Made by a program: the position numbers and the translations under genes
Shown: positions 1 through 64,000 of the stretch, one piece after another
Layout of the letters: every line of letters begins with the position of its first letter
Numbering within the stretch: the stretch's first letter is position 1
Source: Acidobacteriota bacterium
GTDB taxonomy: Bacteria > Acidobacteriota > Thermoanaerobaculia > Gp7-AA8
Length of the DNA: 64,000 nucleotides
Direction: 5' to 3'
Assembly (NCBI GenBank): GCA_019244185.1
Contig: JAFATB010000014.1
Location: forward strand, 416,001-480,000
The notes under the pieces: model-generated
Seen by the model: only the letters and a program-made list of their open reading frames with translations
Told to the model about the DNA's origin: nothing
The model's database searches: none

Positions 1-1
1 G

Positions 2-583
2 ATCGAGTTGCAAAAGCGGATTCCCGCGGGCGGCGGCCTGGGCGGCGGCTCGTCGAATGCGGCGGCGACGCTGGTGACGCTCTCGCGCATGTTCGGCATC
101 GATGCGGATCTTGAATCGCTCGCGCTGTCGCTCGGCTCCGACGTCCCGTTCTTCCTCGTCGGCGGCACCGCGTACGCGACCGGCCGGGGCGAAGTGCTCA
201 CGCCCGTCGCGCCGCTCGCGGACACGCCGCTGCCGCTCTTGTTGCTGCTCCCCGACGAGCGCGTTCTCACCCGCGACGCGTTCGCCCGCATCACGCGCTA
301 CTCCGAGCCGATCGGCCGCGACGACCACGCGAGCTTCGCCGACTTCACGAACGACTTCGAAGAGCCCGTCTTCGCCCTGCTCCCGCGCCTGCGCGCGTTG
401 AAGACGCGGCTGCTCGACGCGGGTGCGACGTGGGCGCAGATGAGCGGCTCGGGTTCGACGATGGTGGGCGCGTTTGCGGACGCGAACGCGCGTGATGAGG
501 CGGCGGCGCGGTTCGACGATGTGCGCGCGGTGCGTGCGGAGACGGTGGATGCGCGCGGCGTTCTCCCCGCATCTCCGCGTTGA
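2..583 (+). CDS. ispE: 4-diphosphocytidyl-2-C-methyl-D-erythritol kinase (5' end outside window)
   Basis: GHMP kinase motifs KRIPAGGGLGGGSSNAA, LGSDVPFF, NDFE and MSGSGS; frame is open at the window edge. Confidence 0.93.
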   Translation: MELQKRIPAGGGLGGGSSNAAATLVTLSRMFGIDADLESLALSLGSDVPFFLVGGTAYATGRGEVLTPVAPLADTPLPLLLLLPDERVLTRDAFARITRYSEPIGRDDHASFADFTNDFEEPVFALLPRLRALKTRLLDAGATWAQMSGSGSTMVGAFADANARDEAAARFDDVRAVRAETVDARGVLPASPR

Positions 584-586
584 CCG

Positions 587-1282
587 TCACCCGCGTGAAC
601 GCCGCACCCGTGTCGCCGTCGCGGCCCGCTTTCCCTTCGCCGGCGCCGCCGCCCGCTTCGTCGCCGCCGCCTTCTTCGCGCCGCGCCCAGTCTTCACCGC
701 CCGCAAACGTTCCAGCCGCTCCTTCACCGCCTTCTCCGCGCGGTCGAGTGCCTTCGTGTCGTTGCGGAGGTAGTACGCGAAGTTCGCTCCGAAGAAGAGC
801 GAGTTGAGCTCGAAGGCGAGTTGCGCGGGGTCGGTGCGGCGGTCGATGTGACCCTCGTCCTGCGCCATGCGCACGGCTTTCTCCAGCGCGCCGATCCAGT
901 CGTCCATGAGGCGCCGCACGCGGTCGCGCACGGGGCCGGGGCGGCCGTCCACCTCGAACGACGCCGCGGCGAAGAAGCAGCCGCCGGGGAAGACGCCGCG
1001 GCGGAGGTAGGAGAGCCAGCCCTGACAGATGGCCAGCAGGCGGGGAAAGCCGCGCGGCTCCGCGAGCGCGGGCGCGAAGATCTCGTGGATGTAGCGCTGC
1101 GACGCCGCCTCGATCGTGGCCAGCTGCAGCTCTTCCTTCGAGCCGAAGTGCGCGAAGAGGCCGCTCTTCGACATCTCCAGCTCGTCGGCGAGACGGCCGA
1201 TGGTCAGCCCTTCAAGGCCTTCGAGCGACGCGAGGTCGACGGCGCGCTCGAGGATGCTCTGCCGCGTGCGGACGCCTTTCAT
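587..1282 (-). CDS. TetR/AcrR family transcriptional regulator with a basic C-terminal tail
   Basis: HTH LTIGRLADELEMSKSGLFAHFGSKEEL and GGCFF motif; ATG at 1282 overlaps the upstream stop (ATGA). Confidence 0.92.
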   Translation of the reverse strand: MKGVRTRQSILERAVDLASLEGLEGLTIGRLADELEMSKSGLFAHFGSKEELQLATIEAASQRYIHEIFAPALAEPRGFPRLLAICQGWLSYLRRGVFPGGCFFAAASFEVDGRPGPVRDRVRRLMDDWIGALEKAVRMAQDEGHIDRRTDPAQLAFELNSLFFGANFAYYLRNDTKALDRAEKAVKERLERLRAVKTGRGAKKAAATKRAAAPAKGKRAATATRVRRSRG

Positions 1283-1689
1283 GCGTAGGCCGGCAGATCC
1301 TTGAGCAGCGCCGCGTGCGCGCGGCGGAACGCGCTGTCCCACGCGGCGGGGGAGTGCGAGGCCGGGTCGAGGTTGACCACGCACCGCTCGCCGCGCGCGT
1401 ACGGCGTGCGCCCGTCGTCGCTCGAGCAGAGAAAGCCGTACGTGCAGGTGTAGTCGCCCAACTCGTCGACCCACAGCTCGATGCGCAGCCGCTCGGCGGC
1501 GAAGACCGGATTGAGCGGTTCGAGCGTGACGCTGCCGCCTTCCGGCGCCCGTCCGTCGAGGGCGATGATGGCGTGATCGACGTGCTCGGCCAGCTGCCCC
1601 GCCTCGAGCAGCGCGTCACGAACCGGGGAGAAGAAGACGAATTTCGGATTGAGGTCGTCGATGGGGTGGCGGTCGTCGGCGAAGGTCAT
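1279..1689 (-). CDS. hot-dog fold / acyl-CoA thioesterase-like protein (degenerate N-terminus)
   Basis: C-terminal half (LRIELWVDELG..TCTYGF..YARGERCVVNLD...PAAW) resembles 4HBT thioesterases; SD AGGAGG before ATG 1689. Confidence 0.55.
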   Translation of the reverse strand: MTFADDRHPIDDLNPKFVFFSPVRDALLEAGQLAEHVDHAIIALDGRAPEGGSVTLEPLNPVFAAERLRIELWVDELGDYTCTYGFLCSSDDGRTPYARGERCVVNLDPASHSPAAWDSAFRRAHAALLKDLPAYA

Positions 1690-1720
1690 GAACGTGCCTC
1701 CTTCAAGTCGTGGCGAAAAA

Positions 1721-1739
1721 TAGCACGAACGTTCGTTTT
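1721..1739. promoter_or_regulatory. palindromic operator, probably for the adjacent TetR
   Basis: perfect 12-bp palindrome ACGAACGTTCGT (1725-1736) in the AT-richer divergent intergenic region. Confidence 0.6.
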
Positions 1740-1769
1740 CGTGCAAGCGGCCTATACTTTTTTCCTCCC

Positions 1770-2855
1770 ATGCGCCGCGCCCTCGTCCCGTTTCTCCTTG
1801 TCTTCTCGCTCGTTTCCGCGCCGCTCGCCGCACGCCAGCACGCCGTCCGCGCCTCCGCGCCGCTGGCCGTCCCCGGCATCGACGCCATCGCCCAGCACGC
1901 GCTCGACCAGGGCATCCCCGGCGTCATCATCAGCGTGAAGAAACGGAACGCGTACTTTCACAAGGCGTGGGGCTTCAGCGACACGGACGCGCACGTCGCC
2001 CGCCGCGACGACGACGTCTTCCAGGTCGGCTCCGTCACCAAACAGTTCACCGCGGCCGCGATCCTCCGCCTTGAGGAAGCGGGGAAGCTGCACGTCTTCG
2101 ATCGCATCCGCACCTGGCTCCCCGAGCTCGACGCGCGCTTCGACGCGATCACCATCGAGCAACTCCTCACGCACACTGCCGGCCTCGGCGACTACCTCGC
2201 CGACCTCGGCACGGATCTCTTCGCCACGAAGTCGGAGCGGGAGATCCTCGCGCTCATCGCCTCGAAGAACCTCCTCTTCGCCCCCGGCTCGCACTGGTCG
2301 TACAGCAACAGCGGCTACTACCTCCTCGGCGTGATCGTCGAGCGCGCCGCGAACGAGCCATACGACCAGTTCCTCCGCGACACGTTCTTCACGCCGCTCG
2401 GCCTCGACCGCACGAGCTACTGCGGCACGAACGGTCCGGTGCCGTCCGGCTACTACCTCGACGTGCCGAGCGGCGCAACGGTGCCGATGCCGAACCTCGA
2501 TGTCTCGATCCTCTACTCCGCCGGCGGCATCTGCTCGACCGCGAACGATCTCCTGCGCTGGAATCACGCGCTCGTGTCCGGAGCCGCGATCTCGACGGCG
2601 TCGTACGCGCGCATGACCACCGGCGTGCGGCCGACCGAGGAGCGCCCGCCCGGCTATGGATACGCGCTGGTCATCGACCGGCTCGACGGCCGCCGCTGGA
2701 TCTGGCACAACGGCATCGTCTTCGGCTTCCAGACGCACCTCGCCTGGTTCCCGGACGAGGACCTCACCATCGCCGTCTCGATCGACGTCGACGCGGTGCC
2801 GAGCGAGCTCGCCACACCGATCGCGATCGACGTCGCGCGGGCGATGGCGCCGTGA
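1770..2855 (+). CDS. secreted serine hydrolase, beta-lactamase class C/AmpC-like family
   Basis: signal peptide; SVTK (SxxK), LLTHTAG, YSN and HNG motifs. Confidence 0.9.
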   Translation: MRRALVPFLLVFSLVSAPLAARQHAVRASAPLAVPGIDAIAQHALDQGIPGVIISVKKRNAYFHKAWGFSDTDAHVARRDDDVFQVGSVTKQFTAAAILRLEEAGKLHVFDRIRTWLPELDARFDAITIEQLLTHTAGLGDYLADLGTDLFATKSEREILALIASKNLLFAPGSHWSYSNSGYYLLGVIVERAANEPYDQFLRDTFFTPLGLDRTSYCGTNGPVPSGYYLDVPSGATVPMPNLDVSILYSAGGICSTANDLLRWNHALVSGAAISTASYARMTTGVRPTEERPPGYGYALVIDRLDGRRWIWHNGIVFGFQTHLAWFPDEDLTIAVSIDVDAVPSELATPIAIDVARAMAP

Positions 2856-3439
2856 TGCGCGACGACGCGTTCTACGCGCTGGTGACGCGCCGCGACGGCC
2901 ACTTCGCGCTCGAGTCGGGACATCACGCGGCGCTCTGGCTCGATCTCGACGCGCTGTTCGCGCGGCCGGACGCCATCTCGCCGTTCGTCGCGCGACTCGC
3001 GGAGCAGCTCGCGCCGTACGCGCCCGACGTGATCTGTGGCCCGCTCACCGGCGGCGCGTTCCTCGCGCAGGCGCTGGCGACGTCGATGCACGCGACCTTC
3101 GCCTTCACCGAGCGCGTGCCCGCGTCCGACGGCTCCGCGCTTTACGCCACGCGCTACCAACTCCCGCGCGCCTACGCGGAGCATGTGCGCGGCAAGCGCG
3201 CGGTCATCGTCGACGACGTGATGTCCGCCGGCTCCTCGCTCGGCGCCACGCACGACGAGCTCGCGACGCTCGGGGCCGATGTCGTCGCCGCGGCGGCGCT
3301 GCTCGTCCTCGGTAGTCAAGGTCTTGACCGTTTCGCCGCGCGCCGCATCCCGGTCGAGGCGGTGCTCCGTGAGCCATACGAGTTGTGGCCGCCGAACGCG
3401 TGCCCGCTTTGCGCGCAAGGCGTCGAGCGCACGCGCTGA
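2852..3439 (+). CDS. type I phosphoribosyltransferase, orotate PRTase (PyrE)-like
   Basis: GHFALESG N-terminus, PRPP loop VIVDDVMSAGSS, C-terminal CPLC; GTGA overlap with the upstream gene. Confidence 0.75.
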   Translation: MMRDDAFYALVTRRDGHFALESGHHAALWLDLDALFARPDAISPFVARLAEQLAPYAPDVICGPLTGGAFLAQALATSMHATFAFTERVPASDGSALYATRYQLPRAYAEHVRGKRAVIVDDVMSAGSSLGATHDELATLGADVVAAAALLVLGSQGLDRFAARRIPVEAVLREPYELWPPNACPLCAQGVERTR

Positions 3440-3448
3440 GCGTCCGAC

Positions 3449-4468
3449 TCAGTTATCGCCCTCGCCATAGATCTCAACGTGGGGAACCCCATCCGCGCCG
3501 ATCCACCCGCGGTACATCCCCTCGGTGTTGAACGTCATCGCGAAATTGCCGCGGGCGTCGAGCACGATCACGCCGCCGTCGCCATCGACCGCTTTCAACT
3601 TGCGGTTGATCACCTCGTTCGCCGCGTCCTTCACCGACAGTCCTTTGTACTTCACCAGCGCCGCGATGTCGTGCGCGACCGTCCAGCGGATGAAGAACTC
3701 GCCGGTGCCGGTGGCCGACACCGCGCACGACTCGTTCTCCGCGTACGTGCCGGCGCCGATGATCGGCGAGTCGCCGACGCGGCCCCAGCGCTTGTTCGAC
3801 GTCCCGCCGGTCGACGTGCCCGCGGCGAGGTTGCCGTCGCGGTCGAGTGCCACCGCGCCGACGGTGCCGAACTTCTTGTCCGCCGGCACCGCGTACTCCG
3901 ACACCGGCTTGCCCTTCTTCTCAGCGGCCAGCTCGTCCTGCAGTTCCTTCCAGCGCCGCTCCGTCCAGAAGTACTTCGGATCGACGATCGTGAGGCCCGC
4001 GCTCTTCGCGAACGCCTCCGCGCCGCGGCCGATCAGCATCACGTGCTTGGTCTTCTCCATCACCGCACGCGCGGCGCTGATCGGATTTTTGATCGTCGTG
4101 ACGGCGGCCACCGCGCCCGCCCGCTTCGTCTTTCCCTCCATGATGGAGGCATCCAGCTCGTTCTTTCCTTCGTGCGTGAACACGGCGCCTTTGCCCGCGT
4201 TGAACAGCGGCGAGTCTTCCATGACGCGAATGGTCGCCTCGACCGCATCGAGGCTCGTGCCGCCCTTCGCGAGCACCGCGTGTCCGGTGCGCAGCGCCTC
4301 CGCGAGCGCGTCGCGGTACTGCTTCTCGACCTCGGCGGTCATGTTCTTTTTGAGGATCGTTCCCGCGCCGCCGTGGATGACGAGCATCGTGGTTCCTTTC
4401 GGCTGGTCTGCGGCGGCGAGGCTCGCGAACACGAATGTTGCAAGGAGAAAGGCCAGTCGCTTGAACAT
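3449..4468 (-). CDS. iaaA: isoaspartyl peptidase/L-asparaginase (Ntn hydrolase) with signal peptide
   Basis: IHGGAG, FNAGKG, ELDASIM, autocleavage site G-TVGAVA, TSTGG, GRVGDSP. Confidence 0.92.
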   Translation of the reverse strand: MFKRLAFLLATFVFASLAAADQPKGTTMLVIHGGAGTILKKNMTAEVEKQYRDALAEALRTGHAVLAKGGTSLDAVEATIRVMEDSPLFNAGKGAVFTHEGKNELDASIMEGKTKRAGAVAAVTTIKNPISAARAVMEKTKHVMLIGRGAEAFAKSAGLTIVDPKYFWTERRWKELQDELAAEKKGKPVSEYAVPADKKFGTVGAVALDRDGNLAAGTSTGGTSNKRWGRVGDSPIIGAGTYAENESCAVSATGTGEFFIRWTVAHDIAALVKYKGLSVKDAANEVINRKLKAVDGDGGVIVLDARGNFAMTFNTEGMYRGWIGADGVPHVEIYGEGDN

Positions 4469-7157
4469 GTTGCGTACGGTATCACTGCTCTTCGCGCTGC
4501 TGCTCGGCCCGACGCTCGCCGCGCAGGGACCGTCCGCGGACTGGCGCACGATCGAGACGCCGCACTTCCGCGTGCACTACCCGAAACCGTTCGAAGCGTG
4601 GGCGCGCGCGGCGGCGGAACGGCTCGAATCGATCCGCGACGCCGTGTCGCGGGAAGTCGGTTACGCGCCGCGGCAGGTCGTCGACGTGATCGTCACGAAT
4701 CCGGAAGCGTCGCCGAACGGCGAGGCCTGGCCGCTGCTCGACACGCCGCGCATGATCTTCTTCGCCGAGCCGCCCGGACCGGACGAACAGCTCGGCGCGT
4801 ACGGCTCGTGGATCGAGATCCTGGCCGTGCACGAGACCGCGCACATCGTGCACATGCTGCGGCCGTCGCGAAATCCGTTCGAGCGATTCCTGGAGCACGC
4901 CGCGCTGCCGGTCGATCCAATCGTGCTGCACGCGCCGCGCTGGGTGCTCGAAGGCTACGCCACCGTCGTCGAAGGACGCCTCACCGGTGCGGGACGCCCG
5001 AGCAGCACGCTGCGCGCGTTGATTCTGCGGCGCTGGGCCGAAGGAGGACGCCTGCCGTCCTACGCGCAGCTCAACTCCGACCAGCGATTCCTCGGCATGT
5101 CGATGGCGTACCTCATGGGCTCCGCGTTTCTCGAATGGCTCGAGCAGCGCGGCGGCCCCGACTCGCTGCGGCACCTCTGGGCGCGCATGACCGCGCGCGA
5201 GCGGCGCTCGTTCGACAGCGCGTTTGCCGGCGTCTTCGGCGATCGTCCCGACCGCTTGTACGGACGCTTCGTCGCGGAGCTCACGGCCTCCGCGATCGCG
5301 ATTGACCGTGCGTCGACGCTCGTCGAGGGAACGCTGTGGCAGGAGACCTCGCGCGCGACCGGCGATCCCGCCGTCTCGCCCGACGGTAAAGAGCTCGCGA
5401 TCGTCCTGCGGCCGAAGGAAGGTCCGCAGCAGCTCGTGGTGTGGTCGACGGCGGCACCGGACGAGGAAGAGGAAAAGTTTGCGAAGCGGCTGCGCACGAT
5501 CCTCGCGAGCGATCCCGAAGACGTCGCACCGGTGCGGACGAAACCGCTCCCGCGCAAAGCAGTCCATACGTTGACCATGCCGGACGGCGGCGACATCGTC
5601 TCGCCGCGCTGGACGCGCGACGGCAAGTCGCTCGTCTTCGCCCATCGCGTGCGCGATCCGCGCGGCGCGCTGCGCTTCGACCTCTATCGCTGGGACTTCG
5701 ACACGCTGACGCGGGTCACGCATCTCGCCGACGTGCGCGAGGCCGATCCGCTCGCGAACGGCACCGCCGTCGCGATCCGCAGCCGGTTCGGCGCCGTGCA
5801 ACTCGTGAACGTCGATCTCGCCACCGGCGCCGTGACGCCGCGCACGGAACCGTCGATCGACGTGATCGTCTCGCATCCGCGCGTGAGTCCCGGCGGCAAA
5901 GTCGCGTGGGTCGAACATCGCGGCGGACGCTGGACGCTCGTCGTCGACGGCGCGCCGATCGCGCTGAGCGGCGATGTCGCCTCGCCCGAATGGATCGATG
6001 ACGACGCGCTCGTCGTCACCGTGTCGAACGGCGGCTTCGCGGAACTGCATCGCGTCACGCGTGCCGGCGACGACCGCGTCCTCACGCGCGCGCGCGGCGG
6101 CGCCTTCGATCCCGCGCCTATGCCGCCGTCTGCAGGGGACGGGCGCGTCTTCTTCATGTCGCTCGATCCCGATGGCTACGTCGTGCGCGCCTTGCCTGCG
6201 ACGACGAACGCCGCGCCCGCGCCGCCCGCGTACGACGCGCTCCTCGTCCCCGCCGTGCCGCCCGCGCCGCCGCGCGTGACGTCGTTCGCAACGCGGCCGG
6301 TCTCCGCGCCGCGCGCGTACGGCATCGGGCGGCAGGAGCTCGGCTGGTTCGTCGGGCAGGACGTCGCGCCGCGGCAGCGCGCCACGCAGCTCGGCGTGCG
6401 GCTCGGCGACGTCGTCGGGCGGCTCGACACGATCGCCGTCGTCGCGCTTGGAACCAGCGATGCCGGCGACAACGACGAGCCGCGCGGCGCCGCGCTCGTC
6501 ACCGCGTGGCGCGGCTGGCCGATCGAAATCCGCGCGCACTTCTTCGAGACGAATCGTAAAGACGGCGTCGAGGTGCGCGGCATCTGGACGCGTGGCGGTC
6601 CGCGGTCGCGGCTCACGCTCGAAGGCGGCGCGCTCTCGCGCGAGTTCGCGTTCGCGAGCGCGTCGCTCGTGACGCAGCAGGTGCGCGGCCTCTTGCGGCT
6701 CGAAGAGAGCGAGCGCGTCGATGTCGATGAGAACCATGTCCGCGCGATCGCCGGCGTCGCCGTGCGCAGAGGTGCGATGCGCGTGGCCGCGCGTTACCAG
6801 CACGACAGCGGCGACCTCACCGTCGGCGGTCTCTCGTATTCCGTCTATCCGCGCTCGGTCTCCGCGCATCGCATCATCGATCCCGCGCTGACGCTGGCGA
6901 CGCTGATCGGGAACGGCTACGATGGCTGGCGGATCGAATCGACCGTGCCGCTTCTGCCGTTCACCGCGTTCTACCAGCGCCACGAGCTCGGCGCGACACG
7001 TCTCTCGCTGGCGGGACTGGAGTGGACGTTCGCCTCCGATCCGCTGCCGATTCTCAAAGTTCCCGGTCTCGACCTCACGCTCGGCGCGGCGCGCGTGCTC
7101 GACGCTCCGCTGCGCGGCCATACGAACTGGTGGATCGGCATGCGGTGGCGTCCATGA
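4467..7157 (+). CDS. secreted HExxH (peptidase MA-like) domain + TolB/PD40 propeller + probable beta-barrel protein
   Basis: signal peptide, WRTIETPHFRVHY, HETAH...EGYA zinc motif, PAVSPDG and PRWTRDG repeats, amphipathic beta C-terminus; exact start uncertain. Confidence 0.7.
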   Translation: MLRTVSLLFALLLGPTLAAQGPSADWRTIETPHFRVHYPKPFEAWARAAAERLESIRDAVSREVGYAPRQVVDVIVTNPEASPNGEAWPLLDTPRMIFFAEPPGPDEQLGAYGSWIEILAVHETAHIVHMLRPSRNPFERFLEHAALPVDPIVLHAPRWVLEGYATVVEGRLTGAGRPSSTLRALILRRWAEGGRLPSYAQLNSDQRFLGMSMAYLMGSAFLEWLEQRGGPDSLRHLWARMTARERRSFDSAFAGVFGDRPDRLYGRFVAELTASAIAIDRASTLVEGTLWQETSRATGDPAVSPDGKELAIVLRPKEGPQQLVVWSTAAPDEEEEKFAKRLRTILASDPEDVAPVRTKPLPRKAVHTLTMPDGGDIVSPRWTRDGKSLVFAHRVRDPRGALRFDLYRWDFDTLTRVTHLADVREADPLANGTAVAIRSRFGAVQLVNVDLATGAVTPRTEPSIDVIVSHPRVSPGGKVAWVEHRGGRWTLVVDGAPIALSGDVASPEWIDDDALVVTVSNGGFAELHRVTRAGDDRVLTRARGGAFDPAPMPPSAGDGRVFFMSLDPDGYVVRALPATTNAAPAPPAYDALLVPAVPPAPPRVTSFATRPVSAPRAYGIGRQELGWFVGQDVAPRQRATQLGVRLGDVVGRLDTIAVVALGTSDAGDNDEPRGAALVTAWRGWPIEIRAHFFETNRKDGVEVRGIWTRGGPRSRLTLEGGALSREFAFASASLVTQQVRGLLRLEESERVDVDENHVRAIAGVAVRRGAMRVAARYQHDSGDLTVGGLSYSVYPRSVSAHRIIDPALTLATLIGNGYDGWRIESTVPLLPFTAFYQRHELGATRLSLAGLEWTFASDPLPILKVPGLDLTLGAARVLDAPLRGHTNWWIGMRWRP

Positions 7158-8092
7158 TCCATTTCCACAACGGCGACATCGTGATGGCGCTCGCGAAGCG
7201 CAGCGGCATCGACGGCGAGCACATCTCGTTTCGCGAGTCGCTCGTCACGGGGCGCGTCGTTCCCGATGACGCGTGGATCGAGACCCGCGCGCGCACGCTC
7301 GCCGAGGCGCATGAGATCGATTTGCTGCGCGTGCGGACGGAACTGCTCGAACAGGAGCAGGTGCTCGACGCCGCGGCGGGGAAAGGGGAAGAGATCGTGT
7401 TGTGGTTCGAGCACGACCTCTTCTGCCTCGTGCATCTCGTCTATCTGCTCAACCGGCTGCGCGGCGCGCGGCTGTCGCTGGTGTGGTGTCCGGAGCCGCT
7501 CGCGCACAACGAGCCGCGCGAGCTGCATCTGCTCTTCGACTCGCGCGCGGCGGTGACGCCGATGATGAGCAAGCTCGCCGCCGACGTCTGGCGCGCGTAC
7601 ACGTCCGCCGATCCGCTCGCGCTCAACGCGTTTCTCGAGCGCGACATGCCCGACTTCCCCTTCCTGCGCGACGGACTCACGCTGCACGCCTCGCGCTTTC
7701 CGTCGACGGCGAACGGCCTCGGCGAGATCGAGCGCCGCGCGTTGACGCTGTTGACGACCGGCGCGATCGATTTCGCGACGCTCTTCCCGCAGATCGATCC
7801 GGCGCCGCCGCGCTTCGGCTTCGGCGACGGCGAGGTGCTGCGTCAGCTGCGCGCGATCGCGTGGTGCGCGGTGCCGCTGGTGACGATCGTCGAATCCGCC
7901 GACGCTCAGCCGCCGAAGGCGCTGCTCACGATCACGCCCGCCGGCGAGAACGTCGTGCGCGGCGCCGTCGACGCGCTCGCGGTCAACGATCCCGACGTCT
8001 GGTTCGGCGGTACGCATCTGACGAAGGAGAACCTCTGGCGATGGGACGCGAACGCGCGCCGGATCGTGGCGAGCCCCTCTGCCGCCTCGTGA
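7154..8092 (+). CDS. DUF1835-like protein
   Basis: IHFHNGD start, EIVLWFEHDL, RFPS...GLGEIE and GFGD motifs typical of this family; ATGA coupling. Confidence 0.7.
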   Translation: MIHFHNGDIVMALAKRSGIDGEHISFRESLVTGRVVPDDAWIETRARTLAEAHEIDLLRVRTELLEQEQVLDAAAGKGEEIVLWFEHDLFCLVHLVYLLNRLRGARLSLVWCPEPLAHNEPRELHLLFDSRAAVTPMMSKLAADVWRAYTSADPLALNAFLERDMPDFPFLRDGLTLHASRFPSTANGLGEIERRALTLLTTGAIDFATLFPQIDPAPPRFGFGDGEVLRQLRAIAWCAVPLVTIVESADAQPPKALLTITPAGENVVRGAVDALAVNDPDVWFGGTHLTKENLWRWDANARRIVASPSAAS

Positions 8093-8979
8093 GGTTCGAG
8101 GCGACGGACGGCGTCGAGCTGGCCGCCCTCCTCTTCGAACCGAAACGCGCCACGACGCGCGCCGCGATCTTCCTGCACGGCACCGGCGGCTCGTCGGTCT
8201 TCGAGTCGAAGCGCACGAACGTCCTCGCGCGGGAGCTTCTCGACGCCGGCATCGCGTACTTTCCGTTCAACAACCGCGGCGCGCTGGTCATCCGCCGGCT
8301 GCGCAACGCGAAGAAGAAGAAAAGCCTAGCCGGCGGCGCCGCGCACGAACGCATCCGCGAATGCGTCTTCGACATCGACGGCGCGATCCGCGAGCTGCGC
8401 CGCCGCGGTTACCGCGACATCACGCTGATCGGCCACTCCACCGGCGCGAACAAGATCGCCGTCTACGATCACTACAAGCCGCGCAACCCGATCAAACGCT
8501 ACGTCCTCCTCGGCGGCGGCGACGACACCGGCATGCTCTACGCGCCGCTCGGCCCGCGGCGTTTCGCGAACGCGCTCGAGAAAGCGCGCGCGATGATCCG
8601 CGCGCGCCGCGGCGAGGAGTTCGTGCCGCGCGCGCTCTCGCCGATGCTCCTCAGCTGGCAGTCGTTCCACGACATGGCCAACCCCGACGGCGACTACAAC
8701 GTCTTTCCGTTTCTCGAGGCGATGCAGAACGTGCGGCTCGGACACAAACCGCGCTTCCGCTATCTGCGCGGCATCCGCAAGCCGGCGCTCGTGCTCTACG
8801 GCGAGCACGACGAGTACGCGTACGGCGACGTCGTGCGCTGCGTCGCGATTCTCGCGGACATCACGAGCGCGCAGCCGAACGTCGAGCTGGGCATCATCGC
8901 GGACGCGGACCACGGCTTCGGCGGCAAGGAAGCCGAGCTCGCGGACGCGATCGTCAATTGGTGGACTGCTTCGCTCTGA
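8041..8979 (+). CDS. alpha/beta hydrolase (DUF1749-like); alternative GTG start at 8089
   Basis: LHG oxyanion motif, GHSTG nucleophile elbow, GEHDE, ADHGF. Confidence 0.85.
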   Translation: MGRERAPDRGEPLCRLVRFEATDGVELAALLFEPKRATTRAAIFLHGTGGSSVFESKRTNVLARELLDAGIAYFPFNNRGALVIRRLRNAKKKKSLAGGAAHERIRECVFDIDGAIRELRRRGYRDITLIGHSTGANKIAVYDHYKPRNPIKRYVLLGGGDDTGMLYAPLGPRRFANALEKARAMIRARRGEEFVPRALSPMLLSWQSFHDMANPDGDYNVFPFLEAMQNVRLGHKPRFRYLRGIRKPALVLYGEHDEYAYGDVVRCVAILADITSAQPNVELGIIADADHGFGGKEAELADAIVNWWTASL

Positions 8980-9424
8980 TCATCGCCACGACCGACTTCG
9001 CGAGGTCGTTCGGGATGGGGATGGTCAGGTTGTACTGCGCGACCTTCCACGCGCCGCGGATGCGCCGCGCGACGCCGGTGCCGCGGCAGTCGCCGTAGCT
9101 CGCGCTGTCGAGCTTCTCGTCGAACCACGCCACGTCGCCGACGATCGTGACGTGGCGGTCGTGCGGCGTGAACGTCCACGCGGTGCCCTTCGCAAAGTAC
9201 GGATGCGCGAACGCGCGGAACGCCTCGCGGTTCCAGCGCTCGGAAGCGTCGGTGCCGAGGAAGACGAAGTCGGGCGACATAACTTCGAAGTAATGCGCCT
9301 CGTCCGCGACGGCGGCGGCGTGGTGCCAGTCGTCGAGCATGCGGTTGATCGGCGCACCCGGATCGGCGGCGAACGCGGAGGAGGCGAGGGTGACGAGGAC
9401 GAGCGCGGCGGCGACGGTTCGCAT
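8954..9424 (-). CDS. secreted SnoaL/NTF2-like protein
   Basis: signal peptide; LDDWH.AA, FLGTDASERW, VAWFDEKL, WKVAQYNL. Confidence 0.85.
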   Translation of the reverse strand: MRTVAAALVLVTLASSAFAADPGAPINRMLDDWHHAAAVADEAHYFEVMSPDFVFLGTDASERWNREAFRAFAHPYFAKGTAWTFTPHDRHVTIVGDVAWFDEKLDSASYGDCRGTGVARRIRGAWKVAQYNLTIPIPNDLAKSVVAMIRAKQSTN

Positions 9425-9431
9425 CCGCCGA

Positions 9432-10181
9432 TTATGCGGTACCGAGGATGCTCGCGAGCACGTCGAACGACTTCAGCTCGTGCCCGAGGAAATTGCGTCG
9501 CACGAGACCCGCGAGCGAGCGCAGTTCGAGCAGCACTTCCGCCGGCGCCGCGCGCGTCACGAACTCCGCGACGGGTTGGCGGAACAGCGCGTCGAGCGCG
9601 TCCGCGGCCTCATTGCTCACCACGAACGCATCGCGTCCCGCGCAGTGCTCGCAGATGAAGCCCTGCAGGCGCTCGTCGAAGCGCAGCGGGCGGGCGAGCG
9701 AGCCGCCGCATTCGATGCACGTCTTCGCGGAGGGAAAGATGCCGCCGAGGCGAAGCATCCAGATCTCGGCGTAGGCGATGACCGCGAGCGCGGGCGCGCC
9801 GTCGAGCAGCGCCTCGGTCGTGCGATCGAGCAGGCGATAGATCAGCTCCGCGGGATCGTCGGCGGGCGCGAACGTGTCGACGAGCTCCGCGATGTAGGTC
9901 GCGGCGACGCTGCTGACGAGGTTCTGCTGCGCGGGAAACAGCGAGCGAATGAGGTCGACCGACTCGATGCGCAGCACCTCGTCCGACTCGCGCTCGACGT
10001 AGCCGATGCGGACTTTTGCCAATGGTTCCAGCGCGGCGCCGAAGCGGCTCTTGATGCCGCGCGCGCCGTACGCCCACGCCTTGCGCTTGCCGTGCTCCGG
10101 CGTGAGGAACACCACCATCTTGTCGCGCTCGCGCGCCGGCCAGGTATGCAGGATGATGGCTTCGCTGCGCTCGACCTTCAT
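9432..10181 (-). CDS. recO: DNA repair protein RecO
   Basis: AIIL...ERDKMV..LT.EHG, GAR.IKSRFGAALEP, CxxC...CxxC zinc finger, ELKS C-terminus. Confidence 0.93.
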   Translation of the reverse strand: MKVERSEAIILHTWPARERDKMVVFLTPEHGKRKAWAYGARGIKSRFGAALEPLAKVRIGYVERESDEVLRIESVDLIRSLFPAQQNLVSSVAATYIAELVDTFAPADDPAELIYRLLDRTTEALLDGAPALAVIAYAEIWMLRLGGIFPSAKTCIECGGSLARPLRFDERLQGFICEHCAGRDAFVVSNEAADALDALFRQPVAEFVTRAAPAEVLLELRSLAGLVRRNFLGHELKSFDVLASILGTA

Positions 10182-10188
10182 TGCCGCG

Positions 10189-10198
10189 AATGTACACT
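10189..10198. promoter_or_regulatory. overlapping divergent -10 elements (TACATT on minus, TACACT on plus)
   Basis: 26-nt intergenic region; the two hexamers share the TA at 10193-10194 and lie 7 and 9 nt from the two ATGs. Confidence 0.55.
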
Positions 10199-10207
10199 GC
10201 GCGCGCA

Positions 10208-10891
10208 ATGCTCATCCATCCGGCGGAGGCGCGGCGGCAGTTCCGCGAGCTCGCCGCGGGCGACATCGGAAACGACAACCTCGCCCGCGTCGCGCTCCTC
10301 ATCGCGCTCGAAGACCAGCCGCGCACCGACGTCGCCGCGGCGCTGCGCGCGCTCGACGACCTCGCGGAGCGCGTGCGCCGCCGCGGCACTGGCGGCGAGC
10401 CGCCGATCTTCCGCCTCGGCCATCTGCACGCGGAGATGTTCGACGTCGACGGCTATCGCGGCGACACGGCCAGCTACTACGACCCGCGCAACGCGTATCT
10501 CAACGAAGTCATCGCCCGGCGGCTCGGCCTGCCGATCACGCTGTCGATCATCTTCATTCACGTCGCGACGGCGGTCGGCCTCAATGTCGCGGGAGTCGGG
10601 CTGCCGGGGCATTACATCGTCAAGGTGCAGTTCGAGCTCAACGAGGTCTACGTCGATCCGTTTCACGGTGGCACGACGCTGACGGTCGCGGAGATCGCGG
10701 AACTGCTGCGGCAGGTCACCGGCGGAAAGGCGCAGCTCGCGAGCGAGCATCTGCGCGCGTCGTCGGGCCGCGAGACGATCGCGCGCGTGCTCGCGAACCT
10801 GCACAGCATGTGGGGCCGCGCCGGGGACGCGCGGCGTGCGAACGCGGCGCGCGAGCGGCTCGACCTGCTGCGCGAGCTGCAGCCGAACTGA
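10208..10891 (+). CDS. SirB1/transglutaminase-like (Transglut_core2) family protein
   Basis: GYRGD..SYYDPRNAYLNEVI.RRLGLPITLS, GVGLPGHY, YVDPFHGG. Confidence 0.88.
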   Translation: MLIHPAEARRQFRELAAGDIGNDNLARVALLIALEDQPRTDVAAALRALDDLAERVRRRGTGGEPPIFRLGHLHAEMFDVDGYRGDTASYYDPRNAYLNEVIARRLGLPITLSIIFIHVATAVGLNVAGVGLPGHYIVKVQFELNEVYVDPFHGGTTLTVAEIAELLRQVTGGKAQLASEHLRASSGRETIARVLANLHSMWGRAGDARRANAARERLDLLRELQPN

Positions 10892-10892
10892 C

Positions 10893-12179
10893 ATGCAGCT
10901 CTTCGCCACGATTCTCGAGGAGACGGCCGAGGCGGCGCTGCGCGTCGTTCGTGAACTGCGTGAAGACTGCGACGGCATCGAAGTGCGCGCGGAGAGCTTC
11001 GCATCGCTCGACCTCCACGCGCTGCGCGCGGCGACCGCGAAGCCGCTCATCCTTACGTATCGCGGCGCGGAGGTGCCGGATGCGCGCGCGGCGTTCGAGG
11101 CGGGGATCGACTTCGTCGACGTCGAATGGCGCGAGGACGTCGAGATCGTGGATCCCGCGCGCACGGTGCTCTCGCACCACGACTACGAGGGCATGCGCGA
11201 CGTCGAGCAGATCGTGGCGGCGATGCGCGCGCGTGGCTGTGCGCACACGAAGCTCGCGGCGACGCCGCGGAACTTTGCGGACAACGAGCGGCTGCTCGCG
11301 CTACTCGCGCCTAGCGTGAGCGTCATCGGCATGTCGGAGCGCGGGCTCTATTCGCGTATCCTCGCGCCCTTCCGCGGCTCCGCGCTGACGTTCGTCGCCG
11401 CGACGAACCTCGCCGCGCCGGGGCAGCTCACGCTCGAACGCGCGCTCGCGATCTACGGTGACGACCGCGCGAACCTGCGCGCGGAGAAAGTCTTCGCCGT
11501 CGCCGGCAATCCCGCGGGACACAGCCTCTCGCCGTCGATCCACAATGCGCTCTTCCGCGCGAAAGGCGTTTCGGCGGCGTACACGATCGCATCGGTGGAA
11601 TCGTTCGCCGAGCTGACGGACGCGTTCCTGCGCGGGGAGCCGTGCGGCCTCAGCGTCACCGCGCCGTTCAAGGACGACGCCTTCGCCTTCGCGACGTCGA
11701 TCGGCGCGGAGCTCGGCGTCCACGCGCTACGCGCGCGCGCCGTGAACACGCTCGTGAATCTCGGTGAGCGCATTCTCGCCGACAACACCGACGTCGACGG
11801 CTTCGCCACGCTCATCGCGCAACTCGCGCCGCGTCCCGTGCGCGCCGCGATCGTCGGTGCGGGCGGCACCGCGCGCGCGGCGCGTGTCGCGCTCGAAGAC
11901 GCCGGCATCGCGTGCACGACCTACAACCGCACCGCCTCGAAAGCCGACGCGCCGCTCGACGCGCTCGCCTCGTCGGGCGCGGACCTCATCATCAACACGC
12001 TGCCCGCCGGCGCACGCGTCGACATCCCGCTGTGCCGCGCGTACATCGAGGCCGCGTACAGCGCCGCGCCGCGCGAGTCGGTCGACTCCGGGACGCGCAT
12101 CGACGGACTGGCGTTGCTCCACGCGCAGGCGCAGAGGCAACACGAGCTTTTCATGAGAGTCTTCGAACATGGATCATGA
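10893..12179 (+). CDS. bifunctional type I 3-dehydroquinate dehydratase / shikimate dehydrogenase (AroD-AroE fusion)
   Basis: N-terminal PLILTYR, VDVE, LSHHDY, APGQ; C-terminal GNP.GHSLSP.IHN, SVTAPFK, AVNT, NTDVDG, GAGG. Confidence 0.88.
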   Translation: MQLFATILEETAEAALRVVRELREDCDGIEVRAESFASLDLHALRAATAKPLILTYRGAEVPDARAAFEAGIDFVDVEWREDVEIVDPARTVLSHHDYEGMRDVEQIVAAMRARGCAHTKLAATPRNFADNERLLALLAPSVSVIGMSERGLYSRILAPFRGSALTFVAATNLAAPGQLTLERALAIYGDDRANLRAEKVFAVAGNPAGHSLSPSIHNALFRAKGVSAAYTIASVESFAELTDAFLRGEPCGLSVTAPFKDDAFAFATSIGAELGVHALRARAVNTLVNLGERILADNTDVDGFATLIAQLAPRPVRAAIVGAGGTARAARVALEDAGIACTTYNRTASKADAPLDALASSGADLIINTLPAGARVDIPLCRAYIEAAYSAAPRESVDSGTRIDGLALLHAQAQRQHELFMRVFEHGS

Positions 12180-13557
12180 CGTCATTCCCGTCGTGCGCGA
12201 GCTGAGCGCCGACACGCTCACGCCGCTCGTCGCCTTCGCCGCGCTCACCGAAGCGGGCGACGAGGCGTTTCTCTTCGAGAGCGTCGAGCGCGGCGAGAAC
12301 CTCGGCCGCTACTCCTTCATCGGCTTCGAGCCGCGGCGCAATCTCACGTTCGACGCGCGCGTCGCCGATCCCGTGCGCGTGCTCAACGACGAGCTGCAGC
12401 CGCTGCACGTCGAAGGCGAGGCGAAGCTGCCGCCGTTCTTCGGCGGCGCGGTCGGCTACTTCGGCTACGGCGCCGGCGGCTGGAGCGAGCGCATCCCCGA
12501 CACGCACGCGAACGACCTCGGCATCCCCGACGCGAAGCTGCTCTTCTTCGACAACGTCGTCGTCTTCGATCACGTGCAGCAGCGGCTCTACGTCGTCGCG
12601 AACCTTTTCCGCGGCGGCACGCTCGACGATGCGAACCGCCGCCTCGACCGCGCCATCGCGCGCCTGCACGATGCGCGCGTGGCCCTGCTCGCGCTGCCGC
12701 GCGAGGCGCCGTCCGCCGAGTTCCGCGCGAACATGACCCGCGACGAGTTCGAGTCGATGGTGCGCGCCGCGAAGGAGGAGATCGTCGCCGGCGAGATCTT
12801 CCAGATCGTCGTCTCGCAGCGTTGGGAGACGGAGTTCCCGACAGCCGAAGCGCTGACGCTCTATCGCGCGCTGCGCTCGATCAATCCGTCGCCGTACATG
12901 TTTCTCCTGCGCACGAACGAATGCACGCTCGTCGGCGCGTCGCCGGAGATGCTCGTGCGCGTCACGGGGAAGCGCGTCGACACGCGGCCGATCGCCGGCA
13001 CGCGTCCGCGCGGCAAAACGCACGAGGAAGACGTCGCGCACGAGCAGTCGCTCATCGCCGATCCGAAAGAGAACGCCGAGCATCTGATGCTGGTCGACCT
13101 CGGACGCAACGATCTCGGGCGCGTCAGCCGCGGCGGCAGCGTCGAGGTCACCGACTTCCGTCACGTCGAGCGCTACAGCCACGTCATGCACCTCGTCACC
13201 GACGTGCACGGCACGCTGCGCGACGACTGCACGCCGGTCGACGCGTTCCTCTCGTGCTTTCCCGCGGGCACCGTCAGCGGCGCGCCGAAGATCCGCGCGA
13301 TGGAACTCATCGACCGCTTCGAGCCGACGCGCCGCGGCCCGTACGCCGGCGCCGTGGCCTACTTCGGCTTCTCCGGCAATCTCGACTCGTGCATCACGAT
13401 CCGCACGGTCGTCCTCGCGAACGATCGCGCATACGTGCAGGCGGGCGCGGGAATCGTGTTCGATTCCGATCCGGCGGCCGAGTACGAGGAGGGCGTGAAC
13501 AAGAGCGCGGCGTTGCGGCGCGCGATCAGCGTGGCGAAGGCGGTGCTGGGACGCTGA
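12169..13557 (+). CDS. trpE: anthranilate synthase component I (TrpE/PabB family)
   Basis: FLFESVE...GRYSFIG, NPSPYM, ASPE, EHLMLVDLGRND, PAGTVSGAPK, QAGAGIV. Confidence 0.88.
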   Translation: MDHDVIPVVRELSADTLTPLVAFAALTEAGDEAFLFESVERGENLGRYSFIGFEPRRNLTFDARVADPVRVLNDELQPLHVEGEAKLPPFFGGAVGYFGYGAGGWSERIPDTHANDLGIPDAKLLFFDNVVVFDHVQQRLYVVANLFRGGTLDDANRRLDRAIARLHDARVALLALPREAPSAEFRANMTRDEFESMVRAAKEEIVAGEIFQIVVSQRWETEFPTAEALTLYRALRSINPSPYMFLLRTNECTLVGASPEMLVRVTGKRVDTRPIAGTRPRGKTHEEDVAHEQSLIADPKENAEHLMLVDLGRNDLGRVSRGGSVEVTDFRHVERYSHVMHLVTDVHGTLRDDCTPVDAFLSCFPAGTVSGAPKIRAMELIDRFEPTRRGPYAGAVAYFGFSGNLDSCITIRTVVLANDRAYVQAGAGIVFDSDPAAEYEEGVNKSAALRRAISVAKAVLGR

Positions 13558-14173
13558 CGAAGCGCACGCGCGTGAAGCCGAACGTGTGCAGCAGCTCGGC
13601 CATCTTCTTCTCGCCGTTCTGCGACGCGAGGGTGAGGATGCCTTTTTTCAGCGCCTCGGCGCGGATGTTCTCTTCCGCGTGCTGCCGCGCGCGCGTCTCG
13701 AGATCGACGTCGGCGCGGCGCAGCATGCCGGTCTTGCGCGTCAGCACGCGCGACTTCGCGTTGTCGACGCGCGTGACGAGCACCTGCGGCGGCGGCATGC
13801 GCACGTTGAGCGTGCCGTCGGGCGAGCGCCAGACGTCGTTGCCGTGCAGCTGCGAGAGATCGATGCCGGCGATGACGTCGCCCTCGGCGAGGAACGTGAT
13901 CTCGTCGCCGCCGAGGGCGTTGGGGACGAGGTTGTACGACTGCGTGATCGTGCCGATGTGAAAGACGCGCATCGACGCGGTCTCCAGCCGGTTCAGCTCG
14001 CGCACCTGCGTGACGAGCGTCCCCAAATCGACAGTTGTCTCTTTTGGTGTCAGAACTTCTCTGACAACGGTGCGCTTCGCCGCGCGCCACACGAACACCG
14101 CCGTGGTGAGCGTCACCGCCGCCGCGAGCGCGACGACGCCGAAAATCACCAGAACCCAACGGCCGCGTTGCAT
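13526..14173 (-). CDS. DUF4230-like membrane-anchored protein
   Basis: N-terminal TM, VRELNRLET, G.VIAGIDL, MPPPQV, ILTLASQN. Confidence 0.75.
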   Translation of the reverse strand: MQRGRWVLVIFGVVALAAAVTLTTAVFVWRAAKRTVVREVLTPKETTVDLGTLVTQVRELNRLETASMRVFHIGTITQSYNLVPNALGGDEITFLAEGDVIAGIDLSQLHGNDVWRSPDGTLNVRMPPPQVLVTRVDNAKSRVLTRKTGMLRRADVDLETRARQHAEENIRAEALKKGILTLASQNGEKKMAELLHTFGFTRVRFVSVPAPPSPR

Positions 14174-14287
14174 GGAATTCACCAGTAGTGGCGCTTCTAC
14201 TAAAGCTGTGCTAGGCTGTGCGCCTCCCGGTAAGGTTCAAGGAAGCGTCCAAGGATTCTCCACGGTCCCGAGGCGGCGCCTCGCTCT

Positions 14288-15172
14288 TCAGAACCGCAGC
14301 TCCTCTCCCGTCAACTGCCGGTACGCCTCGAGATACTTCTCGCGCGTTTTTCCTACAACGTCGTCGGGCAATTCCGGCGCCGGCGGCTCCTTGTCCCAGC
14401 CAGTCGTCTCCAGCCAGTCGCGCACGAACTGCTTGTCGTACGACGGCGGATTCTTGCCCACGACGTACTGATCGGCCGGCCAGAAGCGCGACGAATCGGG
14501 CGTCAGCGCCTCGTCGATCCACACGACGCGTCCGTCGAGCAGACCGAACTCGAACTTCGTGTCGGCGATGATGATCCCGCGCGTGAGCGCGTACTCCGCC
14601 GCCTCGGTGTACAGCGTTAACGTGAGATCGCGCAATTGCGAGGCGAGGTCTTCGCCGATGATCTCGGCCATCCGCTCGAAGGAGATGTTGATGTCGTGGC
14701 CGGTGTCTTCCTTCGTCGCCGGCGTGAAGATCGGCTCCGGCAGCTTGCTCGCGGTGGTGAGCCCTTCCGGCAAGTGGATGCCGCAGACCGAGCCGGTCTC
14801 CTTGTACTCCTTGAGGCCGGAGCCGACGAGGTAGCCGCGCGCGACGCATTCGATCGGGATGACGTTGCACTTCTTCACGAGCACGCTGCGCCCGCGCAGC
14901 TCATCGTGCTGCCGCAGCTCCGCCGGGAACTGCGCGAAGTCGGTCTCGAGCAGATGGTTCTCGAGCGACGTGAAGCGGCGGAACCAGAAGTTCGAGATCT
15001 GCGTGAGGATCGAGCCCTTCTCCGGGATGCCGGGCGAGAGCACGACGTCGAAGGCGGAGATGCGATCGGTGGCGACGAAGAGATAACGGTCGCCGAGATC
15101 GTACACGTCGCGGACTTTGCCGCGGCGGGCGAGCGGGAAGGGAAGCGAGGTTTGCGTAACGGCTGCGCTCAT
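14288..15172 (-). CDS. purC: phosphoribosylaminoimidazole-succinocarboxamide synthase
   Basis: RGKVRDVY, TDRISAFD, ECVARGYL, IADTKFEFG, DEALTPDSSRFW, SYDKQ. Confidence 0.97.
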   Translation of the reverse strand: MSAAVTQTSLPFPLARRGKVRDVYDLGDRYLFVATDRISAFDVVLSPGIPEKGSILTQISNFWFRRFTSLENHLLETDFAQFPAELRQHDELRGRSVLVKKCNVIPIECVARGYLVGSGLKEYKETGSVCGIHLPEGLTTASKLPEPIFTPATKEDTGHDINISFERMAEIIGEDLASQLRDLTLTLYTEAAEYALTRGIIIADTKFEFGLLDGRVVWIDEALTPDSSRFWPADQYVVGKNPPSYDKQFVRDWLETTGWDKEPPAPELPDDVVGKTREKYLEAYRQLTGEELRF

Positions 15173-15235
15173 GCGAGCGCGATTGTAGTGGAGCGGCGCG
15201 CGTTCGCCACGCGCCGCCCCGAAAGCGAGAGGCTG

Positions 15236-16216
15236 TTACTTCGTGATCTGCAGTCCTTTCGCGGTGCGCGTGAGGTGCGCGGTGCCGCGGCGCTCGGACT
15301 TCGCGCGCACTTTTCGCGCGTACGACATGTCGAGCGTTTTGACGACGCTCTTCGCTTTGGTGGCATTCGTCGAAGACGCGCCCACGGTGCTGAAGAGCTG
15401 CGACGGCGTGGCGATGAGCAGCGGCGACTGGTACGACGGATCGCCCGACTTCGAGTCGATGGTCGAGGTGTAGGGGAAGACGATCGCGTAGTTGTTGTCG
15501 TCGTTCGCGCACGGATCGTCGACGTAAAACTCGACGGTGCCGGCGTCGACGTTCACCGGAAGGTTGCCCTGCGCGTGCGCGAGCGCCGGGATCGAGAGCG
15601 GCTGCGCCTGCGCGATGGTGTTGCCGTCGGCGTCGTAGATGTCGGCGAAGAGCGTCACGCTGCAGCCGCCGAGGTTCAGCGCGCCGAAGTTCGTGCGGAA
15701 GCCGGTCGTGCCGCCGTTGCGGATGCCGTGCGCGATCGCGGTGATGCCGTCGGTGTCGACGTCGAAGAGTCCCGTGAGGGCGCCGGGAATGGTCTGGCCG
15801 TACGTGCCGCTCGGCGCGTTGTTGTACGTCTCGGAGTTGACGAGGAAGCTCAGCGCCGAAGTCGTGTCGTCGACATCCGGGTTGTCCTCGGCATACGCGA
15901 CCACGAGCAGCGCGCCGCCGCCGCCCACATCGTACAGATCGGAGAGCAGGTTGTCGGAGAACGCCGTCGCGTTGGCCGGCACGTCGATGAGCTCTTCGAG
16001 CGGCGTGCCGCCGCCGGTCGGCACGAGCGAGACGCTGATCGTCAGCGGATAGTCGTGCGGATTGAAGAGACTGAAGCGCGTGGCCCATTGCGTGTTGTTC
16101 GCGCCGGGGAGATTCGCGCTCGCCGGGATGACGTACGCGTCATTGATCTGCGCGGCGAGCGGCAGTGCCGAGCAGAGAAGCAGAAGAGCAGCGAGGAGCA
16201 GTTTGTTCGTTCTCAC
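15236..16216 (-). CDS. secreted hypothetical beta-rich protein
   Basis: GTG start after SD AAAGGAA; signal peptide; VIPASANLPGANNTQWATRFSLFNP, GTYGQ, RTNFG and DSKSGDP segments. Confidence 0.75.
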   Translation of the reverse strand: MRTNKLLLAALLLLCSALPLAAQINDAYVIPASANLPGANNTQWATRFSLFNPHDYPLTISVSLVPTGGGTPLEELIDVPANATAFSDNLLSDLYDVGGGGALLVVAYAEDNPDVDDTTSALSFLVNSETYNNAPSGTYGQTIPGALTGLFDVDTDGITAIAHGIRNGGTTGFRTNFGALNLGGCSVTLFADIYDADGNTIAQAQPLSIPALAHAQGNLPVNVDAGTVEFYVDDPCANDDNNYAIVFPYTSTIDSKSGDPSYQSPLLIATPSQLFSTVGASSTNATKAKSVVKTLDMSYARKVRAKSERRGTAHLTRTAKGLQITK

Positions 16217-16251
16217 GAGTAATTCCTTTCGCGATTCGCTGCCCGCGCTTG

Positions 16252-16267
16252 TGCAGCAGCGGTGCCG
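16252..16267 (-). promoter_or_regulatory. putative sigma-54 (-24/-12) promoter
   Basis: minus strand reads CGGCACCGCTGCTGCA (GG-N10-GC), about 35 nt upstream of the GTG at 16216. Confidence 0.45.
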
Positions 16268-16366
16268 TCGCGCGGCGAGCGCAGCCGCGTTGCGGCTCAA
16301 CGGTTTGCGGGCGATGCGCGGCCTGTGAACGAGTGATGGCGGCCTCCGCACGGTACACTTCCGTCC

Positions 16367-17521
16367 ATGAATCAGATCAGCGACCGCCTGCGCGGCCTCG
16401 TGCAGTCCGACATCCGCCGCATGTCCCGTGAATGCGAGCGCGTCGGCGGCATCAACCTCGGCCAGGGCATCTGCGATCTGCCGACGATCCCCGAGCTCGT
16501 CGAGGGCGCGTGCGACGCGATCGCATCGTCGAAAGCGACGTATTCGAAGTTCGAAGGCATCGACGTGCTGCGCGAGCGCATCGCCCGCAAGATCGAACGC
16601 TTCAACGGCTTCCGCGTCGACCCCGCGAGCGAGATCGTGGTGACGGTCGGCTCGACGGGAGGCTTCGCCGCCGCCGCGATGGCGACGCTCAACGCCGGCG
16701 ACGAGGTGATCCTCTTCGAGCCGTACTACGGCTACCACCTCAACACGCTGAAAGTCCTCGGCATCACGACAAAGTACGTGCCGCTGCAGCTGCCCGACTG
16801 GTCGATCGACTTCGACGCGCTGCGCGCCGCGTTCACGCCGAAGACGCGCGGCATCGTCGTCTGCACGCCGTCGAATCCCTGCGGCAAGGTCTTCACGCGC
16901 GACGAGCTCGAGAAGATCGCGGAGCTCTGCCGCGAGTTCGGCGCGTGGTGCTACACCGACGAGATCTACGAATACATCGTCTACGACGGCCGCAAACATC
17001 TCTCGATGGGCTCCGTCGCGCGCGACGTCACGATCACGATCAGCGGCTTCTCGAAGACGTTCTCGGTGACCGGCTGGCGCATCGGCTACGTCGCCGCCGA
17101 CGCGAAGATCGCGTCGTCGATCGGCCTCGTGAACGATCTCTTCTACGTTTGCGCGCCGACGCCGCTGCAGTGGGGCATCGCGCGCGCTCTCGAGATCGGC
17201 GACGACTACTACCGCAACCTCGCCGCCGACTACGAGAAGAAACGCGATCTGCTCGCCGAAGCACTGACCGACGGCGGCTTCCGTCCGTTCGTCCCGCAAG
17301 GCGCGTACTACATGCTCGCCGAGATCCCGGAAGGGTTCGCGAACGCAAGCGAAGCGGCGATGGCGCTCATCGAAGAAGCGCGCGTCGCGTCGGTGCCCGG
17401 CCCGTCGTTCTACGCCAGCCACGCCGGCGACCGCCTGCTCCGCTTCTGCTTCGCGAAAGATTTCGCCGCGCTCGAAGAAGCGTGCAAACGCGTGCGCGAG
17501 TTTCGCGGCGCGCGGGTATGA
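16367..17521 (+). CDS. PLP-dependent aminotransferase class I/II
   Basis: INLGQG, TPSNPCG, DEIYE, SGFSKTFSVTGWRIGY, LRFCFAK. Confidence 0.93.
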   Translation: MNQISDRLRGLVQSDIRRMSRECERVGGINLGQGICDLPTIPELVEGACDAIASSKATYSKFEGIDVLRERIARKIERFNGFRVDPASEIVVTVGSTGGFAAAAMATLNAGDEVILFEPYYGYHLNTLKVLGITTKYVPLQLPDWSIDFDALRAAFTPKTRGIVVCTPSNPCGKVFTRDELEKIAELCREFGAWCYTDEIYEYIVYDGRKHLSMGSVARDVTITISGFSKTFSVTGWRIGYVAADAKIASSIGLVNDLFYVCAPTPLQWGIARALEIGDDYYRNLAADYEKKRDLLAEALTDGGFRPFVPQGAYYMLAEIPEGFANASEAAMALIEEARVASVPGPSFYASHAGDRLLRFCFAKDFAALEEACKRVREFRGARV

Positions 17522-18123
17522 AGCGAAGGCTCGCGGCGCTGCTCCTGGCGTTCGCGTGCGCGCAGGCGCCGCGGCTCGAACAGCGGCTCCGCGACGGCGA
17601 CGTCATCTTTCAGGAGTCGCGCTCGTCGCAGAGCCGCGCGATCCAGCTCGCGACGAAAAGCCCGTACAGCCACATGGGACTCGTCGTGCAGCGCGGCGAG
17701 AGGTGGTTCGTCTACGAGGCGGTGCAGCCGGTGAAGCTCACACCGCTGCGCGACTGGATCGCGCGCGGTGCCGGACATCACTTCGTCGTCAAGCGCCTGC
17801 GCGACACGAACGTGCTGACGCCCGCCGTCCGCGCGCGCATGCAGCGCGTCACGGAAACGTATCGCGGCAAGCCGTACGACCTCTACTTCGGCTGGTCGGA
17901 CGAGCGTATCTACTGCTCGGAGCTGGTCTGGAAAATCTACGCGCGCGGCGCGAACGTCGAGCTCGGACGCCTGCAGCATCTCCGCGACTTCGATCTCTCG
18001 AATCCGGTCGTCCGCGCGAAGCTGCGCGAGCGATACGGAACGCACGTGCCGCTCGATGAGCCGGTGATCTCGCCCGCGGCGATGTTCGCGTCGGAGATGC
18101 TGATCGAAGTCGCGCGCGAGTGA
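17518..18123 (+). CDS. YiiX/YebB-like permuted papain (NlpC/P60) enzyme
   Basis: GDVIFQ, SPYSHMG, GKPYD, IYCSELV, ISP. Confidence 0.9.
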   Translation: MKRRLAALLLAFACAQAPRLEQRLRDGDVIFQESRSSQSRAIQLATKSPYSHMGLVVQRGERWFVYEAVQPVKLTPLRDWIARGAGHHFVVKRLRDTNVLTPAVRARMQRVTETYRGKPYDLYFGWSDERIYCSELVWKIYARGANVELGRLQHLRDFDLSNPVVRAKLRERYGTHVPLDEPVISPAAMFASEMLIEVARE

Positions 18124-18135
18124 CGCGCGCCGCCG

Positions 18136-18615
18136 CTACTGCGCCGCCCTGAGGTCCGCGAGGATGTCCTCGGCGTGCTTCTCCGTGTCGACCTTCTTGT
18201 AGATCTTCTTGATCCGTCCGTCCGGGCCGATCCAGAACGTGGTGCGTGCGACGCCCCACACTTTGCGGCCGTACATGTTCTTCTCTTTCCAGACGCCATA
18301 CATCTTGGCGATGTCGGCGGTCTCGTCGGAGAGCAGCGGGAAGTTCAGGTTGTACTTGCCGCGGAACTTGTCGTGGCTGGCCAGCGAGTCGATCGAGACG
18401 CCGAGGACGATGGCGTGCTCTTTGGCGAGATCGTGCTCGTGATCGCGGAACGAGCACGCTTCCTTCGTGCAGCCGGGCGTGTCGTCCTTCGGATAGAAGT
18501 AGAGGATCACGTCCTTGCCGCGAAACTCCTTGAGGGTCGTCTCTTTGCCGCGCGTCGACGGCAGGCGGAAGTCGGGAGCCACGTCGCCGACTTTCGGTTC
18601 GTAGAAATCCTGCAT
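18136..18615 (-). CDS. bcp: thioredoxin-dependent peroxiredoxin Bcp
   Basis: [20 protein letters not shown]. Confidence 0.93.
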
Positions 18616-18626
18616 GCGTTTCCTCT

Positions 18627-19628
18627 TCAGTTCGTGCTGCCGGTGCCGAACAGCACCTTCTCGGCGATGAGCACCGCGTTGAGCGCGGAGCTGCGGCGCA
18701 GATTATCGCAGACCGCCCACACCCAGAACCCGCCGCGAACGGTCGGATCGCGCCGCACTTCCGCGACCAGCACCTCGTCCTTGCCCGCGGCGTCGATCGT
18801 GCCGAACTGCTGATCGCCCTCCGCAAAAACGATGGCCGGATTCGCCTGCAGCGCCTCGGCGATGCGCGGCTCGTCGAGCTCTTCGTGCGTCCGCAGGAAC
18901 AGCGAGAACGTATGGCCGTGAAAGATCGTCCCCTGCGTGATCAGCAGCGCGAGCTCGGTGCGCGGATCGGTGAGCCCGCGCACCTGCGAGACGATGAACT
19001 CCTCGTTGTGCTCGAGCGCGGGATAGAGATTGAACGCGAGCTGGCGGTCGAAGATCTCTTTCGGAACCGCGTGGATGTTGAGGACGCTGATGGTCTGCTG
19101 CGCGAGCTCCTCGACGCCGGCCTGCTCGAACTCCGACGCCGGCTGCACGACCGTGGCGGTGCAGAGGTCGACCGGCGCGAGCGTGCGAATCTGCTGAAGG
19201 ATGAGCGCGATCGGAATGGCGACGGGATGCGGCGAGACGAGCACGCGATCGCCCTCACCGAGCGACTCGAGGTTGATGCCGGCGATGGCGAGCTTGCCGT
19301 CTTCGGCGGTCGTCGGCTGCGAGAGATCGACGGCGATGAAGTTGTCTTCCTCCGCGCGCGCGATCCACTCGCGATTCTGTTCGGCGCGGCCGCAGAAGAA
19401 GACGAGGTCGAGCGAGTCGAGCTCCGCGGCGGAGACGGGCGAGACGACGGCGGGCTCGTCGCCCATCTCCGTCAGCGCGCCGGCGGTTTGTCCGCTGGCG
19501 TCGAGCAGTGCGATGTGGTCGTAGGGAAACGCGCGCTCGCGCAGGATGGTCTTGATCTCGTTGCCGACGAGCGTGAGCGGATTGACGATGCCCAGGCGAA
19601 TGCCGGAGCTGGATTTCGGGTGCGCCAT
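18627..19628 (-). CDS. aspartate-semialdehyde dehydrogenase-like (Asd/Usg) protein, probably non-catalytic
   Basis: [42 protein letters not shown]; the NPNC motif is replaced by SPHP. Confidence 0.8.
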
Positions 19629-19642
19629 GCGGCGCCCTTGTA

Positions 19643-20452
19643 TCACGCGAGGCCGGTTTCGATCGCCGGCTCCGGCGCGATCGGCGGGCGGCGGTTCGGG
19701 AACGCGATCGACCAGAGCTTCGCCAACGGTCCGGAGACGAGATAGCCGACCGAGCCGGCGAACCAGAACTCGCGCGGCCACCAGTAGCCGAGCGCGCCGA
19801 TCGCCGCGAGCGCGAGGAAGTACATCAGCGACCGCTCCTTCTGCAGCGCGAGCCCTTTCTGGCTGCGGTAGCGGATCGGCGAGACCATCGCGAACGCGGT
19901 GGCGATCGTCACGAGCATGACGATCGTCGCGAAGCGGCGGTCCGTCACCGGCACCGGCGCGTAGAAGATCATCGACGCGAGCGTCAGCGCGCCCGCGGGA
20001 CTCGGCAGTCCGACGAAGTAGCGATAGTCGGTCTTGCCGGTCTGCACGTTGAAGCGCGCCAGGCGCAGCGACACCGCCGCCAGGAAGACGAAGGCGATGC
20101 CGCCGCCGAGCTTCTCGAAGACGTGCAGCGCCCACGCGTAGACGAGCACCGCCGGCGCGGCGCCGAAGGTGACGATGTCGGCGAGCGAGTCGTACTCCTT
20201 GCCGAACTCGCTGGTCGCGCCGAGCGAGCGCGCCACGAGTCCATCGAACGTGTCGAAGACGGCGGCGATGAGAAGCGAGAGGCACGCGGTCTCGAGAAAG
20301 TCGACGACGGCGGCGGTGTGCCCGAGGACGTCGGCTTCCATCGCGCGCGTGGCGTAGATGATTGCGCGGAAGCCGAAGAAGATGTTGAGGAGGGTGAGCG
20401 ACGTCGGGATGACGTAGATGCCGCGGCGAAAGTTCGGCCGCATCGGCTTCAC
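19643..20452 (-). CDS. pssA: CDP-diacylglycerol--serine O-phosphatidyltransferase
   Basis: DTFDGLVAR...SEFGKEYDSLADIVTFG CDP-alcohol motif, LRLARFN, FVGLPSP. Confidence 0.93.
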   Translation of the reverse strand: MKPMRPNFRRGIYVIPTSLTLLNIFFGFRAIIYATRAMEADVLGHTAAVVDFLETACLSLLIAAVFDTFDGLVARSLGATSEFGKEYDSLADIVTFGAAPAVLVYAWALHVFEKLGGGIAFVFLAAVSLRLARFNVQTGKTDYRYFVGLPSPAGALTLASMIFYAPVPVTDRRFATIVMLVTIATAFAMVSPIRYRSQKGLALQKERSLMYFLALAAIGALGYWWPREFWFAGSVGYLVSGPLAKLWSIAFPNRRPPIAPEPAIETGLA

Positions 20453-21087
20453 TCCGGGATCTCCGCGATGATGGTCAGCGCGACTTTCGGTTTGTCGCCG
20501 ACCTTCACCCGGATCTCCGCGTTTGGCGGGAGGAACACGTCGACGCGCGAGCCGAACTTGATCATGCCCACGCGTTCGCCGCGCGCGACCTCGTCGCCTT
20601 CTTTTTTGTCGAAGACGATGCGCCGCGCGAGGAGCCCCGCGATCTGCTTGAACGCCAGCGTCGCGCCGCGGCCGTCGGTCATCACGATGAGGTTCTGCTC
20701 GTTGTCGGTCGACGACTTGTGCGACATCGCCGGGATCTTCTTGCCCGCGCTGTAGCGGTAATGAACGATGCGGCCCGTGATCGGCGCGCGATTCACATGC
20801 ACGTCGAAAACGGACATAAAGATGCTGACCTGTTTCGTGAGGCCGGGCCAGATCTCGCCGTCGGGGATGTCTTTGATCAGGACGACCGTGCCGTCGGCGG
20901 GGGAGAGCACGTCGACGTGCCGCTCGGAGCCGGCGCGGTGCGGGTCACGGAAGAAGTTGATGAGGAACGCCGCGAGGAGTCCCAGGACGATCGCAGCGAC
21001 GTACCACTGCGTCAGCAGCGCCAGCGCCGCCAGGATGATTACCGGGATGATGAAGATCCATCCCTCGGGCGCAAATCGCAACCGCAT
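20449..21087 (-). CDS. psd: phosphatidylserine decarboxylase proenzyme
   Basis: FFRDP, SPADG, IFMSVFDVHVNRAP, QIAG, IKFGSRVD self-cleavage site. Confidence 0.93.
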   Translation of the reverse strand: MRLRFAPEGWIFIIPVIILAALALLTQWYVAAIVLGLLAAFLINFFRDPHRAGSERHVDVLSPADGTVVLIKDIPDGEIWPGLTKQVSIFMSVFDVHVNRAPITGRIVHYRYSAGKKIPAMSHKSSTDNEQNLIVMTDGRGATLAFKQIAGLLARRIVFDKKEGDEVARGERVGMIKFGSRVDVFLPPNAEIRVKVGDKPKVALTIIAEIPE

Positions 21088-21142
21088 CGCGCGGATGTTA
21101 TGCAAAGCGAGTTCCGTTGGGAAGCGGAATGCCTTGAAACAC

Positions 21143-21172
21143 GACGAGCCGCGAGAAGAATCGCGGCTCGTC
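21143..21172 (-). terminator. stem-loop downstream of the DUF465-like gene
   Basis: 12-bp perfect stem GACGAGCCGCGA/TCGCGGCTCGTC with a 6-nt loop; only a weak U-tract on minus. Confidence 0.55.
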
Positions 21173-21233
21173 TGGCGGATGTCAGGTTGTGACTGCGGAT
21201 GTGATGGCGGGGCCGGCGCGTGCCGCGCGGGTC

Positions 21234-21473
21234 TTACGCGACCGCGTGCTGGCCGGCTTCGTACGAGCGCATGCGCTCGGCCATCTGGTCCTTCAGGTGG
21301 AGCTTCCGCTTCTTCAAATGTTTCTCTTCGATCTCTTCGTCGTTCGTGATGTCGCTCTTGGTCGTCAGCTCGTGCAGCCGGTGCTCGCATTGGCGATGCT
21401 CTTCGGCCCACTGCCGGAACTCGGGATCCTGATCGGCGAGAATGTTTTGAATGTCAGCGGTCTGATTCGACAT
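21234..21473 (-). CDS. DUF465/YdcH-like small coiled-coil protein
   Basis: DPEFRQ..EEH...LKKRKLHLKDQM; SD AAGGAGGAG. Confidence 0.82.
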   Translation of the reverse strand: MSNQTADIQNILADQDPEFRQWAEEHRQCEHRLHELTTKSDITNDEEIEEKHLKKRKLHLKDQMAERMRSYEAGQHAVA

Positions 21474-21601
21474 CGATGGTCTCCTCCTTCGAAGTTCCAA
21501 TCCGCGAGCAGAATTTTAGCACTCCGCTTGCCAACCGGCGGCGGTTTCGGGCGCGCGTTCAAGTTGTGATGCGTCAGTGACTTGCCCTATGATCCGCGCC
21601 G

Positions 21602-23098
21602 ATGCCGCGCGCTGCCGCGATCGCTCTGGCGATCGTCGTCGTCTCTGTCTTTCTCTCGCCGCTGCAGCGCGAGCTGTACGTCGGCGACGAGACGAAGTAC
21701 ACGGAAGTCGTGCGCGAGATGCGCGCGGGCTCGTTCTTTCTGCCGACGCTGAACGGCACGCCGTTCACGCACAAGCCGCCGCTGCATTTCTGGCTCGTCG
21801 ATCTGCTCACCTATCCGTTCGGCGTCTACTCGATCTGGCCGTTCGTGCTGCCGTCGCTCGCCGCATTCGTGCTGCTGCTCTGGCTGATGCATCGGATGGC
21901 GGGACCGCTCGCCGCGTTCGTCTGTGGGACGTCGCTGATGTTATGGGGCTCGGCGCAGACCGCGCGCATGGACGTGAGCTTCACGGCGCTCCTCGCGCTC
22001 GCGGCGTGGATGGTGGAGCGTTTCTTCGCCGGCGAACGACGCGCGCTGCTGATTGCCGCGATTGCGACCGGGCTCGCGTTTCTGGTGAAAGGTCCGATGG
22101 CACCCGTGATCGTGATCGCACTGTTTGCGTTCGAAGCGCTGCGCCGCCGCGGCGCGCCGCGCGGCAACTACGCGCTCGCCGTCGCGATCATATTGGTCAT
22201 TCCGCTGCTGTGGCTCGTGCCCGCGGTGATGATCGGCGGCGAGCCGTTCTGGCGCGAGATCTTCTACAAGCAGACCGTCGGCCGCGCCGTCGGCGCATGG
22301 GTGCACCGTTCGCCGCCGTGGTTCTACATCGTGCGCGCGCCGGCGACGCTCGCGCCGTGGTTCTTTCTGCTGATCGCGTCGATCGTGGCCATTTACAAAC
22401 GCCGCGACGAGCGGGGGAAGTTCGCCGTGAGCTGGATCCTCGCCGTGCTCGTGCCGTACACGGTGCTCTCGTCGAAGCTCGACGTCTACATGATCGCCAT
22501 GCTGCCCGCGGTGGCGCTGGCGATCGCGCGCGGCGCGGAGGAGCTGTGGGGCAAGCGCGCGAATCTCGTGATGCTCGGCGTGTTCGCGCTGGCGGGGATC
22601 GCCGGCTTCGTCGTGCACGGGAAAGGCCCGGACGGCGCGCTCCTGGCGCTGCCGCGCGTGCGCGTGCTCTTCGCGTTGCTCGTGTTGCTTTCATTCGCGG
22701 CGATCGTCGTGACGCTGCGCTCGACGCTGACGATGTCGACGTTCGCCACGGGACTCGTGCCGGTGCTCGCGTTCGCGTACGCGGCCGTCGCGCTGACGCC
22801 GCTCGCGAACGACCTCGCGTCGACGCGGCCGCTCGTCAATGCCCTGCTGCGCGCGCATGTGGCACCCGAGGATGCGGCGCTGTACGTTTGTCCGCATTTG
22901 TGGGTGCGGGACATGCCGCCGGCGCTCGCACGTGCGAGACAGGTCGACACGGACGATCTGCGCGCGCTGCATCCGCCGCCGCGGCTGATCGTCGCGCGCC
23001 GCAAAGATGCGGACGCGATCGCGGACGTGCTGCGCGGCTATCACAAGGTCGACGAGCTGCGGATGATCGGAAAGTGGTTCGACGTCTATGAGCGCTGA
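21602..23098 (+). CDS. ArnT/PMT-like GT-C glycosyltransferase
   Basis: DETKYTEVVREM, PTLNG.PF..KPPL.FW, ARMD, LVKGP, H..PPWFY; many TM helices. Confidence 0.88.
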   Translation: MPRAAAIALAIVVVSVFLSPLQRELYVGDETKYTEVVREMRAGSFFLPTLNGTPFTHKPPLHFWLVDLLTYPFGVYSIWPFVLPSLAAFVLLLWLMHRMAGPLAAFVCGTSLMLWGSAQTARMDVSFTALLALAAWMVERFFAGERRALLIAAIATGLAFLVKGPMAPVIVIALFAFEALRRRGAPRGNYALAVAIILVIPLLWLVPAVMIGGEPFWREIFYKQTVGRAVGAWVHRSPPWFYIVRAPATLAPWFFLLIASIVAIYKRRDERGKFAVSWILAVLVPYTVLSSKLDVYMIAMLPAVALAIARGAEELWGKRANLVMLGVFALAGIAGFVVHGKGPDGALLALPRVRVLFALLVLLSFAAIVVTLRSTLTMSTFATGLVPVLAFAYAAVALTPLANDLASTRPLVNALLRAHVAPEDAALYVCPHLWVRDMPPALARARQVDTDDLRALHPPPRLIVARRKDADAIADVLRGYHKVDELRMIGKWFDVYER

Positions 23099-23990
23099 TC
23101 CGCTGGCGCGCAAACGCCGCCTCGCCGCCGCCGCGTTCGTCGCGCTGCTCGTGCTGTCCGTGTTCTGGCCGTCGCCCGTCGTCTCCGTGAACCGCCTCTG
23201 GTTCGGCGCTCCGCTCCCCGTCGACGAGCTCTCGTTCCTCGGCCGCGAGGCGCCGTCATGGGACATCGCGTTCTGGTGCATCGCCGGACTGCTGCTGCTC
23301 GCCATCGTGCAAACCAGTGACGCCGCCGCCGACGCGCGCGAGCCGCTCACGCAAGTGCGCGCGCTCCGCTTCGATCGCGCGCTCATCGGCCGCGCCTGCA
23401 TCGGACTCGCGCTCGGCGCCATCGCCACGCTGCTCGTCTGGCGCTTCGCCGACGCCGCGGGCCTGGCGTGCGCGGAAGGCGTGCAGTCCGACTGGAGCGA
23501 GGCCTTCGTCCGCATCCTCAACCGCCTCGGCGGCGGCATGAACCCCGTGCTCGTCGTCGCCTTTTTCCTCGTCGCCGGTACGGCGTATCGCGAGCGCCGC
23601 TGGGTCGCGCACGCCATCGCCATGGCCCTCGCCGGACTCGCCGCCGGCACGCTCGCCCAGATCATCAAACCCCTCGCCGGCCGCGCCCGCCCCGAGCTCT
23701 GGCTCGGTCCCGCCCACTACACTCCCGGCGCCTCGACGTCGTTCCCGAGCGGCCACACCGTCGGAGCATTCGCATTGGGTGGCGTGCTCGTCTTCGCCTC
23801 GCGCAACATCCCGCTGCGCGTGATCGCGCTCGTGCTCGCCGCGGCCATCGCGCTCTCGCGCGTGCTCGCGTTCCGACATTGGCCGTCGGACGTGACCGCG
23901 TCCGCGGCGATCGGGCTGGTGAGCGCGTGGGTGGCGACGCGCGTATCATTTCCGCGTGCAGAAGTTGAAGGAACGCCCCGCGACGTATGA
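23088..23990 (+). CDS. PAP2 family membrane phosphatase
   Basis: KPLAGRARP, SFPSGH and SRVLAFRHWPSDV motifs. Confidence 0.9.
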   Translation: MSADPLARKRRLAAAAFVALLVLSVFWPSPVVSVNRLWFGAPLPVDELSFLGREAPSWDIAFWCIAGLLLLAIVQTSDAAADAREPLTQVRALRFDRALIGRACIGLALGAIATLLVWRFADAAGLACAEGVQSDWSEAFVRILNRLGGGMNPVLVVAFFLVAGTAYRERRWVAHAIAMALAGLAAGTLAQIIKPLAGRARPELWLGPAHYTPGASTSFPSGHTVGAFALGGVLVFASRNIPLRVIALVLAAAIALSRVLAFRHWPSDVTASAAIGLVSAWVATRVSFPRAEVEGTPRDV

Positions 23991-24540
23991 GGACCTGCTG
24001 AAGGTCCCGGAGCATCTCGTCGCGGAGATCGTGGAAGGGGAGTTGTACACGTGGCCGCGCCCGCGGCGGCGGCACGAACGTGCGGCTGGCGCGCTTTATC
24101 GCCGCATTGGTGACGCGTATGACGACGGCAACGGTGGCCCCGGCGGTTGGTGGATTGCGGGCGAGCCGGAGCTACATCTCGGGACCGAGATCGTAGTTCC
24201 CGATGTCGCGGGCTGGCGCCGCGAGCGGATCGCGGCGCACGAGGATTTCGCCGCGTACGACATTGCGCCCGACTGGATTTGCGAAGTGATCTCGCCATCC
24301 ACCGGCCGGCACGACCGCGTGCGGAAGCTTCCGCTGTACGCGCGCGAGGGAGTGCCGCACGCGTGGCTCGTCGATCCCGCACTCCAGACGTTGGAGGTCT
24401 ATCGACGCGAGGGAACCAGCTGGCATTTGGCTGCGGCGTTCGGCGGCGAAGACCTAGTGCGCGCGGAGCCGTTCGAAGAGCTCGAGTTTCGGCTCGCAGA
24501 CCTCTGGCTCGCGGAACCTCCCTCCGCAAATCCCGCCTAA
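23956..24540 (+). CDS. Uma2/DUF820 family putative endonuclease
   Basis: ATYEDL, EIVEGEL, EPELHLG, VPDVAGW, PDWICEVISPST, WLVDP. Confidence 0.92.
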   Translation: MQKLKERPATYEDLLKVPEHLVAEIVEGELYTWPRPRRRHERAAGALYRRIGDAYDDGNGGPGGWWIAGEPELHLGTEIVVPDVAGWRRERIAAHEDFAAYDIAPDWICEVISPSTGRHDRVRKLPLYAREGVPHAWLVDPALQTLEVYRREGTSWHLAAAFGGEDLVRAEPFEELEFRLADLWLAEPPSANPA

Positions 24541-26456
24541 CGCCCCCGCTTTGGCGGCTTCCCTTTCGGCGTGAACGGCCGCGCTCCGCGCGGACCTCGC
24601 GTGCCGCGGGCGTCGCGTGAATCGCGAGTGTCGCGCGTATCGCGCTCGTATCGCGGCCGCCCGAACACTTCCTTCGGGCCGAACGGCGCGCGCCGTTCGC
24701 GGGAGTCGGGACGCGTGTCGCGCGACGCCGGCCGCGCGTCGCGGCGCGGCGTGAACTCGCGCGGCGCGTATGGTTCGCGCGCATCGCGGCGCGGAGCGGC
24801 GCGATGCGGTTCCCGATGCGGTTCCCGGCGCGACGGGGCGGTGGGCGGGGGGACGCGTTCGGCGCGTTTGAAATTGACGGCGCGGCCGCGGAATCTCGCC
24901 TTGCCCACGCTCGCGATGACCTGCTCGACGAAGCGTTCGGGGATGCCGACGTAGGTGATCTCGTCGCGAATGTCGATCGGACCGATGTCGCGGCCGGGGA
25001 TGTTGGCCTCGTTCGCGATCGAGCCGACGACGTCGGCGGGGCGGATGCCTTCGCGCTTGCCGACCGACATCTGCAACGTCACGGTGCGATCGTCTTCCGC
25101 CGCAATTTCAGCTGATGGCGTTGCGGCCGTCGCGCGCGGCGGCTCCGGCTCGACGGCGAGCTTGCGTCCGCTGCTCGCGATCTTCGCCGCGGCGGCGGCG
25201 ATCTCGGCGATGTCGAACTGCCCTTCGTCGACGAGCTGTTCGACGAGGCTCAGGTACAGATCGAGATCGCCTTCGCCGATGGTCTTGCGGATGTTGTCCT
25301 TGAACTGCGCGACGCGGTGCGCGGCGATGTCGGCGCGCGTCGGCATCTTCATCGGCTTGATCGGCGTGTTCGTGTAGCGCTCGATCTCGCGCATCATGCG
25401 GCGCTCGCGCGGTGTGATGAAGAGCGTCGCCACGCCGCTGCGCCCTGCGCGTCCGGTGCGGCCGATGCGATGCACGTACGCCTCGACGTCGTACGGGATG
25501 TCGTAGTTGACGACGTGCGTGATCTGCTCGACGTCGAGCCCGCGCGCGGCGACGTCCGTCGCCACGACGATGTCCACCTGTCCCGCGCGCAGGCGGCGAA
25601 TCACGCTCTCGCGCAGCGGCTGGGTCATGTCGCCGTGCATCGCCACCGCCGCGAAACCTCGCGCCTCGAGCTTCTCCGCGAGCTCCGCGGAGCCGGTCTT
25701 CGTGCGCCGGAAAATGAGCGTCGCATCGTTCGGCTCGAGCTCGAGGATCTGCGTCAGCACCTCGAGCTTCTGACCTTCGGAGACATTGAGGAACCGCTGC
25801 TCGATCGCGGGAGCGGTCAGCGCGCGATGTTCGATCTCGACGCGCGCGGGATCGACTAGGTAGCGCTGCGCGATGCGCAGCACTTCCGCCGGCATCGTCG
25901 CGGAGAAGAGCGCCGTCTGCCGCGGCTGCGGCGCGCCGGAAAGAATCCGCTCGATGTCGTCGATGAAGCCCATCTTCAGCATCTCGTCGGCTTCGTCGAG
26001 GACGATCAGCTTCACCGCGTCGAGTTTCAGGCTGCCGCGGTCGAGATGATCGATGAGACGGCCCGGCGTGCCGACGACGATCTGCGCGCCGCGGTCGAGA
26101 CGCTTGAGCTGCGGCACGATCGGCGCGCCGCCGTAGACCGGCAGCACGTGCACGTCCGTGAGCTTCTGCGCGTACGAATGCACGGCTTCCGCGACCTGCA
26201 TCGCCAGCTCGCGCGTCGGCGCGAGGACGAGCGCCTGCGTCGCGCGCGAAGTGAGATCGATGCGTTGCAGGATCGGCAGCGCGAACGCGGCGGTCTTTCC
26301 CGTGCCGGTCTGCGCCTGGCCGATGAGATCGCGCCCTTCGAGCAGCACGGGGATCGTGCGCTCCTGAATGGGCGTAGGCGCCTCGTATCCGAGGTGGGTG
26401 AGGGCGGCGACGAGCTCGTCGCGAAGGCCGAGGGCGGTGAAGGCTGCGTTGCTCAT
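24537..26456 (-). CDS. deaD: DEAD-box RNA helicase DeaD/CsdA with DbpA-type RNA-binding domain
   Basis: AQTGTGKT, PTRELA, TPGR, DEAD, SAT, ARGLD, HRIGRTGRAG; GKREGIRPADVVG domain; Arg-rich tail. Confidence 0.93.
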   Translation of the reverse strand: MSNAAFTALGLRDELVAALTHLGYEAPTPIQERTIPVLLEGRDLIGQAQTGTGKTAAFALPILQRIDLTSRATQALVLAPTRELAMQVAEAVHSYAQKLTDVHVLPVYGGAPIVPQLKRLDRGAQIVVGTPGRLIDHLDRGSLKLDAVKLIVLDEADEMLKMGFIDDIERILSGAPQPRQTALFSATMPAEVLRIAQRYLVDPARVEIEHRALTAPAIEQRFLNVSEGQKLEVLTQILELEPNDATLIFRRTKTGSAELAEKLEARGFAAVAMHGDMTQPLRESVIRRLRAGQVDIVVATDVAARGLDVEQITHVVNYDIPYDVEAYVHRIGRTGRAGRSGVATLFITPRERRMMREIERYTNTPIKPMKMPTRADIAAHRVAQFKDNIRKTIGEGDLDLYLSLVEQLVDEGQFDIAEIAAAAAKIASSGRKLAVEPEPPRATAATPSAEIAAEDDRTVTLQMSVGKREGIRPADVVGSIANEANIPGRDIGPIDIRDEITYVGIPERFVEQVIASVGKARFRGRAVNFKRAERVPPPTAPSRREPHREPHRAAPRRDAREPYAPREFTPRRDARPASRDTRPDSRERRAPFGPKEVFGRPRYERDTRDTRDSRDARGTRGPRGARPFTPKGKPPKRGR

Positions 26457-26495
26457 ACGATGGAGGCGGTCCGTGCAGGCGCGATACCTGAATTC

Positions 26496-27296
26496 ATGCG
26501 ACGCCTCGTTCTCCTCTTCGCTCTCGCTCTCCCGCTCGCGGCGCAGGACAGCGCGCTGTTTCCGCGCTTCAGTATCACTGGAGCGGTCTCGCCGTCGAAT
26601 TTCACCACCACCGCGCGCATCGATCCCGACGCCTCCAATGCCGAAGGGACGCGCGTCGGCTTCGAGCGAGACCTCGGGCTCGAACGCTCGCACACGCTGC
26701 AGCGCTACGCCGTCGAATGGCGTCCGTTCCGCCGTCACGAGCTCGCGGCGACGTACTTTTCCGCGCCGCGCAGCGGCCTGCAGCAGATCGACCGCGACAT
26801 CATCTTTCGCAACCAGACCTATCCGGTCAGCGCGCTCGTCGGCACGCAGTTCGATCTGACGTCCGCGAGTCTCACGTACACGTATTGGGCGCGGCGCTCC
26901 GACCGCGATGGTCTCGGCATCACCCTCGGCGCCTCGACGCTCTCGCTCGACGCGAGCGTCACGGCGACGCAGGCCGGCAGCTCGATCACGATCCAGCAGA
27001 CCGCCGACACCGACGTCCCCGTCGCGCTCGCGGGACTGCAGGGACGCGTCGCGTTCACGCCGTCGCTCCTCGGCGAGGCGAGCGTCGCCACGCTGCCGCG
27101 CGTCACGATCTCCGACTACACCGGCCACGCGCTCACGGCCGATGCGCGGCTCGAGTTCCGCGCGCTGCGCTGGCTCGGCATCGGCGCCGCGTATCACTAC
27201 TTTCATCTGAACGTCGACGTCGCGCAGACGACGCTCAGCGGCACGCTCGACATGAAGATCCGCGGACCGGAAGGCTACGTGCGGCTGGCGTTCTGA
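26496..27296 (+). CDS. outer-membrane beta-barrel protein
   Basis: signal peptide, alternating beta strands, terminal GYVRLAF. Confidence 0.75.
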   Translation: MRRLVLLFALALPLAAQDSALFPRFSITGAVSPSNFTTTARIDPDASNAEGTRVGFERDLGLERSHTLQRYAVEWRPFRRHELAATYFSAPRSGLQQIDRDIIFRNQTYPVSALVGTQFDLTSASLTYTYWARRSDRDGLGITLGASTLSLDASVTATQAGSSITIQQTADTDVPVALAGLQGRVAFTPSLLGEASVATLPRVTISDYTGHALTADARLEFRALRWLGIGAAYHYFHLNVDVAQTTLSGTLDMKIRGPEGYVRLAF

Positions 27297-27328
27297 CGCG
27301 CGGCGAGCGCCGCTATACTGCCGGAACG

Positions 27329-28084
27329 ATGGATCGGTTCCCGTCGGAATTCGAAGCGCTGCTCAACCGCAAAGGCCGCCGCGTGCTCGCGGACGCGCCG
27401 CAACTCGAGGACCTGATCGCGAAGCGCCGCACGCCGATCGTCTTCTTCGACGACATCATCGACCGCGGCGTCGTCGACGACTGCATCCGCCTGCTCGACG
27501 ACGCGCTCTATCCGTGCCTGCGGCGCATGCACACGCCGATTCCGCGTGAGTCGCTGACGGGGATGACGGCGAACTACTCGGAAGCGCTCGCGAAGACCGT
27601 GCGCGTGCGCACCGCGACATTCAACTCGCGCGCGTCGCAAGCGCTCGCCGCCGCGCGCGAGAGCGGCCTGTACGACATGATGACCTCCGCGAGCTTCCGC
27701 CGCTTCGCTCAGGCCGTCACCGGCTCGCATCTGCGCGAGGACTTCTGGGGCCGCCAGGTGATCTGCTACGAGTCGGGCGACTACAGCGGGCCGCACAACG
27801 ATCACCATCCCGAGCGGGCCGAGGCGCGCAACGGGTTCATCGACTTCCACGTGATGTTCTCGAACGCCGCGGTGGCGAATCAGCTGCTCGTGTACGAAGA
27901 ACGCGGCTTCCTCTCGTCCGCGCGCGACGTCTCGTGCCGCTCCGCGATCGCGATCTACCGCCTGCCGTTCTGGCATTACACGACGCCGCTCGTCGCGCGG
28001 GCGGGACGCGAGTCGGAAGCGCGGCGCTGGCTGCTCCTCGGCTCGTTCGACTACGACCCGCCGCTCGACACGCTCGCGTACTGA
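27329..28084 (+). CDS. putative 2OG-Fe(II) oxygenase-fold protein
   Basis: Y..GDY.GPHND (HxD), distal WHYTTP (His) and RRWLL (Arg). Confidence 0.6.
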   Translation: MDRFPSEFEALLNRKGRRVLADAPQLEDLIAKRRTPIVFFDDIIDRGVVDDCIRLLDDALYPCLRRMHTPIPRESLTGMTANYSEALAKTVRVRTATFNSRASQALAAARESGLYDMMTSASFRRFAQAVTGSHLREDFWGRQVICYESGDYSGPHNDHHPERAEARNGFIDFHVMFSNAAVANQLLVYEERGFLSSARDVSCRSAIAIYRLPFWHYTTPLVARAGRESEARRWLLLGSFDYDPPLDTLAY

Positions 28085-28119
28085 CGCGCTCCCTCGCGCG
28101 TGGCGCGAGGGAGCGCGTC
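28083..28119. terminator. 17-bp stem hairpin between convergent genes
   Basis: GACGCGCTCCCTCGCGC-GTG-GCGCGAGGGAGCGCGTC. Confidence 0.65.
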
Positions 28120-28132
28120 GTCTTCGCGCGCA

Positions 28133-28744
28133 TTACGGAGTTGCGACCGGCGGCGGCACGACGAGACCGCTCGTGCGCAGCGCCCACGCGTTGCTCACGT
28201 ACGTCGTCCAATGGATGCCGTTGTAGCGGGCGTTCACCTTCGCCGCGGCAACGGAAACGTCGACCGGATGAATCGTCTGCGCCGGCACCTGCATCGATTC
28301 GACCGTGAGCGTCGCCGGCACTTCCGCCGCGACCTTGCCGCCGGTGTCGATGATCTGCAGGCGTCCGTCGACGTCGCCGGGCGCGCGCGGATCGGCGAAG
28401 GCGCGCAGGCTGTAGTAGCCGGCGGGGAACGACTGTCCCGGCGAGTCGACGTAGGCGACGCCGAGGTTCACGCCGCGGCTGAAGTCCGCGGGCGCGACCT
28501 TCTCCAGGCCCGCGGCGGGCGCGGTGTAGAACGCGGCGCCCCACTGCGCGTAATGCACCATGGGCGTGGTCTGCAGCGGGACGCCGAGGCGGTTCGCCTC
28601 GTCGCGGAGCATCTGCTCGGTTTCGCTCGTCCACTGCCTGGTGGCGTCGGCGATCGTGCGCGGCGCCGCGGTTCTGGAGCAACTGCAGCCGGTCAGGGCC
28701 GCAACGGTGAGGGTGAGGAACGCAATCAGGATGGGCTTACGCAT
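28133..28744 (-). CDS. hypothetical lipoprotein
   Basis: MRK + hydrophobic core + lipobox LTGC; SD AGAGGAG. Confidence 0.7.
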   Translation of the reverse strand: MRKPILIAFLTLTVAALTGCSCSRTAAPRTIADATRQWTSETEQMLRDEANRLGVPLQTTPMVHYAQWGAAFYTAPAAGLEKVAPADFSRGVNLGVAYVDSPGQSFPAGYYSLRAFADPRAPGDVDGRLQIIDTGGKVAAEVPATLTVESMQVPAQTIHPVDVSVAAAKVNARYNGIHWTTYVSNAWALRTSGLVVPPPVATP

Positions 28745-28840
28745 GGCATGTTCTCCTCTTTCGGTTTTAGGACTTAATAACGTCCATACGCCCAATAGTG
28801 CAGTCATCCTGCGAAACGTTTCAGCGCGTACCATGAGCCC

Positions 28841-29245
28841 ATGACGAAGAAGTACGCGCTCGCCATCGCTCTGCTCGTCGTCGGCACGCTTGCGGGGACG
28901 CAGATCGCGCCCGACTACTACGACCGCGGCCGCATCGGATTCGTGGCCATGCTCGCCGTGGGCTGGATCGCGGCGTTCGTCGCGGCGCGGTGGGCGCGCG
29001 CGTCGGAGCCCGCATACGTCGCGACGTGCGCGATCCTTCCGTGGTCGCTCGCGCTCGGCGGCGTGTCGTATCTCGGCTTCATTTTTCTTCCGCTGGAAGT
29101 CGTCGCGACGGCGTTCATCCTGCGGCGTCTGACGCCGCTGCGCGGCGCGCGGCTCGCGCTCGTGGCGATCGTCATTCGCGCCGTCGCATTCGTGCCGATC
29201 GTGCTTCTCGGGATGGCTGGCGCTTCGTTTGCCGTTACACGTTGA
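28841..29245 (+). CDS. small multi-TM hypothetical protein
   Basis: about 4-5 hydrophobic segments; TACCAT 6 nt before the ATG; stop overlaps the next ATG (TGATG). Confidence 0.65.
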   Translation: MTKKYALAIALLVVGTLAGTQIAPDYYDRGRIGFVAMLAVGWIAAFVAARWARASEPAYVATCAILPWSLALGGVSYLGFIFLPLEVVATAFILRRLTPLRGARLALVAIVIRAVAFVPIVLLGMAGASFAVTR

Positions 29246-31716
29246 TGATGATCGCTTTGAATCCGTATCTGCTCGCTCTCGTCGCGCTCGTGGTGGTCGT
29301 GGCGCTCGGCTTCACCGGCGCGCCGCTGATCCTGTGGGCGCTCGCGCTCGGCGCGATCCTCTACCTCGCGTCGGCGCCGCTCTGGCTGCTCGCCGCGTTC
29401 GCCGCGGTGATGCTCGTCTTCCTCATCGTGCCGATCCGCCGCGTGCTGGTCTCGCGTCTGGTGATGAAGATCCTCGGCCCGGCGATGCCGGCGATCTCGG
29501 AGACGGAACGCACGGCGATCGAGTCGGGCGCGGTGTGGGCGGAGGGCGAGCTCTTCTCCGGCAAGCCGGACTTCCGGAAGCTGATGAACGAGAGCTATCC
29601 GACGCTGACCGCCGAAGAACGCGCGTTTCTCGACGGTCCCGTCGACGAGCTCTGCGCCGTGCTCGACGACTGGGAAATCTGGGAGCGCCGCGAGCTGCCG
29701 CGCGAGGCGTGGGATGTCATCAAGCGCCACAAGTTCCTCGGCATGATCATCCCGAAGGAGTACGGCGGACTCGGATTCTCCGCGCTCGCGCACAGCGAAG
29801 TGATCCTCAAGCTCGCGAGCCGCTCGCTGCCCGCGTGCATCACGGTGATGGTGCCGAACTCGCTCGGCCCCGCGGAGCTGCTCGTCCACTACGGCACCGA
29901 CGAACAGAAGCGGTACCTCTTGCCGCGACTCGCGAGCGGCGAAGAGATCCCCTGCTTCGCGCTGACGGAACCGGGCGCGGGCTCCGACGCCGGCTCGATC
30001 ACGTCGAACGGAACGCTCTTCAAAGGCGAGGACGGCAAGCTCTACATCCGCCTCGAATGGAACAAGCGCTACATCACGCTCGCGGCGATCGCGACGCTGC
30101 TCGGCCTCGCGTTCCGCCTACGCGATCCGGAGAACCTGCTCGGCCAGGGCGAAGACCTCGGCATCACCTGCGCGCTGATTCCGACGACGACGCCGGGCGT
30201 CGTGCTCGGCCGCCGTCACGATCCGCTGTTCACGCCGTTCTACAACTGCCCGACGCAGGGCCACGACGTAGTCGTGCCGGTCGACGCGGTGGTCGGCGGC
30301 GTCGAAGGCTGTGGCAAAGGGTGGCGGATGCTCACCGAGTCGCTCGCGGCCGGCCGCGGCATCTCGCTGCCCGCGCAGAGCACGGGCGGGACGAAGCTCG
30401 CCACGCGCGTCATCAGCGCGTACGCGTCGATCCGCAAGCAGTTCGGCCTGCCGATCGGCAAGTTCGAAGGGATCGAAGAGCCGATCGCGCGCATCGCCGG
30501 CTTCAACTACCTGCTCGACGCCATGCGCAAGTACACGCTCGGCGCGATCGACAGCGGCATCAAGCCGGCGGTGGTGACGGCGATGGCGAAGTACAACGCG
30601 ACGGAGATCGGCCGCAAGGTCGTGAACGACGCCATGGACATCGCCGGCGGCTCCGGCATCTCGCGCGGTCCGCGCAACCTGCTCGCGCACTTTTACGTCG
30701 CCACGCCGATCGGCATCACCGTCGAAGGCGCGAACATCCTCACGCGCACGCTGATCATCTTCGGCCAGGGTGCGTTGCGCGCGCATCCGTACGCGCTGCT
30801 CGAGGTGAACGCGATCGCCGCGCGCGATCTGGCCGCATTCGACCGCGCGTTCTGGGGACACGCGGGTCACATCGTGCGCAACCTCACGCGCGCGATCGTG
30901 CTGTCGGTGACGCGCGGCGCGCTCGCCGGCAGCCCTGTGAGCGGCAGCACGGCGCGCTACTACCGGCGGCTGTCGTGGGCGTCGGCGACGTTCGCGATCA
31001 TGGCGGACGTGGCGATGGGCGCGCTCGGCGGCTCGCTGAAACTGAAGGAGAAGCTCACCGGCCGCTACGGCGACATCCTGTCGTGGATGTACATTGGTAC
31101 CGCGGTACTCCGCCGCTACGAAGCGGAAGGACGGCGCAAGGAAGACCTGCCGTTCGTCCACTTCTCGATGAACCACGCGCTGTACGAAATTCAGAAAGCA
31201 TTCGACGGCATCTTCGCCAACCTGCCCGTGCCCGGCCTCGGCTGGTTCTTCCGCGGACCGCTGCGCATGTGGTCGAACCTCAACGCGCTCGCCGGCGAGG
31301 CGAACGATCAGCACACGCACAAGATCGCGACGCTGATCCTCAGCGACACCGAACAGCGCCTACGCCACACGGAAGGCATTTACATGCCGCAAAACACGCT
31401 CGAGCACCTAAGCCTGCTCGACGAGACGTTCCGCCTCGTCAAGCGTGCCGAGGCGGCGGAGAAGAAGGTGCGCGCGGCCGTGAAGGCGAAGGCGCTGCCG
31501 AAGCTCAAGGGCGCGGCCTCGTTCGATGCCGCACTCGCGAACGGCGTGATCACGCAGGCCGAGCGCGACGACCTCGGGCGCGCCGACGAGTTGCGCGCCG
31601 AGGCGATCGAGGTCGACTCCTTCACGCAGGAGGAGTACCTCAACCACCAATCGCCCGGCGTGCTCGAGCGCGTCCACGAAGCGGAGGAGCCGCTGCTCGT
31701 CGATACGGTGGCGTGA
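29245..31716 (+). CDS. fadE: long-form, membrane-anchored acyl-CoA dehydrogenase (FadE type)
   Basis: N-terminal TMs, MP.ISETE, VMVPNSLGP, FALTEP.AGSDA, GRGISLP, ITVEGANILTR, C-terminal extension. Confidence 0.88.
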   Translation: MMIALNPYLLALVALVVVVALGFTGAPLILWALALGAILYLASAPLWLLAAFAAVMLVFLIVPIRRVLVSRLVMKILGPAMPAISETERTAIESGAVWAEGELFSGKPDFRKLMNESYPTLTAEERAFLDGPVDELCAVLDDWEIWERRELPREAWDVIKRHKFLGMIIPKEYGGLGFSALAHSEVILKLASRSLPACITVMVPNSLGPAELLVHYGTDEQKRYLLPRLASGEEIPCFALTEPGAGSDAGSITSNGTLFKGEDGKLYIRLEWNKRYITLAAIATLLGLAFRLRDPENLLGQGEDLGITCALIPTTTPGVVLGRRHDPLFTPFYNCPTQGHDVVVPVDAVVGGVEGCGKGWRMLTESLAAGRGISLPAQSTGGTKLATRVISAYASIRKQFGLPIGKFEGIEEPIARIAGFNYLLDAMRKYTLGAIDSGIKPAVVTAMAKYNATEIGRKVVNDAMDIAGGSGISRGPRNLLAHFYVATPIGITVEGANILTRTLIIFGQGALRAHPYALLEVNAIAARDLAAFDRAFWGHAGHIVRNLTRAIVLSVTRGALAGSPVSGSTARYYRRLSWASATFAIMADVAMGALGGSLKLKEKLTGRYGDILSWMYIGTAVLRRYEAEGRRKEDLPFVHFSMNHALYEIQKAFDGIFANLPVPGLGWFFRGPLRMWSNLNALAGEANDQHTHKIATLILSDTEQRLRHTEGIYMPQNTLEHLSLLDETFRLVKRAEAAEKKVRAAVKAKALPKLKGAASFDAALANGVITQAERDDLGRADELRAEAIEVDSFTQEEYLNHQSPGVLERVHEAEEPLLVDTVA

Positions 31717-31729
31717 GCCGCGGCTGCGA

Positions 31730-32485
31730 TCACGGGTAACCGGAGTTCGAGCAGTCGGGGCCGAGGCCGACCGGCGGACCGTCATCGTCGTCGGGTTTGC
31801 CGCCGTGGCAATCGACGGAGTACGACCAGTCCTTCGGGTGGCCGAGGAGCGCTTTCGCGACGCCGAGGTGCAGTGCGAAATGCGGTTTGTCGTGGGGCGG
31901 TCGATCGTCGCTCATGTGCGTGATGGTGACCGTTGCGTTGTTCTTCAGCGGGATCGGTACGCCGCGTCCGGGAGCATCGATCGGCGCGACGATCAACTGC
32001 GGCGACGGCAGCTCGACTTCGAGGTATGCCGCGGTCGCCTGGCCGTAGCATTCGGTGCTCAGCGCTCCGGCGTAAACATCGAACAGCGCGTGGACTCTCT
32101 GGCCGAGCATCACGTCAGGGTCGGCGACGACGGGACGTTGTGGCGTACGTAACCGGGGCAGCTTGCGCCAGCTGTCCGCGCGCAACGGTGTGCCCGAGCC
32201 TGCGAGCCGGAACGCTGCCCGATTGATGCTCCACGTGTACACCGGCTCGTCCGGTTCCAGCGTGAGCAGTGCCGGAATGCGTGGCGGATCGCCGTCGAGA
32301 TCCGCCTGCGCGATCGTGAGCCTCGGGAAGTGATGAGGGATGTCGTCGAACCATTCATCGGATCGTTTCTGCGGGAGCAGAACACGATGGGGGATCTCGC
32401 CGAGCGGCCATTCGCCTTCGTCTTGTGGCCATTCTTCTCGATTGAAGTGCGTGCAGATGCCGATGAACTTCACTGTGATCGCCAC
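31730..32485 (-). CDS. 251-aa hypothetical protein downstream of the CHAT gene, ending GPDCSNSGYP
   Basis: GTG at 32485 after strong SD AAAGGAGGAGG, 14 nt after the CHAT stop; MAITVKFIGICTH...PHRVLLP...HFALH...CSNSGYP. Confidence 0.78.
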   Translation of the reverse strand: MAITVKFIGICTHFNREEWPQDEGEWPLGEIPHRVLLPQKRSDEWFDDIPHHFPRLTIAQADLDGDPPRIPALLTLEPDEPVYTWSINRAAFRLAGSGTPLRADSWRKLPRLRTPQRPVVADPDVMLGQRVHALFDVYAGALSTECYGQATAAYLEVELPSPQLIVAPIDAPGRGVPIPLKNNATVTITHMSDDRPPHDKPHFALHLGVAKALLGHPKDWSYSVDCHGGKPDDDDGPPVGLGPDCSNSGYP

Positions 32486-32499
32486 AACCTCCTCCTTTC

Positions 32500-35400
32500 C
32501 TAAGGCACGTGATTCGTGAGCAGCGCGAGGCTTTGCCAGCCGCGCAATCGTTGGCGTTGCACTTCGCGCAGCGCGTCGATGGGGGCGACGCCGCGTTGGA
32601 GCTCGCGATGGAGTTCGAGGAACAGCGCGTGCGCGTCGGCGTCGGCGACCGGCGTGAGCGTGCCGATGACGTCGCGGGCGCCGGCGGCGGCGAAGGCGGC
32701 GCCGAGGCTGAGCGCGCGGGCGTCGGCGGCATCGGGCGCGCGCAGGGTGTTGCAGCCGGCGAGGACGACGAGCTGCGCGCGGATCGGCGTCGACGCGATC
32801 GAGGCGGCGTGGACGCGGCGTCCGGCGAAGACGAGCGCGGCGCCATCGTCGGGCTCCTCCGCGGTGTGGCCGGCGAGATGGACGACGTCGGCGTGTGAGG
32901 CGGCGTCGACGAACGCGGGAAACGTCGCGCGGCTCGCCTCGACTTCGACCACGTTCGCGTAGAGCGGCCGCAGCTCCGCGATCTCGTTCGCCGCGCCGGG
33001 CAATGCGGCGAATCCCGTTCCGGCGCCGCTCGGGAGCATCACGGCAGCGAGCGAATGCGCGACGCGCGGCGGCGTATTCGGCTGCAGATCGCTCGCGCGT
33101 GCGGCGCGCGCGACGGCGACGCGTTCGACGAGCGCGTGTTGATGCGCATCCTCCAGCGCGGCGAACGGCGTCGTGTCGAGCGGCGGCTCGGCGACGAAGA
33201 CGACCGCGCGGCTCGCGTCGAGCGCGTGCGAGAACGGCCGCACCGCGACGTCGTAGAGATGCTCGCGATCGCCGCGCGCGACATCGAACGAGCTCGCGGT
33301 CACGCAGAACGCGACCACTTCCCGCGGCAGCAGCGCGAGCTCGATGACGGCGGTGTTGCTGCCGCGCAGCCGAGCCTGCAGCGTGACGACGTCGATGTTG
33401 CCGGAGCGCGCTTTCTCCGCGAGCGCGAACGCGCGCTGCCGATCGTCGCGCGCGAGCGCGAGAGCGATCGCCTCGTCGAACAGCGCGTCGCCCGCATCGA
33501 GGACGCCCGTGCCGACGATCGAGCCGGCGACGCGGATCGGATGTCGCGCGAGCGCGGCGATACCGTCGTCGAGATCGCGCGCCGCTCCCGCCGTATCGCC
33601 GCGCGTCATCGCGTTCCTCGCGCGCAGCAGCAGCGCCTCGGGCAGATAGAGCGGCAACGCGCGCGCGCGATACGTCTCGATCGCGCGCGTCAGCGGCGTC
33701 GCCGCATCGCCGCGCAGCGCGAGCGACACCGCGCCGTCGGCGAAATCGACGTCGGCGAGCGCGCGCGCACGCCGCGCGGCGTCGGCGATCCGCGCGGCGG
33801 CGGACGCGGCCTCGCGGACGATGGTCGTCGCCGAGGAATCGCCGAGGCGCGACGCGAGCACGGCCTGGCGCACGAGCGCGTCGGCGACGAGCGCGTCGTC
33901 GCCGGTGTCGCGATCGGCGTCGAGCTCGAGGGCGAGCAGCGCGCGCGCCGGGTCGAGGTGTCCGGCGCGCAGGTCCATGCGGCTCGCGTCGCCGAGGCTC
34001 ACGGCGAGATTGATCGCTTGCCCCTGGGTGCCGAGCGCCGCGAACGAGCGGATGCGCGCCGCCCACGACGCGTCGCGGCGGCCGAGCGACGCGAGCGCAT
34101 CGGCGAGCAGCGCGTCGGCGAACGCCGCGTTGCCGCGTTCGCCGAGGCGATGAAACGCGGACTGCGCGGAATCGAGCAGCGGCTCCGCGCCGCTCCAGTC
34201 GCCGTCGGTCATCGCCGCGAGTCCGAGCTGCCGCTCGACTTGCGCGCGCATCGCCGGATACGCGGGCGGAAGCTCGTCGCGCAACGCGGCGAGCTCCGCG
34301 CGCGCGTCCTGCTGCTGATCGAACGCGGCGCATGCGGCGAAGAGCCGCGCGACGAACGCCATCGGACTGTGCGCGGCTGCGAACGCGCTTGCGGCGCGGC
34401 GCAGTTCCGGCTCGGCATCGCGCGGCTGGCCGCGGCTGTAGACGATGCGCGCGCGGCGATACGTCGCATGCGCGTCGGCGAGTGCGCGCCGTTCGTCGGC
34501 ATTCGCGCGATCGATCGTCGCGACCGCATCGCGCAGGAGTTGCTCGCCTGATTGCGCGGCGATTGCGTTGCCGGACGCGCGGGCGAGCGCGAGCGCGTCG
34601 TCCGCGGCGCGCGTGTCGCCGTGCAGCAGCGCATCCGCCCACTGGCCAAGCCATTCCGCCTCGCCCCACGTGCGGCACTCCTGCGGGAACTCCGCGACGA
34701 ACGCGCGCACCGCGGCGTCGTCGTGCGCGGCGACCGCGCGCGCGAAACGCGGCAGCTCGCGGCGGAAGCGCGACGTGTCGCTCTCGCGCGGCGCGCGCCG
34801 CAAGTGTTCGCGCGCTTCGTTGGCCCACGGCGACGAAGGATCGGCGTCGACGTAACGCTGCCACGCGCGGGCCGCCTCGTTCGCGAGGCCGAGGTGCTCG
34901 AGGATCAGCGCGCGGTTGAAGAGCGCGGGCACGAAACGCGCGTTCACGCGCAGCGCGCGATCGGCGGACGCGAGCGCCTCGCTGAAGAGTGACGTGTGTC
35001 CTTGCGCGGTCGCGGCGGCGTCCTGCGCCGCGGCGAGGTCGCTCCAGATCGCGGGATCGTTCGGCGCGTGTTCGACGGCCGCGCGCAGACGCGCGATCGC
35101 CGCGGACGGATCGTCGACGACGAGCATGGCCACGCCGGCCGCGTGTTGTGCGTCCGCCGACGGCGCGCGCTCGGCGGTTTCGTTCAGTTCGCCGGCGAGG
35201 CCGATGAGCTTCATCGACGCGGTGTCGCGACGCGTCGACGGTCCGCGCTCGGGGCCGCGATACGGCGCCCACGGGAACGCGCCGGAGAGGCGCGCCTCGA
35301 CCGGACGCGCGTCACGCGGCAGCAGCGCGGCGATGCGCGCGAGCGGCGCGCGGCGTTGCAGCGCGTACGGCACCGTCACCAGCAGCGCGAGCATCGCCGC

Positions 35401-35607
35401 CGCGGCGACGGCGAGCCACCAGCGATTCGTCGCCGGCGGCTGCGCGGTGATGCCCTCCTCGTGAAAGGCCTCGTTCGCCGCGTCGATGGTCGCGCGGCAT
35501 TCGGCGCAGCCGTCGAGGTGCGCGACCACGGTCTGCAGTTCGGCGCGCGTCAGCCGGCCTTCGACGAAGGCGGCGAGCGTTCCGGGTGGCGGGTGCGGCG
35601 TCGTCAC
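32500..35607 (-). CDS. zf-HC2 anti-sigma domain + TM + TPR-like repeats + CHAT (caspase-like) protease
   Basis: HLDGCAEC zinc motif, TM WWLAVAAAAMLALLVTV, ALFNRALILEHLG helical repeats, VVHLAGH and LVVLAGCNT dyad, SLGAAF..AG..DVIGTL.PV.D; GTGA overlap with the sigma stop. Confidence 0.9.
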   Translation of the reverse strand: MTTPHPPPGTLAAFVEGRLTRAELQTVVAHLDGCAECRATIDAANEAFHEEGITAQPPATNRWWLAVAAAAMLALLVTVPYALQRRAPLARIAALLPRDARPVEARLSGAFPWAPYRGPERGPSTRRDTASMKLIGLAGELNETAERAPSADAQHAAGVAMLVVDDPSAAIARLRAAVEHAPNDPAIWSDLAAAQDAAATAQGHTSLFSEALASADRALRVNARFVPALFNRALILEHLGLANEAARAWQRYVDADPSSPWANEAREHLRRAPRESDTSRFRRELPRFARAVAAHDDAAVRAFVAEFPQECRTWGEAEWLGQWADALLHGDTRAADDALALARASGNAIAAQSGEQLLRDAVATIDRANADERRALADAHATYRRARIVYSRGQPRDAEPELRRAASAFAAAHSPMAFVARLFAACAAFDQQQDARAELAALRDELPPAYPAMRAQVERQLGLAAMTDGDWSGAEPLLDSAQSAFHRLGERGNAAFADALLADALASLGRRDASWAARIRSFAALGTQGQAINLAVSLGDASRMDLRAGHLDPARALLALELDADRDTGDDALVADALVRQAVLASRLGDSSATTIVREAASAAARIADAARRARALADVDFADGAVSLALRGDAATPLTRAIETYRARALPLYLPEALLLRARNAMTRGDTAGAARDLDDGIAALARHPIRVAGSIVGTGVLDAGDALFDEAIALALARDDRQRAFALAEKARSGNIDVVTLQARLRGSNTAVIELALLPREVVAFCVTASSFDVARGDREHLYDVAVRPFSHALDASRAVVFVAEPPLDTTPFAALEDAHQHALVERVAVARAARASDLQPNTPPRVAHSLAAVMLPSGAGTGFAALPGAANEIAELRPLYANVVEVEASRATFPAFVDAASHADVVHLAGHTAEEPDDGAALVFAGRRVHAASIASTPIRAQLVVLAGCNTLRAPDAADARALSLGAAFAAAGARDVIGTLTPVADADAHALFLELHRELQRGVAPIDALREVQRQRLRGWQSLALLTNHVP

Positions 35608-36434
35608 GTGCGAGACTCTCCTTCCGACTTGGACTGCCGCGGCGGCTCCGGTTTCCCGAGGCCGAGGTCGGGCGCGTCGATCGTCTCGAGCGCGTCGAAG
35701 AGCGTGGCGGCGTCGATGGACGCGGCTTCGAGCGCCTTGCGCAGCCGCGCGAGCAACGCTTCCTGACGGCGATACAGCGGCCGCTGCGGCACGCGCAGCA
35801 TGCGCGAGACGTCGGCGATGCTGACGTTCGAGCCGAAGCGCAATCGGATCAGCACGCGATCTTCCGGCGGCCACGACTCCATCGCCGCGCGGATCGCGTG
35901 CGCCGCGCGCGCGGCGGTGCGCGACGCGTCGCGGGCGAGAGCGCGCGCGTCGGCGGTGTCGGGCGCGGCGACGGCGACCCCATCGTCTTCGAGCACGACC
36001 GCGCGCATGCGCGGCGCGCGCTGCGGCAGGCGCGCGACGAGCGCCTCGAGTCCGGCGCGCGTGAGCTCGGGCTCGAGTCCGCGCGCGAGCGGCAGCACTT
36101 CATCGAGCGGACGGCGGTCGCGCAGGACCAGCGTTTCGACGAGCACCGCGGCCGCGCCGAGGCGCCGTGCTTCCGCCGACGGATGCCAGCGCCCGGTGTC
36201 GTGGATGCGCTGATCGAACAGCATCCGCTGCATGACCACGGTGAGATACGTCGCCACCGACGAACGCTCCTCGAACGCGCGCAGCGCCGCGTAGTCGCTC
36301 TCGATCATCGCCACCTTCACGTCGGACGCAAAATCCTCCGCGTCCGCGTCGGAGAGTCCCGCGCGGCGGCAGAGGCGTACGGCAATCCGGTCGATCAGCG
36401 GCAGCTGCTCCCGAAAGAGCTCCGCGGCTTCCAT
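35604..36434 (-). CDS. ECF-like sigma-70 family sigma factor
   Basis: region 2 (DAEDF...FEERSS..TYL..V..R...D) and region 4 (PPEDRVLIRLRF...IADVSRML....LYRR...LRKAL). Confidence 0.85.
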   Translation of the reverse strand: MEAAELFREQLPLIDRIAVRLCRRAGLSDADAEDFASDVKVAMIESDYAALRAFEERSSVATYLTVVMQRMLFDQRIHDTGRWHPSAEARRLGAAAVLVETLVLRDRRPLDEVLPLARGLEPELTRAGLEALVARLPQRAPRMRAVVLEDDGVAVAAPDTADARALARDASRTAARAAHAIRAAMESWPPEDRVLIRLRFGSNVSIADVSRMLRVPQRPLYRRQEALLARLRKALEAASIDAATLFDALETIDAPDLGLGKPEPPRQSKSEGESRT

Positions 36435-36516
36435 GGGCGTGAACGAAGTGTACGCGGAAGGGTGGAGAGATGGCAGGGTGTCGAGGTGTCCGGCCGAGCT
36501 CGGCTACCATTCGCTC

Positions 36517-37860
36517 ATGGCGGAACAGAACGGCGCGCGTTATCCGATCGGACGAATCATCTTCGCCTCCGGCCTCGGCACGATGATCGAGTGGTACGAC
36601 TTCTACATCTTCGGCAGCCTGGCCGTGGTCATGTCCGAGCTGATGTTCCCGTCGGGCAATCCGGCGTGGGCGCTCATCAAGACGTGGGCGCTCTTCGCCA
36701 CCGGCTTCATCGTGCGGCCGTTCGGCGCGATCGTGTTCGGGCGCATCGGCGATCGCGTCGGCCGCAAGTACGCGTTCATGGTCACGCTCACGATCATGGG
36801 GCTCTCGACGTTCCTCATCGGCCTGCTGCCGACGTACGCGACCATCGGCGCGCTCGCGCCGGCGATCCTGCTCGTGCTGCGCCTTCTGCAGGGACTCGCG
36901 CTCGGCGGCGAGTACGGCGGCGCGGCGGTGTACGTCGCCGAGCACGTGCCCGATCGGAAGCGCGGCTACTACACGAGCTTCATCCAGATCACTGCCACGC
37001 TCGGCCTTTTCGTCTCGCTCGGCGTCGTGCTGGCGGTGAAGAAGTCGATGACGGACGCGGACTTCAAGGCGTGGGGCTGGCGCGTGCCGTTCCTGCTGTC
37101 GCTCGTACTCGTGGCGATGTCGTTCTACATTCGGATGAAGCTGCAGGAGTCGCCGCTGTTCCAGAGCATCAAGTCGCAGGGGAAGGCGTCGCTCGCGCCG
37201 CTCATGGAGAGCTTCGGCAACTGGAAGAATGTTCGCCTCGTGCTGCTGGTGCTTCTCGGCGCGACGGCGGGGCAGGGCGTGGTCTGGTACACGGGGCAGT
37301 TCTACGCGCTGTCGTTTCTGCAGACGGTGCTGAAGTTCGATCTCGTGACGGCGAGCGTCATCGTCGCGATCGCGCTCGCGCTGGCGATGCCGTTCTTCGT
37401 CGTGTTCGGCGCGCTCTCCGATCGCATCGGGCGGCTGAAGGTGATGATGGCCGGCAATCTCCTCGCCGCGCTGACGTACATCCCGATCTATCACGCGATG
37501 AAGACGTATGGTGATCCGCGGCATCCGAATCTCACGATGCTCGTTTTGCTCGTCTTCGTGCAGGTGCTGTACGTGACCATGGTGTACGGACCGATCGCGG
37601 CGTTCCTGATCGAAGCGTTCCCGGCGCGCGTGCGCTACACCTCGTTCTCGCTTCCGTATCACCTCGGCAACGGCTGGTTCGGCGGGACGCTGCCTCTCAT
37701 CGCCGGCGTGCTCGTCGCGCGCACGGGCAACATCTACGCGGGGCTGTACTGGTCCGTCGGCATCGCGCTGATGACGTTCCTCGTCGGCTCGTTCGCGCTG
37801 AACGAGAGCCATCGCGTGCGCATCTGGGACGAGGCGCACGACGCGGTGCGGCCGGTTTGA
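36517..37860 (+). CDS. MFS transporter, metabolite:H+ symporter (MHS) family
   Basis: GTMIEWYDF, RPFGAIVFGRIGDRVGRK, QGLALGGEYGGA, WGWRVPFL, ESP, FPARVRY. Confidence 0.93.
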   Translation: MAEQNGARYPIGRIIFASGLGTMIEWYDFYIFGSLAVVMSELMFPSGNPAWALIKTWALFATGFIVRPFGAIVFGRIGDRVGRKYAFMVTLTIMGLSTFLIGLLPTYATIGALAPAILLVLRLLQGLALGGEYGGAAVYVAEHVPDRKRGYYTSFIQITATLGLFVSLGVVLAVKKSMTDADFKAWGWRVPFLLSLVLVAMSFYIRMKLQESPLFQSIKSQGKASLAPLMESFGNWKNVRLVLLVLLGATAGQGVVWYTGQFYALSFLQTVLKFDLVTASVIVAIALALAMPFFVVFGALSDRIGRLKVMMAGNLLAALTYIPIYHAMKTYGDPRHPNLTMLVLLVFVQVLYVTMVYGPIAAFLIEAFPARVRYTSFSLPYHLGNGWFGGTLPLIAGVLVARTGNIYAGLYWSVGIALMTFLVGSFALNESHRVRIWDEAHDAVRPV

Positions 37861-37871
37861 CGTCAGGTTCC

Positions 37872-38333
37872 CTAGACCGTGCCGCTGCGCTGATCGCCGA
37901 GGTAGTCGCGGACGGCGGAGGCGTCGCGCGGGGAGTAGAGGTAGCGGGTCCACGCCATCTGCTCGTGCAGCACGGCCCCGAGCTCCCACACGCAATACGT
38001 GCCCTTGTGCGTGCCCTGCGGGAACAGCGCGAACGGCTCGTCGCCCTCTTTCGCGTAGACGGTCTCCCACAGCTCGTTCGCGTTGCGCCAGGTGCAGACG
38101 ATGAGGAAGTAGAAGCTGCCGCCGCAGCGATGCAGGATGACGAAGCCGAGGTCGCCGCGGACGTCGAGGCGTCCCGAGTCCGCCTCGGCGCAGAGGAACT
38201 CGCGCGCCGATTCGCGCAGCGCGGGATCGATCGAGCCGGCGTCGCGCTCGAGGTCGTACCACTTCAGATGCGCGCCGTTCGCGACGAGCTCCTCGCGCGG
38301 CGTGAGCTGCTTCGGGTAATGCGTGTATTCCAT
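37872..38333 (-). CDS. conserved-looking hypothetical protein
   Basis: LKWY, GFVILHR, W..ANELW, CVWELGAV.HE..AW; TACGAT 6 nt before the ATG. Confidence 0.72.
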   Translation of the reverse strand: MEYTHYPKQLTPREELVANGAHLKWYDLERDAGSIDPALRESAREFLCAEADSGRLDVRGDLGFVILHRCGGSFYFLIVCTWRNANELWETVYAKEGDEPFALFPQGTHKGTYCVWELGAVLHEQMAWTRYLYSPRDASAVRDYLGDQRSGTV

Positions 38334-38384
38334 GCGCGCATCGTAAAGAGTTTTCGCGCGGCGCGTCGAGGCGTCTAAACGGAC

Positions 38385-39074
38385 ATGGACATGAGCGTCG
38401 CGAGCGTCTGCGTCAATCGTCTGGTGTTCGTCCAACTGACGATCGTGGGTCTGCTGCTGTATCCGCTGGTGCTGCTGATGCTGCGGCGGCGCAATGGCCC
38501 GATCGGCGCATCGGTGCTGCCGGCGACGCTCGTGCCGCTGTTCGTCGGCCTCGGCGGAGCGTGGCTCACGCTGTTGAACGTGATGGGAGGCATCGCGGCC
38601 AGCGGGCGTCACAGCATCCTGGTCGTCGCCGCGGGCGTGGCGTCGGCGCTGGCGCTCGTCGTCTACGGCGGCGCGATCTCTTGTCTGGTGAGCGTCACGA
38701 TGTGCGTCTTCGGCCTCCGCACGCGCGCGGACGCCGGCGCGCCGGTAGCGCGCGGCGCGCGAATCGCCGCGCTGGCGACGGTCGCGCTGTTCATCGCCGT
38801 CGCGGGTACGTTCGCGTTCGCCGTGCGCGCGTTCCTCCATGTGACCACACGCCTGCCGATCTGGCCGTACGCGCCGTTGTTCGAAGCGGGATTCGCGTAC
38901 GCCGGCGCGCTCGCGTCGTTCGTCTGGTTCGTCGTCGCGCAGCGGCGCCCAGCCGCGCAGTTGCAGCTGGGACGGCTTGCGATCGCGGGCGCGTGCGCGA
39001 TCGGCTGCGCGATGCTCACCGGGGCGGCGTGGGCGTCGATGAAGATGTTCGCGTCGATTGCAATGTTCGGATAG
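38385..39074 (+). CDS. multi-TM hypothetical protein with a MotA/TolQ/ExbB-like hairpin
   Basis: PLFVGLGGAWLTLLNVM..IAASG....VAAGVASAL resembles ExbB TM2-TM3; about 6 TMs. Confidence 0.55.
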   Translation: MDMSVASVCVNRLVFVQLTIVGLLLYPLVLLMLRRRNGPIGASVLPATLVPLFVGLGGAWLTLLNVMGGIAASGRHSILVVAAGVASALALVVYGGAISCLVSVTMCVFGLRTRADAGAPVARGARIAALATVALFIAVAGTFAFAVRAFLHVTTRLPIWPYAPLFEAGFAYAGALASFVWFVVAQRRPAAQLQLGRLAIAGACAIGCAMLTGAAWASMKMFASIAMFG

Positions 39075-41967
39075 CGGCGTCGAGCTGCGCGTCGGCGTCG
39101 CTCGCCGGATCGCGTTCGACCGCGACGTCCGGCTCGAGTCCGTGACCTTCGAGCAGCCAGCCGCTCTCGTCGTAGAACGGCGCGTTCGGCACGTTCACCG
39201 CGCCGCCGTCGATGAGCGCGGGCGCGCCGTTGAGTCCCGTGAGGCCGCCCCACGTGCGCGAGCCGACGATCGGACCGATGCCGAGCTTGCGGAAGTAGTA
39301 CGAGAAGTTCTCGCCCGCGGAGACGGTGATGTGATTGACGAGGAGCGCCTTCGCGCCCGCGTGCACGCCGAAGCGCGGCGACGGCCACGGCTGGTTGTAG
39401 CGGCCGGCGGCGAAGTTGAGGTCGCGGCGCGCGAGCAGTTCGGCGACCGCCGCGCCGGTCGAGCCGCCGAGGCTCCAGCGCGCGTCGATGATGAGCGCGT
39501 CCTTGTCGAGCTGCGCGTAGAACTGCCGCGCGAGATCGCCGTAGCCGGCGTTCGTGAAGTCGGGGATGTGCACGTAGCCGATGCGGCCGCCGCTCGCGTC
39601 GGAGACGTGCCGCCGATTGGCCTCGATCCACGCGCGCCGGCGCAGTTCATTCTCGGATGCGAGCGGCGTGACGGTGAGGACGCGCGACGACGCGTCGACC
39701 GCCGGATTCGGACCGACGGTCAACTGCACGGACTGGTTCGCGCGGCCAACGAGCGCCGCGTGAAGGTCGCGCGCGACGTCGAGCGGTTTGCCGTCGACGG
39801 CGAGCACGTATTCGCCTTCGCGTGCGTCGTGCAACGGTGAGCGCGCGGCGTCGTCGAACGGCGCGCCTTCGACGATGCGCGTGATGCGGAACGCGCCGCG
39901 CTCGACGGTGAAGTCGGCGCCGAGGGTGGCGGCGTCGTCGGGAGGGCGCGGACCGATGTCGCCGCCGCTCGCGATGTACGCGTGGCCGACGGACGACTCG
40001 CCGATCATCGCGGCGAGCACGAGGTTCACTTCCTCGCGGTTGCGGCAGCGCGCGAGCATCGGCTCGTAGCGCGTCGCGACCGCGTCCCAGTGTGCGAGCG
40101 GTTGCTTCGGCGCGTAGAAGAAGTCGCGATACGCGCGCCACGCGTCGCGGAACAGCTCGCGCCATTCGGCGGCAAGGTCGACGTGCATCGTCATCGACGC
40201 CGTGTCGACATGCGGCTGCGAAACGGTGTCGAGGTCCGTGGAGTCATCGGCGACGACGTTCTCTTTCCGCGCGCGGAGGTCGTAGCTGCGCACCGAGCGC
40301 TTGCCGGCGAGATCGACGAGCGCGTAGAGCGGATTGCCATCGGCGGTGACGGAGAGCGCGACGATCGAGCCGGCTGTCGTCGGCAGGCGCAGCGCGCGGC
40401 GTTCGACGGACGGCATGTCGAGCGCGGCGCCGCGCAGCGGCACGTCGACGATCGTGGCCAGTCCCCGATTGATGATGCGGCTCTGGATCCAGTCGGAGGC
40501 GATGTTGCTGAAGTTGCGGTAGCTGAGGAAGAAGAGATGCTCGCCGGTCGCGTCGAACACGGGCGTCGACGCGTTGAAGGCATCGGCGGTGAGCGGCTGC
40601 GACGCGTTCGTCGCGAGGTCGTAGCGCCAGAGTTGGGTGAGGCGATTCGGCGCGGTCTTCGTGTAGGCGAGCCACGCGCCGTCGGGCGACCAGGCGAGCT
40701 CGGTCGGTTCGACGCCCGCGCTCCACGTCTCGCGATCGACGCTCGTCGTGCGGCGCGTGTCGACGTCGAAGATGACGATGGCGCCGGTTTCGTCGGTGAA
40801 CGCGAGCCGTTTGCCGTCGCGGCTCCAGACGGGGCGGTAGCGGAAGCCGCTCGTGAAGCTCGTGAGCGGCTGCGGCGCGGCGTCGCGTTCGAGATCGCGC
40901 ACGTAGAGCTGGTACTCGCCGGTCGCGTCCGACCAGTACGCGACCGCGCGTCCGTCCGGACGCAGCGAGGCCTCGCGCTCGAACGCGCCGCTCGTCGCGG
41001 TGAGATTGCGCGGTGCGGCGTTCGCGCGCGCGATCCAGAGATCGCCGCGTCCTTCGAGCAGCACGACGCCGTTCGCGGCCTGGCGAAACGTGACGAAGCG
41101 GCTCGCGTCGACGTCGCGCACGAGCGGCGTCGCCAGAATCGTGGCGCGCACGACGGACGAGCGTTCGCCGCGCAGCTCGAGCAGCCGCAGCTCGGGGCCG
41201 AGCGCGAAGACGATCGCGTCGGGACCGATCGACGCATCGCGCACGTCGTATTCGGTGAAGTGCGTGACCTGTCGCCGCGCGTGCGTGCGCGTGTCGTACG
41301 CCCAGACGTTGCGCCGTCCTTCGGCGCCTTCGTCGCTCACGTAGTAGAGCGTCGCGCCGTGCCACATCGGCCGCACGTCGCTGCCGGCCCATTCGGTGAT
41401 CCGCCGCGACTCGCGCGTCTGCAGATTGAACAGCCAGAGATCCGGCGCCGCGCCGCCGCGATAGCCCTTCCAGTTCGCGATCAGCTGATGCGACCAGCGC
41501 GGCGTGTACGCGAGCCACGTTCCGCTCGCGTCGAGGGCGCCGTCGGCGCCGAAGGCGAGCGGCAGTGGACGCGGCAGCTCGCCGCGCGGCGACACGGTGA
41601 AGAGCTGCATCTCGATGTGGCTGAACGAGAGCGCGTTCGTCGAGAAGAGCAGACGATCGTCCGCCGTCCACTGGCAGAGCAGTTGTTCCGACGGCAGGAA
41701 CGTCACGCGCGTGGGCACCCCGCCGCGCACCGGCACCGTATAGATGCTGCCGCTCGTGTACGCGAGCGTCGCGCCGTCGGGACTGAAGCGCGCCGACGAT
41801 TTCTCGCCCGGCGTGTTCGTGACGCGCACGGCCGCGCCGCCGCCGCGCGGGACGAGCCACAGTTGTCCCGCCTCGATGAAGGCCACGTGCGTGCGGCTGA
41901 CGGCGGGATCGTGCGGCAGCGCGAGGAGCGGTGCGGCGAGGAAGAGCAGGGCGAACAGAGTTTTCAC
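39016..41967 (-). CDS. tricorn-like S41 family protease (propellers + PDZ + protease domain), secreted
   Basis: signal peptide, FSPDG/WSPDG repeats, WKGYRGG, AWR..RDFFY, GRIGYVHIPD, IIDAR, SAGE, GSRTWGG, EGHG.EPD. Confidence 0.9.
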   Translation of the reverse strand: MKTLFALLFLAAPLLALPHDPAVSRTHVAFIEAGQLWLVPRGGGAAVRVTNTPGEKSSARFSPDGATLAYTSGSIYTVPVRGGVPTRVTFLPSEQLLCQWTADDRLLFSTNALSFSHIEMQLFTVSPRGELPRPLPLAFGADGALDASGTWLAYTPRWSHQLIANWKGYRGGAAPDLWLFNLQTRESRRITEWAGSDVRPMWHGATLYYVSDEGAEGRRNVWAYDTRTHARRQVTHFTEYDVRDASIGPDAIVFALGPELRLLELRGERSSVVRATILATPLVRDVDASRFVTFRQAANGVVLLEGRGDLWIARANAAPRNLTATSGAFEREASLRPDGRAVAYWSDATGEYQLYVRDLERDAAPQPLTSFTSGFRYRPVWSRDGKRLAFTDETGAIVIFDVDTRRTTSVDRETWSAGVEPTELAWSPDGAWLAYTKTAPNRLTQLWRYDLATNASQPLTADAFNASTPVFDATGEHLFFLSYRNFSNIASDWIQSRIINRGLATIVDVPLRGAALDMPSVERRALRLPTTAGSIVALSVTADGNPLYALVDLAGKRSVRSYDLRARKENVVADDSTDLDTVSQPHVDTASMTMHVDLAAEWRELFRDAWRAYRDFFYAPKQPLAHWDAVATRYEPMLARCRNREEVNLVLAAMIGESSVGHAYIASGGDIGPRPPDDAATLGADFTVERGAFRITRIVEGAPFDDAARSPLHDAREGEYVLAVDGKPLDVARDLHAALVGRANQSVQLTVGPNPAVDASSRVLTVTPLASENELRRRAWIEANRRHVSDASGGRIGYVHIPDFTNAGYGDLARQFYAQLDKDALIIDARWSLGGSTGAAVAELLARRDLNFAAGRYNQPWPSPRFGVHAGAKALLVNHITVSAGENFSYYFRKLGIGPIVGSRTWGGLTGLNGAPALIDGGAVNVPNAPFYDESGWLLEGHGLEPDVAVERDPASDADAQLDAAIRTLQSTRTSSSTPTPPR

Positions 41968-42044
41968 GCCGCGCACCGTACGGAATGAAGTTCGCGTCGC
42001 GATAGAACGCGCTTAAGGCGCTGGAACGCGTTGCGCGCGGCGCG

Positions 42045-42866
42045 TCAACGCCGGCGCACGGCCGCGCGGTACGCGGCGGGCGTCACGTGCATCGCCTCTT
42101 TGAACGTGCGCCCGAAGTGGCTCTGGTCGGCGAAGCCGGCGGCGAGCGCGATGTCGGCGAGCGGCGCATCCGAGGCGGCGAGCTCGCGGCAGGCGAAGTC
42201 GATCCGCAGCTGCCGCACGTACGCGGCGACGCTCGCGCCGTAATGGCGGCGGAACGCCGCCGCGAGATGGACGGGATGCACGCCGGCGGCCGACGCGAGC
42301 TCCGCGAGCGAGAGGTGCGCGACGGGATCTTCGTGGATCCGCGCGCGCACGCCAGAGAGCCAGCGCGGCGCGCGCTGCTCGAGCCGTCGCTCCGTGCGCG
42401 CGGCGTCGGCGAAGAGGCCGAGCACGAGCGCCTCGACCGCCAGCGCGGAGACATCGTCGCCGCGCGTCAGCTCCGTGTGCAAGCGCCGTCCCGCGACGGC
42501 GAATGCGCTGCCGCGATACACGCCGGAAGTATCGAGCGGACGCACGAGCTCGCGGACGCGTGCGAGCCATTGCGGCGGCAGCTCGACGTTGAGGCAGCGT
42601 CCGCCGCCATCCGTGAAGCGATCCGAATGCGGCTCGCCTTCGGGCCGCACGATGACCGCGCCCGGCTCGACTTCGCGCGTGCTTCCGTCGCAGCGCTCGC
42701 GAAAGGTGCCGCCGAGGACGACCACGAGGCAGGCGTACTCGTGCGCGTGCGTGGCGAGCTCCGCGCCGGCGGCGTAGCGCGTCTCGCTGAGCACGAACGA
42801 GCCCGCCGCGCGCGCGCGCACGACCGGTGCGGGGAAGCGGGTGGGCGAGTAGTGCAACGCATTCAT
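42045..42866 (-). CDS. AraC family transcriptional regulator with cupin N-terminus
   Basis: HAHE cupin, GVHPVHL..AFRR, LADIALAAGFADQSHF.RTFK...TPAAYR. Confidence 0.93.
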   Translation of the reverse strand: MNALHYSPTRFPAPVVRARAAGSFVLSETRYAAGAELATHAHEYACLVVVLGGTFRERCDGSTREVEPGAVIVRPEGEPHSDRFTDGGGRCLNVELPPQWLARVRELVRPLDTSGVYRGSAFAVAGRRLHTELTRGDDVSALAVEALVLGLFADAARTERRLEQRAPRWLSGVRARIHEDPVAHLSLAELASAAGVHPVHLAAAFRRHYGASVAAYVRQLRIDFACRELAASDAPLADIALAAGFADQSHFGRTFKEAMHVTPAAYRAAVRRR

Positions 42867-43028
42867 CGTAGCGTGCGCTTCGAAGATTCTGACGGCGCGG
42901 ACGCGAACAGGTTGGGAATGTTTTGGCGCCGTGCAGTTCGTGACACGCGCGTGCGGCTCGTGCTGCACGGGAAAGAAGCACGGTGCCGCTCGTGTCTTTT
43001 CCTGTGCAAGTCCAAGGAGACCGAGACC

Positions 43029-44024
43029 ATGAACACGAACAGGAAGTTGGCAGTTTCAGCGGGAGCGCTGGCGCTCCTGCTGACGACCACCGCCTTCGCC
43101 GACGCGCGCGACAACGACCGCAACCGCGACCATCGCGGCGAGCGCGGCACGTACCAGCGCAGCGGCGAGAACCGCGGCAGCAGCAGTGCGGCAGCGACCG
43201 CAGCGGCGGCGCAGAACGCCGCCCGCGATGCGTTCAACCGGAATCGCGGCGAGCGCGGCACGGCGACCGCGCCGGAAGTGCAGAACAACCGCGGGACGTA
43301 CAACGCCGGCACGTACAACCGCAACGACGCGAATCGCACCACGACGAGCGCCGGCGCGTACCAGAGCAACAGCCGCGGCACGTACGACAACCGTGGCAGC
43401 AACAACCGCGGCAGCGCCGATCGTAACTACGACCGCAACAACGGCAACCGCAACAACGCCAACCGCGGCGTGTACAACGGCGGCACGTACAACCGCGGCA
43501 ACGCGGCGCGCGTGTACCACGACAACGACCGCGTGACGTATTCGGGTCGCGTCCGCTCGTTCTCGCGCGAGCGCGACGGCTACCGCGTGTACCTCGACGG
43601 CGCGCGCGAGTCGTACTGGATTCCGGCCTCGCGCTTCGGCCGCGGTCACGAGCTTCGCATCGGCGCCTCGCTCCACCTCGGCGGCATCTTCCGCGGCGGC
43701 ATCGTGAACGTCGACATCCTCGACTGGCCCGACTACGGCTATGACCCGTACTACGGCGGCGGTGGCTACTACGGCGCCGGCTACGGATACGGCAACATCG
43801 GCGGCGTGGTCGAGCGCGTCGACTATCGCAGCGGGTTCCTCCTGCTCCGCGATACGCGCGACGGCCGCACGTTCGAGGTCGACATGCGCGACACCGTGCG
43901 CGCCAGCCGCGTCGACTTCGGCGACCTCCGCCCCGGCGACTACGTCGAGCTGTCCGGCAGCTGGCTGCGCAACGGCGCCTTCGCCGCCGCGCGCATCGAC
44001 AGCGTCGATACGGGTCGCTACTGA
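43029..44024 (+). CDS. secreted protein with an N/R/G-rich low-complexity region and two small beta domains
   Basis: SD AAGGAG, signal peptide ending AFA, NRGxY-type repeats, GVVERVD...DLRPGDYVELSG. Confidence 0.82.
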   Translation: MNTNRKLAVSAGALALLLTTTAFADARDNDRNRDHRGERGTYQRSGENRGSSSAAATAAAAQNAARDAFNRNRGERGTATAPEVQNNRGTYNAGTYNRNDANRTTTSAGAYQSNSRGTYDNRGSNNRGSADRNYDRNNGNRNNANRGVYNGGTYNRGNAARVYHDNDRVTYSGRVRSFSRERDGYRVYLDGARESYWIPASRFGRGHELRIGASLHLGGIFRGGIVNVDILDWPDYGYDPYYGGGGYYGAGYGYGNIGGVVERVDYRSGFLLLRDTRDGRTFEVDMRDTVRASRVDFGDLRPGDYVELSGSWLRNGAFAAARIDSVDTGRY

Positions 44025-44039
44025 TCCCCTCTTCCACCG

Positions 44040-44067
44040 GCGGTGCGCGCGTGAATGCGCGCACCGC
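44040..44067. terminator. hairpin between convergent genes
   Basis: GCGGTGCGCGC-GTGAAT-GCGCGCACCGC (11-bp stem). Confidence 0.6.
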
Positions 44068-44094
44068 TTCGCCGTTCCGGCGGCGTCCTGAACC

Positions 44095-45957
44095 TCACGC
44101 GATCGCGCCGAGCCACGTCTCTTTCAACTGCTCGACGTGCGCGCGGTAGTTCGCCATGGCCTCCTCCGCCCGCCCCTCGTCGATCAGCGCGACGCAGCGC
44201 GCGACGAGCGACTCGTACAACTCGCGGAAGAGGCGCGGCGCCTCGGGATGCGCGCGCATCGCGCTGACGATCGCGGGCGCGATGCGGTAGTACTCGCCGA
44301 TCAGCGCGCCGCCGTCGGGAAGCGCGGCGACGTACGCATCGCGGAACGCGCGCAGCGTCTCCAGCTCCCGGCAATCGTCCGGCAGCCCTTTCGCTTCGAC
44401 GCAGGCGGTGGTGAGGAAGCAGCACGAGCAGCAGCAGGCGCTGCTCTGCCTCGGCTGCGGGGGAATCAGCCGCTGTCGTTCGGAGTGGCGTTCCTGCTTC
44501 GGCTTCGGCTTGAAGCTGAAGGACGGCGCTTCGAGGACGTCCAACTTCTTGCGCGTCTGGAGCAGCAGGTACGATTCCGCGGATTTGCTCAGGAGCGCCT
44601 CGAGCGTCTCCTCATCCAACCGTGAGCCGACGTGCTGGAGGAACGCGTCCGGATTCGTGAAGTAGAAGTCGACCAGTTTCTCGCGAGTGAGATTGGTCTG
44701 CTTCATGACGTCGCGCAACACCTGCTGTTCCTCGACGTAGACCCGCTCGCCGTCGTCGGCGCCGCCGCTCGCGAGGACGCGCAAGGTGATCATCTCGGTC
44801 GCGCCTTCGCACGCGGTGCCGCCCCATCGCGCTTTCAGATCGTGCACGGCCATCGCGTGAACGATCTCGTGCACCGCGTAGTGAAGGCGCGGATGCGATT
44901 TGCGGAGGTGCGACGTCCCGTTGGTTTCATAGCCTTTCACCAAGGCGATCCTCGCCGCCTGGTGGGCGATGCCTTCCGGCTTGCTCTGCTGCGCGATCGT
45001 CAAATAGTTCAGCTCGAACTTCCGCTTCGAGAGGATGACGATGTTCTCGATTTCCTGTGGAAACTGATGGATGAACTTGGCCGTCAGTGCGCACTGTTCG
45101 AGCAAGTGCTTCGCGTCGACCGCCAGGCTCTCGACGGTGACGTCGGACTCCACGCCGTGATGCTCCTCGTTCGCGGTGAGGATCTGGCGGAGATGGGACA
45201 CCTCCTCGATCGCCGCCAGCGTCCGCTCGACCAACGACTCTTCGCCGAGTTCGTGGCCGTACGCGCCGATCTCGTCCTTCCAGCGCCCGTACGCGTCCAG
45301 CCATTCGTCGCCGAGGTGACGCCGTGCGTCCTTGTCGGTGATCCGCTGCACGGTGCGCGCGACCTGCCGTCCCATGCGCGCGGCTTCCGCGCCGAGCGCG
45401 CGGTCCTGCACGATGGCGACGCCGCCGCCGAACGGATTCGCGACGCGGCCGCTGCGCTGCTGCACGACGTGCGCGAGCTGGCGGCCGAGCGCGTACGGCG
45501 TGCACTGTCCGGGCGCGAAGTAGACATTGCTGCCATGCGTGAATGCCGTCGCGCCGATCGAGGCCGCGTGCGGTCCGACGTGAACGCGCACGTCGGCGAA
45601 GTTCGCGCGGAACGTCCGCTCGAGCATCTGCCGGACCGGCAGCGGCAGCGCGCGCCCGCCGCCGCGCGGAAACGACGCGAGCTGCACCGGCAGCTGCACG
45701 GCGCCGGAGCGATGCGGCTGCGGGGGAGCGGGAAGGTGCGTGCGCGGCGGCGCGGCGATGCGCGCCGGCTGCGGAACGCGTGACACGGCGGCTGCTTTCA
45801 TCTGCGCGGCCCGCGCTCCTCCGGCGCCGCGCGCGATCGCGTCCTGCACCCACGACGCCGCGCCCGCCGCCATCTTCGGCTGCACCGCGGCGGGAGCGTT
45901 CACAAACCGCGGGAGAGCACCGGGAAAGTGCCCCTGAATCACATTCGCCTGCGCCAT
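44095..45957 (-). CDS. DUF4157 (eCIS core)-type protein with HExxH cargo domain and CFI-box-CTERM-like tail
   Basis: GRALP..VR..LE..F.ANFADVRVH...IGATAFTHGSNVYFAPG...LAHVVQQ; HEIVH...EGATE; CFLTTAC...ELETLRAFRD...G..LI..YY..AP.IV. Confidence 0.85.
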   Translation of the reverse strand: MAQANVIQGHFPGALPRFVNAPAAVQPKMAAGAASWVQDAIARGAGGARAAQMKAAAVSRVPQPARIAAPPRTHLPAPPQPHRSGAVQLPVQLASFPRGGGRALPLPVRQMLERTFRANFADVRVHVGPHAASIGATAFTHGSNVYFAPGQCTPYALGRQLAHVVQQRSGRVANPFGGGVAIVQDRALGAEAARMGRQVARTVQRITDKDARRHLGDEWLDAYGRWKDEIGAYGHELGEESLVERTLAAIEEVSHLRQILTANEEHHGVESDVTVESLAVDAKHLLEQCALTAKFIHQFPQEIENIVILSKRKFELNYLTIAQQSKPEGIAHQAARIALVKGYETNGTSHLRKSHPRLHYAVHEIVHAMAVHDLKARWGGTACEGATEMITLRVLASGGADDGERVYVEEQQVLRDVMKQTNLTREKLVDFYFTNPDAFLQHVGSRLDEETLEALLSKSAESYLLLQTRKKLDVLEAPSFSFKPKPKQERHSERQRLIPPQPRQSSACCCSCCFLTTACVEAKGLPDDCRELETLRAFRDAYVAALPDGGALIGEYYRIAPAIVSAMRAHPEAPRLFRELYESLVARCVALIDEGRAEEAMANYRAHVEQLKETWLGAIA

Positions 45958-46032
45958 CCGCGTACCCCTCCCGCACTTCCTCTGTGGTGGATCGCGGTCA
46001 TTCTACCGCGATGGAAAGGCGGCGGGACGGCG

Positions 46033-46419
46033 TTACTGCGCCCGCACCGCGCGCGCGATCAGCCCGATCCCGCCCGCGAGCAGCACGAGCATCAGGATCG
46101 TGTTGAAGAGGCTCGTCGGACGAAAGTAGATCTCGAGGTTCGTCAGGATTCCCGCAAGGATGATGACCGCGCCGGCGAACGTCAGCAGCCAACCGGCGAT
46201 CGAACGGCCGTTGAAGAACAGCAGGCCGATGCCGAGGAGCAGCGGGATCAGCGAGAGGCCGAAGGCGTTGTAGCCGCCCCAGTGCCAGTAGCCGGACGTC
46301 ACCGTCACCTGCGTCGTCAGCAGATAACCGCCGGCGATGGCCATGCCGAGGCCGAAGAGGAACGTGCCGATGCCGCCGGAAGTCCCGCCCGCGCCGCGGC
46401 GGAAGTCGTGATCCGTCAT
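46033..46419 (-). CDS. small membrane protein (about 4 TM)
   Basis: GAGGTSGG..TF..G, hydrophobic segments; TACAAT 6 nt before the ATG. Confidence 0.8.
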   Translation of the reverse strand: MTDHDFRRGAGGTSGGIGTFLFGLGMAIAGGYLLTTQVTVTSGYWHWGGYNAFGLSLIPLLLGIGLLFFNGRSIAGWLLTFAGAVIILAGILTNLEIYFRPTSLFNTILMLVLLAGGIGLIARAVRAQ

Positions 46420-46571
46420 GCGGCGATTGTAAGTTTCTTAGCGTCCTCTTAGGAAACCGCGCGCCTCCGCGCGCGTCGCCGCGCATCTTTTCCGATCCGC
46501 ATAGCGAACTCTTAGCAACGCGCCCTCCGCGGGATCTCTACATTGCCTCTCGAAGACGAAAGGAGATCCCT

Positions 46572-47561
46572 GTGACGATCACTGCTGACGAAACGACCAC
46601 CACCACGAGCGCGGAGCGCGGCGCCGCCGCGAAGGCGCTCGAGATGATGCTGCTCATCCGCACGTTCGAAGAGAAATCCGCCGAGCTGCGCGCGAAAGGA
46701 CTGTCGCCGAACATGTGCACCTCCGTCGGCCAGGAAGCGAGTGCCGCCGGCGTGATGCGCGCCCTCGGGCCGCAGGACCTCATCCTCACCAATCACCGCA
46801 GCGCCGGCCATCTCCTCGCGCGCGGCGCCGATCCGGGCCGCGTCCTCGCCGAGATCCTCGGCAAGAGCACGGGCTACTGCAAAGGGAAGAGCGGCAGCCT
46901 GCACATCTCCGTCAAAGAGCTCGGCGTCGTGCTGACGTCGACCATCGTCGGCGGCGAGCTCTCGCTCGTCACCGGCGCGGCGCTCTCGCTGGCGATGAAG
47001 AACAGCGGCGCGCTCGCGGCATGCTTCTTCGGCGACGGCGCCGCGTGCGAGGGCATCTTCCACGAGTCGCTCAATCTCGCCGCCGTCTGGAACCTGCCCA
47101 TTCTTTACGTCTGCGAGAACAACCAGTGGCAGGCGTACGTGCACCGCAAGCAGACGATGCTCACCGATCACGTCGCGGAGTGGGCGCGCCCGCTCGGCGT
47201 CGAGGCGATCACCGTCGACGGCAACGACGTCGAGGCCGTGACCGCCGCCGCGCGCGAGGCCGTCGCATACATCCGCGCCACCGGCAAGCCGTTCCTCCTC
47301 GAGACCTACACCTACCGCCAGCGCGGCCACATGGAGCCCGACGATCAGCAGTACGTCGACAGGAACGAGCTCGCGTCGTGGATCGCGCGCGACCCGATCG
47401 CGACGTACGAGGCGCGTCTCGCGCAGCGCGGCGAGCTGACCGGCGACGAGATCGCGGAGATCCGCGAGCGCGCGCGCCTCATCGTCGAGGAAGCGGCCGA
47501 CTTCGCGCTCGCGTCGCCGTATCCCGCTTTCGCCGAACTGACCACCGACGTCTACGCCTGA
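46572..47561 (+). CDS. ThDP-dependent 2-oxoacid/acetoin dehydrogenase E1 alpha-like subunit
   Basis: GQEA, HR..GH, GKSGSLH, GDGA...ENNQW, TYRQRGH; SD AAAGGAG. Confidence 0.9.
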   Translation: MTITADETTTTTSAERGAAAKALEMMLLIRTFEEKSAELRAKGLSPNMCTSVGQEASAAGVMRALGPQDLILTNHRSAGHLLARGADPGRVLAEILGKSTGYCKGKSGSLHISVKELGVVLTSTIVGGELSLVTGAALSLAMKNSGALAACFFGDGAACEGIFHESLNLAAVWNLPILYVCENNQWQAYVHRKQTMLTDHVAEWARPLGVEAITVDGNDVEAVTAAAREAVAYIRATGKPFLLETYTYRQRGHMEPDDQQYVDRNELASWIARDPIATYEARLAQRGELTGDEIAEIRERARLIVEEAADFALASPYPAFAELTTDVYA

Positions 47562-47590
47562 ACCGAAACGCGGAGCTGAAGGAGAACGCC

Positions 47591-48544
<954 letters not shown>

Positions 48545-48605
48545 CGCGCGGGTTTACCTGCGATGCGACGCGCGCGCTGCTCCGGCGGCGCGCGCGTTCG
48601 TCTTT

Positions 48606-49598
48606 CTAGTCGCGAAACGCTTCGGCGACGAGCTCGAACGAGCGCCGCCGCGCCGCATGATCGTACGTGTTCGTCACGATCATCAGCTCCGACGCGCCGT
48701 ACTCCTCGGCGACCGCTTCGAGCCGCGTGCGGATGGTGTCGGGCGTGCCGAGGACGAGGCGGCGGCTGAGCGGCACGCCTTCTTTTTCGAGGAAGCGCTG
48801 CGCGACGTCGGGCGGCGGAATGGGGATCAGCTGTCCGCGCTGGAGAAGCGCGATCATCATGCGGCCGCTCGCGGCGAGGCGCTGCGCTTCTTCCTCGGTC
48901 TCCGCGCAGAGCGTCCACACCGCGGCGATGACGCGCGGCTCGCTGAGCGTGCGCGCGGGCGTGAAGTGCTCGCGGTAGTGTTGCGCGATCTCGGCGCCCT
49001 GCGGGTTGATGAAGTCGGCGAACGCGTAGGGGAGGCCGAGCTCCGCCGCCCAGAGGCCGCTCTGCGGTGAGCTGCCGAGGAGCCAGAGGTCGGGATGTTC
49101 GGGGCGGCCGGGGAGCGCGGTGAGGCGCGCGAACGGATGGTCCTGCGGCATGTCGTCGTCGAGGTACGCCATCAGCTCGACGAGTTGTTGCGGGAAGTCG
49201 TCGGGCGACGCCTGCCGCCGATCGCGTTGCAGCGCGAACGTCGTCGTCGGATCGGTGCCGGCGGCGCGGCCGACGCCGAGGTCGATGCGATTCGGGAAGA
49301 GCCCGGCGAGCATGCTGAAGGTCTCGGCGACGTGCAGCGGGCTGTAATGCGGGAGCATCACGCCGCCGCTGCCGACGCGGATGCGCTTCGTCGCCGACGC
49401 GATCGGGCCGATGAGCGCGGGCGGACTCGCGCACGCGAGCGCGGGCGTGCCGTGATGTTCCGCGACCCAATACCGCTCGTACCCGAGCTCCTCGGCGAAG
49501 CACGCGAGGTCGACGGAGTTGCGCAGCGCCTGCGCGGGCGTCGAGCCGGCGGCGATCGGCGACTGATCGAGAACGCTGAGACGGAGCGGAGCAGACAT
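48606..49598 (-). CDS. LLM-class (luciferase-like) flavin-dependent oxidoreductase
   Basis: LSVLDQSPI, RYWVAEHH, IRVGSGGVMLPHYSP, RIDLGVGRA.G, WLLGSS. Confidence 0.92.
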   Translation of the reverse strand: MSAPLRLSVLDQSPIAAGSTPAQALRNSVDLACFAEELGYERYWVAEHHGTPALACASPPALIGPIASATKRIRVGSGGVMLPHYSPLHVAETFSMLAGLFPNRIDLGVGRAAGTDPTTTFALQRDRRQASPDDFPQQLVELMAYLDDDMPQDHPFARLTALPGRPEHPDLWLLGSSPQSGLWAAELGLPYAFADFINPQGAEIAQHYREHFTPARTLSEPRVIAAVWTLCAETEEEAQRLAASGRMMIALLQRGQLIPIPPPDVAQRFLEKEGVPLSRRLVLGTPDTIRTRLEAVAEEYGASELMIVTNTYDHAARRRSFELVAEAFRD

Positions 49599-49672
49599 CG
49601 CGAGGGCGAGCGGTGCACATCTGCCGCCCGATTCGAGAGCGCCGTTGACGCAAGCGTGTAGGATCGCGCGCA

Positions 49673-49737
49673 ATGCGGCGCTTGCTCGCGTTTTGGAAGC
49701 GGCCCTTCCGGCTCATCGCGCAGCACCGAGGGCTGGA

Positions 49738-49741
<4 letters not shown>
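49673..49741 (+). CDS. putative 22-aa leader peptide MRRLLAFWKRPFRLIAQHRGLE
   Basis: ATG 8 nt after TAGGAT; its TGA overlaps the pirin GTG (GTGA). Confidence 0.35.
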
Positions 49742-50573
<832 letters not shown>

Positions 50574-50577
<4 letters not shown>

Positions 50578-51605
50578 GACGCACCCTCCGCCTTCTCCTC
50601 GGCGCCGCCGGCGCCGGAATCGCCGGCATCGCCGCCTACGGCTGGTCGCTCTCCGCACCGCGCTACCGCGGCGCGACGTCCGACCATTTCGACGGCAAGC
50701 GCTTCCGCAATCTCACGCCGACGCGACACGCCGGCTTTCTCGACCTGCTGCGCTGGATGGCCACGCGCGATCACGCGCCGTGGGATCGCTGGCGCAACAC
50801 GCCGCCCGGGGCGCCGCCGCCACAACGCGTCGACGGCGACGCGCTGCGCATCACGTTCGTCAATCACGCGACGCTGCTCATCCAGACCGCATCGGTCAAC
50901 ATCTTGACCGATCCGATCTGGTCCGAGCGCTGCAGCCCGGTCGGCTTCGCCGGTCCCATCCGCCACCACCCGCCAGGCATCCGCCTCGAGGATCTGCCGC
51001 CGCTCGACGCGGTGCTCATCAGCCACAACCATTACGACCATCTCGACGTGCCGACGCTCGCGCAACTGCGCGCGCCGCGCATCATCACCGGCCTCGGCAA
51101 CGCGGCGTTCCTGCAGTCGCAGAACATCGAGCACGTCACGGAGCTCGACTGGTGGCAGACGACGGAGCTCGCGTCCGGGGTGCGCATTCACGTGGTGCCG
51201 GCGCAGCATTTCTCGTCGCGCGGCTTCGGCGACCGCGACGCGAATCTCTGGTGCGGCTTCGTCATCGAGACGCCCGGCGGCGTCATCTATTTCGCGGGCG
51301 ACACCGGCTGGGGCGAGCATTTCGCCGAGATCCGCAAACGCTTCGGCCCGCCACGCGCGGCGCTGCTGCCGATCGGCGCGTATCGTCCGGAGTGGTTCAT
51401 GTGCGCCGTGCACATCTCTCCCGCCGATGCCGTACGCGCCGCCGACGCCCTCGGCGCGAAGCTGTCCATTCCGATGCACTACGGGACGTTCGACCTCGGC
51501 GACGACGGTCAGGACGAGCCCGTGCACGCGCTGCAAACGGCGCTCGCGACCGCACCGCACGCGCGCTTCCAGGTCGTGCCGCCGGGCGCGTTCGCGGAGC
51601 CGTAA
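50574..51605 (+). CDS. MBL-fold metallo-hydrolase (RomA/NAPE-PLD-like)
   Basis: HFDGKRF.N, TDPIWS, SHNHYDHLD, PAQHFS, FAGDTG, PIGAY.P, PMHYGTF. Confidence 0.9.
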
Positions 51606-51655
51606 AAGCATACGGTTGAGCGAATATGTACGTGTGCCGCGATGTTAGAAGGCGC

Positions 51656-52387
51656 ATGACAACAATGAAAGGATGGCTGGCCGCGGCAGCGGTCGCCGCG
51701 CTCAGCACGACCGCCGCATTCGCCGCGCCGAACAACGAGACGCTGCAGTACGACTGGAAGCTGCGGGGCGCCCTTTCCTGGGTCGCACGCGTGAAGTTCC
51801 CCACCGCCGGCACGGGCGTGCTGCAGACGCAGCCGGCCGGCGCCGCGAACGTGGACAGCCGCCTCCGCATCAGCTCCGGCGGCACGGACTACATCGAGTA
51901 CCGCTCGCGCATGGACAACACGCAGCGCACGCTCGCCAGCGTGAACGGCTACACGTTCGGCTCGAAGTCGGAACACAAGGAAACGGTGTACGACTACACC
52001 GCGAACATCGCCCGCCTCGAGGAGCGTGCGGACGGCCAGACCGAGACGAAGACGAAGCCGCTCACCGTCGACGCTGCGCGCGACGTGCTCACGACGATCG
52101 CGTACCTCCGCGATCACGCCGCGCAGATCAACGCGCCCGTCGTCACCGATGTCTACGCGGAAGGCAAACCATACCGCGTGCGCATCGAGCCCGCCGGCCT
52201 CAAGTCCGCCGACTGGCAAGGCCGCACCGTCTCCGCCCGCGAGTTCCACGTCGTCGCCGCCCCCGGCGAGAAGAAGAAGTTCCCCGGCCTCACGGTCTGG
52301 ATCTCGGAAGACGACCGCCGCCTCCCGCTCCGCATCCTCATCGACCAACGCTACGCGAGCATCGACCTGCGGCTCAAAGCGTCGTAG
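51656..52387 (+). CDS. secreted DUF3108-like protein
   Basis: signal peptide, ETLQY, D..T..AYLR, VWISEDDRRLPLRI. Confidence 0.62.
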   Translation: MTTMKGWLAAAAVAALSTTAAFAAPNNETLQYDWKLRGALSWVARVKFPTAGTGVLQTQPAGAANVDSRLRISSGGTDYIEYRSRMDNTQRTLASVNGYTFGSKSEHKETVYDYTANIARLEERADGQTETKTKPLTVDAARDVLTTIAYLRDHAAQINAPVVTDVYAEGKPYRVRIEPAGLKSADWQGRTVSAREFHVVAAPGEKKKFPGLTVWISEDDRRLPLRILIDQRYASIDLRLKAS

Positions 52388-52390
52388 AGC

Positions 52391-52557
52391 TGACGTAGGG
52401 GAACCGACGAGGAGCGCCTCCGGCGGGCCGGCACGGCCGGCAGCGCTGAGGGCCTAGCCAGATGCACGTGCGGCTGCTCTGAACGTCATTGATCGCGGAA
52501 CTAAGCGCTGCCGGCCGTGCCGGCCCGCCGGAGGCGCTCCCGGTCGTCCCCCTCGTC
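52391..52557. repeat. REP-doublet/MITE-like inverted repeat
   Basis: perfect 37-bp inverted repeat 52411-52447 / 52504-52540 with a 56-nt spacer; outer AGGGGA/TCCCCT and TGACG/CGTCA also pair. Confidence 0.8.
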
Positions 52558-55314
52558 ACTCCGTACGACGTTGCGGCCGTCGCGTTTGGCGGCGTAGAGC
52601 GCGCGGTCGGCGCGGTCGATGAGGGATGACGGATCGTCCGCCGCCGACCGCGCGGCGACGCCGAACGAGGCGGTCACCTCGCACGATGCCGCGATGCCGG
52701 CGCGGAGGCGTTCGGCGATGGCGGAGGCGGTGGACACGTCGGCGCCGGGGAGGAGGATCACGAACTCCTCGCCGCCCCAGCGTGCGACGACGTCGCCGGA
52801 GCCGCGCACGATGCCGCCGATGTGTTGGGCGACGCGGCGGAGACACTCGTCGCCGGCGGCGTGGCCGCGCGAATCGTTCACGTCCTTGAAGTGATCGAGG
52901 TCGACCATGATCAGCGAGAGCGGATCGCCGCGGCGTTCGGCGCGCTTCCATTCGTCGAGCAGGGCGCGGTCGAAGAAGCGTCGGTTCGCGACGCCGGTGA
53001 GATCGTCGACGAGCGAGAGCGCTTCGAGGCGTTCGTTCGCGCGGCGGAGCAGCACGGTCTGCTCCTCGACGCGCTGCTGGAGCACGCGCGCGTTGCGGCG
53101 GAGCGTGCGGGTGCGGATCTGGATGAACGCGACCACGAGCACGGCGCCGACGAGCGTCCAGAGTGCGAGCGCCCACCAGGTGGCGTACCACGGGGCGAGG
53201 ACGCGGAACGACCAGCGCGCCTCGCTGCTGATCGCGCCGCGCGCGCCGCGGGTGCGGACGCGGAACGTGTAGTCGTCGGCGCCGAGGTTCGTGAAATCGA
53301 GGAAGGCCTGCGAGGTCCAGGGAGTCCAGTCCTGGTCGATGGGATCGAGGCGGTACTGGTACTCCGTTTCCGCGCGCGACGACAGCGGCGCGATCTCGAT
53401 GCGCACGCGGCCGAATGCATGGCGCAGCGTGACGGGCGCGTGCGCGCCGTTCACGTTGCCGTCGAACAGCACGCGGTCGTTGCCGTCGACGACGCGATGG
53501 ATGAGCGGCGCCGGTTGCGTGGTGCGTCCGTGCGTGGCGGACGGTGCGACGCGGTAGAGGCCGCGCTCGGTGCCGAGCCAGTTGATGCCGTCGGCGTCGG
53601 CGTAGAACGTCTCGATGTCGCCTTCGAGCGTGCCGATCGCGTGCGCCTCGGACTCGTACGTATGTGCGTCGATGAGGCGGACCACGCGCGGCGGGCGCGT
53701 GGCCAGCCAGAGATCGCCCGCGGCGTCGACGCCGGCGAAGAAGTTCGAATTCGGGAGCTGGATCGACGCGAGGCGCGGATCGGGATGCAGCGCGCCGTTC
53801 GCGTCGGCCAGCACGAAGCGTCCGTTGACGGACAGCACGACTTCGTCGCCGGACCGCATCACGCGCGCGAGTCCCTTGCCGTACGCCGTCACGCGTCCGT
53901 TCGATTCGATGCGCACGAGACCGTCGGATTCGCTCGCGGCCCACGCCGTGCCGTGCGCGTCGCCGACGGAGCGCACGTGCGGCGGCGTGTTGGGAACAAT
54001 CCCTTCGAACATCCAGCCGCTCGCCGTGTGGCGCAGGCGTCCCACGCCGCTCTCGCCGCCGGTCCACACCAGCGCCGGATCGCTGTGCGACGGCGCGAGG
54101 TCGAAGATCGTCTCTTCTTTCGTGCCCGCGATCAGTTCCGCGGGACGGTCGTCGTGCACGACGTAGATGCCGCCGTACGCGCCGGCGAGCAGATCGCCGT
54201 TCGTCGACAGTAGTACCCACGGATTCGCGTTGTCGACGTCGAGGCCGGGGAGCTTGCGCGCGCGGGCGCCGGACGGCGTCGCATCGATCGCGTAGATGCC
54301 GTGCTGCGTGCCGGCGTAGAGGCGGCCGTTGTGGCGCGTCACCGCCTGCAGGCTGCCGGGAAGGTCGACGCGGCGGTCGAGTACCGTCGCCGGCGAGCCG
54401 GCGTCGACGCGCACGATGGCGTTGTCCATCGCCAGCCAGAGCGCGCCTTCCTGGTCTTCGACGATGTCGTAGAGAAAGACCTCGGGGAGTCCCGTCGACG
54501 CGTCGATGATCTGATCGATGCGGCCGTCGGGCTGCATGAGGAGCAGGCCGTAGCGCAGCGTGGCGATGGCCCAGCGGCCGTCGTGCAGGTGCTGCGCGCG
54601 CATCACGCCTTTGCCGCGCAGCCACACGGACGCCTCGTCCTGGTACGGCGTGCCGTTGGCGTGGACGAAGCCTTCGTTGCGCACGATGATGCGGTCGGGG
54701 GCGAGCACCGCGTCGATGCGCTTGGCGGTGAGGAACGATGGGCCGCCGAGGACCTTCAGGCCGTCGAAGGCGCCGACGTACAGCTGGCCATTGATTTCCT
54801 CGCAGTGGCGCGTGCGTTTGCCGTCGGGATGGCGTTCGAGGACGCGCAGCCTCTGGCCGTCCCAGCGCGCGATGAAATGCCGAGCGGCGAAGATGAGATC
54901 GTTCTGGAAGACGCAGAGCTGCGGCTGATCGATGTTCGCGCGGAGATCGGGCGGCAGCAGCGGTACGAGCGAACGGTACGCGAGCGTGCCGTGCGCGTTC
55001 GGCTCGAGGATGCCGATCTCGTCGACGGGCCCGACGCCGACGACGCCGCGCGGCGTGGCGAGCACGGAGAACGAGACGTTCCCCGGCACGTCGACGCGCG
55101 ACCACCACGCGCCGTCGTAGATCAGCACCGTCTCGAGATTGGAAAAGTAGAGGCGCCCGCGCGCGTCGATCGCGGCGGCGAAGTTCTGCGTGCCGCCGTG
55201 ATGCTGCTCCTGGCGATAGATCGTGAGCGACGGATAGCCGGCTTCGCTCGCGGAGAGAGCGGTGCTGCACAGCAGCGCCGCGGCGATGCAGATGCCGAGG
55301 AGACGTTGGGGCAT
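52501..55314 (-). CDS. sensor diguanylate cyclase (periplasmic beta-propellers + Y_Y_Y + TM + GGEEF domain)
   Basis: signal peptide, D..G.LW repeats, YQYRL...W...FTNL..DDYTFRVR, PWY..WW TM, DDLTGVANRR, DLDHFK, RWGGEEF. Confidence 0.92.
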   Translation of the reverse strand: MPQRLLGICIAAALLCSTALSASEAGYPSLTIYRQEQHHGGTQNFAAAIDARGRLYFSNLETVLIYDGAWWSRVDVPGNVSFSVLATPRGVVGVGPVDEIGILEPNAHGTLAYRSLVPLLPPDLRANIDQPQLCVFQNDLIFAARHFIARWDGQRLRVLERHPDGKRTRHCEEINGQLYVGAFDGLKVLGGPSFLTAKRIDAVLAPDRIIVRNEGFVHANGTPYQDEASVWLRGKGVMRAQHLHDGRWAIATLRYGLLLMQPDGRIDQIIDASTGLPEVFLYDIVEDQEGALWLAMDNAIVRVDAGSPATVLDRRVDLPGSLQAVTRHNGRLYAGTQHGIYAIDATPSGARARKLPGLDVDNANPWVLLSTNGDLLAGAYGGIYVVHDDRPAELIAGTKEETIFDLAPSHSDPALVWTGGESGVGRLRHTASGWMFEGIVPNTPPHVRSVGDAHGTAWAASESDGLVRIESNGRVTAYGKGLARVMRSGDEVVLSVNGRFVLADANGALHPDPRLASIQLPNSNFFAGVDAAGDLWLATRPPRVVRLIDAHTYESEAHAIGTLEGDIETFYADADGINWLGTERGLYRVAPSATHGRTTQPAPLIHRVVDGNDRVLFDGNVNGAHAPVTLRHAFGRVRIEIAPLSSRAETEYQYRLDPIDQDWTPWTSQAFLDFTNLGADDYTFRVRTRGARGAISSEARWSFRVLAPWYATWWALALWTLVGAVLVVAFIQIRTRTLRRNARVLQQRVEEQTVLLRRANERLEALSLVDDLTGVANRRFFDRALLDEWKRAERRGDPLSLIMVDLDHFKDVNDSRGHAAGDECLRRVAQHIGGIVRGSGDVVARWGGEEFVILLPGADVSTASAIAERLRAGIAASCEVTASFGVAARSAADDPSSLIDRADRALYAAKRDGRNVVRSDEGDDRERLRRAGTAGSA

Positions 55315-55362
55315 GCGGAAGGATAGCGCGAACCGCGAGGGATGCTAACCTCCCGCACTGCC

Positions 55363-56181
55363 ATGAACGCCCCTCGCTTTCTGTACGGCACCGCGTGGAA
55401 GGAAGACGCCACCGAACAGCTCACGCGTCTCGCGCTCGACGCCGGCTTTCGCGGCATCGACACCGCGAACCAGCGCAAGCATTACTTCGAGGCCGGTGTG
55501 GGCGCCGCGATGGCGGGCGCGATCGCCGACGGCGTCGTGCGTCGCGAGGAGCTCTTCCTGCAGACGAAGTTCACGTATCAGCACGGACAGGACGAGCGTC
55601 TGCCGTACGACCCGAACGCCGGCGTCGGCGCGCAGGTGCGCCAGTCGTTCGCGAGCTCGCTCGAGCATCTGCGCGTCGAGCAGATCGACTCCTACGTGTT
55701 GCACGGTCCGTCGCGCGGCCGCGGCCTCGGCCAGGTCGACTTCGAAGTCTGGCAGGCGATGGAAGCGCTGCACGCCGACGGCAAGACGCGCTTCCTCGGC
55801 ATCAGCAACGTCTCGCTCGAACAGCTGCAACTGCTCTGCGCGCGTGTCCGCGTGCAGCCGTCGTTCGTGCAGAACCGTTGCTACGCGCGCACCGGCTGGG
55901 ACGCGCACGTGCGCGCGTTTTGCCGCGAGCGCGGCATCGTCTATCAGGGCTTCTCGCTGCTGACGGCGAACGTGCGCGAGCTGCATGCGCCCGCGTTCCG
56001 CTCCATCGTCGCGCGCACCGAGCGCACGCCCGCGCAGGTCGTGTTCCGCTTCGCGCTGCAGATCGGCATGCTGCCGCTCACCGGCACGACCGATCCCGAG
56101 CACATGCGCGAAGACCTCGGCGCGCTCGACGGCTTCACGCTCACCGACGATGAGGTCGCGACCATCGAGCGCATCGCATGA
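55363..56181 (+). CDS. aldo/keto reductase
   Basis: GFRGIDTA, REELFLQTK, SL..L....DSY.LH, LGISN, TPAQV. Confidence 0.9.
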   Translation: MNAPRFLYGTAWKEDATEQLTRLALDAGFRGIDTANQRKHYFEAGVGAAMAGAIADGVVRREELFLQTKFTYQHGQDERLPYDPNAGVGAQVRQSFASSLEHLRVEQIDSYVLHGPSRGRGLGQVDFEVWQAMEALHADGKTRFLGISNVSLEQLQLLCARVRVQPSFVQNRCYARTGWDAHVRAFCRERGIVYQGFSLLTANVRELHAPAFRSIVARTERTPAQVVFRFALQIGMLPLTGTTDPEHMREDLGALDGFTLTDDEVATIERIA

Positions 56182-57053
56182 CCACGGTTCATCTCATCGA
56201 CGCCAGCCCGTATTTGTTTCGCGCGTGGTTCTCGCTGCCGCGCACGATCGTCGATCCGGCGGGCAAGCCGGTCAACGCGGTGTACGGCTTCACCAGCTTT
56301 CTCGCGAAGTACCTCGCCGACACGCACGCCACGCACGCCGCGATCGCGTTCGACCGCCACTTCAACGGCAGCTTCCGCAACGAGTTCTATCCGCCGTACA
56401 AGGCGCAGCGCGAGGCCTCGCCGCCGGAGCTCGACGCGCAGGTCGATCCCGCGGTCGAGGTCGTGCAGGCCATGGGCTTGGCGGCGTTCATCGACGAGCG
56501 CTTCGAAGCCGACGATCTCATCGCGACCGTCATCGACCGCATCGACGACGACATCGAATTCGTGATCGTCAGCTCCGACAAAGACCTCGCGCAGCTCGTC
56601 TGCGATCGCATCGTGCTCGTCGATCCCGCGCGCGAGCTGCGCTTCGACGCCGATGCCGTCGTCGCGAAGTTCGGCGTGCGTCCCGAGCAGATGACCGACT
56701 TCCTCGGACTCGCGGGCGACAGCGTCGACAACATCCCCGGCGTGCGCGGCATCGGTCCGAAGACGGCCGCGCAGTTGCTGCAGCGCTACGGCTCGCTCGA
56801 AGGCATCTACGAGAACGTCGCCGCGATGCGGCGCAGCCTCGTGCGCTCGGAGATGACGCTCGCGTCGAAACTCGAAGCGGATGTCGAGATGGCCGGTCTC
56901 TCGAAGCGGCTCGCCACCGTGGCGCGCAACGCGCCGATCGAGGTCACGCTCGACGCGCTCGTGTGCCGCGGCCCCGACGACGCGCGCATCGACGACGTCT
57001 TCGGGCGGCTCGGCTTCGGAAATCTCCGGCAGCGCGTGACGGCGCGCGGCTGA
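56178..57053 (+). CDS. stand-alone 5'-3' exonuclease/flap endonuclease (Pol I N-terminal-like)
   Basis: LIDAS..LFRA, NAVYGF, YKAQR, EADDLI, SSDKDL.QL, GDSVDNIPGV.GIGPKTA. Confidence 0.92.
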   Translation: MTTVHLIDASPYLFRAWFSLPRTIVDPAGKPVNAVYGFTSFLAKYLADTHATHAAIAFDRHFNGSFRNEFYPPYKAQREASPPELDAQVDPAVEVVQAMGLAAFIDERFEADDLIATVIDRIDDDIEFVIVSSDKDLAQLVCDRIVLVDPARELRFDADAVVAKFGVRPEQMTDFLGLAGDSVDNIPGVRGIGPKTAAQLLQRYGSLEGIYENVAAMRRSLVRSEMTLASKLEADVEMAGLSKRLATVARNAPIEVTLDALVCRGPDDARIDDVFGRLGFGNLRQRVTARG

Positions 57054-57073
57054 ATCCGATTAGCATGAGCGCC

Positions 57074-57979
57074 ATGCGCTTCACGCTCGTGCCCTTGCTG
57101 CTGCTATTCGCGATCGCGGTGCATGCCGACTACCGCGAGTTCACCGAGATCCCTGTCGATCCGCGCCTCGCCACGCAACTGCGCCAGGCTGCGGAGGCGA
57201 CGCTGAAGGCGTATCCGAAACTGAAGGCGGAAGATCTCGCGCTGAGCGCCGTCGACCTGACGAACCCGAACACGATCGGCCGCGCCGACGTGCAGGGCGA
57301 CGCGCCGTTCTATCCCGCATCGGTGATCAAGCTCTGCTACATGATCGACGTCTTCGCCACGCACAAGGAGCACATCGGCGACGTCGACCGCGCGCTGCAC
57401 GAGATGATCTCCGTCTCCGACAACGACGCCACCGCGTATCTCGTCGACATCCTCGCCGGCACGACTCCCGGCCCGCCGCTGCAGGGGCGCGCGCTCACGC
57501 GCTACATCGAGCGGCGCCGTGCGATCACGAAGCGTTTCCAGCGCCTCGGATACACGGACAGCGTCAACGCCATGATGAAGCCGTGGAGCTTCGGCCCGTT
57601 CGGCCGCGAGCTGCAGGCGCTCGGCGAGAACCGCGTCAACCGCAACAAGCTCACGCCGAACGCGACCGCGTCGCTGCTGCTCTGGATCGTGCGCCGCCAC
57701 GCGCCGTCCGCCGACGCGATGATGACGCTCCTCGAACGCCCGCTCGCGCCGCCGCGCAAGGAAGAGAACCAGGTGTCGGAGTTCATCGGCGCGTCGCTGC
57801 CGGAAGGCGCGAAGCTGTGGTCGAAGGCCGGCTGGACGAGCGAGGTGCGCCACGACGCGGCGTACATCGAATTGCCGAACGGCCGCAAACTCGTGCTGGT
57901 CATCTTCACGCGCGGCCTCGCCGACGACGTCACCCTCATTCCCGCCATCGCGAAATATCTCCTGACGGAGCTCCAATGA
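57074..57979 (+). CDS. class A beta-lactamase-related serine hydrolase, secreted
   Basis: signal peptide, PASVIK, SDNDAT, SKAGW...HDAA. Confidence 0.85.
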   Translation: MRFTLVPLLLLFAIAVHADYREFTEIPVDPRLATQLRQAAEATLKAYPKLKAEDLALSAVDLTNPNTIGRADVQGDAPFYPASVIKLCYMIDVFATHKEHIGDVDRALHEMISVSDNDATAYLVDILAGTTPGPPLQGRALTRYIERRRAITKRFQRLGYTDSVNAMMKPWSFGPFGRELQALGENRVNRNKLTPNATASLLLWIVRRHAPSADAMMTLLERPLAPPRKEENQVSEFIGASLPEGAKLWSKAGWTSEVRHDAAYIELPNGRKLVLVIFTRGLADDVTLIPAIAKYLLTELQ

Positions 57980-60075
57980 AACGGATCGCCATCCTGCTGG
58001 TTTTCTGTTTTGCCGCCGTTCTGCAGGGCGCGCCGAAACGCGCCATCACCGAGACGGACTTATTGAAGTTCAAGTGGGCCGCCGATCCGCAGCTCTCGCC
58101 CGACGGCGCGCAGGTCGCGTACGTCGTCGTCAACGTGAACGAGAAAGGCGAGCGCTACGAGACCGCGCTCTGGCTCGTCGCGTCGACGCCCGGCGCCGCA
58201 CCGCGCCAGCTCACGCACGGACCGCGCGACAGCGCGCCGCGCTGGTCGCCGGACGGCAAGACCATCGCGTTCCTGCGCGGCGTCGAGAAAGACGGCAAGC
58301 CGCAGCCGCCGCAGATCTATCTCCTTCCGCTTGCGGGCGGCGAGCCGCGGGCGCTGACGAACGACGCGACGACGCCAAAAGGCGCAAGCTCGATCGCGTG
58401 GTCGCCGTCCGGCGATCGCATCGCCTTCACCGCCACGACGCGTCCCGACGACTTCCAGCCGAAGAAAGACGGCGAGCGCGAGTCCGACGTGCGCGTCGTG
58501 ACGCAGGCGGAGTATCGCGAGGACAACGACGGCTACGCCGATCCGTCGCGCAACACGCACCTCTGGGTCGTGAACGCCGAAGGCGGCGACAAGCCGCTGC
58601 AGCTGACCAGCGGCGACTTCGACGAATTCAATCAGGCGTGGAGCCCGGACGGCACGCGCATTTACTTCCTCTCCACGCGCACGGCCGAGTCGTACTACGA
58701 CGCGCCCGACGTCAACGTGTACGCCGTGCCCGCGCGCGGCGGCGAGCTCACCACCGTCGCCGACATCCACGGCCCGATCGGCGCGTTCGAGCCGAGCCCC
58801 GACGGCAAGTGGATCGCGTTCTCGGGCTGGGAGAGCGACACCACGCGCTCGTACAACGAGTCGGATCTGTTCGTCGCGGCGATCAGTGGCGGCGCCGCGC
58901 GCAACGTTACTTCATCGCTCGACGGTGACGTCCTCGGCGGACTCGCCGCCGATCAGCATCCGCCGCGCGCGAACCGCGGTCCGCGTCCGCTGTGGAGCGC
59001 CGACTCGAAGACGATCTACGTCACCGTCGCCGCGAAAGGCGTGTCGAACCTCATGCGCGTCGACGCCGCGAGCGGACGCATCGAGCCGTGGACGCGCGGC
59101 AACCGCGAGACGCTGACGTATACGCGCGCGAGCGGACGCACCGTCGTGCTCGTGTCGACGCCGACCATCATCACGGACCTCTTCAGCGTCGACGACAAAG
59201 GCACGCTCGCGCAGCTCACGCGCGTCAACGACGCGCTCTTTTCCGAGCTCACGCTCACCGAGCCGGAAGAGCTCTGGTTCGACAGCTTCGACGGCCGCAA
59301 GATCCAGGCGTGGATCCAGAAGCCGCCCGACTACGACGCGGCGAAGCAGTACCCGCTCATCCTCAACATTCACGGCGGCCCGCACGCGGCGTACGGCTAC
59401 ACGTTCGTGCACGAGTTCCAGTGGATGGCGGCCAAGGGCTACGTCGTGCTGTACGTCAACCCGCGCGGCAGCTCGTCGTACGGTGAGGAATTCGGCAACG
59501 TCATCCAGTACAAGTATCCGGGCGACGACTACAAGGATCTGATGGCCGGCGTCGACGTGCTCGTCGCGCGCAAGCTCGTCGATCCGAAGAAGCTCGGCGT
59601 CACCGGCGGCAGCGGCGGCGGCGTGCTCACGAATTGGACGGTGACGCAGACCGACCGCTTCGCCGCGGCCGTGTCGCAGCGCTCGATCTCCGACTGGGCG
59701 TCGTGGTGGTACACGGCCGACTTCACGATGTTCCAGCCGATGTGGTTCCAGAAGACGCCGTGGCAGGACCCGCGGGAGTTCGCCTCGCGCTCCGCGATCA
59801 CCTACGTCGACCGCATCCACACGCCGATGATGTTCATCGAGGGCGAGTCCGACTATCGCACGCCGCCCAGTGCCGGTGGCGAGGCGCTCTTCCGCGCGCT
59901 CAAGTATCTGCACCGCCCGACGGTGATGGTGCGCTTCCCCAACGAGCCGCACGAGCTCTCGCGATCCGGTCAGCCATGGCACCGCGTCGAGCGCCTGCAG
60001 CACATCGTCGGCTGGTTCGACATGTGGCTTCTCGGCAAGAAGAACGAGGCGTACGAGAAAGGTTTACGGCGTTGA
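57976..60075 (+). CDS. S9 family (prolyl oligopeptidase/acylaminoacyl) peptidase, secreted
   Basis: signal peptide, WSPDG propeller repeats, IHGGPH, NPRGS..YG, GGSGGG, D.R, H in EPHEL. Confidence 0.93.
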   Translation: MKRIAILLVFCFAAVLQGAPKRAITETDLLKFKWAADPQLSPDGAQVAYVVVNVNEKGERYETALWLVASTPGAAPRQLTHGPRDSAPRWSPDGKTIAFLRGVEKDGKPQPPQIYLLPLAGGEPRALTNDATTPKGASSIAWSPSGDRIAFTATTRPDDFQPKKDGERESDVRVVTQAEYREDNDGYADPSRNTHLWVVNAEGGDKPLQLTSGDFDEFNQAWSPDGTRIYFLSTRTAESYYDAPDVNVYAVPARGGELTTVADIHGPIGAFEPSPDGKWIAFSGWESDTTRSYNESDLFVAAISGGAARNVTSSLDGDVLGGLAADQHPPRANRGPRPLWSADSKTIYVTVAAKGVSNLMRVDAASGRIEPWTRGNRETLTYTRASGRTVVLVSTPTIITDLFSVDDKGTLAQLTRVNDALFSELTLTEPEELWFDSFDGRKIQAWIQKPPDYDAAKQYPLILNIHGGPHAAYGYTFVHEFQWMAAKGYVVLYVNPRGSSSYGEEFGNVIQYKYPGDDYKDLMAGVDVLVARKLVDPKKLGVTGGSGGGVLTNWTVTQTDRFAAAVSQRSISDWASWWYTADFTMFQPMWFQKTPWQDPREFASRSAITYVDRIHTPMMFIEGESDYRTPPSAGGEALFRALKYLHRPTVMVRFPNEPHELSRSGQPWHRVERLQHIVGWFDMWLLGKKNEAYEKGLRR

Positions 60076-60076
60076 C

Positions 60077-61420
60077 ATGAAGTGCATCGGCGCGTTGCTC
60101 CTGCTGTTCGCGATCGCGTGCTCCGCGTTCGCCGCTCCCGCTCCGCAGCTCAGCGACCGCGAGCTCCCGCCGGGCCTGATCGTGCCCGAGGCGGCGAAGC
60201 CGGGGCCGGACTTCGACGTCGAGCGCGCGACGCAGGCATATCTCGACGTGCTGACGCCGGAGCAGCGCGCGAAGTCCGACGCGTACTTTGAAGGCGGCTA
60301 CTGGCTCGAGCTGTGGGGCTTGCTCTACGGTCTCGCCGTCGCCGCGCTGCTGCTCTTCGGCGGTCTCTCCCGCCGCATGCGCGACGCCGCGCAGCGCGTG
60401 ACGCGCCGGCCGTTCCTCTCGACGTGGCTGTACGTCGCGATGTGGCTCCTCGTCGCGCAGCTGCTCGAGCTGCCGCTGGCGATCTACAGCGGCTACTTCC
60501 GCGAACATCAGTATGGGCTCTCGACGCTCACGTTCGGCGGCTGGCTGCGCGAAGGCGCGATCGGCCTCGGCGTGTCGCTGATCCTCGTGCCGCCGCTGGT
60601 GGCGCTGCTCTACGTCGCCGCGCGCAAGGCCGGCGAGCGGTGGTGGGTGTGGGCGAGCGGCATCATGTTCGTGGCCATCCTGCTGCTGATCATGATCGCG
60701 CCGGTCGCGATCGCGCCGCTCTTCAACAAGTACACACCTTTACCATCCGGCACCGTGCGCGACGAGGTGCTCTCGCTCGCGCGCGCGAACCGCATCCCCG
60801 CGACGAATGTCTATCTCTTCGACGCCTCGAAGCAGACCACGCGCGTCAGCGCCAACGTCTCCGGGATGCTCGGCACGACGCGCGTCTCGCTCAACGACAA
60901 CCTCCTCGCGCGCACGTCGCTGCCCGAGATCCGCGCCGTTCTCGGCCATGAGATGGGGCACTACGTGCTCAATCATCCGATGCGCCTGACGATCTATCTC
61001 ACCCTCGTCGTCGCCCTCGGATTCTTCATCGTCCACCGCGCGCTCGATGCCGCGCTGCGCCGCTGGGGCTCGCGCTGGGGCGCCGGCGATCGCACCGATC
61101 CCGCAGCGCTGCCCGCGGCCGTCGCGATCTTCGCGATCTTCTTCTTTTTCGCCACGCCGCTCGTGAACACGATCACGCGTCAGGCGGAAGCGGAGGCCGA
61201 CGCCTTCGGCATGAACGCAGCGCGCGAGCCGCACGGGTTCGCGACCGTCGCCATGCGCCTCTCGACATACCGCAAGCTCAATCCCGGTCCGCTCGAGGAG
61301 ATCCTCTTCTACGACCATCCGAGCGGCGCGGATCGCGTGCGCCGCGCGATGACGTGGCTGAAGGAAAACCAGAACGACCCGCACGTGCTCGCGTCGATGG
61401 CCACCGCCGCGAAAAAGTAG
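60077..61420 (+). CDS. M48 family (Ste24/HtpX-like) membrane zinc metalloprotease
   Basis: GLS..T...W, PLFN, ANVSG, HEMGH, E.EAD, DHP...R. Confidence 0.92.
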   Translation: MKCIGALLLLFAIACSAFAAPAPQLSDRELPPGLIVPEAAKPGPDFDVERATQAYLDVLTPEQRAKSDAYFEGGYWLELWGLLYGLAVAALLLFGGLSRRMRDAAQRVTRRPFLSTWLYVAMWLLVAQLLELPLAIYSGYFREHQYGLSTLTFGGWLREGAIGLGVSLILVPPLVALLYVAARKAGERWWVWASGIMFVAILLLIMIAPVAIAPLFNKYTPLPSGTVRDEVLSLARANRIPATNVYLFDASKQTTRVSANVSGMLGTTRVSLNDNLLARTSLPEIRAVLGHEMGHYVLNHPMRLTIYLTLVVALGFFIVHRALDAALRRWGSRWGAGDRTDPAALPAAVAIFAIFFFFATPLVNTITRQAEAEADAFGMNAAREPHGFATVAMRLSTYRKLNPGPLEEILFYDHPSGADRVRRAMTWLKENQNDPHVLASMATAAKK

Positions 61421-61426
61421 CCGCGG

Positions 61427-61921
61427 CTACGGCGTGTACGGCGTGAGCCGCGGCAGCCAGCGATGAACGTGCCGGCGGTACGCGGCGTATTCGTCGCCGA
61501 ACGAGCGCTGCAGCTTCGGCTCCTCGTAGAGCAGTACGAGGAGCGTCACCGCGCCGGCGAAGATCGCCGCGAGCCAGAACAACTCGTTGCGGATCGGCGG
61601 CAGCAGGAACGCCTCGCCGAGAAGGCAGAGCAGCATGCCGGCGTACATCGGATTGCGCACGAAGCGATAGCAGCCGCGCGCGACGAAGCGGCGCGGCGGA
61701 TCGAACGGCGCCGGCGTGCCGTGCCCCGTCCAGCCGAACTCCCACGTGCAGAGCAGCATGACGCCGAGGCCGAGGGCCATCGGGATCAGCGGCCAGCCGA
61801 TGCGCGGCGCGAGCGCGACGCCCTTGCCCGCCGCGATCCAGCGCGGGAAGAACCACGTCCACATCGACACGAAGACGGCCGCCATCACGAACGACCGCAA
61901 GAGAGCAAACGCGCGCGTCAT
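61427..61921 (-). CDS. isoprenylcysteine carboxyl methyltransferase/PEMT family membrane protein
   Basis: G.GTPAPFDPP, G.YRFVRNPMY, EEP.L...FG..Y..Y...V.RW. Confidence 0.88.
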   Translation of the reverse strand: MTRAFALLRSFVMAAVFVSMWTWFFPRWIAAGKGVALAPRIGWPLIPMALGLGVMLLCTWEFGWTGHGTPAPFDPPRRFVARGCYRFVRNPMYAGMLLCLLGEAFLLPPIRNELFWLAAIFAGAVTLLVLLYEEPKLQRSFGDEYAAYRRHVHRWLPRLTPYTP

Positions 61922-62310
61922 GGAGCCTCCGCTGGTTTCACCCCGCTGCCGAAGACGAGCATCGCGAACCCGATCGCGAAGAGCGTGTAGATCGCCGTCA
62001 CGATGACGAGCGAGGGCGTTGCGTGCGCGATCACGACCTTGAGCAGCGTGATCGCGCCGATGGCGAAATGCGTGAAGTTGCCGACGGAGACGGGACGGTT
62101 GTAGATGCCGCCGATGAGGCTGTTCTTCGCCAGCCAGTTCACCATCGCGAAGCCGACGTAGAGCGAGCCGGTGACTTGCGTGAGCAGCGTGGGGACGAGA
62201 TCCGCGGTGATGCTCATCGCGCGCAGCAGCTCCTGCGGCGCGAACAGCGCGACGACACCGGCGATCCCCATCGCAAGCGCACTGGCGGTCATCACGATTC
62301 GGCTTTGCAT
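61918..62310 (-). CDS. small 4-TM hypothetical protein
   Basis: hydrophobic segments, IGGIYNRP...NF.HF; ATGA overlap with the downstream gene. Confidence 0.78.
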   Translation of the reverse strand: MQSRIVMTASALAMGIAGVVALFAPQELLRAMSITADLVPTLLTQVTGSLYVGFAMVNWLAKNSLIGGIYNRPVSVGNFTHFAIGAITLLKVVIAHATPSLVIVTAIYTLFAIGFAMLVFGSGVKPAEAP

Positions 62311-62357
62311 GCGCCGATCTTAACGCTACGATCCGTCATCCCTAGGACTGGAAGAGC

Positions 62358-62738
62358 ATGACCGATCGCTTCGATCATCTGTCCCGCAGCAGCAGCGGCC
62401 TTCATTACGTGCGCGACCGCAAAGGCGGCGTCATGCGCGTGCTCACCGACTCCGAGCTCGCCGACTTCGACGATCCGCCGCCGTGCCCGCAGTGTTCCGA
62501 GCAATTCGGCTGCGACCATTTCAACTGTGCCGGCGAGCCGCTCCTCGGCGAGCAGGAGCTCGAATCAAATGTCCCCGCCGAATGGCTCCCGTTCGCGAAG
62601 GAAAACGGCGTGAGTCGCGGCGACGTCGAGCGTCTGCGCGCGATCGAGTTGCACGAAGGGGAGTACCGGCTCGCGGCGGGCGCGCAGGCGGACATGCGCA
62701 CGCAGGAGCTCGTGCTGCTGCTGAACGAAGAGCGCTGA
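62358..62738 (+). CDS. small hypothetical protein with a Cys/His cluster
   Basis: CPQC....CDHFNC; plausible codon usage. Confidence 0.68.
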   Translation: MTDRFDHLSRSSSGLHYVRDRKGGVMRVLTDSELADFDDPPPCPQCSEQFGCDHFNCAGEPLLGEQELESNVPAEWLPFAKENGVSRGDVERLRAIELHEGEYRLAAGAQADMRTQELVLLLNEER

Positions 62739-62753
62739 ACGTCGACGCTGGCC

Positions 62754-63428
62754 TCAGTCGCCTGCGCCGACGAAGATCAGCTCCGCGCCGGGGTGGTCGA
62801 GCCAGTCGGGCGTGTCGAGCTGCGCGTAGCGGCGGTCGCGGAAGCGCTGCTGCAGCGACGGCGGGAACGGCGTCGGAATGGTGACGTGCAGCTCGAGCCC
62901 ATCGAAGAGCTCCGACTGGAGATCGGGCGGATCGCTGAGACCCCACAGCGACGGATCGGGATTCGCGACGGTCACGATCACATCGCCGCTGCGTTCGAGC
63001 GCGAGGTGCGCGGCGACGGAGTCGTTGCGCTTCCGCTGCACGTGCCAGCGCAGATGCGCGTGCGCGCCGTGCCACATGAGGTCGTACATGCCCTGCGCGA
63101 ACGGCTGCGCCGCGGGCAGATGGCGCAGGCCGCGCGTCTTCGTGCCGTACACCTGCGCGCCGAGGGCCGCGTGCATGTCGTCGGGGGTCAGTACGAGATC
63201 GACGAAACCCCAGAAGCGATCGTGGCCTTTCGCGCGCGGAACGCGTTTGCGGCCGATGGCGATGAGGCGCTCGAACACGCCATCGGCCGGCGAGAGCAGC
63301 ATCAGCAGACGCTGCACGTCGCCCAGGTCGGTGGGATGTTGTTCTTCGACGCGCGGACGGTAGAGAAACGTGATCGAACCGTGCTCGAGTGTCTCTTCCG
63401 CCGCGACCGCTGACGTTCGCGCCATCAT
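62754..63428 (-). CDS. conserved-looking hypothetical protein
   Basis: E.G.I.F.YRPRV, DVQR..M.L, IGRKR.P, FWGFVD, Y.TKTRG, LD.PGAELI. Confidence 0.72.
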   Translation of the reverse strand: MMARTSAVAAEETLEHGSITFLYRPRVEEQHPTDLGDVQRLLMLLSPADGVFERLIAIGRKRVPRAKGHDRFWGFVDLVLTPDDMHAALGAQVYGTKTRGLRHLPAAQPFAQGMYDLMWHGAHAHLRWHVQRKRNDSVAAHLALERSGDVIVTVANPDPSLWGLSDPPDLQSELFDGLELHVTIPTPFPPSLQQRFRDRRYAQLDTPDWLDHPGAELIFVGAGD

Positions 63429-63454
63429 CCTTCACTACTTCAAATCAGGTGCCG

Positions 63455-64000
63455 TCAATCGCCGGAAACGAGTGCATTCATCCGCCATTTCTCGCCTTCT
63501 TTGAGGAAGCCAGCCCGCAGCGCGATCGGGCTGCGGATGAGCGCGTCTTCGACGTAGCCGGAGTGCCCGTCGAACGTCGTGATGCGGCGCCAGCCGTGCT
63601 GCGCCGGCTCGAGCTTGACGATGTCGTACGAGAGGGTCGCGATCGGCTTGCCGTTCGGCGCGTCGTGCAACGGAACGGAATCGCCGAGGATCGCGCCGCT
63701 GGTGAAGGCGTCATGGGATTCAGGCCAGGCGCTGTAGACGTACGGCGCCCAGAACATCCCTTCGCGGAACGAGCCGCCGTGCGTGAGGATCGTCGCGAGC
63801 TCGTCCCACGCGCCGGGACGCGCGAGCGCGTCGCGCAAGGCCGCGCTGCCGCCGCCCGCGCCGAACGACGTGCGGATCTTCGGATCGCTCAGCGCGACGA
63901 CGGCGTCGACGTCGCGCCGATGCACCGCGTCGAGGAGCTGGTGGCGATACGCGGCGAAGCTCGCGTCGCGCTTGCCTTCATCGACCGGCGTGAGCTTCGG
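63455..64000 (-). CDS. SH3-like domain hypothetical protein (5' end outside window)
   Basis: PVDE...DASF, SFG, F.APY, LSYDIV...W..I....G..GYV, RAGF; frame is open at the window edge. Confidence 0.72.
   Translation of the reverse strand, partial: PKLTPVDEGKRDASFAAYRHQLLDAVHRRDVDAVVALSDPKIRTSFGAGGGSAALRDALARPGAWDELATILTHGGSFREGMFWAPYVYSAWPESHDAFTSGAILGDSVPLHDAPNGKPIATLSYDIVKLEPAQHGWRRITTFDGHSGYVEDALIRSPIALRAGFLKEGEKWRMNALVSGD

Follow-up and report, generated by a model that had tools for sequence, protein, structure and literature searches.

A probable DdvS/DdvA-type sigma/anti-sigma pair with a conserved third gene in the Thermoanaerobaculia

A three-gene unit on the minus strand of the window (the whole stretch of DNA that was analysed, 64,000 nucleotides) encodes an ECF sigma factor, a zinc anti-sigma protein with TM, TPR and CHAT parts, and a protein of 251 aa. 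The first two genes very probably constitute a pair of the DdvS/DdvA type, and the sigma/ZAS-TM-TPR-CHAT family to which they belong is large and multi-copy in the Thermoanaerobaculia (Acidobacteriota). The third protein, as judged from profile searches, belongs to an unnamed and uncharacterised family. Taken as a whole, the unit may be a self-contained trans-membrane signalling operon of the DdvS/DdvA type with a cytoplasmic accessory third protein, a proposal for which belief and doubt are evenly balanced.

Gene arrangement, sigma factor and neighbourhood

The sigma gene (35604-36434, minus strand; 276 aa) is followed by the DdvA-like transmembrane anti-sigma gene (32500-35607, minus strand; 1035 aa, GTG start), and the TGA stop of the former (35606-35604) overlaps the GTG of the latter (35607-35605) as GTGA. 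The third gene (31730-32485, minus strand; 251 aa, GTG start) begins with its GTG (32485) 14 nt past the TAG stop of the anti-sigma gene (32502-32500), behind the Shine-Dalgarno sequence AGGAGGAGG (32488..32496, minus strand). The codon-position GC of this gene (0.69/0.48/0.77) agrees with its reading frame, and an SD-like motif stands ahead of 54 of 56 related third genes. A sequence-only reading of this DNA had already described three co-oriented genes with this overlap, gap and Shine-Dalgarno, and each lies where it had been placed, on the minus strand.

That reading had also suggested a search for repeated triads, and these are indeed found in related genomes. In 78 of 79 related loci a co-oriented sigma gene immediately precedes the anti-sigma gene, the two mostly overlapping by 4 nt. 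The third gene follows the CHAT gene, again in the same orientation, in 71 of the 72 loci whose downstream sequence suffices, which bears out its description as a dedicated partner. Given these two counts, the arrangement exceeds chance. The spacing between the anti-sigma gene and the third gene falls between -187 and +97 nt in 68 of 71 loci; in most loci the third gene starts at most a few tens of bases past the anti-sigma stop, and in some the two overlap. Paralogues on one MAG contig share 41-50% identity in the anti-sigma protein and 21-30% in the third protein, and other genomes contain closer orthologues of each one. That every genome carries many ancient paralogues suggests a separate cue for each triad.

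Conservation of gene content does not extend beyond the triad: the largest cluster of flanking genes is present at 9 of 79 loci, and the flanks are composed of housekeeping and miscellaneous genes. No Cas or CBASS domain turned up in the 42 other ORFs of the window that were scanned, nor in the 133 ORFs that flank related loci most closely. Likewise, a scan of the window against Rfam, which includes CRISPR direct-repeat families, returned 0 matches. The earlier view of a CRISPR-independent sigma/anti-sigma/TPR/CHAT module is thus upheld by the absence of Cas domains among the window ORFs scanned, and a role in defence, which it had listed among several, draws no support from the gene context.

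The sigma factor matches the NCBIfam model TIGR02937 (sigma70-ECF) at 52 bits and 5.9e-14 (cut-off 42.9), which places it among the ECF sigma factors (sigma-70 family, group 4). Its matches to Pfam Sigma70_r2 and r4_2 are weak. Between regions 2 and 4 it carries an insert of ~90 aa, in addition to a C-terminal tail; the insert is gap-free in 73 aligned sequences and, while atypical for ECF sigma factors, is conserved in this family, whose median length is 279 aa. Against solved structures, the single sequence gave no sigma match at E<=0.1, and the sole match of the family profile is region 4 of SigF (1.1e-3). The region upstream of the sigma gene (36435..36516, minus strand) is common to a divergent MFS transporter gene. 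The start of this MFS gene is put at ~36517 from the ORF translation. Within the region, GCGTACACT at 36447-36455, about 13-21 nt ahead of the sigma ATG, is similar to a GCGTAT(C/G)CT box found upstream of sigma genes in related loci. Across 76 related upstream regions, TATCCT is present in 19 (0.3 expected) and TTTTCC in 35 (1.8 expected). The GCGTAT(C/G)CT-like box is a candidate promoter element.

The anti-sigma/TPR/CHAT protein and its known relatives

The 1035-aa protein is built, in order, of a ZAS domain, a TM helix, a conserved linker, a TPR scaffold and a CHAT protease. The zf-HC2/ZAS motif (35494..35577, minus strand; residues 11-38, Pfam PF13490 at 7.9e-6) reads HLDGCAEC, or H30-x3-C34-x2-C37; these three ligands are invariant in a 28-sequence alignment and, across the family, are kept in 78/79 (H30), 79/79 (C34) and 78/79 (C37) of the sequences with a residue there. 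A hydropathy scan (Kyte-Doolittle, 19-residue mean) gives a single TM helix (35356..35424, minus strand; residues about 62-84) with a maximum of 2.24, the second window, at residue 753, reaching 1.65 and so barely above 1.6. By reading of the sequence, many Arg residues follow the helix, and the positive-inside rule alone argues for a topology opposite to the one adopted below. The juxtamembrane linker (35188..35355, minus strand; residues 85-140) bears the motif PR-x-AR-x-VE-x-RLSG-x-F-x-WAPYRG. The N-terminal TPR repeats (34798..35169, minus strand; residues 147-270) match Pfam TPR_9, TPR_14, TPR_16 and TPR_17, and the PDB matches of the TPR region are TPR proteins and PEX5. The CHAT caspase-like protease domain (32539..33261, minus strand; residues 783-1023, PF12770 at 3.6e-30) has a catalytic dyad of H914 (32866-32868, minus strand) and C952 (32752-32754, minus strand), aligned to H862/C907 of DdvA and kept in 75/75 sequences with residues there, 5 incomplete rows being gapped. 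Pfam, hydropathy and the DdvA alignment together confirm the HxxxCxxC zinc finger, single TM helix, TPRs and CHAT domain with intact His and Cys that had been noticed earlier. Mean column conservation is highest in the first TPRs (0.67), followed by the linker (0.65) and the CHAT domain (0.55), and lowest in the ZAS domain (0.46), as it would be if each paralogue had to avoid the sigma partners of the others.

The DdvS/DdvA pair of Myxococcus xanthus likewise comprises an ECF sigma factor and a ZAS-TM-TPR-CHAT anti-sigma factor (PMC6061681, NAR 2018; PMC11506125, Sci Adv 2024), and a cryo-EM structure of full-length DdvA is available (PDB 8ROT/8RW5; PMC11506125). Of the anti-sigma factors with a TPR-CHAT domain, DdvA alone is described as characterised. 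The published model is one of self-cleavage followed by sigma release (PMC6061681, PMC11506125), in which CHAT autocleavage is a hypothesis only and a cut of the linker in trans is proposed (PMC11506125). Among solved structures the 1035-aa protein matches DdvA (8rot_B) best, the single sequence giving E 2e-6 and the family profile 2.2e-28. Colinearity extends over the ZAS domain, the TM helix, the linker and the first TPRs, and over the C-terminal portion of the CHAT domain, the middle region being without significant alignment, and the linker aligns with that of DdvA at roughly its residues 100-135, as counted on the alignment.

Both systems have a co-oriented sigma gene directly upstream; the same order of ZAS domain, one TM helix, long linker, TPRs and C-terminal CHAT His-Cys dyad; a gene of unassigned function after the anti-sigma gene; and more than one pair per genome. 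The DdvA type is further marked by a dimeric, arrow-shaped periplasmic domain without the three-helix motif and by RseP-dependent intramembrane proteolysis. In the protein described here, an N-terminal HxxxCxxC ZAS domain, a single TM helix and a sensor of ~900 residues with TPRs and a C-terminal CHAT dyad are combined with sequence homology to DdvA and an ECF sigma gene upstream in the operon. Despite this agreement the two are distant in sequence, with a single-sequence E of only 2e-6; the present family resides in MAGs of Thermoanaerobaculia (Acidobacteriota), its sigma factor carries the extra insert of ~90 aa, and its third gene is near-universal and of a defined family. CBASS and CRISPR loci adjoin DdvS/DdvA and none flanks the present unit, although this is not strictly a defining feature. 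The first two genes had been put forward as part of a candidate new system, a claim that does not hold for them, as the same architecture is already characterised in DdvS/DdvA (PMC6061681, PMC11506125), an outcome that the sequence-only reading had itself listed as counting against its proposal. The neighbourhood of ECF54 sigma factors also contains CHAT-domain genes in a conserved context, together with subtilase and carboxypeptidase genes, but these sigma factors are described as having no anti-sigma factor (PMC8999054), whereas the CHAT protein here has a canonical ZAS anti-sigma domain.

DdvA-like regulated proteolysis that frees the sigma factor is favoured as the most likely mechanism. 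By homology to DdvA, the cytoplasmic ZAS domain would hold the ECF sigma factor at the membrane. The single TM helix and the same homology support a location of the TPR-CHAT protease part outside the cytoplasm, as the sequence-only reading had also placed it, where this part would serve as a periplasmic sensor. A periplasmic cue would activate the CHAT dyad, upon which the conserved juxtamembrane linker would be cut, probably in trans within a dimer, along the lines of the published, unproven DdvA model. An RseP-type site-2 protease and cytoplasmic proteases would then clear the remainder, and the sigma factor would be freed for its regulon. The linker is, from its position and conservation, a candidate site-1 (self-)cleavage or docking segment.

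Staged proteolysis of this kind is familiar from the RpoE-RseA-RseB system with DegS/RseP, where a single-pass anti-sigma factor undergoes site-1 and then site-2 proteolysis, a third modulator is co-transcribed, and the Y-x-F-COOH C-terminal peptide of OMPs is read by the PDZ domain of DegS. The cytoplasmic sigma-binding domain, the staged proteolysis, the third modulator and the exact C-terminal peptides are points of likeness. In contrast, RseB is a protein active in the periplasm that carries a signal peptide, which the partner here lacks, and the site-1 protease here would be part of the anti-sigma factor itself; the two systems are without sequence relation. The type III-E craspase (Cas7-11, Csx29, Csx30, CASP-sigma/RpoE) offers a second comparison, as in both a TPR-CHAT protease is operon-linked to an ECF-type sigma factor and a restraining protein and both would follow a ‘sense, cleave, transcribe’ logic. 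However, Cas-domain and Rfam scans give no Cas7-11, CRISPR array or crRNA guidance here; the TPR-CHAT protein of craspase is soluble and cytoplasmic, whereas that described here is membrane-anchored, periplasmic and itself the anti-sigma factor; and the third protein has no similarity to solved chains and is in the wrong compartment for a substrate. Neither the Cas7-11/CRISPR association nor a soluble TPR-CHAT protein cleaving a separate sigma-binding protein is thus found, and the analogy to Csx29/Csx30 drawn by the sequence-only reading, given the absence of Cas genes and a partner without a relative among solved structures, is functional at best.

The third protein and its possible roles

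Neither Pfam nor NCBIfam has a model that matches the third protein, and an exhaustive profile search gathers 125 cluster representatives of its family at E<=1e-3. Its AlphaFold2 model is all-beta (pLDDT 86.8, pTM 0.87) and finds no fold match in the PDB or BFVD, nor does the protein have a detectable relative among solved chains. Its invariant or near-invariant residues are C11, H13, H52 and C245, along with a terminal motif, the heptapeptide CSNSGYP-COOH (31733..31753, minus strand; residues 245-251). An alignment of 60 sequences shows no variation at C245 and S246, while N247, S248 and P251 are each retained in 90% or more. Among complete locus copies, all 74 have Cys at position -7 and 65 end exactly in C-[ST]-[NDS]-x-x-[YFW]-[PL]; the consensus of the family is C-S-N/D-S/T-x-aromatic-P. 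One locus (L009) has a separate ECF sigma gene, of 180 aa, whose end is overlapped by a gene of the third family.

In 60 members the hydropathy scan finds no segment above 1.6, be it N-terminal or TM (0/60), and the conserved first strand and fold begin at residues 2-5. Because it is without a signal peptide or TM segment and its conserved fold starts at residue 2, the third protein should be cytoplasmic, and therefore an unlikely substrate of a periplasmic protease. Cleavage of the partner by the CHAT domain, as suggested at the outset, is thus topologically unlikely.

The role placed first, tentatively, is that of an accessory regulator, some of the odds being left to a role outside those set out here. 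The third protein would be a stoichiometric accessory on the cytoplasmic side that binds the sigma factor and/or the ZAS domain, possibly by way of a Cys/His metal site and of its C-terminus, which is free and invariant. Possible, though doubtful, is that it is instead the private output of an auto-induced sigma operon, an all-beta and perhaps metal-binding effector that does not touch the switch. Autoregulation is common among ECF sigma operons. It is stated for ddvS-ddvA as well, where MXAN_7287, the gene after ddvA, is induced 8.6-fold, about as much as ddvA itself at 8.35-fold (PMC6061681, Table 1). A private output would also agree with the lack of any other conserved neighbour available as output, and with the faster evolution of the third protein, whose mean pairwise distance is 0.74 as against 0.55 for the sigma factor and 0.44-0.64 for regions of the anti-sigma factor. 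Conversely, the close spacing or overlap with the anti-sigma gene suits a stoichiometric partner better, each ancient paralogue keeps its own copy where one common effector would suffice, and an effector made at the basal level of the sensor would be present always.

It is improbable that the module is an anti-phage regulator like DdvS/DdvA with the third protein as part of the defence response. Activation of the DdvS regulon, by ddvA deletion or ddvS expression, confers resistance to phage Mx4 (PMC11506125), and an arms race would be well served by many diversified sensor copies and a partner that evolves fast. In PADLOC, the CHAT domain matches BovA weakly (1.8e-4), but no model matches the sigma factor and the third protein is matched at chance level only (E 0.0087). 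The housekeeping and miscellaneous flanks, free of Cas and CBASS domains over the ORFs scanned, also argue against such a role, as do ancient paralogues with cross-species orthologues, unlike typical mobile defence islands. Known defence systems, moreover, adjoin only a subset of DdvA-like pairs (PMC11506125).

A further reading, quite unlikely, makes the third protein a ligand, substrate or securin-like inhibitor of the periplasmic TPR-CHAT part, its C-terminus held in the TPR groove and its cleavage or loss freeing the sigma factor. The family motif is exactly C-terminal, and exact, invariant free C-termini are what TPR and PDZ domains typically recognise, so that a partner in the periplasm would be in keeping with it. 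Recognition of C-termini by TPR domains is well known, PTS1 being a C-terminal peptide signal, and the first TPRs here are similar to the TPR domain of PEX5, the PTS1 receptor (E about 4e-4). At equal column numbers, divergence of the third protein correlates best with periplasmic residues 451-600 of the anti-sigma factor (r 0.59 +/- 0.04, as against 0.51 with the ZAS domain and 0.41-0.47 with the sigma factor), although these values differ by no more than about 2-3 standard deviations and all the genes have one common history; if meaningful, the correlation points away from a third protein on the cytoplasmic complex. Separase/securin and Csx29/Csx30 also provide precedents in which a TPR-CHAT enzyme is paired with another protein (PMC11506125). 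Nevertheless, a periplasmic partner is at odds with the lack of any signal peptide or TM segment and with a conserved fold that begins at residues 2-5; the intergenic gaps are too small for a hidden leader, and the C-terminal motif may have another use, as the completing part of an internal Cys/His site with C11, H13 and H52. Equally unlikely is a three-component proteolytic switch with the third protein as an obligate subunit, in which the TPR groove of the anti-sigma factor, or else a PDZ-type protease, would recognise the invariant free C-terminus of that protein as a built-in ligand, whose loss, modification or cleavage would fire CHAT autoproteolysis and sigma release.

Significance for the family and the Acidobacteriota

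The 2024 survey of DdvA-like proteins lists Myxococcota and one Comamonas only, and the main text and first part of table S7 of that paper make no mention of Acidobacteriota (PMC11506125). In contrast to this narrow distribution, the family is here found to be large and multi-copy in the Thermoanaerobaculia. Also new relative to the DdvA papers is the unnamed third family, near-obligate, without a fold match and not addressed by any study. If true, a switch read through the C-terminus of the third protein would be a CRISPR-free counterpart of craspase/Csx30/CASP-sigma, with many parallel channels per Acidobacteriota genome, and if MXAN_7287 were also a member of the third family, such a three-component switch would possibly exist in Myxococcus too. 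The strongly conserved linker motif provides a testable candidate cleavage site, and the third protein a concrete new handle on the control or output of TPR-CHAT anti-sigma factors. Without ties to defence islands, the module may serve for envelope sensing in general.

The sigma and anti-sigma genes

The locus comprises three genes on the minus strand. The first, an ORF of 276 aa (35604-36434), encodes an ECF sigma factor recognized by NCBIfam TIGR02937 (52 bits against a cut-off of 42.9), with Pfam matches to regions 2 and 4 that are both weak. Its TGA stop and the GTG start of the second gene share bases as GTGA. This second gene (32500-35607, minus) encodes an anti-sigma factor of 1035 aa, in which a zinc-binding anti-sigma (ZAS) domain with the motif HLDGCAEC (residues 30-37; Pfam zf-HC2, 7.9e-6) is followed by a transmembrane (TM) helix at residues 62-84, the sole clear hydrophobic one by hydropathy, by TPR matches (residues 147-270) and by a CHAT domain (residues 783-1023; 3.6e-30). 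The His/Cys dyad of the CHAT domain, H914 and C952, is encoded at 32866-32868 and 32752-32754 of the minus strand. The third gene, of 251 aa, runs on the same strand from a GTG start at 32485 to 31730, 14 nt past the TAG of the anti-sigma gene and behind AGGAGGAGG. A sequence-only reading of the window had described the common orientation, the GTGA overlap, an HxxxCxxC motif, one TM helix, TPRs, the CHAT His and Cys and the closely spaced third gene, and every one of these details is confirmed.

The same reading had also proposed a candidate new system. For the first two genes this does not hold, as the architecture of a sigma factor paired with a ZAS-TM-TPR-CHAT protein is already known from the DdvS/DdvA pair of Myxococcus xanthus. 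The accessible text on that pair describes DdvA as a single-pass anti-sigma factor with a cytoplasmic ZAS domain, a long flexible linker, a periplasmic TPR-CHAT region of ~900 residues and a catalytic dyad of H862 and C907, solved as a dimer with DdvS bound (PMC11506125). DdvA (8rot_B) is the best match of the 1035-aa protein among solved chains, with E values of 2e-6 from the single sequence and 2.2e-28 from a 28-sequence family profile. The likeness runs colinearly through the ZAS domain, TM helix, linker and first TPRs and again over the C-terminal part of the CHAT domain, and H914 and C952 align with DdvA H862 and C907. Because the top solved match is thus colinear and shares an aligned dyad, the sigma and anti-sigma genes are probably a distant member of the characterized DdvS/DdvA kind, and we hold with high confidence that the locus is a DdvS/DdvA-type trans-membrane sigma switch.

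As in DdvA, the ZAS domain is predicted to be cytoplasmic and the TPR-CHAT region periplasmic, since the protein has one clear TM helix and the ZAS domain has to be on the cytoplasmic side if it is to bind the sigma factor; the earlier placement of TPRs and protease outside the cytoplasm, with the anti-sigma module inside, agrees with this topology. In an alignment of 80 anti-sigma sequences, every one of the 75 that reach the dyad columns retains both residues, and the ZAS ligands are conserved in 78-79 of 79. Conservation across this alignment peaks in the first TPRs (0.67) and in the juxtamembrane linker at residues 85-140 (0.65), and is lowest in the ZAS domain (0.46). The conserved linker, with the motif PR-x-AR-x-VE-x-RLSG-x-F-x-WAPYRG, corresponds in the alignment to the part of the DdvA linker immediately preceding the segment which the accessible text places nearest the DdvA dyad (PMC11506125), and it is a candidate cleavage or docking site. 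The variability of the ZAS domain would fit avoidance of cross-talk among many paralogous pairs, a need that the DdvA authors also raise in that text (PMC11506125).

For DdvA, the accessible text proposes that a signal induces the CHAT domain to cut the linker in trans by autoproteolysis, after which RseP cleaves and DdvS is set free (PMC11506125). By homology, a periplasmic cue may here cause the CHAT domain to cut the protein's own linker, with site-2 proteolysis next and release of the sigma factor last, a route that is unproven even for DdvA. The self-cleavage branch of the mechanism put forward in the sequence-only reading is essentially this published model.

Sigma factors of the family have a median length of 279 aa and keep both an insert of ~90 aa between regions 2 and 4 and a C-terminal tail; sequence and profile searches of solved sigma structures gave no significant match to them beyond region 4. 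The boxes enriched upstream of the sigma genes are TTTTCC and GCGTATCCT. Among 76 regions upstream of sigma start codons, TTTTCC(A) is present in 35 (1.8 expected) and (GC)GTATCCT, at about position -30, in 19 (0.3 expected); the window carries GCGTACACT at the equivalent place (36447-36455). The distance between the TTTTCC and GTATCCT boxes varies, so that they are not a classic ECF -35/-10 pair. Matches to a strict two-box ECF promoter (TT[TC]CC-N15-19-[CGT]GTA) occurred in only 6 of 76 regions, against 1.5 expected and a shuffle maximum of 6, and this model was rejected.

The third gene as a dedicated partner

All ORFs of 79 loci encoding relatives of the anti-sigma protein were translated and searched with profiles of the sigma factor and the third family. 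In 78 of the 79, a co-oriented sigma gene of the same family precedes the anti-sigma gene, usually overlapping it by 4 nt; the sole locus without a sigma match, L052, is a 4.5-kb contig in which the match to the query begins only at residue 45. In 72 loci at least 400 nt follow the anti-sigma stop codon, and in 71 of these a co-oriented third-family gene follows, at a distance of -187 to +97 nt in 68 of the 71. An SD-like motif precedes 54 of 56 third genes. The third gene is a dedicated partner of the anti-sigma gene, as had been suggested from the window. The one locus with downstream sequence and no third gene (L005:5980-8754) has an anti-sigma protein truncated to 924 aa with an unrelated C-terminus, and thus looks like a decaying copy.

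Variations on the arrangement were also seen. Five loci (L023, L038, L056, L071 and L078) carry tandem second copies of the third gene. In L074, the third gene was scored 1 kb away, and a divergent extra copy ending in CSNNQWP, missed by the profile, directly follows the anti-sigma gene. About 2 kb past the anti-sigma gene of another locus (L009:10612-11984), a separate 180-aa ECF sigma gene (Sigma70_r2, 6e-7) shares 22 nt with a third-family gene ending in CSDTRYP, with no anti-sigma gene between them.

The codon-position GC pattern of the third gene in the window supports its reading frame. Its overall GC is 0.644 against 0.72-0.745 for its neighbours, and is below that of the anti-sigma gene in 56 of 56 related loci. 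Its GC3 is about equal to that of the anti-sigma gene across related loci (0.79 vs 0.81), although in the window it is below that of the neighbours (0.77 vs 0.88-0.89). The low GC points to amino-acid composition rather than foreign origin.

Structure, location and possible roles of the third protein

The third protein has no Pfam, NCBIfam or meaningful PADLOC match, and Pfam searches over 60 family members returned five weak matches, each in a single member. When 1.84 billion cluster representatives were searched exhaustively with a profile, 125 full-length relatives (163-296 aa) scored E<=1e-3, 20 of them at <=1e-10. In a 60-sequence alignment F7, G9, H52, C245 and S246 are invariant, residues including C11, H13, R34, N247, S248 and P251 are near-invariant, and G-P-G-C-S-N-S-x-Y-P forms the exact C-terminus. 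Within the locus set, Cys occupies position -7 in each of the 74 complete copies, and 65 end in C-[ST]-[NDS]-x-x-[YFW]-[PL].

The all-beta model that AlphaFold2 built from these 60 aligned sequences is confident (pLDDT 86.8, pTM 0.87); a model from a two-sequence alignment (pLDDT 30.8) was discarded. Foldseek found no match to the model at E<=1e-3 in PDB or BFVD (best TM-scores 0.16 and 0.18, respectively), the best match of the family profile to PDB sequences was at chance level (E 0.09), and the ESM Atlas gave no usable match for the protein of the window. Phage fibre-like clusters retrieved there with a central family member were sub-threshold (0.78) and were treated as noise.

The third protein is most probably cytoplasmic, because none of 60 family members has a hydrophobic stretch above 1.6 in a hydropathy scan, the conserved first beta-strand begins at residues 2-5, and the gaps between the anti-sigma and third genes are too short for a leader peptide. 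A lipobox or short signal peptide in the N-terminal ‘FIGIC’ was considered and rejected, as it is too short, has the wrong -1 residue and is modelled as a buried strand. With the CHAT domain in the periplasm, a cytoplasmic location counts against cleavage of the third protein by CHAT, the other branch of the earlier mechanism.

Tentatively, and at somewhat less than even probability, we favour a third protein that acts as a stoichiometric cytoplasmic accessory of the sigma/ZAS side. The sigma/third-gene overlap in L009, a single case, hints at a link of the third protein to that side. That the protein is instead a private output of the operon is possible, though on the unlikely side. Its acting as a periplasmic ligand or substrate is improbable given its most probable cytoplasmic location, even though TPR or PDZ domains read features like its invariant free C-terminus. 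Divergence correlations may also bear on this reading. In a mirror-tree-style test, raw correlations with third-protein divergence follow domain length, and those over equal lengths all fall at 0.41-0.59, small differences among three genes that share one history; subject to the same limit, the highest is with periplasmic residues 451-600 (0.59 vs 0.41-0.51 for the sigma regions and ZAS domain).

Genomic setting, distribution and paralogy

Beyond the triad, no gene is conserved around it in the 79 loci, the largest conserved flank cluster covering only nine. A defence role like that of DdvA, also raised in the sequence-only reading, is possible but draws no support from gene context, whether from PADLOC, the genes of the window or the 133 nearest flanking ORFs, which contain no Cas or CBASS domains and cover metabolism, transport, kinases and other functions. 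In the window, housekeeping genes stand on either side of the triad, including those for a FadE-type acyl-CoA dehydrogenase (convergent), an MFS transporter (divergent) and RecO, and shikimate and purine genes.

Several other features of the window were recorded. A 986-aa tricorn-like protease (39016-41976, minus; PD40 repeats, Tricorn C1 + PDZ, Peptidase_S41) is encoded 3 kb away from the triad. Although S41 proteases recognize C-termini, the gene is not a conserved neighbour of triads; one other locus, L027, has an S41 neighbour. A 620-aa ORF (44095-45957, minus) has an eCIS_core (DUF4157) domain (9.2e-13), with ORFs lacking a Pfam match on one side (45998-46486, 46512-47702 and 47552-48541). 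On its other side is an ORF of 645 aa (42087-44024) that matches only DUF5666, and weakly. A long ORF of ~1228 aa (3471-7157, plus) has a coding-like GC3 of 0.87 and no Pfam match at 1e-5. GC is 0.64-0.66 at 14001-22000, against ~0.69 elsewhere in the window, and the genes there are housekeeping (SAICAR synthase, aminotransferase, AhpC, phosphatidylserine decarboxylase).

A search of 5.8 billion proteins returned at least 300 full-length relatives of the anti-sigma protein; among the matches listed, identity is 42-77% and every named organism belongs to Thermoanaerobaculia or Acidobacteriota. A scan of one genome per species yielded 278 encoded relatives, the best 80 of which gave the 79 loci. 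Of these, 78 are labelled as Thermoanaerobaculia or Acidobacteriota MAGs; the exception, L052 (DATLWA010000099.1), a 4.5-kb contig of a Gemmatimonadales MAG, could result from misbinning or be a true case from beyond the phylum. In the accessible text, DdvA-like anti-sigma factors are stated to be limited to Myxococcota and one Comamonas, and the first part of table S7 agrees (PMC11506125). A tblastn search of plasmids found no match to a third-family member or to the anti-sigma protein.

By a hand count of contig accession prefixes, the 79 loci come from at least 43 assemblies, of which at least 17 hold two to six copies. Two triads lie ~11.5 kb apart on one contig (L032 and L040, CAVWUH010000002.1), and in L077:1-3558 a second sigma/anti-sigma pair stands head-to-head with the first. 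Six anti-sigma copies on a single 5.08-Mb MAG contig share only 41-50% identity, and each has a closer orthologue in another genome (e.g. 74%), which argues that the paralogues are ancient and maintained in parallel. Outside the work on DdvA, no paper on this sigma/CHAT anti-sigma family was found in the literature searched. Relative to the papers searched, what is new is the clade, its copy number and the fact that it is not tied to defence islands, but most of all the near-obligate third protein, whose model matches no fold in PDB or BFVD.
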